The notes beneath the pieces are model-generated. The model made no database searches and was not told the origin of the DNA. It worked only from the letters and a program-made list of their open reading frames with translations. Made by a program: the position numbers and the translations under genes. A stretch of 62,631 nt of DNA, counting the filler, from Hausera hauseri (Eukaryota): assembly GCA_046269625.1 (NCBI GenBank). It is 10 parts of 10 records of this genome, joined end to end, with 100 filler letters (N's around TTAATTAATTAA, not from the genome) between each part and the next. Parts side by side here need not be neighbours in the genome. Positions count along the whole stretch, not along the records: positions 20,673 to 32,274 come from JBJURY010084435.1; 9 more parts are not named here. One strand, given 5' to 3'. The first letter of the stretch is position 1. Each line of letters starts with the position of its first letter. Positions 1-62,631 of the stretch are shown here, one piece after another.

Positions 1-13370: not shown

Positions 13371-13798
13371 TGTCGGTAAATATAACACATTATAATAAAT
13401 AAACCAAATCATCGTTCATGTTGGTTGCAATTATTGAGCAATGCAATTGCATTAAGTTATGTAGGTAAATATAACATACATAATAATCAATAAAGCAATA
13501 CCTTATGAAATATATATGTAAAGTCAGGTAATATAGGTAATATACGTAATTTGTACGTAAAATGTAAGTAAGATGGGTAATCTATATGTAATATAGCTAA
13601 TTAAGGTGAAATATAAGTGACATGTATCCTAATACATATGAAATATAGGTAACATATAAGTCATATTGTAGGTAAATATAACACACATATTGTAATAAAT
13701 AAATCAATTCGCCATGCATGTTGGTTGCAAGCAGTGAGCAATGCAAATGCACTAAACTATGTAGGTAAATATAACATGCATAATAATCAATAAACCAA
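13371..13798. repeat. Imperfect ~130-nt direct duplication, period about 296 nt
   Basis: GGTAAATATAACAC...CATGTTGGTTGCAA...GAGCAATGCAA...ATGTAGGTAAATATAACAT occurs at ~13371-13498 and ~13667-13798. Confidence 0.8.
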
Positions 13799-14175
13799 CG
13801 CACTAATAATTAAAACCNNNNNNNNNNNNNNNNNNNNNNNNNNNNNNNNNNNNNNNNNNNNTTAATTAATTAANNNNNNNNNNNNNNNNNNNNNNNNNNN
13901 NNNNNNNNNNNNNNNNNAGGCAGCATAATTGATTTTATCTACCCAGCTTTCCATTTTTTTCATTGTTGACTTTAAAAAGATATTCACTACCGTATTTCGT
14001 TTTTATCCGAAAAAAAGTTTCGCTTTTTCACATAATCTACTGCTTTGGATGCATACGCATGATTTATATGGATTTCAGAATCGGCTGGTGGCAGAACGAG
14101 GTTATAGGGACATCATAATGATGCTTGATCTGGAGTATTATTAGAGTCTGATGTTGGTTGAATATCGATGTCGTT

Positions 14176-15117
14176 TTAGTTTGGTTTGCACTCTTTCGTC
14201 CTGATGTTGTCGTTAAAGTCATTTGTCTGATTTTCCTGATCGACAGACGGATTGGGCTTATCAGTCACTTGACTCGAATCAGAAACTGGAGATGTCACAA
14301 CTGAATTGTTGGGATTTGGCCATGTTGGGTTTTTCACGGAGTCAGCATTCGACTTTTGTTTGAGAGACTTTGATTTAAAACTTTTCATCGACTCACTATG
14401 CCTTGTCAAAATTTTCGACTGAGTGCTATTAATATTATTGTAACTTCTGTAGTGATCTTTATACATATAGATGGTCATATCTCAGAGGCGTCTGTAGAAT
14501 AACTTTTATCCCCTCTTTCCAAATGAAGTTTTTTGACCACCTGGTTCTTTCAACCATTTTCTAACAATATATCCATTCATGAATTTTCTGCAGTTTGAAT
14601 CTCCAGGTTGGTTAAATCCAACAGAATACATTTGACTACTGATCTGTTTGGATAAATCCATGATATCCGTCTTTGGCATATTCATTATTCCGACAAGCTC
14701 ATCGTCCATAGGCCATCTGATTGGCTCCTGACTGATGGCTTCAAATAATTCTTTAAGGTTATCTGTTGGAAAGTTATCGCCATCGTTTAGATCTTTGAAA
14801 TTAGTGACGAATTCGTCGCAATTCATTTTCAGAGCTGTCGGACTATGAAGATTGGTATTGAGAATGATCAATTCACACACATGAGTGTATAACAGGCATC
14901 TTCAGCACTGTACATTTGACTATTGCACGTTATGTACCGCTTGGAAAAATGATGCATGATTCGTTGTTAAAACTTCCAATTTAGCATCATTCAAATGGTT
15001 TATGTTTGTATCAACTGGAATTTCAGTAAATCCATGTCGTATCGTATCTAACCTATCACCAATAAATTCACTACTCTGGCTACTCTTTTCTAGCATGTTA
15101 TCATTAAATAATTCCAT
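14176..15117 (-). pseudogene. EFA6/PSD-like ARF-GEF (Sec7 C-terminus plus PH start), disrupted and intronless
   Basis: SAEDACYTLMC/(frameshift)ELIILNTNLH...MNCDEFVTNFKDLNDGDNFPTDNLKELFEAISQEPIRW (Sec7), then GYIVRKWLKEPGGQKTSFGKRG*KLFYRRL*DMTIYMYKD (PH). Confidence 0.78.
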
Positions 15118-15178
15118 TAAAACTTAGTAAATGCATGAAACTCTAATAGAAATTCATGCAATTATAAAACACTAGTTT

Positions 15179-15629
15179 TGTAAAGACCGTCTAACGGCGA
15201 CTAAAAATGAGCCACAGTCAATCGAGGATCGATGACGAGAGTTGATGCCAGTTCATCGGAAGATGTAACGAATAGTTTTTTTGCTGTTGATCGGTGAGGA
15301 GTTTTGAAGTTGTCGTAGGTATGCCTTAAAATTTATCCTTCTGAATAATGTCTGAATTAAGCGATGATGCATTAGGTAGATAGGAATTGGTACAGAGAAA
15401 CGAATCATACATCGCTTTAACGGGTTGCTGCATAACAAAATGTTATTCGGTTGAGAGATCGCGTTAGTACTGAAATGCTGCCAGAAGTTCTGATTGACGC
15501 ACTTGAAGCGGTATTAAATTCTTAAGGCGGGGAAGTCTGACCCGACTATGGATCCGACGCGACAGCAACGGACGCCCGGCCGTGCCCAACCAAATGGGCC
15601 AAAGAGCACCAGCCGCTGTGGGCACCACA
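15179..15629 (-). repeat. Probable 3' LTR of Gypsy element B
   Basis: PPT AGGGGGGGGTAA (15641-15630) is followed by TGTGGTG at 15629. Candidate end ...TTTACA at 15179 coincides with a drop in GC; the partner LTR is not in the contig. Confidence 0.6.
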
Positions 15630-18600
15630 TTACCCCCCCCTGAAGCAAAGTGAAAACTATGAAGACAAAAACAGATGGAAAGAAACAAGCGCTAAACAAA
15701 ACAGTGTATATATCAGTTGGTCTTAGTGTGGACGAGAGGTTGGGTACCTTCTACTGATTTTCCCTGCTATACTTGCTGAATGTGACTGTGCGTGTTTTGT
15801 TTTTATGCTGTGTGATTGCTTGCAAAGGTTGACGTTGGGGAAAAAATGGTCAGATTTTGTTGTTAGTGTTGTGTCATGCAAAGAGGAGTCAGAAAGAAAA
15901 GAAGAAAAGATGAAGGAGGAAGAGAAATTATTGAAGACGGATGGCTAAAGGTAATCAAAAGAGTGTTAGAAGACGGAGGAATGATAAAAGGTGTAGTGGC
16001 GGATAAAGGAAGAGAGAAAAGAGTTGGAGTAGAAGTTGGAATTGAATTGTGTGAAAGAGTGGAAGTGGAAGATGAAACAGAGGTAGTGGTAGAGAGAGGA
16101 AGAGAGATAGGGATAGAAGTAAAGAGAGGTGGAAGTTTCGAAACGGAAGTGAAAGGGTAACAGGCGATGTGTGAGGAGAAAGGTAGAAAGAAAGCGCCGA
16201 AAATGAGGAAGGTGTGGAAGGTGAAAAACAGAGAGAGAGAAGACGGCGAAGAGGTACAAAATGTGAGAGAGCAAGAAGATGGAGAAGGCGAAGGAAAGTA
16301 GTTGGAAGGTGGTGTGCAAGAGGCTGAAATGATAAAAGGGGTGAATGAAGAGATTGGTGAAGTCGAATTGGTGTTTAATGGTGGCTGTACTGTAAAAGGA
16401 GAAAGCAGGTTGTTATGAGGGGATGAAAGAGGTGTGGAAAGGCTTGAATGTACAAAATTGGGTGGGGAAAAGCGGCTGAATTGTCAGAAGAAATTGAAGT
16501 AAAAGTCTTGGGCGAAAATGTAGGGAAAAGTGGATTAAGAAGTTGAGCAGAGATAGAAGGTGAATTGTTGGATTGATACGCGTCGTGTGAAGATGTTGGT
16601 GGAAAAAATGCCTTCGATGGGAGACGTAACGTCAATGAAGAAAGCCGGTTTAGCGTTGTTGATGTGGACTATTACTTCTTTGTCGTCCTTGAGGATGATG
16701 ATGTTGTGGGAATGTAAACGAATTACTTTGTAAGGGCCGACATACTGAGGTTAAAAACCATAAGATGTCTGATTCTTTAACCAAACGAACTTGTCAGTAT
16801 ATAAATCGTCGGGTATGTAAGGTTTATTTTCGTGTAATAGTCTAAAAAATGAGTCTTTATGGATCTCAATGAAGTGTTTCTGTTCCGCTTGTATGATTTC
16901 GTCTGTAGGAAAATTGTCCAGCTCAGTCAGCTCGAATAACGATCTGATGGAAGTGCCAAATATTGCTTCTGCAGGTGAACGGCCTGTAGAAGTAGATGGT
17001 GTGTTCCGCCAGCCAAGCAGAACGTACAAAAGGAGTGTGTTCCAACTGCGATTGAACTCAGCGAGAATTTTGAGAGACGTTTTCATCGTTCGGTGAAAGC
17101 GTTCAAGAAGGCCATTTGATTGGGGATGATATGGTGACGTGTGAATGTGGTTAATTCCCAATCGATTGACAAGAGCTTTAAACAGGTTGGATTCGAACTG
17201 TAGACCTTGTTTCGAAATGATATGGCGAGGTGATCCAAATCTGTTGATCCAAGTGAGGATAAAATCGTCTGCGATGGATTCTGTGTTGGTGCTACGAAGC
17301 GAGACGGCCTCTGACTATGGCGAAGAACGGTCCATCAATATGACGTTGAACTGATGGCCCTTGTTTAAGGGTAATGGGCTTACAAGGTCAATGTGAACAG
17401 GTTCAAAACAAGATGTGCAGGGGAAATGAAATAATGGTGGCTTTCGGTGCTTAGTAACTTTGTATTTTTGGCATGCCACACACTGCCTAACCCATGCCTG
17501 CACGTAATAGCGCATCGACGGCCATACTACTTGGCGTTGTAAGAGTCGAAAAGTGGTCTTGTCACCGGGATGATGCAACGAATGAATGTTGTTAAATGCT
17601 TCTTTTTGAAGCTATTCAGAAAGGATAACTTTAGGATTATTAGGTTTAGAAGTGTCAAAAGCCACACCGTCGATAGTTTTGAATGATTGAAAAGACTTAA
17701 GAATGTCAGGAGGTGGCTGGTTTTGCTTAAGTTTGGATTGAGGAAAAATTGGTGTAAAATTAATCGAGGACAAGAAGTCAGCTACTAAATTGCCGACTCC
17801 GTTTAGGTGCTTCATTACAAAACTAAATGTTGACAAATATGATATTTGCCTCTCCTGACGTGGAGAAGGCGATTTAATGGTGAGAATTTGAAGGAAAGGC
17901 TGTGGTCCATTTTTATGGTAAAAGTTCGTGAAGATAGTAGTTGTTTAAAGTGTTTTACGGCAAGGACCATTGCAAGCAACTCTCGGTCAAAGGTGGAATA
18001 TCTCTGCTCTTGTGCTGTGAATTTTCGAGAAAAGAATTCTAATGGCTCATGGGATTTATTTTTGACTTGATGGAGGACAGCACCTGGAGCTGTTATGGAT
18101 GCGTCCGTGGTTAAAAAGAGTTCTGCATGGGAGTCTGGATAGGCCAGAATTTCTACAGTTTTTAAATTGTCTTTGAGGTGTTCGAAAGCGTTGAGTAGCT
18201 TGGTGGTCCACTGAATAGGCTGTTTCTTCTTGCCAGAGCTTAGTGATGCAAATGGAGCGATTAGAGTGGAGCAGTGTGGAACATACTTATGAATAAAGTG
18301 CAAGTTTCCGAGGAAAGAGCGCATTTCTGTTGATGTACGTGGTAGTTGTATGTTTTTTAGCTGTGTGATGCGCTCTGGCTGAGATGAATGTCCGGAGGAG
18401 CTAATAACATGTCTTAGCACGTTGACCTTATGTTGAAAAAAGGAGAATTAACGAATTTAATTGGCAAATTGTTTTGGTGCAAGCGCTGGAAGAGTAGACG
18501 TAAGTGTTCGGAGTGTTGTTTCGAGGAGGATGATGCAATTACGATATTATCAAATATAGGGATAGGCGAAGTCTAAACCTGATAGGACTGTATATATATG

Positions 18601-20572
18601 CCTTTTGAAGGTCTTGGAAGCGCTACGTAGTCCAAAAGGCATAAAAAGGTATTCGAAAAGGCCGAAAGGTGTAATGGCAGCTGTTTTCGAAATGTCTGCT
18701 GGGGCCACCGGAATTTGGTGGTATGCTTTGTGTAGATCAATGCAGGAAAAGATAGTCGCACGATGGAGCCTGTGAAGGATATCGTTGATTAATGGTAGAG
18801 GGTAGGCATCCATTGTTGTTATAGTGTTAAGTTGGCGGTAATCACCGCATGGGCAAAAGTTGTCATCTTTCTTTGGAACCACATGTAGTGGTGAAGACCA
18901 GGGGGATTTGGATTTTCTGATTATACCTGATCTTTCCAGTTCGAGTAACTCAGCCTCCACTGCCTGACTGCTACGAGGCGATAGCGGACGGATTTTTTGA
19001 CGTATTGGTCTTTGATGTGCTGTTGCTATGTGATGGAAGGTGGATTGAGGTGGTACGAATGATTTGTCCTTCTGCAACAGATGCGTGCAGGAAGACAAAA
19101 TGTATTGCTGTAGATCAAAAGGCAACGATAAAAATTATCCAATGGTGTCGATTCATCGTGACTGGATGCAGTTGAGGCATAAGTTGTAGACAAGGTGTTG
19201 TGACAAGGTGCTATATGGTGCAGGATATTCTTGTTGAATATGGTGTTGGCGGCTGTGCTATTAGTAATAGGTGCCACGCAGTTGGCAATATCGTATTTGT
19301 CACCGTAGTAAAATTTCTGTATAATGAGTGATTATAAAAATAATTTAAATTGAAAGTCGTTTGCTTAAGTATTGACTTGTTGGAAGCGATCGCCAGGGTA
19401 AAGATTATTTCCGTACTTTAAGGAACATCGTTTGCAATCTACAAGTAAATTGTAGTGGAACGGAAAGTCTGAACCCAATATAGGTGTGCGTACATTGGCT
19501 ACTGTAAATTTCCATGTGAATGTATTTGTGAAGTGTGGAAGAGTGAATATTAATGTAGTAATTCCAAAAATTTGTAAAGGTTTACCGGACGCAGTGAACA
19601 GATGCTTTTTTGAAGTAAAATTGTTTTGGATGTGTTGTGTTGGTGGTAGTAAGTAGATTGCTGCGCCGGTGTCTATAAGAAAGTTAATGTTTTGCTTTGT
19701 TGGAGTGATGAATGCTGCTTCCAACGTGAATACAGAAAAAGAGATATGTCGGCTATGTTTTTGCAGGTTGTTGCCTTTGCTAGAACTTGCCGTGTGTCTA
19801 GCGGTGAAATCAGTTTTTTGAAGCTGGTGAGTTTGGCCTACTGTTTTGTGTGAGCTTAGTAATGTTGGTCTTATTGTGTATGTTGTAGTTACAACCAGGT
19901 AGTCATTTTTATGCTTTTGTTCCAAATTTTGAAAGATAGATGCAAGCAATGTTGCTTGTATTAAAATCGGTGGAATAAAATTTACAACCGATGCAGCATT
20001 TTTGAGCATTGTTATCAAATTTGCTATAATAGTAGCAAATAGACGATCGCGCGGGCGACGTCAACCGTCTTTGATGTTGATTAAATACATTAGGGAAAGC
20101 AGATCTAAAAAAACCCCGTCGAGGCAGCGTTAATTCGTTTAATTTTTCGTTTATGTTGTTTTTTGTCTTCTGTAAGTTTTCATTTTCCGTGCGTAATTGC
20201 GCAATTTGTTGCTGCACCATTGCATTTTGTTGTTGTTGCCCTGTTGTTAATGCCGCAGAGATAGTTGGTGTTGTGAGTGAGTGAGGTACTTCATATGCTT
20301 TGTCTGCCAGTTCGGCTAGCTTCTCCAGAGCCGTGGACTCCTCGGCCATGGTAAGCAAAGCTCTTATTTGAAGGGGCAATGCATTTAAAAAGTAACGGAG
20401 AATAAGTTCTGGACTATGCTCAGATGTTACGCCAAAGGTGTTGAGGTGAGACAAGGATGCGCGTAAGAATTCAGAAGGCTTCTGAAGACACATGGTGTTA
20501 TCGTTGAAGAATTTTTGAATGATTGAATCGATTGAAGGCTCAGTCAGCTTGATAACGACATTATAAAGTTGA
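15630..20572 (-). mobile_element. Decayed Ty3/Gypsy LTR retrotransposon B (gag-PR-RT-RH-IN)
   Basis: Gag QKPSEFLR...FLNALP...LAELADK; PR FLIDTGA; RT SPWSSPLHVVPKKD, GDYRQLN, IDLHKAYHQIPV, TPFGLFEYLFMPFGL; RH TDAS and YSTFDRELLA; IN HHPG...CVACQ and YHPQSNGLLERFHR. Confidence 0.95.
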
Positions 20573-20672
20573 NNNNNNNNNNNNNNNNNNNNNNNNNNNN
20601 NNNNNNNNNNNNNNNNTTAATTAATTAANNNNNNNNNNNNNNNNNNNNNNNNNNNNNNNNNNNNNNNNNNNN

Positions 20673-20816
20673 AGAAATCAATGGCAAGTCGGAACCATCA
20701 GTCAACTATATCCAGGAAAAGATGGTATCACTAGAATCGTAGAGATCGAAATCGATGGAAAACAAATCATTCGGCCAGTAAAGAAAATATGCAAAGTCGA
20801 AAACGATTTAAATTAA
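20673..20816 (+). mobile_element. C-terminal end of a BEL/Pao integrase
   Basis: RNQWQVGTISQLYPGKDGITRIVEIEIDGKQIIRPVKKICKVE*, the DUF5641-type C-terminal motif. Confidence 0.85.
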
Positions 20817-21542
20817 AACGCTAACAATTAAAAATAAACTAATATGAATATATAATAAGTAAATATAGAAAATATATATATTGAGTCGTGGGTTGTTAAG
20901 AATCGTTGATCTTTTACTAAATAAATAAAAGAATAGAGTAAATCAAGTCCTTCTAAGCTACAAAAATTGTTTCTTTAGATGTTGAATCCTTATAAAGTGA
21001 CTAACTATTTCCTTTCAGGTTACCACTTGATCTCGCCTGAATAACGCTAGTCACTAAAATAGCATTGATGTAAAATAGTTATTGGTGTTAAATAAATCTC
21101 TTTTACTTGATGAAATCATATCGGTTGAAATCTTAGTCTTCGTAGTAATCTGTGTCTGACACATGATATTGTTAAATGTAATTCAGTTGTCTTGCTATTC
21201 CACCTACATATCGATCACTTCTTATAACTTTAGAAACCTTAAAACATTCTTTGTTATTCGTCATTTATTTATCTATAACTTTAGTAAACACCCTTTTTCT
21301 TCATTTTGAATGTAATATGGATGATTTAAAAACATTATGAGGTTGATGTTTTAATTGAATTTTATTCACTTTTCGAGGTTTCCCTCTCATTACTCAAAAA
21401 GTCCTTTAATTCGTTTTCGTGAATAGCGTGAGTTAAATTTAAATGTTCGTCAAAGAAATTTTCTCTATAATTAAGGTTAAATAAAGCTAAGTAGCACAAA
21501 CCTATAATTCTTTCTTTTGTTTGTTGAAGACGGAATGCCTTC

Positions 21543-21570
21543 AAAAAGGGGGGAAAATGTATAGATCAAA
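21543..21570 (+). promoter_or_regulatory. Polypurine tract and LTR start of that BEL/Pao element
   Basis: AAAAAGGGGGGAAAA followed by TGTATAG at 21558; closely resembles the PPT of element A. Confidence 0.65.
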
Positions 21571-21930
21571 AATAATTAATTAAAATCAGAGGTGGGGGCT
21601 GAGACGGCTGGCGATGGTGTATCGCGGTGTAAATCACGATTTCGGCCAAACAACTATAATTCTAATGATAACGAATTCCATAGACTCGTGGAACAAATGT
21701 TATCAGAACAGATATGGCTTGTAACTATCAAATCGACGAAGAATAAATCGTAGCTAGGATTTATAAAGCAAGATGACCTTTCTCATGTAAATTGTGTAAA
21801 GTTTTCTTTATTTTGTGAACTTTATATGAGTTTTTTATTTTTTTGTTTAAAACGTTGTCAAGAAGATTGAATTTTGTAGACGTTAAAAAATAGAAATTAG
21901 AAATCGTGTTGAATCGATAATTTTCAAATT

Positions 21931-24900
21931 TTGAATAGTAAGCAGACTTTTATCCGTGTTAAAGAAAGTTATATTTTGTCTGTGTTAATGAAAATGGACC
22001 GAAAAGAAAGTAAAGTATTAAAAAGAAATGATGATGAAACACTGAGAATTACATTTGGCATCTCAGGTGGGACTCTCTCAAAATCCAAAACAGAAAAACC
22101 CATTGTTCATTTTCTAAAATTACAATTAGATGTCTTCAGTTGTTACAAAAGAAACAGAGGTTGTACAGTGACGAAATTACCCAATACTTATTTCATAGAA
22201 CAGAAAATGTTTTATTTGTTTATATATATTTGTGAAATTGAATGCGTGAGTGCGAAAATTAATCCGGTTGAAATTCAAGAAAAGCGTCCTTGGATTTATG
22301 ACGCCGAGAAAAATGTAATGGTTTATGGAAAGAAAGTTCATCAAGGTTCCAAAAAACAAGCCAAAGATTCGGAGAAAAGTCGCATGAAGTTGAGCGAAAA
22401 GTGGGAAATTTTCAAAATAAACAATGTTGAGAATGAAAACGGTGCGAAACGAGTGAAATGTATGCAGAAGGTGTATGCAGAATGGGAACAGTTACCCAAA
22501 TTTGAAAATCCGAATGAATCAATTTATTACCGACTAAAGTTCAAAATAATTTTTCCAAAAGAACTTGAAACAAACTATTATTCAGTTATTACCAATACAT
22601 CGTCATATGAAATTGAATTGAAAGACGACCCAGCACATGGTGTTGCTTGTGAGTTTAAACTCTCGAGGTTTGATAATCAAAATCCAAAAAAAGAAGCCGT
22701 AAAAATCGTAACACTGCCAGAAGAAAAACCAACGAAACCACCAAGAGATATTAAAATATTCAACATGACATCCAGTTCTATAAATCTTGTCTGGAAAAGT
22801 CCAGATGCACGTTTTCGAAATGGAAAAATCATAGTTTACGAAATTGAACTTAAGGCTATTATTCCAGACAAAGTGTTGGAAGTAAAAAACGTTACAAATA
22901 ACTCCATTACTTTAACAAATTTTCAAAACCAAAAATACAGTGTCAAAATTCGATGTTACACAAACAAGGGAAGTGGACCATGGACAGACTACTTTTACTT
23001 TACTTTCAGTCCTGTAGATATTCGTCCACCAGATTCAATTAAAGCCTTTCGAGTAAGTGAAACAAAAATTAAAGTAACGTGGAGGATTCCAAAAAATGGT
23101 GACTTCCAGCCATTAGAATTTCTAAAAAATGTACTTGGTTTCGTCGTATATTACGCTACAACTGATACATCCGACATAACTTCTGAATGGGCTTCTGAAA
23201 AATTATATGAAGAAGTTTATAGTCATAAAATAAAAAATATCAAATCAACCAAAGATTATTTCATACGAATGAGTTTAGTCGATCGGTATTACCGAATTGG
23301 TATTTGGTCAGATCCAATAAGGCCGAAACGAATTGCTTCAAGCTCATACGAAGAACGAATAGTCAAAAATTTTAAATGTTGTTCGACACAAGACAGATCT
23401 ATAGAAGTATGTGGTGAATATCCAAATAATACTGAGGCGTTAGAAAAAATACTCATTTCATATACTGGTCAAAATATTTACTGGTCTGAGGAAAATTCCC
23501 AAAAACTTGAATTAACAAAAGAAACCAGCACTATATGTTTATACAAACCGAAATTATTGGAATTCGCTGAAACATTACAAGAACTAAATCCGTTTACAAA
23601 ATATACAATTCAAGCCACGCCAGTTTATTCAAAATTATCAGAAATTAATTCGAATTTCATTTTATCTACCACAATAGAGTGTAAATCATTAGCAGCTGCT
23701 CCAAGCGAAGTTCGTCAACCAGAAATTTTGGTAGATGTGAATTCAAAGCAAATACTGAGAATATATCGATGTTCTGAACGAAACGGAAATATAAAGTATT
23801 ATCATTTAATAATAACACCTTTCAAAGGATTGAATAATGTCATGATCCCGTCATATGTGAACGATCCCAACTCATTGGCCATCATGGAATTGGCAACAAA
23901 ATTAAATATGAAAGATGATAAGGCTCACATTATTGTATTTTCCATATCGATCAATGATTTATTTAAAAACGATCTTTTTACGGACTTCATAATTGCAGAT
24001 AGTATTATACCCAAACATTACAATAGTGGAGCAAATGATATCTTGTTTTACAGATCAGCTCTTAGAGCATGTATTGAGACATTCGAAGGTAAACCCTTGT
24101 GTAATACTAGTTTATGGTCAGAACCATTTGTTCTGTCCGAAACGTATTCTGGAAATACTCTAACAAAACCAGTACTTCAATTTTCAAATGGTGACTCAAA
24201 ATTGAGAAATGAAAATCAAAACGTCATAACATTATCGGTAACCTTATCCGGTATTTTGATAGCCGTTATTAGCATAATTACTGGCTGTGTTGTACATAAA
24301 CGGAAAAGTCTTAAGAAAAAGTGGAGCTTTGCCGAACACATAAATTCTCCAGAGATTCTTCAAGATGCTCAATTTAAGCCTTTGATGTCAGTCAACTCTT
24401 CGAAAGTAGACAGAGTACTTCCTGAACCGAATCATACTCATTATAATGTAAATTCACTCCAAAATCATCAGAAAAATGTTCATTCTGTTTGTTTGAATTT
24501 TAACTCAGTTCCAAGTCATCAAAGTCCCTTACTCAAAAAACGAGAAGAAGAAGCTCCTAATTTAGTAAATATCAAAGACAATCCATTATACTCTCTCAAC
24601 AATTCATTTCATCCAAAAACTGAGGCCCAGAAACATTCAAATCATGATTCAGAAATCTTAATCAGTGATATAATTGGTAATTTATCGCGTTTATTTATAA
24701 ACTATATGATTAAGGAAATTGATCAAATTGATTTCCTTATGACGTTCTTGAAGGAATTACATGTTTTATATGCTACGTGCATTCTTGGACTGTGGAATTA
24801 CAAACGTTTCCTGCGGATATTTAAATCGGAAAATTTTGTTAAACCTGCAGAAACTGCCAAGGTATTTGATGATTTGAATTTGGGAATGCATGTAGTTTCT

Positions 24901-27900
24901 CAGGCTGGCCAAAAAGAAGTATCAGTGAAAGAAATGAAAGCAATGACAATATTTCATCTTACTGATTTAAATGTTAGAGGTATTAAGCATCGTTTGAGTC
25001 AACTTGAAGCAAGACCAAAAAGAATGGCAACGGTTAATTCTAGGTATAAAGAAATCTCTTCATCTGATGAATCTGACGTATATACCAGTGACTCACCAGT
25101 TGACGGATATATGCTGCAGATTGAATGCAATAATGATGAAAAATGGACCAATCTATCTGACGATCTTATTGTGAATCTTCGATATAATTGCAAAGCAATA
25201 CCTAGCAAAACAGCACCAATAAGGTTTAGAGTGGCGGCAGTAAACAACATCGGTATGAGCGATTACTGTTGTATTGATAAACCATTTTCATTTGAAAGTG
25301 AATTGAAATCAAACAAACCAGAAAATTTACGTCCACTCGAAGATTCAAAAGTCCTTTTATCAAGCAAAATAATCCTTAAATGTGAATATAAATTGGGAAC
25401 CCTTGAAGCAAAAGTCATTTGGTTGAAAGATAATAAACTTTTAAGAGGTATCACAAGAGCAGATGTAAACATAACAAAGACCTATGCCAAATTTGTTATC
25501 GAAATGTCAAAGATTGAAGATGCAGGGTGTTACATGTATCGATTGGAAAATGACTTTGGTACAGATTTATGTAAATCTCTAAACGGACCGAATTCGACCT
25601 GTTACGATCTTCCATCGGGCTATGGTTGTCTTTGTCCCAAGGGTTACCTCAACAGTAAAACCAATCCCCAACTGTGTACTGATGACAATGAATGTCTCAC
25701 ATTAAAACATGATTATCCAATCGGAATCAGTGTTTGCCAAAATACATTCGGTAGTTATAAGTGCCAATGTAAAACCAGTTTTACAAACGAATCATCGGGA
25801 AATTGTACAGATGTAGACGAATGTAAATTGGGAAAGGTCAAATGTAAAAATGGCATTTGCATAAATACCCCAGGATCATATCTATGTAACTGTAATGCCG
25901 GATTTCTTCTTGTAAATAACGCCTGTGAAGATATTGATGAATGTTCATTGGACAGTGCTAGTGTTACGTTTTCGATTTGTGATAAGGTAAATGGCGACTG
26001 TATCAACACAAATGGCAGTTACAATTGCACATGTGCAAAGAGATATAGTATGAGTAATACGTCAACAACGTGTATGGATATTGATGAATGTTCATATCCT
26101 GATACTTGTTTAAATGGACTCTGTAAAAATATCCCCGGTGGCTTTGAATGTGTGTGTAGTCAAGGGCATAAATTGGACAATGGAAAATGTACAGAAATTG
26201 ACGAATGTGCCGACAAACCAGACAGGTGCGGTACATCCGATGCTGGAACTTGTGTTAATTTGCCGGGAACATTCAAGTGCAATTGTTCATCGGGTTGTAA
26301 AAATTTCGGCAAAGTACCGACTGCTGAATGTGTTCGGACAAATCAATGTTTACGAAACAACGTCAAATGCCAAGCGGATATTAATATTGATTCAACACAT
26401 AATATATACAAAATGTTCAATGGATTGATGACCTTGGTAACTTCTCTACGATCGACACTTGCAGAATACAAAGAACAATTGGAATCGATTTTAAAAAATG
26501 AAAAAAGTGCTCTTCTTCTTCGAAATGAACAACTTCTTATTCAATTGGGTGAGTCAAGTAACGCACTCGAAAGCGATGTTGCAGAAAAGTTGTGTTTTCT
26601 GGAAGAAGAATTGTGTAAAGAACGTCTATCAAATTTAAGGCAACAAAATGAAATTGATGGTCTCAAACGTCTCCAACCAAATGACATGCAACATATAAAA
26701 TGTTTATATTGTGAAAAACCGAATGCTATTACGCAATTTCCATCAGAACAAACCAACGATGTTCGTCGGAGTTTTTCAACAGTAGAAAATAAATATTCTA
26801 CAAATTTAAACGATTTTGAGAAAAGTGAAAAGAAGTATTCATCATGTGATAATATCAATGCATCCAATGTTGGTGAAACGGTAGAAACCGATGACTTCTT
26901 ATTGTCTCCCGATAAACTCAGAGATGACATTGATGAATCGAGGAACTATTTCTTGTCTACCGACGATCTTGTAAATATGCCCAGGTACAAAATTAGCAGA
27001 ACCCAACCTAATGTAGATGATATTGAAGGTATAATTGAAAATTCGTGGTTGAAAGTTGGCCCTAGTGACGGAGATAGAAGATCATCGATTTTCTCTCAAA
27101 ACGTCTGCGGTACACAGCAACCAGCCGAAAGTAATGAAGATGAAAGCAATGTCCAAAGTTCCGTAATATGTCCAGTACAGAACAAATTAAAAAGAACGAG
27201 AAGTCGAAGCTCCTCCAGAAGCAGCTCGAATGATACGAGTGATGCTAACAGTGTAGATGTTTTAGAAGAACAAAAAAAATTGGCTCAGGAATTAGAAATT
27301 CGGAATTCACGAATGACATCAAAATCTCCAGCCATATCCTTGTTAAATAGTAGTCTTTTGTCGGATGATTTGAAATCAGTCACGCCAACAGCATTTGAAA
27401 TTGATCCTGAGTTGATCAAATCTGATAAAGTCGAGTATTTTCCAAATATGACAAGACGTGTATCATCGACATCCTTAGATGATAAAACGTCAACAGAAGT
27501 TCCCGTAACCGTGTTGGAGACTGATGCAGGGATTCAATCATATATTAGTTTATACGATGAAACTGATCGGGGATCTAAAACTACTGTACCAGATTCTCAA
27601 AATGCCGAAATTAAATCCAAACTACCCATTATATCAGTTGACGAAATAGATCAGATTGATTTTCAAGTAAATCAATTAAATGTAAGTTTGGAAGATAGTT
27701 CAAGGGGAATAGAGGAATCAACTGATGACTTTATAATGGAACCATTAGCAAAGCCATTTACCAGCTCTAGACGTTCTCCAATATCCTCGACAAGTGATGA
27801 ACAACTTAAAGAAAATCGTAGACCCAAACATGTCAGAGGTAGAAGGCCTAACACTATTATTGGATTGACTGGATCCATTCAAAAAGAGTTGTCAGAAGAT

Positions 27901-30900
27901 ATTTCAAGTCTATGCGATGATTCCGTAACAAATGATGATTTATCAGATATAAAAGACGCTGCTACAATGTTAAAAGAGATGAGTGACGCTCTAGCTAATT
28001 TGACACCTGAAGAATTAGAAAATAAGTTTTCTGAAGTGAGTTTAATGTACAAAACTGATCGGCCAACACTTGTAGATAGAACTTGTGATGCCAATACTAA
28101 ATGTAACAGAGCACTCCACAATGTCGAACAGGAATTTAATATATTAAGGCATTTAGTTAAAACTTTATCATCTACTGTGGACCAACCAACAGAATTAATG
28201 ACTCGAGTTAAGACATCCGTTAATGTTTTGGAAAAATGCGTACAATACTTATCGGCAAGATCAGAAATATTCGGTGCATCACAACAGATTAATTTGTTTG
28301 GAATTTATGAGGAAGAGATGAAAACGGCATCCATCTCGGACGTAATGCAAGAGTACAGTTTACGGATTACGAAACAAAGAGACGAAATGTTGAAATCATT
28401 GAATGAGGAGCTGACAATGTTATCTACAGAAGTGGCATTACGTCAGCAATTACGTCAGACAGAGGATGCAACGACAGCTGAGGATAGAGAAGTAGCATTA
28501 CGTCAGCAATTACGTCAGACAGAGGATGCATTGGCATGTGCAGATCAACAAATTGAGGAGTTGACAATGGCCAATGAGACATCCTTGCAGGAATTACGTA
28601 ATCAATTACGTCAGGTCGTTGGAGAACGTGATGAAATGTTCCATCGATTACAGGATACTGAAATGGAATTATTGGATAGTACAAAAAGTCTGTCGACATT
28701 ACAAAATGTGTTAGATAAATTTCAACAAGATCAGTCATCAGATATGGCCTTTGAACGAGTGGAAGAGCTTTTGAGAATGCAAACGGTTCTCTTTAGAACC
28801 ACATTTCTTGATTGCGACGGGGTATCAGATCCCCTTAAAAAATCTGTGACATTTGTTAAATTTGCAGTGAAAATTCGATACATATTAGACTACGATGGGA
28901 CGAGCTACAGATGTCATCACGGATTTCGTCGATGTTACGATAAAAACGCACTCTGCTTAGAAGACAAAGTCTTGTCAGTCAATGACGAAATAACATACGG
29001 GATTCCGCCTAAGCTGACTTCGGTATTGAGGACTGACACGGAGAACAAAATTCAATTTAGACCTAAGGAGCAAATTAATACTTCAAAGGTTAGAAATTGT
29101 ATCATTGTTATACATCGCCGCCGATCGTTTTTGTCCCTTTCCCGGGTCTTACGTCTGGATCAAAGAGATCATAAAAAACCCACTCGCGCATGTAAAGTTC
29201 ACGCGATTATTAAATTGATTGATATAATTGTTTCCTCATTAAAAGAATGTTCCACTTCATCTAGCTTGGAACCGTATAAAGTTGTTAAAGTTAATGTATA
29301 CATAAGTTTCTATATAGACGTATATCACGCCAGACCTGTACTAATACCGAGACAGATAATCGGAAAATTTGAAATCGAAAAAAGTAACCAATTATCTGTT
29401 GGGGGGTGTTCCTTGTTTAATAAAGGTTATAAAAATACTAAAATTAGAATCGAAATGAACATACGCCTTTTAACTGAGTGTACACGTATGCTTATGAACG
29501 TCTTAATACTCTTTAGTAATATTTTAAATTATAATAAAGATGACACTTATTTTAAGATATTACAAAACAAATTCCTCAATAGTCAGCGTACAAGTCATTT
29601 ATATGCTGACGATAAAATAATACTAGAAGAACGACCAATAAATCTTTCGAGAAAAATTCAATTACATGATATGGATAATCAAGTTACCAATGAAAAATCA
29701 CTAAAGATATCTAAGTTCATATTGGTAACACTGGATAAATTAAAAATAATACGTAGCATTAGAAATAAACTTCCGGAAATCACTACAGGTAAAGCAAGAA
29801 AAATAAATTATAGAAATAGTGTAGAAATTCGTCCACTACCTAATATGGATGTCGAGAACGTTAAAAAATTATCGGAAGTCAAGTATAAACAAATAATCAT
29901 AAAAATAAACCAGAACTCTCCTATAGTTGTTGACGTTGATGAAACTGAGTCCATTAATTCATTAAAGCAAAAAATATCAAAGAAATGTCACATAAAAATG
30001 GAGGAAATTGAGATCATTTACAAAAACAAGAAATGGAGGGACTATGAGACTTTACATAGAATCTCGCATGGGACGACCTTGAACATCAATTATGGATTGA
30101 AAGGAGGGAGCGCCGGTGAAATTGAGGACTTTGAAAGTAGAATTTTAGCAAAGGATGTACTGAGAGTTGAATTGACTATCCAGAGGAAGTCACTGATGAA
30201 TAAAAAATTGACAGAAGATGAGTTTCTGCAACAAAATGATAATTATGACGAAATCTTTAAAAAACTCTCCATTGAGCTCAGCACTTTGAAGCTACTCGCT
30301 AGAAAATTGAAGAAAAAGGAAGAATTAGCAGAACTAGTCGATGAATCAAAAAATATTGAGATACAAAATGAGGAAGTGATAAAGATGATTCACATGAAGA
30401 ATTTCACGACCTTAGAAAAAGGGAAGGAAAAAGAGACTTATAATGAATATTTAGCACCTAAGCTGAAACGTGTTGAACTCCCAAAATTCTGTGGAAATGT
30501 TGCTGAGTTTGAGAAATGGAAGCAGATCTTCAAAACATGTATAGATAAAACGTCCCTCTCCAGTACAGATAAGCAAATCCAACTAGAAAATTCCTTGTAC
30601 GGAGAAGCTAAACGTTTAGTCCAAAATTACGATCTTTCTGAAACATCCTACAAGGCAGCACTCGAAAAATTGGAACGATACTATGGGGGAAATCATAGAA
30701 ACTATGCATCCCTTATGTCGGAAGTTATGGGATTTCAAAAGATAAGCACACATAACATTAAAGAGTTGGATTCCTTCACCATATTGTTAGACTCAGTCAT
30801 TTTGAGGTTGAAGAATTTGAATCGAGAGACAGAGTTAGAAGATGGACTGTTGTATCAAAGCTTAATTCAGAAACTACCTGAAATTATGGTATTAACGTGG

Positions 30901-32274
30901 GAACGTTATCGAGAAGACAAAGATAAGAAGCGAAATGTGTATAATTTAAAGGCTTGGGTGGAGAAGGAAGCGGAACTAAAACGTATAGCGGCGGAAGGAG
31001 TTCATGGAATAAATGTTCTAACACTATACAGAGATAAACACTCCGAAAGACCGATAAAGAATTCCTTTTATACTAATGGGAAAGTAGAAAAACCTACACG
31101 AACAAACAAAATCGGAAGTAACACCAAAGAAGATAGAGGTAGGAGGAATGACAATTGTCAGGGAAATTTAGGAAGTCAGAAAAAACTCTGTAAATATTTT
31201 GAAATCGGTAAATGTCGTTTTGGTAATTCATGTACATTCCTACACGAGGAGAAAAATTATAAAAATACGAATCAAAAACCTTGTTCATATTTTTTAAGAG
31301 GGAGTTGTAGATACGGTAATAATTGTCGGTTTAAACATGAAAAAATCCCGGATATCAATAGACCAGAGATTGACTGTTCAGAAACTCTTGACAAAAATTT
31401 ACACAGAAATGAGATATCCAGAACTTCAATTGATATTGATAGGAATAAAACACTACCGAATGTGAATCATCGTCAAACAAAAGAGAGTGAATCCTCAGAA
31501 AAGCGAATCTTTATGACAAAAATGGGAAGTGAAGAACTCGGGACGCAAGATAAGGTAGCATTAAGAACAATTTCGGTATACTTAATTCATGGGAAAAGGA
31601 AAGTCAAGGTAAACATGTTATTAGACGATGCTAGTACAGATAGTTTCCTCGAGGAAGACATCATACAACAATTAGGACTTTGTGGAAGAGAAGAAGAGAT
31701 TACAGTAGCAGTGATCGGAGGTAGCCAACAGAAACAAAAAGCGACGAGAGTTAAAACGACCTTACAAAGTTTAGATGGTGGTATCTGTGAACAATTCAAT
31801 GCATTGTCTATAAGGAAGCCAACGGGAAATATGAAGGTTATCAATTGGGCTATAGAAAAGAAATATTGGTCTCATTTGCGAGGTATCGAATTTACAAAAA
31901 CGGGAACAAACGAGTACGTCGATGGAATTATTGGAGCGGATTATATACACCTCCATAGATCTATAAGAGAAGTTTCAGGTAAGATAGGGGGGCCGATAGC
32001 TAGATTGACACCCCTCGGTTGGACATGCGTTGGAACGCTAAACGTATCCGTAAATAAATTAACACGTAGTAATCTAGTACGTACTTACTGGACAAGAACA
32101 GATGAGATGAACGAAGATATAAGGAGGTTGTGGGAAGTTGAAAATTCAATTGAAGAAAAGGAAGCTTGGTCAAAATTAGACAAAGAAATTATACAAGTTA
32201 CAAAAAATGGGATAAAAAAGACGGAAGAAGGAAGATACGAGGTTTCTCTACCTTGGAAGGAGAACATGGATGAA
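21931..32274 (+). CDS. Mosaic ORF of over 3400 codons: host gene fragments fused to BEL/Pao Gag-PR (probably chimeric)
   Basis: Uninterrupted frame: FN3 repeats plus TM (~22471-24300), FN3/Ig (~25090-25560), calcium-binding EGF repeats (~25560-26380), Ser-rich and coiled-coil blocks (~26400-28750), then retroelement domains from ~29845. Low confidence that this is one real protein. Confidence 0.4.
22471..24680 (+). CDS. LAR/PTPR-type receptor fragment (FN3 repeats, TM, juxtamembrane; no PTP domain)
   Basis: VTLPEEKPTKPPRDI...SINLVWKSPDARFRNGKIIVYEI...YTNKGSGPWT; CSERNGNIKYYHLII; TM ITLSVTLSGILIAVISIITGCVV followed by HKRK. Confidence 0.7.
25561..26380 (+). CDS. Tandem calcium-binding EGF repeats (fibrillin/fibulin-like fragment)
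   Basis: Repeated D(I/V)DEC...C.NT.GSY.C.C units. Confidence 0.85.
27990..28400 (+). CDS. MRVI1/LRMP(IRAG)-like coiled-coil fragment
   Basis: LTPEELENKFSEVSLMYKTDRPTLVDR and LSARSEIFGA resemble the conserved MRVI1 domain as recalled. Confidence 0.55.
29845..32274 (+). mobile_element. BEL/Pao element C, intact 5' part: UBL(GG)-Gag-2xCCCH-protease; truncated by the spacer
   Basis: UBL 29884-30108 ending NYGLKGG; PKLKRVELPKFCGNVAEFEKWKQIF; CCCH pair 31189-31338; VNMLLDDASTDSF; GPIARLTPLGWTCVG; GRYEVSLPWK. Confidence 0.93.
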
Positions 32275-32414
32275 NNNNNNNNNNNNNNNNNNNNNNNNNN
32301 NNNNNNNNNNNNNNNNNNTTAATTAATTAANNNNNNNNNNNNNNNNNNNNNNNNNNNNNNNNNNNNNNNNNNNNAACAGCAGCAGATTGTAGCTCTATAG
32401 AAAATTTAATTGTT

Positions 32415-32693
32415 GTGTTAAATCAAATGAACATTCACCGATTGTACGATAAAAATTACTTTAATGCTGTTGAAAAGGTACGCGGTGAATTAAAGAACCT
32501 AAAAGAGAAAATAATAAACAAAGTACGAGACTGTAAGTTTATGTGTGTACTATGTAAACAAAGAATAGTGGATACTGTATTCTTAATGTGCGGCCACCTC
32601 GTTGCTTGTCAAATGTGTTCCAACACCACCACCAAGGTAACCCACCAATGTCCAGAATGAAAATGTACTGCATTGAAAGTTGTACACATTTAA
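32415..32693 (+). pseudogene. IAP/C3HC4_3-type RING finger fragment
   Basis: CVLCKQRIVDTVFLMCGHLVACQMCS...CPE*KCTALKVVHI; the last ligand Cys position is TGA. Confidence 0.7.
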
Positions 32694-32843
32694 TATGAAT
32701 AAATGAATACATTGACTTTTCTGTAATGCGTGGAGTTTATAGGGGCAATTTGTTACAATGACTCTCATTGTTGACACGGTTGTAATATAAACAAAACAGC
32801 AGGTTGTAGAAGTATATATATAGCGATATAATTTCATTTCAAT

Positions 32844-33389
32844 TTGTCTCTATTTCTCTCTTTCTCTCTCTCTTTGACAATTAATTCCGATAAAGCACCA
32901 ATAGATTTGAGTTCTGCCGCTGCTGTTGCAAGTCAACCACGATATAATCAGTATTCGGTAAGACCGTCTCGGTTGTACAATGGCTACAAACTGAACTACC
33001 TACGAACGCCCATTCAGTTGTCATTGGCGCAACCGGTCAAACTCAAGCAGGTGAAATACGGTTTGTTGGCAAAGAAAATCAGCGACAGTGATTTGAATAC
33101 GATGGAACGTACGCTGAAAAACGTCAACAGTGATTTGGTGTTGTCCAGTGATATTCGGGACACATCATCTCTTTTTCTCAAGGGCAATATGAAAAATATT
33201 GTCCGTTCAAGTGATGATGAAACAACAACAACAACAACAACAGAAGCGACGACTTTGCCATCCGAATGTGCTAAAGGCTGCTTGACGCTGAAATTGAAAG
33301 GCTATAAAAACTATGTGGCGTTTAATCCCAAATGTGGAAACTGGGGAAGTTTAGTCTCATTTAACTTGCTTTCTTTTTGTGTTTTATGA
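32844..33389 (+). CDS. Unidentified coding fragment with a Thr run and Cys residues
   Basis: 181-codon ORF with coding-like GC content; no family recognised. Confidence 0.3.
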   Translation: MSLFLSFSLSLTINSDKAPIDLSSAAAVASQPRYNQYSVRPSRLYNGYKLNYLRTPIQLSLAQPVKLKQVKYGLLAKKISDSDLNTMERTLKNVNSDLVLSSDIRDTSSLFLKGNMKNIVRSSDDETTTTTTTEATTLPSECAKGCLTLKLKGYKNYVAFNPKCGNWGSLVSFNLLSFCVL

Positions 33390-33627
33390 TTAATAAATTA
33401 TTGATTTTACTTTTCTCTTAATTCGTTATTTTATTAAATGCCATATATAATAATAATAATAATAATAATACGTTAAATTAAAAAGACAAAACAAAACAAA
33501 ATACGTGAACAAATATACATTATTCATCAAATCAAATGACAGTAAGTGTCATAGTTTTTATAAATTGTACTGACTGTCTGACTGATTGTACTTGGTCTGA
33601 GCTGCCTGACTGTGCAATTTATGTGCT

Positions 33628-36487
33628 TTACTTCAACCGCCAATGTCCGTACGCCCAACTCTTATTCCGCCTCACCCACTTTTGCTTGTCATCGTTGCAT
33701 GACAAAGCAACCTTTGTATTTGTGACTGTATACAGCTGGTGCTCAATCGATCGTATGGTTGTTTGAGACGCAACAGCCTTTCCTCCTGCTCCTTCTTCTT
33801 TTCCATCATGGATGCGGCGATAATCACCGTGACTTAGTTCCATCTGTTTCAGCTGGATGCCTTTTGCCCGAATTTTTGGCCCACAGTCCATCAGAAGACT
33901 GTAGCACTTTGGGCGTGGAAATATCCATTCCCTGTACTTGATACGGCCTTCTCTTTTGTCTTTGAAACAGCCGATTTTGTTTGTTATCGCGCTGCTGTAC
34001 AGCGGATGATTCGACAAGTAGTTAGACGTGTCCAGTAGTCCATCTGCCATAATTTGTTGGAGCAACTGGTCCCGATCGATGTTTTTCAGCTCCGAGAAAA
34101 AGATATCTGTGTCACCGGCAACAATATTGATCTCACAGCCGTCGGCGAACATTTGCCGATAACGTGCCAAGTCGCGATACTGGAGCTCGTACATGTGCAA
34201 ATTTCTCAGGTCCAGTACTACTTGTCCGATGTAGCTTGGCCGGTCCAGTACTACTTCTTCCCTGTTGAGAAGCACGGCGACTAATCCGTCGGCAATGATC
34301 ATTGACCGCCTAAACTGAGCCTTGCTGGTGTACGTAACTAGCCGCTTTTCGTTGTTGCACAGGTGCACATTGAACCGCTTTTCGAGGTTCTCTACCGTTT
34401 TGTGTAAAGAAAATTATTTTTCAACTTGTAATAGTCCTTGTCGAACTTTGTACAAGCTGCGGCTCGTTTTCCGGAATTTCCATCGATGTACGCCTTGAAT
34501 ATCGGCGCCTGATTAAAGCGGATTGCACGATGCAACTGTGTGACGCGTACACCCAACTGCATGTAAAACTGAGGCAGATTCCAATGAACCACGTAATTCA
34601 GCTTCGGTTCATGCATCATGAGCAATTTCTTTACTATTGTTGAGCCGCCGGGCGGACATTGGCTGATTGGTGCCACGGGTAATTCGTCCAAAGCGTCATG
34701 CAGCTCATCGGGTACCACGAGATCGACTTCCATTAGGTAGCCGACTGCGCTGCTTTCTGTCATTATTGTTGCTGCTGCTGCTGTCAGACTGTCCATTAAT
34801 GCATCTAATTCTTGTTTTTCGACAACCCATTCAAATAAACCGTACGGCAAGGGTTGCGAAAGCGCCCAGCCATACAGGTTATTAATGTCGATGTACAACA
34901 TTGACGTGGTATCATCACTGGTTACGTGATGTTTGTTGACAAACGTCATGCCGTCACGAATGCCAACGTCAAACAAGCGGTACATTTCCAGGTCTTGCAG
35001 CAGCTTAATGTCCCGATCAAGTGACAGTAGAGCTGATGCCCAATTCACTCCCGGTATTGAGTAAAAGTTGAGCGGTCCCAACCTATCTTCCGCCAACGCC
35101 TTAGCACGAAATGCCGGAAACACCTCGGCCAGCAAGTACACATTCAGTTTCAGGTACTGGAGCATGTACTCCAACATGTTTCTGCAGCCGAGCTTTGCCC
35201 ACGCTTTCTGTACTCTGTGGTACTCGTTCTCTGTGATTCCAGCCCATTGTGGAAGGAATTCCTCTGTTATCTGAAGCCGCTCGTATAAAATAGCAAAGTC
35301 GTATGGGAATATGCCTTTGCTGAGTGCAATATGCGAGGGAAACTGCGTCAGCGTTATCGGCACATCCTGCAAAGCACTTACGAGCTTTCCTAGAGACTCA
35401 TTCAGGAAGTGCAATGAGTCAAGAAACCGTACCTGAAACCAGTTTATACGTGCCGATAGGGACAAATACTTCTCCATCGTTGTTGGAATTATGGATAATT
35501 TCCTGTGTTGAAATCCGCTGATGGCCCATTTTTAAATATGGTGACAGTCATAACCCCGGAAGTTGTGAAATATCACCGGTAGGAATGGCCGCACACGCCT
35601 TGCCAAATTGTATGCCTTGCATGCTGCTCCCAGCTATCGATCGGTGAAATGATCATGGTCCGGTACGAGCCGTCCCTGTGATTCGAACGGCAATATTTTG
35701 TGGTGGCACAAATAGCATTCATCCGTGATTGCAAACGTCAGGCGTTCATCTTCATCTGACCACATCAAGGGTTTATTGTTATTTCTACTGTAGCAGGGTG
35801 CGACTTCCGTTTCTATTATTGTTTCCAACTGATGCAGGAAATTGCGTACGCATTTCCAGCCATGAAAAATGTAATATTGCGGTTGACCTGCAGCTTTTAT
35901 TGGGACAAACAACACACCGATGACGATTGGAACATGTTTTTGGTCATATATGTTGTGCCGTGGTAAGATAGCTTTGATAGCGGCATATACAACGTATTTC
36001 GGACTGTCCGTTTTCGACCAGTCACCGAATCGGGCTACTTTTTGAGTGGCATTACGTACATGGTTGTTCCCGTTGAATTTTGTCTGCACAGAGTCACGTG
36101 TTTCTTCCATGTTGTCTCTGATCTGAATCTGTGCAGACACACGGGACACCATTTATACCGTATTTCCTTTTCAATGAACTGGTCATATTCCATGTTCAAC
36201 AGTCTGTCCAGATTTGCTACTGCAACGTAATGCAATTTTTACTTTTTTGCTCCAATAAAAACAAATTTATTGGGCAACCATTTGGGTTCCGACTACGGTA
36301 GATTATATCCACATGGGGGGTTTTGTAAATTTCTTTATCCGCCGGTATTTCTACGATTGTGTTGTATCGCAGCACATTTATTGCCAGTGTCGGATTACGC
36401 CGTTCAAATTTCGGAATGGATTTCAGTTTCATCGGCATCCAGCTTTCATCGAAATCCAATTCGGAAAAATATTTCTGATACTGTTTT
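33628..36487 (-). mobile_element. Polinton/Maverick-type protein-primed family B DNA polymerase, decayed (copy 1)
   Basis: Zn finger CPVCLHRF...H, endonuclease VII-like CYLC...DHDHFT, FHNFRGYDCH, FLDSLHFLNESL, KGIFPYD, YIDINNLYGWAL, KLKNNFLY, GDTD, PKCYSL, AKGI and YGHW. Confidence 0.92.
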
Positions 36488-36587
36488 NNNNNNNNNNNNN
36501 NNNNNNNNNNNNNNNNNNNNNNNNNNNNNNNTTAATTAATTAANNNNNNNNNNNNNNNNNNNNNNNNNNNNNNNNNNNNNNNNNNNN

Positions 36588-39500
36588 AGAGAGGCAGAGA
36601 GACATAGATAGAGTTACAGAGCGGCAGAGAGACAGAGACAAAGAGAGGGAGACAGAGAGACACAGACACAGACACAGACCGAGACCGAGAGACAGAGACA
36701 GAGACAGAGACAGAGAGGCAGAGAGACATAGATAGAGTTACAGAGCGGCAGAGAGACAGAGACAAAGAGAGGGAGACAGAGAGACACATACACAGACACA
36801 GACCGAGACCGAGAGACACAGTCAGAGACATAGACCGAGACAGAGATAGAGATAGAGAGACAGAGACAGAGACAAAGACACAGAGAGACAGAGACAGGGA
36901 GACAGAGAGAGAGAGGCAGAGATACAGAGGCACAAAGATACAGAGAGAGACACAGGCAGAGACAGAGAGAGACAGAGAGACAAGGAGACAGAGAGTCAGA
37001 GATATAGAGACAGAAAGACAGATAGACAGATACAGAGTGACACACAGAGGGAGAGACACAGACACATACCGAGATAGAGAGACAAAGGCAGAGCCACACA
37101 CATACAGCGAGACAGAAACTGAGACAGAAAGAGAGAGAGGCAGAGGTAGAGAGAGACAGAGAGACAGAAAGACATAGGTAAAGATGCAGAGAGACAGAGA
37201 GACAGTGAAAGAGACAAACAGACACAGAGAGAGGGAAAGNNNNNNNNNNNNNNNNNNNNNNNNNNNNNNNNNNNNNNNNNNNNNNNNNNNNNNNNNNNNN
37301 NNNNNNNNNNNNNNNNNNNNNNNNNNNNNNNNNNNNNNNNNNNNNNNNNNNNNNNNNNNNNNNNNNNNNNNNNNNNNNNNNNNNNNNNNNNNNNNNNNNN
37401 NNNNNNNNNNNNNNNNNNNNNNNNNNNNNNNNNNNNNNNNNNNNNNNNNNNNNNNNNNNNNNNNNNNNNNNNNNNNNNNNNNNNNNNNNNNNNNNNNNNN
37501 GACAGACATAGAGAAACAGATTGACAGATAGGCGGAGACAGAGAGACATATACAGAGAAATAGAAATGCAGACACAGACCGAGACAGAGAGACAGCGACA
37601 TAGACAGACAGACAGATAGACAGTGTCGGAGACAGACACAGGGACAGAGACAGAAAGATAGAGACACAGAGAGACAGAAAGACAGAAACAGAGATACAGA
37701 GGCACAGAGACACAGAGAGAGACACAGACAGAGACAAAGAGATACAGAGAGACAAGGAGACAGGACGACAGAGAGACAGAGAGTCAGAGATATAGAGACA
37801 GAAAGACAGATAGACAGAGACAGAGTGACACACAGAGGGAGAGACACAGACACATACCGAGATAGAGAGACAAAGGCAGAGTCACAGAGAGACTGAGAGA
37901 CAAACCGAGACAGAGAGACTGAGACAGAAAGACAAAGAGACAGAGACAGAAACAGAGAGAGACAGAGAGACAGAGAGGCAGAGGTAAAGATGCATAGAGA
38001 CAGAGAGGGAAAAACAGGGAGACGGAGTCAGAGACAGAGAGACAGATACAGAAACAGAGAGACAGGGACAGAGAGGCAGAGAGAGACAGAGACAGAGACA
38101 CACGGAGAGACAGAGAGACAGAGAGACAGAGAGACAGCGACAGCGAGACAGATAGGCAGAGAGACAGAAATAGAGAGACAGGGAGACAGAGAGAGACAGA
38201 GACAGGGACAGAGAGCGACAGAAAGACAGAGAGGCAGAGGAAAAATACAGAGTGACCGATAGACAGAGACAGAGAGACACAGACAGAGAGAGAGATTCAG
38301 ACACAGACCGAGACAGAGAGACAAAAACAGAGTCACAATCACATACAAAGACCGAGACACATAGACAGGGACAAAGAGACAGAGAGAAAGTAACACACAG
38401 ACACAGACAGAGACAGAGAGACAGAGTCAGAAAGACAGAGAGACAGAGAGACATAGAGACAGAGGCAGAGAAAGACAGAGAGACAGAGAAGCAGAGGTAA
38501 AGATACAGAGATACAGAGAGACAGACACAGAGAGAGACAGAGAGATAACAACAGAGACAGAGACACAGACACAGTCCGAGACAGAGACAGCGACATAGAC
38601 AGACAGACAGAGAGACAGTGTCGGATACAGACACAAAGACAGAGACAGAGAGATAGAGACAGAGGAATAGAGACACAGAGAGACAGAAAGACAGAGAGAC
38701 AGAGATACAGAGGCACAGAGATACAGAGAGAGACACAGACAGAGACAGACAGAGACAGAGAGACAGAGGCATAGAGAGACAGAGAGAGAGAAAGGCGGGG
38801 GTAGAGAGACAGAGGGACATAGACACACAGACAGAGACAGAGAGAGGGACAGACACAGAACGAAACAGAGAGACAAAGACAGAGACGCAGACACAGACAC
38901 AGACCGAGAAAGAAAGACAGAGACAGAGATACAGACATAGAGACAATGAGACAGAGAAATAAAGACACAGAGAGAGAGAGGCAGAGACATAGACAGAAAG
39001 AAACAGGGAGAGAGAGACATAGACAGAGATACAGAGACAGAAACAGAGAGACAGAGAGACAGCAGCAGAGAGACAGAGAGGCAGAGAGACAGAGACAGAG
39101 ACATAGACAGAGAGACAGAGACATTAAGAAAGTGAGATAGAGAAAACGAGGCACAGAGATACAGAGAGAGAAACAGAAAGACACAAAGAGATAGAGACAG
39201 GGAGACAGAGACAGAGAGACAGAGAGGCAAAGAGACAGAGACAGAGACATAGACAGAGAGGCAGAGACATTTAGAAAGTGAGACAGAGAGAACGAGGCAC
39301 AGAGATACAGAGAGAGACACAGAACGAAACACAGAGATAAAGACAGAGTCACAGTCACATACACAGACCGAGACAGAGATACACGGACATAAAGACAGAG
39401 AGACAGAGAGATAGAGACAGAGACAGAAAGACAGAGAGACAGGGACAGAGAGAGAGTCAGGGAGACAGAGACAGAGAGATAGGGACAGACACAGACCGAG

Positions 39501-42500
39501 ACAGGGAGACAAGAGCAGAGACACAGACACAGACACAGACCGAGACAGACAGACAGAGACAGAGACAGAAAGACAGAGAAACAGAGACAGAGAGTCATAG
39601 ACATAGAGAGAGAGAAACAGACAGAGAAATAGAGAGACAGAGAGGCATAGACAGAGAGAAAGACAAAGAGGCAAAAACATAGAGAGACAGAGACAGATAC
39701 AAATACAGATAGAGACAAAGAGACAGATAGAAAGGGAGACAGAGCGACAGAGCGACAGAGATAGAGAGACAGAGAGCCAGATAGACAGAGACAGAGAGAC
39801 GTATCGAGGGAGAGACACAGACACAGACCGAGATAAAGAGACGAAGACAGAGTCACACACACAGAGCGAGACAGAGAGACAAAGACATAAAGACATAGAG
39901 ACATAGAGACATAGAGACAGAGAGACAGAGAAACAGAAGCAGCGGGAGACAGAGAGGCATAGAGACAAAGGTAGAGATTCAGAGGGACAGAGACAGAAAG
40001 ACACAGACAGATAGAGAGGGACAGACACAGACCGAAACAGAGAGACAAAGAGTTGGACACGGAAATAGACACAGACCGAGACATAGAGACAGAGACAGAT
40101 AACTTGTCAGAGACAGAGACAGAGACAGAGCGACATAGACAGAAAGACAAAGACATTGAGAAAGTGAGACAGAGAGATCGAGGCACAGAGATACAGAGAG
40201 AGACACAGACAGAGACAGGGAGAGAGAGAAAGAAAGATAGAGAGGCAGAAATAGACAGAGAGAGAGAGACACACAGAGAGAGAGAGGGACAGACACAGCC
40301 CAAGACAGAGAGAAAAAGACAGAGACACCGACACACNNNNNNNNNNNNNNNNNNNNNNNNNNNNNNNNNNNNNNNNNNNNNNNNNNNNNNNNNNNNNNNN
40401 NNNNNNNNNNNNNNNNNNNNNNNNNNNNNNNNNNNNNNNNNNNNNNNNNNNNNNNNNNNNNNNNNNNNNNNGACAGATAGACAGATAGACAGAGACAGAG
40501 ACAGGTGCAGAGACAGATGCAGAGAAACAGAAACAGAAAGACAGAAGACATAGAAACATAGAGGCAGAGAGACAGAGACAGACAGAAACAGATAGGCAGA
40601 GACAGACAGAGACGGAGAAACACAGACATAGAGAGAGAGGGACAGACACAGACCAAGACAGAGAGACAAAGACACAGACACAGACACAGACACAAACACA
40701 GACCGAAACAGAGAGACAGAGACANNNNNNNNNNNNNNNNNNNNNNNNNNNNNNNNNNNNNNNNNNNNNNNNNNNNNNNNNNNNNNNNNNNNNNNNNNNN
40801 NNNNNNNNNNNNNNNNNNNNNNNNNNNNNNNNNNNNNNNNNNNNNNNNNNNNNNNNNNNNNNNNNNNNNNNNNNNNNNNNNNNNNNNNNNNAGAGAGGCA
40901 GATGTAGAGAGACAGAGAGACATAGAGACAGAGACAGAGAGACAGATACAGAGAGAGAGACAGACACAGATCGAGATAGAGAGACAAAGACACAGACAGA
41001 GACACAGACATAGACCGAGAAAGAAAGACAGAGACAGAAACAAAGACAGAGAGACAGAGATACAGAGATACAGAGACCGAGAGAGAGACAGACAAAGGCA
41101 GCGACAGAGACAGGGAGACAGGGAATCAGGGATACAGACAAAGAGACAGACAGAGATAGAGAGACAGAGAGAGAGATACACAGAGACAGAAAAACACAGA
41201 CAGAGAGAGAGAGACACAGACGCAGACTGAGACGGAGAGACAAAGATCGAGTCAGAGACACATACACAGACCTAGACAGCGACACAGAGACAGAGAGACA
41301 GATACAGGGAGAGAGGGACAGACACAGACCGAGANNNNNNNNNNNNNNNNNNNNNNNNNNNNNNNNNNNNNNNNNNNNNNNNNNNNNNNNNNNNNNNNNN
41401 NNNNNNNNNNNNNNNNNNNNNNNNNNNNNNNNNNNNNNNNNNNNNNNNNNNNNNNNNNNNNNNNNNNNNNNNNNNNNNNNNNNNNNNNNNNNNNNNNNNN
41501 NNNNNNNNNNNNNNNNNNNNNNNNNNNNNNNNNNNNNNNNNNNNNNNNNNNNNNNNNNNNGACAGATAGACAGAGACAAAGAGATGCAGAGAGGGAGAGA
41601 TACAGACACAGACCGAGATAAAGAGACGAAGACAGAGTCACACACAAACAAAGCAAGACAGAAAGACAGAGACATAAAGACAGAGAGACATGGAGACAGA
41701 GAGACAGAGGCAGAGAGAGACAGAGAGGCCGAGGTAGAGATTTAGAGGGACAGAGACACAGAGACACAGACAGATAGAGAGGGACAGACACAGACCGAGA
41801 CAGAGAGACAAAGAGAGGGACACAGACACAGACCGAGATATACAGAGAGACAGATACCAAATCAGAGACCGAGACAGAGACAGAGCGACATAGACAGAAA
41901 GACAGAGACATTGAGAGAGTGAGACAGAGAGAACGNNNNNNNNNNNNNNNNNNNNNNNNNNNNNNNNNNNNNNNNNNNNNNNNNNNNNNNNNNNNNNNNN
42001 NNNNNNNNNNNNNNNNNNNNNNNNNNNNNNNNNNNNNNNNNNNNNNNNNNNNNNNNNNNNNNNNNNNNNACAGTCCGAGACAAAGAGAAAAAGACATAGA
42101 CACAGACACACACACAGACGAGACAGAAAGACAGAGACAGAGACAGGGACAGAGATTGACAGAGATACAGAGAGACAGGGAGACAGATCGACAGAAACAG
42201 AGACAGATGCAGAGACAGATGCAGAGAGACAGAGACAGAAAAACAGAGAGACAAAGATCCAGGGTAATAGAGGCAGAGAGAGACAAAGAGGCAGAGAGGC
42301 AGATGTAGAGAGACAAAGAGACAGAGACAAAGAGACACAGACAGAGAGAGGGACAAACACAGACTTAGATATAGAGACAAATGCACAGACACATACAGAG
42401 ACCTAGACAGAGAGACAGATACAGAGACAGAGGGACTGACACAGACCGACACAGAGAGACAAAGGCAGAGACACCGACACAGACACAGACACAGACCGAG

Positions 42501-42680
42501 ACAGACAGACAGAGAGACAGAGATAGACAGAGAGAGAGTCAGAGACATAGACAGAGAGAGACAGAGACAGATACAGAGAGCGACAGATAGACAGAGAGAC
42601 AGGGAGACAGAGAGACAGAGATAGAGAGACAGAGAGACAGATAGACAAAGGCAGAGAAACGCAGAGAGGGAGAGACACAG
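36588..42680. repeat. Degenerate purine-rich simple repeat (GACAGA/GA/GACA units) with internal N gaps
   Basis: Whole contig consists of AGAC/AG/ACAG permutations and is nearly T-free on the plus strand. Confidence 0.97.
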
Positions 42681-42780
42681 NNNNNNNNNNNNNNNNNNNN
42701 NNNNNNNNNNNNNNNNNNNNNNNNTTAATTAATTAANNNNNNNNNNNNNNNNNNNNNNNNNNNNNNNNNNNNNNNNNNNN

Positions 42781-45700
42781 GGAGGGAAGAAAAGCAATAA
42801 GAAAATAATTGAGACGGAGGTTGGATCAAGAGAAACATCAACAGAAAGGGAAGAGGTAACAGAAGAAAGAAAAAGAGGAAGAAAGAAGAGTAATCTCAGC
42901 ACACCTTCACCCTCATTTAATCCAGAAGAGACTCAAGCCACGCCCATTTTCGACGATACTATATTGGACCAAGTAATAAGGAATCCAGAAGTAGATTTAG
43001 ATGCGGAAGATGACCTTATTCAAGCAGTAGTTGCGATAGATCCTGAAAATGTCATAAATGTAAACGAAGCAACGAGTACAATATTAAAGTTAATAGACAG
43101 CAAGGTATCCATAGATAAGATAAACGAAATACTGTTTCAGTTATTATTACTGGCCCACGACACGAGCCCGATAAGAGACATAGTACGGACAATATTGGCC
43201 AAAGCAGCCGAAGGGGAGAAAGGAAGAAACGAGACGGTAAGGATAACATTAAAAGAAGGAAACCAGGATATAAGGGTTATAAGAATGAACGAGATGGACG
43301 ATGTATTAGCATTACGTGAGAAGATTGGAGAACTAGAACCGTTTTATAAGGAAAAGATATATGGATTAAATTTTTATGGCAGAACATTATACAGCTATGA
43401 TAGCTTGTTACGGGTAGGATGTAGGAGCGAAAACTACAACCCGATTATGATAACAGATATCCATCCGGAGGCAAGAGCAGAAGAAACCATAGAAAATATA
43501 ATAAGGGAAGCAGAACTAAGAGAGGTTGAGGAACAACCATCAGGAGGTGCACACGACGTCACAGTGCAAACAGACGCCCGAAGAAGAGGAAGGCCGAAAG
43601 GAACCAGGATAAGTGATATCCGAAATAAGAAAGACCGAAACGAGGAAATAGTACGACGTCTACTGTTAGCAGGTACAGATACGACACCGGAATCAGTAGA
43701 CATAGATCCACTGCTAAGGACGCTGTTAGCTAAATTACACACGTCATTCGCTTCATTTGATATGCAGACGGTAATTCCTGACGACTTATTCCAGACGCTA
43801 CGTAATGGAATGTTAAAAATCAGTAGACAGTTCTACGAAAACATCGGTGAAGAAAGAATTAATGAACTGCATGAGCAGGACATATTGGAAAAGATGTTCG
43901 CAACAGGAATTACGCGAGAAAAAGTACGGACGGCTATAGCTTATTTATTATATAAAATAATTGTGATAAATCACCAAACTCAAAATTTAGAGGAAATTGA
44001 AAGAAATATCAAAGCAGCAATAAAGGTCTTGAAAGATACACTAGAAAATTGGGTTCAGTGTAGAGGTGGTTGGTTGGCAAGTCTCACGAAAAACGTAAGA
44101 ACGGAGGAAGGACAAACGGAATTACCACCACCATCGAACGTACACACAACAAGACAAGGCATAACAGGAATGACGATGATGGAGATTCTCCAATTAATTT
44201 TAGTAACATCACTGTTGATGCCAAAGGCCATGGGAATAGTAGCATACGATTGTTCAAAACCAAAGGAAGGACAGAAATATTCGTTAGTTGATTTAGAGAA
44301 ATGCCCTGAAGCTGACCCAGAACAATTAACGACGACTAGTGGTCATAGATACTGGGTCTACCAAGAATCCGAATTCATAAAAGTTAAAATCAGGGAATGT
44401 TACGTAAAGAAGTCTTTCTTTTTGTTCAACTGCGCATATTACTCGGGTAACTCGGCTATAATTGAGCCAACGACACCATTTGAGCCGATAATAATATCGC
44501 GCGCTGAATGTCAAGACGCCTTTAAAATCGGCGTAATAACAATACAAAATGCACAGATACCAGCTGTAAGGAATAAGATAAAATATACCCGAATCTTTAG
44601 AGCTGGAAGAATAGATAAGACAATGGAAGGCACGTGTAAAGGAGTGGACTATGATGTAGGAGGTACAATAGCGCCAAGGACAGTGGCGATTGAAGATTAT
44701 CAAGTCCAACTAAAGGAATACGAAGGTTTGTTTGACTCACAAACTAAACTTATGACGATAATGAATGAATGCGAGTACGAAAGTGGTGAATGCGATACCG
44801 GCGAATCCAAAATGACGTGGGAAGTGTCTATAAATAGATGTCACTTAACCCTACTAAAGGAAGGAAAGTTTAATAAAACTGTAGGAAAGACAGCCGAGAA
44901 AGACACCACAACGTATAAAAAAGGCGTTAAAGAGTTAAAAATGACAGAAGTTGCCACAATAGTTTACTCAGAAAATCCTGAAGAAATGATGCGATTTAAG
45001 ATCACGGGAACAACAAACAAATGTGACGAAGAGATATCTAAAACTAATTATAAAGGAATTTATCTCTCACCAAGAGAAATAACGCAAGCCAAGACGAAGA
45101 TAGACAAAAAGGATATAAAAATAACACAATATTTCGATAACAAAATTGACTTTCTGATCAATTATGTTAGAAAAGAGATAAGAAGTTTATATAGAGAGAT
45201 AATAATGAATGAGTGTAAGTTGAACTACGAAATTATTCGAAACAAGATGGCATTAGTAATAACAAACCCTAACATGGTAGCACCAGTAGTGCCATTTAGA
45301 GATGGAGTAATTGGAAGAGTAATGTGTGAGGTACTCATTACTATCGAATGTAAGAAAGTGGAAGTAACAATAAAAACAACGGACGAATGTACGTCAGAAC
45401 TACCTGTAATTTACCATACAGAACCTAGATACGTCATGCCCGTAACTAGAATACTACTAGATGCTAACGTAAAACCAATTCGGTTGGATAACTGTACTTT
45501 TAATATGGCACCTATGTTTAAACTAGATGAGAAGAAGTGGATTAGGATGCCCAAGAGAGAAACCGTGCCGAAACCAGAAACGTTAAGTTTGATAAACTTA
45601 CAGAGGAACCAGTACTTCGAGCCACTCACCGGAATATCTCAAGGAGGAATTTACACACAGCAGAACTTAGAAGATTACCGACGTATGTTGCTATTTCCCC

Positions 45701-46185
45701 AACAAAGACAAAGGATAATAACGGAATTAACAAGAAGAGTAATGTGGGATGGTGAAGGTTCGCCACAATGGGAAAATTTAATGGGAAAAGATTATTTTAA
45801 AAAAGTTACGCGGAACATCATGGAGAAGATGTGGGGAAAACTTTTGTATTTTGGACAAGCAGCCTCGGGATTTCTCGCTATATACTTTATCATTAGCGCA
45901 CTAAGAACTATATTTACGGCCCTTAGTAAAGCATATGGCATACATGCAGCAGTAGGCTGTTCTTGGAAGATTCTAATAGCAGTAATACCGGCCGTAGCTA
46001 GTTGTTTTCTAGCAAAACATAATGCGCAATGGAAAAAGAAAATATTTACAGAAAGAAACGAAAAGAATTCGCTATATAGCAATATAAAGGACAAGAACGA
46101 TGACAATGATGATCCGGAGATTAAGCTAAAAAGCAATAAATATATGAAGAGTTGGAGAAGTCCCTCATTAAAACCACGAAACTAA
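42781..46185 (+). CDS. Retroelement ORF (5' partial): UBL, AT-hook, Bcl-2-like domain, chuvirus-type class III fusion glycoprotein
   Basis: Frame open to the contig edge. Internal signal MEILQLILVTSLLMPKAMG|IVAYDC (44170-44253); Cys-rich ectodomain with ECKLNYEIIRNKMAL, CEVLITIECKKVEV, CTSELPV, MPVTRIL and GIYT; hydrophobic anchors ~45841-46014. Confidence 0.85.
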   Translation, partial: GGKKSNKKIIETEVGSRETSTEREEVTEERKRGRKKSNLSTPSPSFNPEETQATPIFDDTILDQVIRNPEVDLDAEDDLIQAVVAIDPENVINVNEATSTILKLIDSKVSIDKINEILFQLLLLAHDTSPIRDIVRTILAKAAEGEKGRNETVRITLKEGNQDIRVIRMNEMDDVLALREKIGELEPFYKEKIYGLNFYGRTLYSYDSLLRVGCRSENYNPIMITDIHPEARAEETIENIIREAELREVEEQPSGGAHDVTVQTDARRRGRPKGTRISDIRNKKDRNEEIVRRLLLAGTDTTPESVDIDPLLRTLLAKLHTSFASFDMQTVIPDDLFQTLRNGMLKISRQFYENIGEERINELHEQDILEKMFATGITREKVRTAIAYLLYKIIVINHQTQNLEEIERNIKAAIKVLKDTLENWVQCRGGWLASLTKNVRTEEGQTELPPPSNVHTTRQGITGMTMMEILQLILVTSLLMPKAMGIVAYDCSKPKEGQKYSLVDLEKCPEADPEQLTTTSGHRYWVYQESEFIKVKIRECYVKKSFFLFNCAYYSGNSAIIEPTTPFEPIIISRAECQDAFKIGVITIQNAQIPAVRNKIKYTRIFRAGRIDKTMEGTCKGVDYDVGGTIAPRTVAIEDYQVQLKEYEGLFDSQTKLMTIMNECEYESGECDTGESKMTWEVSINRCHLTLLKEGKFNKTVGKTAEKDTTTYKKGVKELKMTEVATIVYSENPEEMMRFKITGTTNKCDEEISKTNYKGIYLSPREITQAKTKIDKKDIKITQYFDNKIDFLINYVRKEIRSLYREIIMNECKLNYEIIRNKMALVITNPNMVAPVVPFRDGVIGRVMCEVLITIECKKVEVTIKTTDECTSELPVIYHTEPRYVMPVTRILLDANVKPIRLDNCTFNMAPMFKLDEKKWIRMPKRETVPKPETLSLINLQRNQYFEPLTGISQGGIYTQQNLEDYRRMLLFPQQRQRIITELTRRVMWDGEGSPQWENLMGKDYFKKVTRNIMEKMWGKLLYFGQAASGFLAIYFIISALRTIFTALSKAYGIHAAVGCSWKILIAVIPAVASCFLAKHNAQWKKKIFTERNEKNSLYSNIKDKNDDNDDPEIKLKSNKYMKSWRSPSLKPRN

Positions 46186-49100
46186 AAATATATATCGAGG
46201 TTAGTAACAGACTTACCGCAAGAAAACCTAGACGATGAATATCACGGACAAGGTTATAATGGGCAAATGATAACGAATCCATCAGCTCCCCAATATTCAA
46301 AACGTGAAGAAATCTACCCCATGTATCAAGTATTACAAATGAAACAAAATTATGATGAAAACCGTCACCATGAACCAACTTGTAAAACGACGGATAAGAA
46401 CGAGGCACAACCACCGTTAAGACCAGAGATAAATATAGAAGTAAACGGATACCCATTGATAGCTTTAGTGGATACAGGATCTACGACTACTATCATGGGG
46501 GAAGATCAGTTACCTAAAGAATTAAGAAGAAAGTTAAGGAAACCAAGTACGACACTGATTAATGTGGGAGCGTTTGGCATGGAAGAGGAAATAAAAAAAG
46601 TATTGGATGCAAAAATTAAGATTGGCAACCAAATAATAAACCATACTATTAGAGTAGCCAAAAATTTGACTAACGATATACTGATTGGATGTGACGTATT
46701 AAATCAGTTAGAGAACGCTTATATTGATTTAAAGACAAGTCAATTAAAAACCTTCAACAAGGAACAACATAAAGGATCAGTTTCGCTAATACAAGATGTT
46801 ACAATCCCACCACGCTCCGAAATAATAGTACCCGGTCGAATAGAAAATAGACTACTCGCCACATACATATACTTTGAACCCTTCTCACAAACAATGGAAA
46901 AGTATAATATAATTATTGCTCCACACGTAGATAAAGTGAGAAATGGAAAGATTCACTTACGAATTTGCAACGCTGGAAATAACGAAAAACGACTAAAGGA
47001 AAACACAAGGTTGGGAGAAGTAATGGAGATCGAAGAAATACAAAAAGAGGAAATTAATTCAGTTATATCAGATGTAGATAAGATAGAAAAGATGATGAAA
47101 GAGAAACTGAGGAAGGAAACAAATGAAGATAAGGGAAATACAAAGAGGACGAAAATTAATTGGGAAGAAAAATTAGGGGATTGCGAAATATTAACCAAGG
47201 ACGAAAAAAGAATGCTAATTCAACTACTGGAAAAGAACAATGAAAGATTTGCCCAAAATGACTATGACTTAGGTACGATGAAGGTAATACAACACACCAT
47301 CAAGTTAAAAAAAGGACAAGATAAACCAATTAAGAAACGACCATACCGCTTAGCGTATGATAAAAAGCAAGAAGCTCAAAAAATTATAGAGGAAATGAGA
47401 GAAAATAAGATAATTCGACCGAGTTGCTCACCATGGACAGCGCCTGTAGTGATGGTCAAGAAGAAAGACGGAGCCATGAGATTCTGTATAGATTATAGAG
47501 CCTTAAACGAAATAACTGAAACTGATACTTATCCGCTGCCAAGAATTGACGAAATATTGGACAAATTACATGGATCAACAATATTTACCACTATTGACCT
47601 ACAAAAAGGGTATTGGCAAGTAGAAGTAAAGGAAGAAGATAAGCCCAAGACCGCCTTTTCGATAGGCGAAGGATTATGGGAATTCAATAGAATGCCGTTT
47701 GGACTAAAGAATGGACCACCAAGGTTTCAAAGAGAAACTGAATTATTACTATTAGACGCACCACATGCCATGGTCTATATCGATGACGTCATAATAGCAT
47801 CATCAGACTTCCAACAGCATTTAAAAGATTTGCAAGACCTCTTTGATAGATGCGAAATCATGGGTTTAAAAATAAACCCAAAGAAATGTTCATTCGCCCG
47901 AGTAGAAGTCGATTTCCTTGGACACCGAGTTGATAGACACGGCGTGAAACCGCAAGATAGTCTTTTAGGGAAGATAAAAGATTTCCCTAAACCAACTACA
48001 GTAAATGAACTACGCCGATTCCTAGGCTTAGCGAATTATTATCGAAGATTTATAAAAGATTTCAGCAAAATAGCCAAACCTCTATATCAGTTACTTCGTG
48101 AAGATCTAGAAAAAGTGGTATGGACAGTCGACTGCCAAAGAACTTTTGAGGAATTAAAAGAAAGACTATTGAACGCTCCGATCTTAATTTACCCCGACAT
48201 GACTAAGCCGTTTATATTGGCAACTGACGCAAGTGACTATGGAGTAGGAGCAGTACTATCCCAAAAAGGTGAGGACGGGAAAGAACATCCAGTGGCTTAT
48301 GCTTCTAGAAAATTAAATAAACATCAAAGGAATTATGCGGTTATCGAAAAAGAATTATTAGCCGTAATATTTGCATTAGAAGTATTCTCACCATACATCA
48401 GTGAAAATAAACCCTTGCTTGTATACACAGATCATCGTACCCTACAATGGCTGAAGCAACATGAAAATCCGAATAGCCGATTACTACGATGGGCTCTTAA
48501 GTTACAACGCTATACGTTAAATTTTCAGTTTAAACCAGGAACATGGAATGCGAACGCAGATTATTTATCAAGAATGCCAGAAGCATCAAAGATAAAAAAG
48601 GAAGTAGTTGCTGCAGTATCGAGTATGGATGGGTCCATAAAAAAAATAAAGCAAAATCAACGAGAAGATACAGAAATAAAAGCAATTAGAAATTTTATAC
48701 AAAATAAAATATTGCCATCAAACAAGGAGTTAGCTAGACATTTAGCTCGATTCAGTGAAACTTACGAAGAAAAAGATGGGTTTTTGTATTACATCTATCA
48801 AAATGGACCAACATTAGTAATCCCACAGAAAAATAGAAGTGTTCTGTTAAAACAATATCACGATGGATTACTGGGAGGTCACCAGTCAGCGAGAAAAACG
48901 ATAAATAAATAAAAGGGGAAGTATTTTTGACCCACCGTAGCAATGGACGTGCAAGAATGGTGTGATAGTTGTACACTTTGCGCCACTCTTAAAAATACTG
49001 GATCAAAATTTAAAGCCCCCTCAAAGTATGAGATAATTTACCAGCTCCGTTTGAATTCACAGCGATGGATATAACATGACCCTTACTATTAACGCGAAAT

Positions 49101-49486
49101 GGAAATAAATATATTTTGGTTTTCGTATACTACTATACTCGATGTATAGTGGCACTACCTTTGCAATATATGAAAGCAGAAACAATTGCCGAAACATTTG
49201 TAGGAAACATAATATTTAACAATGGAGCCCCAAGAATCATATTAACAGATCAAGCATCTAATTTAACTGGTAACGTGATGCAAGCAATATATGATATTAT
49301 GAGAATTTTGAAACTACGTTCAACAACAGGACACCCAGAAAACAATGGAATGGTTGAAAGATACATTGGTGATTTAAAAAATAAACTGCAAACAGTCGTT
49401 AGCTTTTGACAGGATGATTGGGATGAATACATCAACGCCTGTGTATTTCTGAATCGAACATCCGTACACGAAGCTACAAAGGAAAC
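46186..49486 (+). mobile_element. Ty3/Gypsy pol (PR-RT-RNaseH intact, integrase decayed), in the same frame as the glycoprotein ORF
   Basis: LVDTGS (D at 46471), SPWTAPVVMVKKKDGAMRFCIDYRALN, YIDD (47776), TDASDYGVGAVL, EKELLA, HDGLLGGH...CDSCTLC, ILTDQASN and HPENNGMVER. Confidence 0.96.
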
Positions 49487-49773
49487 NNNNNNNNNNNNNN
49501 NNNNNNNNNNNNNNNNNNNNNNNNNNNNNNTTAATTAATTAANNNNNNNNNNNNNNNNNNNNNNNNNNNNNNNNNNNNNNNNNNNNTTTTTGATATATTT
49601 CATTTGTTTCAATATGTATTACTGCGTTGTATCCAGTTAATTTGTTTTTCAGTTTATTAGAGATAATTGATAAAAAATTGACAAATCAATAAACAGTTCA
49701 GTCGTTCATTTCTTTATTTCTTTATTGTGTATTTTGGAATTATTCTGCTGTGGATATTTATAACAAATTAACA

Positions 49774-52700
49774 ATGGTGTCAGAAATAGCAATTAGTCAT
49801 TCTGACAATGGAGATTATGAAAAAGCGTTCAAAGAATTTGAAATTTTGCTAAAACTAGCGCAGCAAGACAACAATTTATTACTAATAGCCAAAGCTTATC
49901 GCCAATTGGTCGAATGTAAACTTGACATGTTGAAACCAACTGAAGCCTTGGATTATATAATGTTTTACTCGAAATCAGCGCAAAATTTGAAGGATATTTG
50001 TGAAATTCAACGAGCAGAAGTTACTCTTGGACGCTGCTTTTTAGATATGTACAAAGAAACAAAAATCTTGAAAGAAAGACAAGCTGTTCTATCTAAAGCA
50101 GAACAAGCTTTTGTTAAAAGTTTGCAAATGTGTCAGAAGATAGAGAGCAACACAGATTTATTAGTTACATACAATGACTATGGTGTTAAAGAGTATTACA
50201 AGTCGGAACAAAGCAAAGATACTGAAATAGCCTCTATGAAGGCGGTGTCTCTTTTCAATTTGGGTATGGTCAACTGTGAAAAATCCAACCAGAAGAGTAA
50301 TGACATGGCGGAAAAGTATTTTAATCAGTCGATTGGATTAAGCCTAAAATATAAACTGTATGATCTGTACCTGCAATCGGTATATAATTGTGCCGAAATG
50401 AAATACTATGCTTTAGTAAAATTGGCTGTGGAAGATTGTTCTGTGGATCAATCAAAACTACAAAAGATGTCGTCTGACGTCATTGGTATGATTAAGTCTC
50501 ATGTTCGAAAAATTCAAAACGCTTCTCTTACAAGTAACATGAAAAAGATCAGAATCGACATCGAAGAATTAGAAGCAATGATCATAATTGTTTCTGGGCA
50601 ACATCGAAAGGCAGCAAAAAAGTATCGAAAATTATCGAAACGACTTCACTCTTCACGAAAAGTTTATCAAAGGAAAATGCTTTGTGCCATGAAACTAGAT
50701 GGAAAATTGAGGCAGAGTCAAATCAATAAACATACCTCAGCATATTCCAAATATATTGGACAACTTTACGATGAGCTGGCGATATTGCCCATCGCAATTC
50801 GTTGCTACCAACGTTCCTTTGACAGGTTATCCGACAAGGAATCAGAATGTGCTATGAAATTAATTAATAAATTGATAAACCTATCTGATAGATGTGATAA
50901 AAGTGACATTAGTGGCACATTTTTGGAAATAAAATTGGAGTTATTGTTAAAAAAGTGTAAAGGTAGCGAAAATGCGAAAAATACGCGACGAGTTTGTGCC
51001 GATCTGATATTGAAGTTAGTCGAAAATTGGATGGTAACCGGACAGATTCATCAAAATTCGGATCGAGCTTTTGCGTTGTTGGAACAGGCGAATTTGTTTG
51101 TTGCTGAAAATAGCAATGTAGAAATGAAAATCAGGTTTGTCGAATGCCAAATTTTGCTGTACGAATGTCTTAAGGAAACTCATTCGCATTTCACGGATGA
51201 ATTATCAGCAGCTAAAGAAAAATTAAACAATTTAAAAAAAGCTAATTCGATAGAATCCGATGATAATGATTATGATGACGATGAAGTAGTTAATGAGGAA
51301 GAGATTAGTGAAGATAGTTTAACTGAACTTGAATTGTCGGATTGTGATGACGAACTATCTTCAGATTCTGATGTTGATGTTCGCGATTATACTGCCGAAC
51401 AAACAGAAGAACTTTATGCATGTGGCAAACGAACAACTGGAACGAAAAATTTTGTTATTAAGCGTAATGCAAAGCAGGAAACTCTTCTTCATGAAGCAGC
51501 CATAAAGGGAAACTTGAAGCAAGTACAAACACTTGTGGAAATAATGAAACATCCTTTGGATATACAAGATGCTGCTGGTTGGACGGCTCTTCATGATGCT
51601 GCCAATCATGGTCATGCTTCAATAGTTGAATACTTGGTAAATAAAGGGGCAAATATTGAACATACAGGACCTACTGCTGAGCGCTCTACACCTCTTTTAG
51701 AAGCCGCGAATGGAGGCGGAATTTATGCAGTTGAAGTTCTTATAAATCATGGTGCAAATCTGTGGCATAAAAATTCCAATGGTGAAAATGTCGGAGACTG
51801 TATAGATGGCTGGCGTCAGCGTTGCAAAGATAAGCAAATGTATAATGAGCCCGAAGCACGAGCATACAACAACTTGACTAAACTTATTCGTGAAAAACTT
51901 GGCGACCGATATAAAGAATGGTGTAAACAGAGAAAGGGTCTATCAAACATGATAAAGGAGAGTGAAGATCAAAGACGAAAAGAAGCGTTACCAGATTCAA
52001 TTAAAAAAGTCCCAGAAAAATCTCAATTAGACATGAGACGTGTTGCAGATGATGAGGAATTTGAAGAGACGAGCATCACTCAAGCTGATGATGCTAAAAA
52101 CAATGATCCTGTCAATGATTATCGAGATGCAATTCGTTCCATTGGTAGTCGAGTAGTAAAGATGGAACTCAACAACGAAGTCAATAAGCCCAACGAGAAC
52201 GCCGGCTATGTCATTGGAGATGATTGTCTTGAAGATGATATGACAAAGCCGAATAAAAGAGTTAAGCAAAAGTCCCCTGATTACGGAGGATACATCAGAC
52301 GACGCAGAAAATTAATACATTGTGATGAAGAAAAACAAGAATGTTCGGCTTCCAAACAATCGCGTTCGAGTAGAAATAGTTCTTCCCAGAATTCAGATAA
52401 TAAACCAGAGAAATCAAACACATCCATCCATATTGCCGATCCGTTAATCCAGACACAATCAGAAGACTTATTCAATGTCGAATCTTCATTTATCGATCGA
52501 TTGAGTTCTCCTCCACATGATTAAGTGACGTCACCACCAGCTTGTGTGACGGTGTCATACAGATCAATGTCAATCGTTGTCCCCATTACAGATCGTGACT
52601 GTTCTGTCCAATGGCTGTTGATCGAGACATTAAAGCGCTATGCGGCATTGACCCAAACGTCACCGTCTGACGATATAATGCAGCTGACAGTAGCTCGTGA

Positions 52701-52878
52701 AGATGGGGCGATCGTGTTTCATACAGACCCCTTGTTGCCAGTTATATCCGGGATTGATAGACCCATTAGACTTTACGTAACCCATTCCACAGCACCAATG
52801 ACCAGTTTTATGTCCCAGTCCACTCCAGAAACGTTTCACTCTATTGATCGGAAAATTAAACATTTGTTAGAATTATAG
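49774..52878 (+). CDS. TONSL: Tonsoku-like protein (TPR, acidic region, ankyrin repeats, UBL); in-frame TAA at 52522
   Basis: N-terminal TPRs (EIQRAEVTLGRCFL), D/E tract, RNAKQETLLHEAAIKGN, GWTALHDAANHGH, TPLLEAANGG; the 52525-52878 segment (IVVPITDRDCSVQWLLIETLKRY) resembles the TONSL UBL domain. Confidence 0.82.
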
Positions 52879-52929
52879 ATTCTAGATTTGTCTGATTGGC
52901 ATTTATCCGGACATGTTGTCCATTATTTA

Positions 52930-53667
52930 CAACATGCACTTATTGAATATTTGGAAAATGACGATTATTTTATTTTGAAAGATATTAATTCGATTCATGG
53001 CACGTACGTCAATGATTGCCGGGTTCAAAATGCGTCGGTCCGTTTGGCAGAAAGTGACGCGATTCGGTTCGGATTCAGTGTCGGTCAGTACGAATTTCAT
53101 TCGGATGATGTTGTTATTGACGATTTGGATGTTATGAATCTCCCTTATCCGACTGTTTCCGATAATCAGAGGATTGCGTGGCAACAATCACCATTATCAT
53201 CTCAACTACAACCGGCTAGTAAAGTGACAACTTTACCCATCATTCATTATGCCCAACCACAACCGGTCCAGCATCGATATACTGTTACCGGAACCAATGT
53301 TGCTTGGCCACAATGTGCCAGACCGCCTATTTCTAATGCAAAGTTAAGTCGTCCTCGAAGTGCTAACATACTTAATAAGCGTCAGCTCATACCCACTGCT
53401 CCAGCAATAGCAAGCGCAACAAATTCTAAAAAAGGTTCTATTTCGGGTCCATCCAGAGGTTCTACGAAGGATCAAAGAATTATCATTACTGAGGACCCAC
53501 AGTATTATCAGCTTCAACAAGAAGTTGACAGACTAAAATCAATCGGACATGACTCGGCAGCCAAAACTCACCAAATCGATAGTTTGTTACAACAAAACGC
53601 TGAATTAATGCAATCAACTAACCCAGATCAAATAGACGATCTTTACAAGAGCATCAAACAGTTGACT
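52930..53667 (+). CDS. FHA-domain protein fragment (FHAD1-like) plus coiled coil
   Basis: QHALIEY...FILKDINSIHGTYVNDCRVQNASVRLAESDAIRFG. Confidence 0.75.
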
Positions 53668-53832
53668 NNNNNNNNNNNNNNNNNNNNNNNNNNNNNNNNN
53701 NNNNNNNNNNNTTAATTAATTAANNNNNNNNNNNNNNNNNNNNNNNNNNNNNNNNNNNNNNNNNNNNAACAATTTTATAATCTGCACAAGGACCACTTAA
53801 ACCAGTTTAAGCGGTCGAAGAAACAAATATTT

Positions 53833-56288
53833 ATGGACAGCAGCTGCAGAAGCATCCTGTCAACAACAACAACCAGTAGAAAACGTCAGGCCTCAACAAG
53901 TCTTGACGACTTAATCAGAAACAGTACCCAGCAGCAGCAGCAGCAGCAGCAGGAACAGGAACAGCATCAACAAGAACAGGAAGCCAGTATTCCCAACATT
54001 ACAGTCAAGTACGATCTGAACAGAACGTACGTGGACATAAAGGTGGCCATGTCAGCGAAAACAGCAACGCAATGGAAGGATGTACCCGCTCATGTGCGTA
54101 ACCGGTTGGAAACAGAGGTGGTCAAATTCCAACACCACCACCACTGCAAAGTACAATATTATGCACTTGCAGAATTTAAAAATTTAGAAGGTGACAGGAA
54201 ACAATGGTACCTGTCACATCGAGCCGTACCGTATTCCAAAGATTTTATTGCCGACGTAGGCAAGAAGCTCGAGGAGAAAATCGCCAACTACACTGAAAAG
54301 GGTAGTGGATGCAAATTATAAAAACTGTCACTCTCGGCTTTGTCATAACAAAGTCGAGTGATATAATTTACCTGTCCAGGCAATCATTCATACCGACACC
54401 TGCAGCTCTAAAGCAGTCTCTGACGGTGGTGAATGTGCAAAACAAGAACGATGAATACTGGTTTCTTTACAGTATTCTGGCCATATTAACATATGACAAA
54501 GTGGAGAGAAAACATGCTAATCGTCCAAATCAGTATCGACAGTATTTTTTCGAATTGGATTTCGATGAAAGCTAGATGCCAATAAAACTAAAAACCATTC
54601 CGACGTTTGAAAAGCGTAATTCGACGCTGTCAATCAACGTTTTCCGGTATAACTCAATAGTTGAAATACCGAAATCCAAACGGACGCCCAGTAAATGTGT
54701 TACCGTTGGAGCGGGCAGAAAAGTATCATTACGTGGCTGTAAAAAATTTGGATAGATTGCTGAATATGGATCATGATCAGTTTATCAAAAAACAAATACG
54801 ATGCAAATGGCGTATTTGCACGGCTTTAGATCACAAACTACATGGGAAAAGCATGTGACATTTTGCAGACAAAGTGCAATAGGAACAACAATGTATGTCA
54901 TGCCAGTAAAAAAGGAGCCGAGGTTCAGTAACTGGTCGAAGACTGACAGTCCGGCATACGTTGTATATGCTGATATTGAGGAAATCCTACCATAGTGCAA
55001 CGAATATGATCAAAAACATATTCCAATTGCCGTCCGAATGCTGGTTGTCCCAATAAAAGCTGCAGGTAAACCGCAATATTATGCGTTTCATGGCTGGAAC
55101 TGTGTACGCGATTTCCTGCATCAGTTGGAAACAATAGTAGAAAATGAAGTCGCACCCTGGTGCAGTTGAAATAGCAATGAACCCTTGGTGTGGACAGATG
55201 AATATGAACCACTGATGTTTGCAGCCACCGATTAACGTTACCTGGGCCACAAAATATTACCGTTCAATGCACTGGAACGTTTCATACCGGATCATGATCA
55301 GTTTACCGGTCGATACTTGGGAGCTTCATGCAATTCATGCAACTTGCCAAGGCGTGTGCGACCATTCCTACCGGTGATTTTTCATAACTTCAGGAGTTAT
55401 GATTGTCACCATATTTTGAAGTGGGCAGTAAACGGATTTCCGCACTGGGAACTGTCCATAATTCTGACTACAATGGAGAAATATCTGTCATTGTCTGCTG
55501 GTATAAACCGGTTCCAGATACGCCTCCTCGACTCACTGCAATTTCTCGATGAATCATTAGCAAGGCTGGTGAATGCCTTGCCAGATGTGCCGTTAACAAT
55601 GACTCAGTTCTCTGTACACATTGCGTGTAACAAAGGTATATTTCCTTATGACCTTGCTATATTGTACGAGCGGCTCCAGATGACAAACGAATTACCACGC
55701 AACATCCCGGTATCACAGAAGAAGAATATCACAAAGCACAATCATTTTGAGCAGAGATGGGTTGCAGAAACCTGTTGGACTACATGCTTCAGTATCTGAA
55801 ATTGGACAAGGACCTTTTAGCTGATGTGTTTCAGATATTTCGAGCTAAAATGTTGGCAGAAGATAGGCTGGAGCCACTCAACTTTTACTCAATACGCGGA
55901 ATGAGTTTGGCATCAGCTTCGATGTCACTGGATCGGGATATCGAGCTATTGCAAGACCCGCAAATGTACCGAATGTTTGATGTTGGTATTCGTGGCTGTA
56001 TGGCATTTGTCAACATGCATAATGTAGCCAGTGATGATACCACATCACTGTTGTATATCGATATTAATAACCTGTACGGCTAGGCGCTTTCACAACCCTT
56101 GCCGTACGGTTCATTCGAATGAATAGTTGACAACCAGGACCCGGGCACAATACTGGAAAATCTGTCGAGAGCAGACACGACAACAGCAGAAAACAGATCA
56201 ATCGGATACCTGATGGAAGTCGATCTCGTGGTACCAGATGTGCTGCATGACTTTCTGGATGAACTGCCGGTGGCACCAATCAGCCAAT
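53833..56288 (+). mobile_element. Polinton/Maverick-type pPolB, decayed (copy 2), truncated after motif A
   Basis: Collinear with copy 1: VVNVQNKNDEYWFLYSILA, DHDQFTGRYLGASCNSCNL, FHNFRSYDCH, KGIFPYD, YIDINNLYG and MEVDLVVPD. Confidence 0.92.
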
Positions 56289-56797
56289 ATACGCTAGACT
56301 TGAAGGGGAAAAAGCTGCTTAAAGCGATATTTAAAGTTTCCGAATCAGGTACAGGTGGGTACATTAAAATTGAACTGGCTAAGGATATTGTCGACATTTC
56401 ATTTGACAAAGCTTTGGCCATGGTATTGGGTTTCGAAAAATAACGGATTGAGGCATCAAATACGAAGACGGCGGTACATGTTGCAACATTTAAACCAAAA
56501 CTGAAAACTGGACTAAGTCAAATGTACATTTATGTGAATGTCACCGAACCGATTGTGGTCGGCGGAGTACGTCTATCGCTACTTCGTGCAATTTATCCGG
56601 AAAGCAGCAAGTATACTGCTTGCGGCAATGTCACTGTCAAGTTCGATAATCCAATGTACCTAATTGTGACAACTACATCTATAAACAATGCTGAAGTCAA
56701 TATCCGACGTGACGCGAGCTACCTTACTGAATTTCCGTACGGTACCACAACCTCTCAAACTCTTCATTTCCATCGAATCCAACAACAACATGATTGA
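56289..56797 (+). pseudogene. Polinton minor capsid (penton) C-terminal part
   Basis: LAMVLGF...MYIYVNVTEPIVVGGVRLSLLRAI...FDNPMY...INNAEVNIR...TLHFHR. Confidence 0.75.
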
Positions 56798-57155
56798 TTA
56801 TGAAATCGTTTCCATTTACTGTAAACCCCGGAAGGGCGGGGAACTGCCGTATTTCGTTGGTAAACAATATGGCTCTGGCTAGATGCGTACATTGGCACGT
56901 TTAGCGTTTCCGGTGTTGAAGCGTATCGGTGCCGTGGCAGCAAAAACAGCACAGGACGTACTATATGAAAACAAATCGATTTTACCGTCACTGAAGGAAC
57001 ACGCCTTGTTCGAAATATAAAGCGCTGCACCGGGAGTCGATAAATCAGTCAAAAAACAATTCGCTGGCAGTGGCTTCATGATGAGAAAACGCCGTAGAGC
57101 ATCATCGAGTTCATCAGCTGTAAACAAACATCGTCCTCGTACGATTTTCGATTGA
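56790..57155 (+). pseudogene. Polinton small virion protein with xxGxG processing-like motifs and an amphipathic helix (two in-frame stops)
   Basis: PYFVGKQYGSG*MRTLARLAFPVLKRIG...QFAGSG...RKRRR...TIFD, located between penton and major capsid genes. Confidence 0.6.
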
Positions 57156-57182
57156 TTAATTGACAGACAAACAAACAGACAA

Positions 57183-57797
57183 ATGGCATCCTCAAAATCT
57201 AAATTGTGTATATTTGGCAAAGGTGCGCCACAAGTTGTTATTGATAAAGCGGCATTTGAAGAAATCTACCCCGTTGATTCGGTTTCAACGGATGATAACA
57301 TTGACATTCAATTCAACATTATGCCAGCGGATAGGCTACGCTATGTAAAAGTCGTTATTAAAAAGGATGCATCAACAGTTCTCGCTGCAACAGACGCTAT
57401 CACACCGGCCAATTACCTGTTCCTCACACTGTTTCAGGAGACTTCACTGACTGTAAACAGCGTCAAAATTGAAGGCAACACCAGTAAACAGTATCAAAGC
57501 ATTCATTAAAACGGCTCTGAATTACACACAAACACGAAATCGACTCATTTGACAAAAACTATCGGATACTATGCCACAGCGGCAAACCATCACGTATGGG
57601 TGGCAGATTATACGTACGTCGTGTAAAGATAGAACCGTCTGTGCTCATGGGACATCCATTGGGCTTGGATACTCAAAATGCCTGTTATCCGATACAACGC
57701 AAGGAACTCGTGTTTTATAACATACCCAAAGGTTCGACAACGTTTTACAAAGATGCACTATTTGGCGACATGCGATTGCCGAAATTTGTGCTCGTTA
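57183..57797 (+). pseudogene. Polinton major capsid protein (double jelly roll), internally deleted
   Basis: SKSKLCIFGKGAPQVVIDKAAFEEIYPVDS...IQFNI; PANYLFLTLF; LYVRRVKIEPSVLMGH...YPIQRKELVFYNIPKG...LPKFVLV. Confidence 0.8.
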
Positions 57798-57897
57798 NNN
57801 NNNNNNNNNNNNNNNNNNNNNNNNNNNNNNNNNNNNNNNNNTTAATTAATTAANNNNNNNNNNNNNNNNNNNNNNNNNNNNNNNNNNNNNNNNNNNN

Positions 57898-58812
57898 AGA
57901 ATTGTGGCCAGTTTGTTCACATCTTCTGCAAACTAGAGGTGTACCATTTCGGTTAACATCAACACGTCCTTGTTGTTGATATTGATTAGACGAATTACTC
58001 TTATTCTTATTCCAATTTTTACCAGAATTATTGTTTTTTGTGTATGAACTATTATTTGAATTATTTTGATTATTTTGTTTTTGTTGGGATCTATTTTGGC
58101 TTTGTTGCTGATTATCATTTTGAGGTTTATTCTGATTTTGCTGTTGATTTTGCTGTTGATTTTGCTGTTGGTTATTTGGATTTTGATTGTTAAATCTTTG
58201 GTTAGGTTTAGAGAATCGTTCGTCTTTATAAGGACCTACATAAGCTTCAAGATTCTGTGCTTCACGCACTGCTTCGTTGAATGTTAGGCAGTTTCTTTTT
58301 AAGATGTCTGTTTTGATGTCTTTTCTGACACCTTTCAAGAATTGGGTTAATAGATGAATATCTATTTCGACTTTCAAGTCATCTTCTTTTGCGTTAGGGT
58401 TTTTAATCAATATTTGGGTCTTAACGGTGTTTGCATAATTTTTTACTAGTTCTGATAGGGCATAAGAATACTGAGTAACAGTTTCGCCAGATTGTTGAAA
58501 TCTTTTTTGTAAGATGGCTAGTTGAGCTGTTGGGGTTACTGTTGGCATTAAGCGTTTAATCAGAGCAGAAGTTAACTTATCCCAATCAGCTTTTTCATCA
58601 GGAGTTATTTCCTGGAAGACATCAAGAGCTACTTCATCTAAGTAAAGGGGCATTCTGCGGATAGAGGCTTGCTGATCAACGCCTAATCCTTCGCTTAATA
58701 AGCGATAGGTTTTCAAAAACTTTAGTAAACCGGCAGGATCGCCATTATATTTTGGAATATTTAAAGGCTCATGAATAGTCAAATTAATTGGTTGTTGTGG
58801 GGCTTGTGCCAT
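57898..58812 (-). CDS. Ty3/Gypsy Gag (capsid, Q/N-rich linker, CCHC knuckle truncated by the spacer)
   Basis: IPKYNGDP, WDKLTSALIKRL, QQSGETVTQYSYAL, QFLKGVRKDIK, TFNEAVREAQNLE and CRRCEQTGH. Confidence 0.9.
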
Positions 58813-58970
58813 TTCGTCTTGTAAGTCTGGATCTATTAAATCAAGATTTAAGGGCTCTAGTTCTATTACTAGGTCTTTAAGTTCTAAATTTTGTGTGGAG
58901 TCGACAGTCGTACGTTTATTAGGATTTTTTCTAGGTATGTTTGTGTTTTAATTTTAACTTTAAGAGACAA

Positions 58971-58988
58971 GTCCTGCTAGGGTCGCCA
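58971..58988 (-). promoter_or_regulatory. tRNA primer-binding site
   Basis: TGGCGACCCTAGCAGGAC lies 4 nt after the LTR end ...CCAACA; complementary to a tRNA 3' end ...GGTCGCCA (isotype not determined, Arg plausible). Confidence 0.75.
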
Positions 58989-58992
58989 GAAA

Positions 58993-60617
58993 TGTTGGTT
59001 CAGTGTCCAAAATTTCCAATTCTATTCAAGATATTAGGATTTCGGATTCTTGTCTCTTTTAAAAGAAAATATTTTATGTTTTTTGATTTTTGGTTGACTA
59101 AGAAGAGTTTCTCTTTGTTGTTTTAGTTCTAGTTGATGCTGAATCTCTTTATTTATTGCGTGTCTTGCGAAAAAGAATTCCAAACGCTCTTGAATAACCC
59201 AAAGGTAATACTCGAATCTGATTTTTAAACGTTCCCAGAGGGCTTTAATGCACATTAATTTTCAAGTAGTTCTCAACTTGTTTGTTGATTTTGGTACAAT
59301 CTGTTTCTTAAGTTAACTAAAATGTGAAAGAAGTATAAATTGAAGGACAGGTTAATTTTCTACTGTCTGATTTTACTTAATTGATGTGTAAAAGCTTGGC
59401 CTACTTGTGGTTCGGCCGCTAACGCTCTTAGTTAGTGGGAGAAATTTAATTTACTGAAAACCAAGATAAAATAAACAAATCAAAAAATGGGTTTTACAAC
59501 TTTTAAAATACTTACAATTCTCCCTGTAGTTTCAATGAGAAGAATATCGGACCAATATCGAATATATTTGAATTGAATCAATAGCAAGCGGCTTTACAAT
59601 GAATGGCTTGCTAACGTTGTCGAACGAATCGAGAAGTAAATCAATGATTTTGAGCCGAATTTAACGGTACAAGGTTTTAATAACAATAAAAAGAGTTGTT
59701 ATTTCAAAGGACCAACTTTGGGGTGATCTTGTGCTTTTAACTTGGGTATATATATCTGTTTTTATTTTGCAGGGGTTTATTTTGGTCTTACTTATGTGGT
59801 GTGTTAATATTTTAAGTTATGTAGTTTCATCTTTTTTTAGATTTGTTAGTTTTTCCATTTGTACTCATGACTTGTTATACACATCATTTATTTTGTGTGG
59901 TATTACAATTTGTTAGTTCAGGTTTATGCTTATGATCCATTTATTTTGTGTAGTTTCACAATAAAGTAAAGTCTTAATATGTGTAGTATCTGCATTCTGT
60001 ATTTCGATGTTTATCGATTAAATTAAACATTAAACACCTTGATTCTTTTAATTTAAAATTTTGTATATTAAATTTAATCATCATTTGCAAAACATTTTCA
60101 CCGCATTCATTCATTTTTAACAAAACATTAACCTTCTTCCAACGTCTCCAATATATCTCTTTGACTCTGAATGATGTAATTTATGCTATAGTTGACTAAT
60201 TGTCATTTTTGAGTTTAGTTATTTCATAAACCTGTGTAAAGATCATTTAGGTAATTACTAATTCACATTGATGATGATATTGATTTTTGTCTACAACTGC
60301 ATTCTGTTGGCACATACTGATTACTTCATAACGTGTAATATACTTATAAATGTTGCCGTGAAATTCATCTAGCAAGTACAAATAAGTCAAATGTGAGAAC
60401 TTGGATGAATGTTGCTGATATAACACTGGTCCGGTCAAATACCTGTTTGTTGGTGTGTGTGTATATATCATAGTGCATGACGATGCTTATCACGTAGTTC
60501 AGGTTAATTAAAGTTAAACCGTATGCTGTACGCGTTTTCAGCAATTGACAAGAAATGTAATTATCTACAAACATTCAGTACGCGTTTTCAGCAATCTGCA
60601 ATCATTCATCTCCAACA
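58993..60617 (-). repeat. 1625-nt LTR with TGTTGG...CCAACA termini
   Basis: 6-nt terminal inverted repeat; preceded by PPT AGGGGGGAGAGA (60629-60618) and followed by the PBS and gag. Confidence 0.8.
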
Positions 60618-60889
60618 TCTCTCCCCCCTATAGAAAAATTTTGGTCACAAAATTAATTATTTATTTGATCACTCGACAACGTTAACGTAACAATATACAA
60701 CGTAAAAATGTGATAATATACATGATGTAGAGAGAAAGATAAAGTTAGTAAAGTCACAATAATGTCAATAAAAGTGCAAAGTACAATAGTACATAAAAAG
60801 TAGTAAGAGTAATATACTAAATAAAAAAGAAAGAGTAAACTAAAGTATCATGATATAAGAAGTTGTTGAAAATAAAAGCGTAAACAAAA

Positions 60890-62631
60890 TCACAATTGAA
60901 TTGTCACAGTGTTTTTAAGTAATTCTTCATCCTTCTGAATTATTTTCGGGATATTGTAGAGATTCTCCAACAGGAATTGGTCTTCTTTTTGGTACAGCAG
61001 CATCTTAAGTTTTTCTCTGGGTGTCCCTTTCAAATTAATAGTCTTCGTACCCCTTGGTTTAGGGATAGGTGTCTGTTCCACTTGCATAGGTATTGGTTGA
61101 TGTACCAATAACGGTGTGTGTTTGAGACTTTTGATAGTCTCGAGATGGGCCCCAACCATCACTAAATGTAAAGTATTCTGTGTGGAATGTCTGTAAACCA
61201 TTCCAATCATAGTTCCAAGCCTGGGGTTAGGCTGGATTTGCTGATATTGATTCATCATTGTTAACGGTTGTTGTTTGAAATAGACATTAATAGTCTGTTG
61301 AATTGCTCCGTATAGCAATATGGATAGTTCCAGTAGATCAGTAATTGCTGTTTTTAGCATTTCTGGTATGTTGGTTTTCATTTGCTGTATCATTTGTTCG
61401 GAGGACGAGCTTGAATTAGCTGCGTCTATTTTTCTTAGATTTTCGTATCTGTAATCTGAATGGTACCTTTTAGGTATTTTCATGAATCCTTCATCACTGA
61501 TTAAGTTATGTTCTGGGGGAATCCAATCCCATTCCCATTGTTCATTTGTGCAGCTATTTAATAGCTGATTATATATGTCGATGATAGCCTGTAAAATGGG
61601 TTCGGCTGATTTAGGGAATTCATAGTTCAAATTGTACATCTTGGGTAATTGCGTTAAATTAGGCTTCATTTTGGCTTCTGCAAAGCGAGCTTTGGTGTTG
61701 GATGTGGACAATATATCCATAACACCATAAATGAAGGTGGAGGGTATACGAAGTATTTGTAATATTGTGCTGGTGTTAGCACTAATCACCGTATACCCAT
61801 ATAAGAATTTAATAACTTCTGCTCGAACGGACTCTTCATCTTCTGCTTGTTGTATTAATGTCATTGACAATCCATGGTGGTGTTCATTAGTATTGGCCAC
61901 CTTTCTTCGAGGATTAATGAAGGCATGATATACTGTTAATTTGGTTTGATCCGCTATAATTACCTCTATAGGAACCGGATCTCCATTTGGTGCGTATGCT
62001 AGTGATACCGCCAAATAACGAAAATTGTTGGCTTTTGTTAGCCGATAGTTGTAGGTATTTGTTGTCTTTGGTATCTGATAAAAAATTGGAGGTTGGTAGC
62101 CTAATTGAGCATCCAAGGGTTGGCAAATTTCAATTCCCATGATCAATGGTACAGATAATATTCGCATAAATATCTTGGTTTGGAATGCCATTGCTTTAAT
62201 ACACATTGTTGTTTTAGTTGTCAGCAACGAGTTCTGTAGTTGTAATTCGTCATACATGTCAACGTCAGCCTTGAATTGCACTTTTCCTTGTGCAATATGT
62301 AATAATACCTTCTCAAATTGCTGGTCTAGGTGGAGCATAGTATTAAGATTGATATTTATTGCTGGTGTTTCGATACGCAATATTCGGAACGATCTTTCGT
62401 TGATGGTATTGGTTTTTAAGGCATTATCGATATACTTGCACTCTGGGTATAAGATATCTGATGAGGTTTCAGCCAATTCTTGCATCCGAACATAGAATTT
62501 TGAGGGGAAGAGATTTCTTCCTGGCTGGTAAATTTTGACAAATTTATTATATAGCTCGTTCCATGGCCTATTGTTAATCCTATCCCGTTCTAATTGTTCG
62601 AGATTTTCGGTTAACTGTTCGCATAATTTCG
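60890..62631 (-). CDS. 3'-terminal ORF of a Gypsy element with an inactive DEDDh (REX4/ISG20-like) exonuclease fold; 5' partial
   Basis: Frame open to the window end and ending ~260 nt before the PPT. YLAVSLAY...EVIIAD...VYHAFINPRRKVANTNEHHHGLSMTLIQQAEDEESVRAEVIKFLYGYTVISAN parallels REX4/ISG20 but lacks the acidic catalytic residues. Confidence 0.65.
   Translation of the reverse strand, partial: KLCEQLTENLEQLERDRINNRPWNELYNKFVKIYQPGRNLFPSKFYVRMQELAETSSDILYPECKYIDNALKTNTINERSFRILRIETPAININLNTMLHLDQQFEKVLLHIAQGKVQFKADVDMYDELQLQNSLLTTKTTMCIKAMAFQTKIFMRILSVPLIMGIEICQPLDAQLGYQPPIFYQIPKTTNTYNYRLTKANNFRYLAVSLAYAPNGDPVPIEVIIADQTKLTVYHAFINPRRKVANTNEHHHGLSMTLIQQAEDEESVRAEVIKFLYGYTVISANTSTILQILRIPSTFIYGVMDILSTSNTKARFAEAKMKPNLTQLPKMYNLNYEFPKSAEPILQAIIDIYNQLLNSCTNEQWEWDWIPPEHNLISDEGFMKIPKRYHSDYRYENLRKIDAANSSSSSEQMIQQMKTNIPEMLKTAITDLLELSILLYGAIQQTINVYFKQQPLTMMNQYQQIQPNPRLGTMIGMVYRHSTQNTLHLVMVGAHLETIKSLKHTPLLVHQPIPMQVEQTPIPKPRGTKTINLKGTPREKLKMLLYQKEDQFLLENLYNIPKIIQKDEELLKNTVTIQL

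What the first reader, a model, noticed from the sequence alone, without database searches (positions are those of the whole stretch)
29884..30108. BEL/Pao lineage with a ubiquitin-like leader ending in Gly-Gly fused to Gag
Seen: element C has a 75-aa UBL ending HGTTLNINYGLKGG|S directly before Gag. The divergent element A on another contig has HG*TIHVMRRL*GG|S at the same position (GG at 6403-6398). Two independent copies make a chimera artefact unlikely. Established: linear ubiquitin fusions are cut after GG by host deubiquitinases, and pestiviruses use captured ubiquitin as a processing signal. Inference: a host DUB or ULP releases Gag with a defined N-terminal Ser, or the freed UBL acts as a conjugatable modifier or decoy. 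I am not aware of this as a described BEL/Pao feature.
Basis: partly seen in the sequence, partly recalled or inferred. Interest (0 to 1): 0.85.

Follow-up and report, generated by a model that had tools for sequence, protein, structure and literature searches.

The report
Ubiquitin fused to a retrotransposon Gag
A lineage of BEL/Pao retrotransposons in animals carries a captured ubiquitin, still ending in Gly-Gly, fused directly in front of its capsid (Gag) protein, so host ubiquitin-cutting enzymes probably release Gag; I found no paper describing this.

Summary
Residues 15-88 of the polyprotein (29887-30108) pass Pfam's ubiquitin threshold. They fold as a beta-grasp that overlays solved ubiquitin at about 1 A. 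They end in L-K-G-G, aligned with ubiquitin 73-76, directly before Ser89 and a BEL/Pao Gag (DUF1759).

It is not an assembly chimera. Contigs from four independent public runs cross the joint. Eight other proteins from unrelated assemblies (25-44% identical) show the same colinear UBL-GG-Gag layout. In a Gag tree the nine UBL-bearing sequences sit on one side of a single branch, against 42 Gags that have long N-termini and no UBL.

Across the nine tails, L73 and G76 never change, G75 changes once, and the next residue is Ser in six. This holds although identity to ubiquitin falls from 80% to 30%. This copy has lost L8, H68, V70 and R72.

Best reading: a ubiquitin-fusion processing signal cut by host deubiquitinases, like UBA52, RPS27A or FUBI-eS30. 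Cleavage was not tested.

The N-terminal limit is unresolved, because the frame stays open far upstream. I found no published description. I rate it a new variant of known kinds.

The parts
28776..29844 (+). Upstream part of the repeat unit: either LTR plus leader, or an unrecognised N-terminal coding extension. It is stop-free in the Gag frame.
   Evidence: Several contigs in X1 and X2 diverge from the window before 28775. There are 0 in-frame stops against 28 and 49 in the other frames. No Pfam hit. Variants among runs are 2 synonymous to 7 non-synonymous. Its role is unresolved.
29845..29886 (+). Nearest in-frame ATG and a 14-residue extension in front of the UBL
   Evidence: P0069 and P0003 have a Met 15-16 codons before their UBL. 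The start codon is inferred, not shown.
29887..30108 (+). Ubiquitin-like domain (K15-G88), 30% identical to ubiquitin
   Evidence: PF00240 at 33.8 bits. Aligns with ubiquitin 2-76. Beta-grasp model. Foldseek top hits are ubiquitin. Identity figure.
30097..30111 (+). Tail L-K-G-G followed by Ser89: the predicted deubiquitinase cleavage site, after G88 (30108|30109)
   Evidence: L73 9/9, G76 9/9, G75 8/9, K/R74 8/9, and the next residue is Ser in 6/9 family members. pLDDT is below 50 for residues 84-88, as expected of a flexible tail.
30109..30429 (+). Acidic start and three long helices at the N-terminus of Gag
   Evidence: AlphaFold2 helices 90-117, 124-155 and 158-195. Colinear with all relatives.
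30487..30921 (+). BEL/Pao Gag core (DUF1759)
   Evidence: PF03564 at 66.1 bits, E 4.7e-18.
31189..31338 (+). Two CCCH zinc fingers (C-x7-C-x5-C-x3-H) where BEL/Pao normally has CCHC knuckles
   Evidence: zf-CCCH_4, zf-CCCH and zf_CCCH_4 all above threshold. Coordinates. Shared with P0002; P0037 keeps CCHC-type knuckles.
31603..31950 (+). Aspartic-protease region with the motif LLDDAST (31618-31638)
   Evidence: Asp_protease_2 at E 0.002 and DUF1758 at E 0.083, both below threshold. The motif is shared with P0002 and P0037.
32248..32274 (+). LPWKEN motif that precedes the reverse transcriptase; the frame is cut here by the end of the piece
   Evidence: The Logan contig of X1 runs about 2 kb beyond the piece.

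Best explanation
This is the 5' half of a BEL/Pao-type LTR retrotransposon whose polyprotein reads: short extension, ubiquitin-derived domain, L-K-G-G, then Ser-Gag (helical region, DUF1759, two CCCH fingers), protease, and onward. An ancestor of this lineage captured a host ubiquitin coding unit in frame, directly upstream of gag (shown by comparison). The domain most likely works as a linear ubiquitin-fusion processing signal: host deubiquitinases cut after Gly88 during or soon after translation. That would release Gag with a free N-terminus, plus a small ubiquitin-like product. The ubiquitin moiety could also help synthesis and folding of the downstream protein, as it does in the cellular fusion genes UBA52, RPS27A and FAU. 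Both the cleavage and this helper role are inferred. In this copy the receptor and E1 surfaces have decayed, so the cleavable tail on a stable beta-grasp appears to be what selection keeps. In relatives whose UBL is 58-80% identical to ubiquitin, the released product may still act as ubiquitin.
For: Domain, fold and GG register. The joint is contiguous in contigs of four runs from four studies. The same colinear architecture occurs in P0003, P0024, P0046, P0037, P0069, P0078, P0002 and P0159, from ENA, JGI and UniParc-derived sources. UBL-bearing Gags sit on one side of one branch against 42 UBL-less Gags (1 change, SH-aLRT 81, 0 of 500 shuffles as low). Tail conservation: L73 9/9, G76 9/9, G75 8/9, K/R74 8/9. 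Window against P0159: tail 9/15 identical, body 12/57, Fisher p 0.008. P0159's UBL is invisible to Pfam, yet it keeps GLKGG followed by Ser and a beta-grasp model with a floppy tail. Variants among runs in Gag-PR are 14 synonymous to 10 non-synonymous, which suggests a family under purifying selection. From established knowledge: linear ubiquitin fusions are cut after GG by cellular DUBs whatever follows, except Pro. The diverged UBL FUBI is cut from eS30 by USP36 (PMC8354635, PMC10611586).
Against: No cleavage was observed, and no proteomic or RNA evidence is available. The run search listed no RNA holders. This copy lacks L8, H68, V70 and R72. Many USP-type DUBs also contact those residues, so cutting may be inefficient or need a specialised enzyme. 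The UBL is not at the extreme N-terminus, and the frame is open for kilobases upstream, so the true N-terminal product is unknown. The host is unidentified, because run names are coded. The homologues are single-member clusters from metagenome-type contigs without taxonomy.
Confidence: 0.55

Rival explanations
1. The UBL is not cut off. It stays as an integral N-terminal domain of Gag and docks Gag or the polyprotein to ubiquitin receptors such as ESCRT, proteasome shuttle factors or UBA/UIM proteins. Precedents are the UBL of Ddi1, Rad23 and ubiquilin, and experiments in which ubiquitin fused to retroviral Gag replaces a late domain (my own knowledge).
For: The whole beta-grasp is kept, not just the tail. 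I44 and K48 are retained in this copy. In P0003, P0024 and P0046 the UBL is much better conserved than Gag: 54-67% against 20-35% identity. That points to selection on ubiquitin surfaces in those lineages.
Against: A free L-x-G-G tail followed by a non-Pro residue is a DUB substrate by default, and non-cleaved UBL domains normally lack GG. In this copy the L8/V70/H68 receptor patch is gone, while L73, G75 and G76 are kept. An uncleaved N-terminal ubiquitin would also be expected to trigger ubiquitin-fusion degradation (established knowledge).
Confidence: 0.2
2. It is a neutral relic. A single old in-frame capture of host ubiquitin is passively inherited and slowly decaying, with no role in the element's life cycle.
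For: This copy is only 30% identical to ubiquitin, and P0159's UBL is no longer detected by Pfam. P0069 has lost G75 and has a deletion. Only 9 of about 150 related Gag representatives carry a UBL.
Against: The domain has survived divergence down to 20-38% Gag-domain identity without loss, frameshift or fold collapse. The tail is significantly better kept than the body. A useless 75-residue N-terminal block on Gag would be expected to be deleted quickly in an active family.
Confidence: 0.15
3. The released product is the point. The element supplies ubiquitin, or a ubiquitin mimic or decoy, in 1:1 ratio with Gag. This would feed Gag ubiquitination and budding, or disturb host ubiquitin signalling.
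For: P0003 is 80% and P0024 72% identical to ubiquitin, with most lysines and the R-L-R-G-G or similar tail intact. In those lineages the UBL evolves more slowly than Gag.
Against: This cannot be the family-wide function. The window and P0159 have Gly at position 72 and have lost the hydrophobic patch, so activation by the ubiquitin E1 is unlikely (established role of R72). High identity could also come from repeated recapture of host ubiquitin.
Confidence: 0.08
4. It is an assembly or gene-model chimera that joins a host ubiquitin exon to a transposon gag.
For: The piece itself looks chimeric. One frame is stop-free for 10.36 kb across unrelated host-like domains. P0002 also runs in frame from the protease into an unrelated coiled coil.
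Against: Independent contigs in four runs cross the joint: X1 29504-32274, X2 29610-31646, X3 29799-30216, X4 30079-309 bases beyond 30000 (30079-30309). Nine diverged sequences share the same joint and the same downstream linker.
Confidence: 0.02

Closest known systems
Cellular ubiquitin-fusion precursor genes (UBA52/eL40, RPS27A/eS31, polyubiquitin)
   Same: A ubiquitin unit ending in GG is translated in frame directly ahead of an unrelated protein. It is expected to be removed by deubiquitinases, and the ubiquitin part aids production of the partner.
   Different: The partner here is a retrotransposon Gag-Pol polyprotein. The unit lacks Met1 and has an N-terminal extension. This copy is only 30% identical to ubiquitin.
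FUBI-eS30 (FAU), cut by USP36/USP16 (PMC8354635, PMC10611586)
   Same: A strongly diverged UBL keeps the beta-grasp and the GG tail and serves mainly as a removable leader. This is the best functional analogue for the window's copy.
   Different: FUBI is a host gene with a dedicated nucleolar protease. There is no evidence that the transposon UBL descends from FUBI, and its relatives point to ubiquitin itself (P0003 is 80% identical).
Ubiquitin insertions in cytopathogenic pestiviruses (BVDV) (my own knowledge)
   Same: Host ubiquitin is captured by a replicating element and used as a host-protease processing site inside a polyprotein.
   Different: Those are sporadic recombinants of an RNA virus within single infections. 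Here the capture is fixed and inherited across a deep retrotransposon lineage.
Canonical BEL/Pao (Belpaoviridae) Gag
   Same: DUF1759 core, Gag-protease order, and the LPW motif before the RT.
   Different: 42 related Gags with at least 190 residues ahead of the core have no UBL. This sub-lineage also has CCCH fingers instead of CCHC knuckles.
Ddi1/DDI2 (UBL plus retropepsin-like protease)
   Same: An N-terminal UBL, a helical region and a retroviral-type aspartic protease on one polypeptide.
   Different: The Ddi1 UBL has no GG tail and is not removed. Ddi1 has no Gag, and it is pan-eukaryotic and older than BEL/Pao. This is a resemblance in architecture only and was not tested here.

Membership tests
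Ubiquitin family (PF00240, beta-grasp) | Sequence matches the family profile above the curated threshold | tested here: met
   33.8 bits against a gathering score of 25.4, E 2.9e-8. Aligns with ubiquitin 2-76 in PDB sequences.
Ubiquitin family (PF00240, beta-grasp) | Beta-grasp fold | tested here: met
   AlphaFold2 strands 15-21, 27-31, 55-59 and 78-83 with helix 37-48. Foldseek top hits are ubiquitin, target TM 0.85-0.91.
Ubiquitin family (PF00240, beta-grasp) | C-terminal Gly-Gly in register with G75-G76 | tested here: met
Ubiquitin proper (conjugation-competent) | E1 and receptor determinants: R72 and the L8/I44/V70/H68 patch | tested here: not met
   The window has G72, N8, N70 and N68; only I44 and K48 are kept. 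It is ubiquitin-derived, but it should not be filed as functional ubiquitin.
Linear ubiquitin-fusion precursors | An unrelated protein follows GG directly, and the next residue is not Pro | tested here: met
   Ser89 then Gag. Relatives have S, G, M or N.
Linear ubiquitin-fusion precursors | Cleavage after GG by a deubiquitinase | not testable with these tools
Linear ubiquitin-fusion precursors | The ubiquitin unit starts the protein at Met1 | tested here: not met
   Position 1 is K here, I, I and G in relatives, and M only in P0003. All have upstream in-frame residues.
BEL/Pao LTR retrotransposons (Belpaoviridae) | Gag with a DUF1759 core | tested here: met
   66.1 bits. 147 of the top 150 homologues are DUF1759-type Gags.
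BEL/Pao LTR retrotransposons (Belpaoviridae) | Pao-type aspartic peptidase downstream of Gag | tested here: inconclusive
   Only sub-threshold hits: DUF1758 at E 0.083 and Asp_protease_2 at E 0.002. The motif reads D-D-A instead of D-S/T-G.
BEL/Pao LTR retrotransposons (Belpaoviridae) | RT, RNase H and integrase with a DUF5641 tail | not testable with these tools
   The piece ends at 32274, before the RT. A DUF5641 tail of another element lies at 20673-20813.
BEL/Pao LTR retrotransposons (Belpaoviridae) | Long terminal repeats and a primer-binding site | tested here: inconclusive
   No repeat pair within the piece. A repeat border is seen near 28775. No tRNA or PBS was identified.
BEL/Pao LTR retrotransposons (Belpaoviridae) | CCHC knuckles in the nucleocapsid part of Gag | tested here: not met
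   Two CCCH fingers stand there instead. The relative P0037 keeps CCHC-type knuckles.

The most novel reading that the evidence does not exclude
A whole BEL/Pao lineage has made its Gag maturation depend on the host deubiquitinase system by fixing a captured ubiquitin as a polyprotein processing module. The module exists in two states. In one it is near-canonical ubiquitin kept under stronger constraint than Gag itself, so each translation event delivers one usable ubiquitin per Gag. In the other it is a stripped-down beta-grasp with only the cleavable tail, as in this window. That would be a new type of host-transposon interface, and a natural retroelement counterpart of both the pestivirus ubiquitin insertions and the ribosomal ubiquitin-fusion genes.
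Probability: 0.3. Interest if true: 0.78.

Novelty: new variant of a known kind. Interest (0 to 1): 0.62.

Why it matters
LTR retroelements are thought to process their polyproteins with their own aspartic protease, and fixed acquisition of extra host domains is rare. A heritable ubiquitin-Gag fusion with a conserved GG site would add a host-enzyme-dependent maturation step to a retrotransposon. It would also be a natural experiment on which parts of ubiquitin must be kept for a fusion to be processed: here the fold, T66, L73, K/R74, G75 and G76. Finally, it would tie transposon activity to the host ubiquitin system in a way that is simple to test biochemically.

Tried and rejected
- Word-indexed protein search with the 440-aa query found only the fragment P0001.
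- The search with a UBL-Gag alignment was swamped by polyubiquitins.
- The search with a UBL-poor alignment added only P0159.
- The search for related loci failed on the wide alignment. It found nothing in metagenome contigs or viral contigs.
- The second metagenome scan returned only L001, an unrelated UBL fused to another protein and lacking GG. I discarded it.
- The ESM Atlas gave only generic DUF1759 clusters, and none with PF00240 plus PF03564.
- Cluster look-up gave no names or taxa.
DNA context of the homologues and earlier notes could therefore not be used.
- No LTR pair, no tRNA and no Rfam family was found in the piece.
- I looked for homology between the upstream extensions of the window, P0159, P0024 and P0003 and found nothing significant.
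- I looked for splice-like signatures at the contig break points 27542, 27850, 28695 and 28775 and found nothing clear.
- Complex prediction was not used, because no eukaryotic deubiquitinase sequence is available to it.

Full report
**What is there.** Only 20673-32274 of the window is sequence. In the frame of 29845 there is an ATG at 29845, then 14 codons, then a 74-residue unit (K15-G88, 29887-30108). The unit ends in ...N-Y-G-L-K-G-G and is followed by Ser89 at 30109. Pfam places the 88-residue leader in the ubiquitin family above the curated threshold (33.8 bits against 25.4, E 2.9e-8).

Downstream, Pfam finds DUF1759, the BEL/Pao Gag core, at 66 bits. It also finds two CCCH zinc fingers and a weak aspartic-protease match. 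The frame is cut by the end of the piece just after an LPWKEN motif, before any reverse transcriptase.

**Is it ubiquitin-like?** A search of PDB sequences aligns residues 16-88 with ubiquitin 2-76, so the two glycines fall on G75-G76. An AlphaFold2 model built on an eight-row alignment has mean pLDDT 77.8. It shows the beta-grasp order of strands and helix for 15-83, a low-confidence tail for 84-88, and three long helices for 90-195. In Foldseek against the PDB, essentially all top hits are ubiquitin or NEDD8, with target TM 0.85-0.91 and rmsd about 1-2 A over 72-78 columns.

**Is the joint real?** There is reason for caution, because the piece is odd. One + frame has no stop from 21913 to 32274 (10.36 kb), while the other two have 291 and 417 stops. 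That frame crosses an fn3 domain, a membrane span, an I-set Ig domain, five EGF_CA repeats and an MRVI1-like coiled coil. Only then does it reach the element. So the piece may be a spliced or chimeric path.

The UBL-Gag joint does not depend on the piece, however. Logan contigs from four runs, coded as four different studies and organisms, cross 30108/30109:
- X1: a 4833-nt contig covers 29504-32274 with two differences and runs on for 2 kb.
- X2: 29610-31646.
- X3: 29799-30216.
- X4: 30079-30309.

These are contigs of unknown library type. They show contiguity, not expression.

**Is it a lineage feature?** An exhaustive phmmer search of 1.84 billion representatives, using residues 1-440, gave 2778 hits. 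Nearly all are DUF1759 Gags. In six of the top 150 the alignment or a UBL profile finds a ubiquitin unit directly upstream of the same Gag: P0003, P0024, P0046, P0037, P0069 and P0078. P0002 starts with a remnant of seven residues ending K-L-K-G-G before Ser.

A later search added P0159. It is 40% identical and colinear with the window from the UBL through Gag, and its UBL ends in H-G-L-K-G-G before Ser. Pfam no longer detects that UBL. Even so, its model is again a beta-grasp with a floppy tail, with the caveat that ubiquitin-like rows were in its alignment.

These proteins come from ENA and JGI assemblies and one UniParc-derived entry. All are single-member clusters without names or taxa.

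I built a Gag-domain tree of 145 rows, leaving out the very long branch P0065. The nine UBL-bearing rows lie on one side of a single branch against 42 rows that have at least 190 residues upstream of the Gag core and no UBL. That is one change, with SH-aLRT 81, and no shuffle of 500 was as low (the first tree is). One origin is therefore compatible with the data, although it is not proven. The other 94 rows are N-terminally too short to score.

**What is conserved.** Identity to a canonical ubiquitin unit falls as follows:

| Sequence | Identity to ubiquitin |
|---|---|
| P0003 | 80% |
| P0024 | 72% |
| P0046 | 58% |
| P0037 | 50% |
| P0069 | 49% |
| Window | 30% |

Across the nine tails, T66 is unchanged in 8/8, L73 in 9/9 and G76 in 9/9. 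G75 is kept in 8/9; the exception, P0069, also has a deletion and looks decayed. Position 74 is K or R in 8/9. The residue after GG is Ser in six copies and G, M or N in the other three, followed by an acidic stretch.

Between the window and P0159, the last 15 UBL residues are 9/15 identical against 12/57 for the body (Fisher p 0.008). The window has lost L8, H68, V70, R42 and R72 but keeps I44 and K48.

Two regimes appear. Among P0003, P0024 and P0046 the UBL is far better conserved than the Gag core (54-67% against 20-35%). For the window it is the reverse (23-30% against 30-38%).

Differences among the four runs in Gag-PR are 14 synonymous to 10 non-synonymous. That suggests a family under purifying selection.

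**How it most likely works.**
- Shown: a ubiquitin-derived beta-grasp with an intact L-K/R-G-G tail is fused in frame to Gag, and this has been inherited through deep divergence.
- From established knowledge: linear ubiquitin fusions are cleaved after G76 by cellular deubiquitinases whatever residue follows, except proline. L73 and the two glycines are the critical tail determinants. The diverged UBL FUBI is removed from eS30 by USP36/USP16 (PMC8354635, PMC10611586).
- Inferred: host deubiquitinases cut after G88 and free Gag starting at Ser89. The domain is retained because it provides this processing step and perhaps helps synthesis of Gag.

The conjugatable-modifier idea does not fit this copy, which has Gly at position 72 and a degraded hydrophobic patch. 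It remains possible for the near-canonical relatives. The rivals (uncleaved docking domain, neutral relic, ubiquitin supply, chimera) are weighed in the Rival explanations section.

**Limits.** The true N-terminus is unknown. Ubiquitin's Met1 is replaced in all members except P0003, and all have in-frame residues upstream. In the window the frame stays open through 28776-29844.
- For coding there: codon-position periodicity similar to Gag's.
- Against coding there: variants are 2 synonymous to 7 non-synonymous, there is no Pfam hit, and there is no homology to the upstream parts of relatives.

Several contigs diverge from the window before 28775 and 27850, which marks repeat borders there. No LTR pair, PBS or tRNA was found. 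The host is unidentified: an AT-rich animal genome of about 30-40% GC. No RNA evidence is available.

**Known or new?** Six full-text searches found no paper describing a ubiquitin or UBL fused to a BEL/Pao Gag or to any retrotransposon Gag. The searches combined BEL/Pao, Belpaoviridae, DUF1759, LTR retrotransposon, Gag and ubiquitin terms. A review of giant transposons mentions ubiquitination-related extra domains only in planarian Burro elements, which are a different case.

The library covers open-access papers only. At least one such protein, P0069, sits in a UniParc-derived set, so the architecture is probably listed silently in domain databases. I file it as a new variant of known kinds (BEL/Pao element, ubiquitin-fusion precursor), with interest 0.62.

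Noticed in passing
window 21913-32274 (+ frame of 29845): A single frame has no stop codon for 10.36 kb, while the other two + frames have 291 and 417 stops. It runs through unrelated host-like domains: fn3 22738-22995, a membrane span, I-set Ig 25330-25572, five EGF_CA repeats from 25810, and an MRVI1-like coiled coil 27994-28287. It then continues into the transposon. The homologue P0002 likewise runs in frame from its protease into an unrelated coiled coil. This could be a spliced model, a chimeric or protein-guided assembly path, or something real. It is unexplained.
   Followed up: partly
window 20673-20813: The piece starts with the C-terminal tail (DUF5641, E 6e-10) of the pol of another BEL/Pao element, ending at a stop at 20814. 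About 1.1 kb follows with stops in all frames and no similarity to the region upstream of the UBL element.
   Followed up: partly
window 31189-31245 and 31282-31338: Two CCCH zinc fingers (C-x7-C-x5-C-x3-H) occupy the place of the CCHC nucleocapsid knuckles. They are shared with P0002, while the UBL-bearing relative P0037 still has CCHC-type knuckles. This may be a second host-domain replacement in this sub-lineage.
   Followed up: partly
window 31618-31638: The protease active-site region reads L-L-D-D-A-S-T (D-D-A where retropepsins have D-S/T-G). It is identical in P0002 and P0037. Pfam matches to DUF1758 and Asp_protease_2 are only sub-threshold.
   Followed up: no
window 29300-31300 (runs X1-X10): Near-identical words of the element occur in ten runs filed under ten different coded organisms and studies, with shares from 0.96 down to 0.08. 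X3 and X4 contigs are mostly at least 99% identical. The cause could be close relatives, a shared cobiont or contaminant, or horizontal spread. The names are coded, so this was not resolved.
   Followed up: no
window 27850 and 28775: Contigs of several runs break away from the window at these two places, and depth in X2 jumps from about 17 to 170-430 at 27850. Two nested repeat borders therefore lie upstream of the UBL. The coiled-coil segment 27850-28775 is itself repeated.
   Followed up: partly
window 28425-28544: A tandem 60-nt duplication (85% identical) encodes a repeated A-L-R-Q-Q-L-R-Q-T-E-D-A motif in the coiled-coil segment.
   Followed up: no
L001 144-413: An unrelated AT-rich contig (JAEEGL016063698.1) encodes a ubiquitin-like domain without a GG tail, fused to a 450-residue protein of unknown family. 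It is not a transposon Gag.
   Followed up: no

Follow-up and report, generated by a model that had tools for sequence, protein, structure and literature searches.

The window, the 62,631-nucleotide stretch of Hausera hauseri DNA analysed here, consists of short contigs strung together with N-linkers. On its contig at 42781-49486 lies what is, by identity and architecture, almost certainly a compact Burro-like Ty3/gypsy gag-env-pol retrotransposon bearing a Bcl-2-like accessory. The accessory is encoded at 43699-44085 on the plus strand, where a stop-free translation yields a 129-aa block. This block is a Bcl-2-fold domain, the fold being predicted from sequence comparison and modelling, and it is under purifying selection. 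The features of the contig are as follows.

42784..46185 (+): ORF1, gag-accessory-env polyprotein; 1133-aa open frame, 5' end lost at the contig edge (42781)
42997..43215 (+): small all-helical domain, family unnamed; AlphaFold pLDDT about 70-82
43231..43455 (+): ubiquitin-like domain (Ubl); a 4-row profile matches UHRF1 Ubl (E 2.5e-4), then ubiquitin, ubiquilin and RAD23 Ubl
43585..43599 (+): RGRPK basic motif, in the linker preceding the Bcl-2-like domain
43699..44085 (+): Bcl-2-like domain; helix 1, helices at the BH3 position (43786-43836), degenerate BH1 (43882-43947), conserved BH2 (44041-44079)
44170..44235 (+): internal Env signal sequence; hydropathy 1.96 over 15 aa, 23 aa upstream of the YDC motif
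44236..46185 (+): Env, class III (mononegavirus/chuvirus-like, 'HSV/gB-type') fusion glycoprotein; Pfam Monjiviricetes_fusion, E 3.7e-87
46183..46185 (+): stop ending ORF1, in frame with pol
46186..48912 (+): pol, by Pfam; the contig ends at 49486
46420-46713 (+): protease (PR), by Pfam
46783-47028 (+): dUTPase-like, weak (Pfam E 0.037; PDB dUTPase E 0.12), top match in both searches
47455-47931 (+): RT, by Pfam
48121-48513 (+): RNase H, by Pfam
up to 48912 (+): integrase (IN), start only; in this copy a stop (48910-48912) falls inside the integrase zinc-binding domain

The element thus reads helical domain, Ubl, Bcl-2-like domain, signal peptide, Env, PR, dUTPase-like, RT, RNase H and IN. Its PR-RT-RNase H-IN series and its class III Env upstream of pol are those of a GAG-ENV-POL errantivirus of the Ty3/gypsy group (Metaviridae), and its pol is 34-41% identical to four matches with the same domain order. 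Gag and zinc knuckle are missing from ORF1 of the window copy, which is cut at its 5' end; the relatives P0003 and P0089 have both, their capsid and CCHC knuckle being in frame with the accessory domains downstream. The helical domain (42997..43215), for which a Pfam search gave no match, is also present in P0003, P0089 and P0013 and was found independently in P0006 (E 8e-14), always N-terminal of the Ubl. The latter shows a beta-beta-alpha-beta pattern in a model of low pLDDT, and Pfam matches to ubiquitin were obtained in P0089 (E 0.0046) and P0003 (E 0.031). The RGRPK motif, which we take to be AT-hook-like, belongs to a motif class found in 6 of 17 proteins checked, including P0006-P0008, which have no Bcl-2-like domain. 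Signal and YDC motif have the same geometry in all 22 proteins checked; signal-peptidase cleavage would occur just upstream of IVAYDC. Env ends in C-terminal hydrophobic segments, as seen by hydropathy.

A preliminary description of this DNA had proposed a Bcl-2-like domain inside an LTR-retroelement polyprotein, directly ahead of the Env signal peptide, and both the domain and its position were borne out. In the Pfam search of the window, Bcl-2 (PF00452) was the best of the four families listed for the block (E 2.8e-4), with 21.8 bits against a curated cut-off of 31.4. A single-sequence search of the PDB gave four weak matches, BOK, Bcl-2/Bcl-xL and BAX among them, the best being BOK at E 0.31. 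The helical-Ubl-Bcl2-Env stretch was then searched against 1.84 billion representatives, which returned 115 matches, ten of them with a Bcl-2-like domain ahead of the Env start (P0003, P0004, P0005, P0013, P0024, P0026, P0031, P0036, P0089 and P0093). These relatives show 13-51% identity in alignment A2, and six of the ten have a Pfam Bcl-2 match of their own, with E from 8e-5 to 0.055, all below the curated cut-off. When the window and its ten relatives were combined in an 11-row profile, Bcl-xL was matched in the PDB at E 7.3e-6, and all 60 among the matches listed were Bcl-xL/Bcl-2. These sequence matches, by Pfam as by profile, span BH1-BH2 only.

Structure prediction pointed in the same direction. 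AlphaFold, run on the 11-row alignment, gave a 7-helix bundle surrounding a hydrophobic central helix (pLDDT 81.9, pTM 0.78; other models 60.6-71.9). When this model was submitted to Foldseek, 42 of 42 among the matches listed belonged to the Bcl-2 family, BAK and BOK included, with probability 1.00 and TM 0.48-0.61 over about 140 columns; the best E-value was 3.3e-3 (none reached 0.001 or below), and the rmsd was 4.5-8 A. A second, longer model led to the same Bcl-2-family result. In the BFVD fold search, viral Bcl-2 proteins topped the named matches, non-canonical viral Bcl-2 folds being among them.

Three BH motifs had been proposed, of which the BH1-like and BH2-like ones stand and the BH3-like one does not. 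BH2 is the best kept: [WY]-x4-GGW occurs in 8 of 11 rows, with a single substitution in the remaining three. P0036, chosen partly for its W-x4-GGW motif, counts toward these rows. Shuffling of the ORF produced W-x4-GGW in 3 of 5000 trials. In BH1, the loss of NWGR that had been noted earlier is family-wide: none of 10 rows has its Trp or Gly, while the basic residue (Lys/Arg) is retained in all ten and a helix-capping residue (S/T/D/N) is found in nine. The corresponding segment is GITWGKV in BOK and GITREKV in the window domain. A canonical BH3 motif contains Gly-Asp. None of the seven rows that span the BH3 position has it; the candidate BH3-like motif was therefore rejected, as it is merely a helix at that position, unconserved in these seven rows. 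The domain is thus a Bcl-2-fold protein, not a canonical multi-BH Bcl-2 protein.

The occurrence of the domain among relatives was examined by running its profile across all 118 stored proteins. Only the carriers and one cluster mate (P0118) scored, and no match to the profile was found in 11 close Env relatives that have 143-891 aa ahead of Env. P0006 has both the basic linker motif and the helical+Ubl module (E 8e-14), but its signal sequence follows directly, with no Bcl-2-like domain between. Since close relatives are without it, the domain is an accessory and not a core part of the element. The carriers, of which P0003 is the closest relative (49% over the searched region), are distributed patchily on the Env tree, in which gain and loss are not separated. 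In every carrier with Env sequence, the domain flanks the Env signal on the side facing the cytosol. The signal h-region lies 24-56 aa past BH2 in the 11 carriers and is also present in 11 of 11 Env relatives without the domain. The preliminary description had suggested the Env signal peptide as a possible membrane anchor of the domain; its hydrophobic stretch is a signal h-region of the usual Env kind, much the same whether or not the domain is present, and shows no sign of shaping for it.

Several other arrangements were observed in related sequences. L001 (61-4266) is a related element with Gag, helical+Ubl module and Bcl-2-like domain, in which an in-frame stop (3058-3060) precedes the same-frame signal and Env; this stop may represent either decay or a split of gag-Bcl2 from env. 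P0005-P0008 and P0041 have at least two protease domains between Env and RT. In P0028, a mitochondrial ribosomal protein L47 domain is fused N-terminal to this Env type, as a host-gene capture or a chimeric gene call.

Sister copies were collected as contigs from two public runs (X1 and X2) that align to ORF1 at a likeness of at least 80%, numbering 11,790 and 1,700. Most are less than 95% alike, so that the family is multi-copy and diverged, depth giving no copy number. Variable sites of the domain were defined as those varying in at least 30% of depth, 40 of the 45 such sites being listed. Among the 40 listed, 30 are third codon positions (p 8e-8). Of the 35 transitions among these, 30 are silent, against 134 of 387 sites at which a transition would be silent, and no indel within the domain was listed among the sister copies at 30% of depth or more. 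The selection check called for by the preliminary description thus gave a pN/pS of about 0.09 (Fisher p 9e-11), which, together with the third-position bias, indicates that the domain is constrained at the amino-acid level.

In the stop that ends ORF1 (46183-46185), the third base differs in 97% (X1) and 100% (X2) of sister depth and the codon remains a stop, in a comparison drawn from 40 of 1186 differences listed, which leaves room for partial change at the other two bases. The env-pol stop is apparently common to the sister copies and family-wide. Nine relatives continue from Env into PR with no stop, and a search near the env-pol stop for a structure that could drive read-through found none. 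This stop is a candidate control of pol by read-through or re-initiation.

The preliminary description knew of no Bcl-2 protein in an LTR retroelement, but there is a precedent: a BCL2-like motif has been published in Burro, a giant Ty3/gypsy element of planarians, between Ubi2/SUMO-like and mononegavirus-like env (PMC6431247). Burro is there described as carrying Gag with CCHC, MATH, BIR, ankyrin, Ubi2/SUMO-like, BCL2-like, an in-frame mononegavirus-like env, PR, dUTPase-like and RT (Arkhipova and Yushenova 2019, PMC6431247). The present element resembles Burro/GYPSM1 in its Gag CCHC (in P0003 and P0089), Ubl, BCL2-like domain, mononegavirus-like Env between gag and pol, PR, RT, RNase H and IN, and a weak dUTPase-like match falls at the Burro position between PR and RT. 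It differs in size, ORF1 being about 1,450 aa here (P0003 plus P0002) versus 4,873-5,140 aa in Burro, and in that env and pol are parted by a stop, whereas Burro is one uninterrupted frame. No Pfam match to BIR, ankyrin or MATH was found in P0003 or P0089 from Gag to the domain, the window copy being cut in its 5' part. The comparison with Burro is with its published description, and the window contig has no LTR. The element is not filed as Burro itself, because it lacks the single frame through pol, and its size, cargo and RT placement leave the assignment unsettled. It nevertheless works like Burro and has the Burro layout, and is a compact relative of it, not a new phenomenon. BURRO1 is reported to be transcribed and piRNA-controlled (PMC8532177).

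GAG-ENV-POL errantiviruses of the HSV/gB type have been described in Platyhelminthes, Bryozoa and Nematoda (Chary and Hayashi 2026, PMC13524379), and share both gene order and Env type with the window element. As judged by eye, the window Env has far more motifs in common with the six Schmidtea rows (Smed_errantivirus_1-6) in supplement 2 of that paper than with its nematode rows. Accessory domains are left untreated in its main text, in which 'Bcl', 'ubiquitin', 'Burro' and 'dUTPase' have 0 occurrences. Viral folds of the Bcl-2 type that lack canonical motifs, as surveyed in PMC5691641 (myxoma M11L, vaccinia F1L and A46/A52/B14/K7), likewise combine a viral Bcl-2 fold with loss of the NWGR and BH3 signatures. 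In large DNA viruses, however, each such protein has its own gene and its own tail anchor, whereas here the fold belongs to the polyprotein of a reverse-transcribing element and BH2 is kept.

Other sequences of the window were also recorded. Neighbouring genes, which encode TPR-ankyrin and AAA proteins and EGF/FN3 domains, mark the host as an animal. At 21913-32274 (+), one frame runs for 3,450 aa without a stop; it comprises FN3, a TM segment, Ig, EGF-Ca repeats, coiled coils, a ubiquitin-like domain and a BEL/Pao gag (DUF1759, CCCH fingers, protease), and looks like stacked intron-free pieces of host genes or a chimeric assembly. At 57898-58947 (-) lies a gypsy Gag that is 31% identical to the P0003 Gag (E 3e-20) and cut at the zinc knuckle by the contig end; upstream of it, a 579-aa frame at 60890-62629 (-) has no Pfam match and a faint exonuclease hint (E 1.2). 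Together they may represent the 5' portion of a related element that has an accessory ORF upstream. A broken, Polinton-like type-B DNA polymerase (PF03175, E 1.3e-10) is located at 33628-35531 (-); some 20 kb from it, a different contig has an inverted copy of it at 76-81% (54527-56294). The scaffold at 36588-42680 is a long GA microsatellite, rich in purines and interrupted by five N gaps.

As to function, the most likely reading, to which we give about an even chance, is that the Bcl-2-like domain is a pro-survival factor for the particle-making cell. The polyprotein would enter the ER through its internal signal sequence, and signal peptidase would free Env into the lumen, leaving the Bcl-2-like domain in the cytosol. 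Because of this topology, with the domain upstream of an internal signal, the signal h-region may hold it on the ER until it is cut by the element protease or by a host protease. There it would take up in its groove the BH3 helices of host proteins, whether BAK/BAX/BOK-type or BH3-only, and such capture may damp the cell death that Env load, reverse transcription and integration provoke. Homology and predicted fold, the amino-acid constraint, the retention of the domain across diverged relatives and the lack of a BH3 motif of its own are in favour of this reading. The preliminary description had allowed that BH3 binding may be lost along with NWGR, but the basic residue of BH1 is retained in all ten rows; in a solved complex, this residue of NWGR forms a salt bridge with the Asp of BH3, which has been called a hallmark of pro-survival complexes (PMC5691656). 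Myxoma M11L binds BAK/BAX through its groove with no sequence similarity to Bcl-2 (PMC5691641), which indicates that canonical motifs are not needed. The IAP cargo of Burro1 protects stem cells from apoptosis, as reported second-hand in PMC13465017, so that the element group is known to gain from blocked cell death. Against the pro-survival reading stand the loss of the BH1 Trp and Gly in all ten rows, the Pfam score under the cut-off, the Foldseek E-values and rmsd, the signal h-region that is not particular to carriers, the varying linker length, and the eleven close Env relatives without the domain. In the account given in PMC5691656, mouse Boo, in which SWSQ replaces NWGR, has no pro-apoptotic binding partner, and B14, A52 and K7 of poxviruses are described in PMC5691641 as Bcl-2 folds that act in signalling instead of binding pro-apoptotic proteins.

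Such proteins, together with vaccinia A46, are the model for a reading that we hold to be possible though doubtful, in which the fold would serve not as a BH3 sink but as a binding scaffold against innate/stress signalling or autophagy, the Ubl linking targets to the ubiquitin-proteasome system. These uses are established for poxvirus Bcl-2 folds (PMC5691641). No row covering these positions retains the Trp or Gly of NWGR or a BH3 motif, and the domain travels with a Ubl, as a scaffold would allow, but BH2 and the basic BH1 residue are retained, apoptosis regulators of cells and viruses are the best matches in structure, and the Ubl module also exists without the Bcl-2-like domain (P0006). It is rather improbable that the domain is a structural part of the particle, that is, a membrane-binding, matrix-like linker on the Gag side that precedes the Env signal and couples capsid and envelope at the ER. 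Its cytosolic placement in every carrier with Env sequence, the amino-acid constraint and the helical bundle with its hydrophobic central helix agree with such a linker, whereas relatives of the same gag-env-pol layout do without the domain and the linker to the signal is variable.

The absence of a BH3 motif argues against a killer role, since effectors need BH3 for oligomerisation. A domain that promotes membrane permeabilisation or death in the manner of BOK/BAK, for instance for particle release, is accordingly very improbable: BOK is the best single-sequence PDB match (with GITWGKV aligned to GITREKV) and BAK and BOK are among the fold matches, but the BOK match at E 0.31 is not significant and the family profile favours Bcl-xL. 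That the domain is a piece of captured host sequence in decay, or resembles Bcl-2 by chance, and has no function, is scarcely credible and largely refuted. Its Pfam score under the cut-off and its patchiness on the Env tree could be read in that way, yet the pN/pS of 0.09, its retention across diverged elements and the confident predicted fold all speak against it.

The pro-survival reading can be extended to the family. We tentatively suggest that a compact env-bearing lineage, possibly outside planarians, carries a working vBcl-2 with a new type of groove (Trp/Gly gone, Lys/Arg kept), tethered to the ER by the Env signal peptide, as its sole anti-death cargo, and with pol expressed by read-through of the family-wide stop. 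If true, this would be the first functional vBcl-2 of a reverse-transcribing element, and one not accompanied by the IAP that confounds Burro. In the literature searched, the BCL2-like domain of Burro is in print only as a domain annotation and the Burro cargo that has been tested is the IAP. The compact family goes further, with a structure prediction, evidence that the domain is under selection, a BH1 signature found throughout the family, and relatives without the domain. Being small and clean, it is suited to testing whether a functional mimic of Bcl-2 is encoded by retrotransposons as it is by large DNA viruses, and also whether an internal Env signal sequence may double as a membrane tether.
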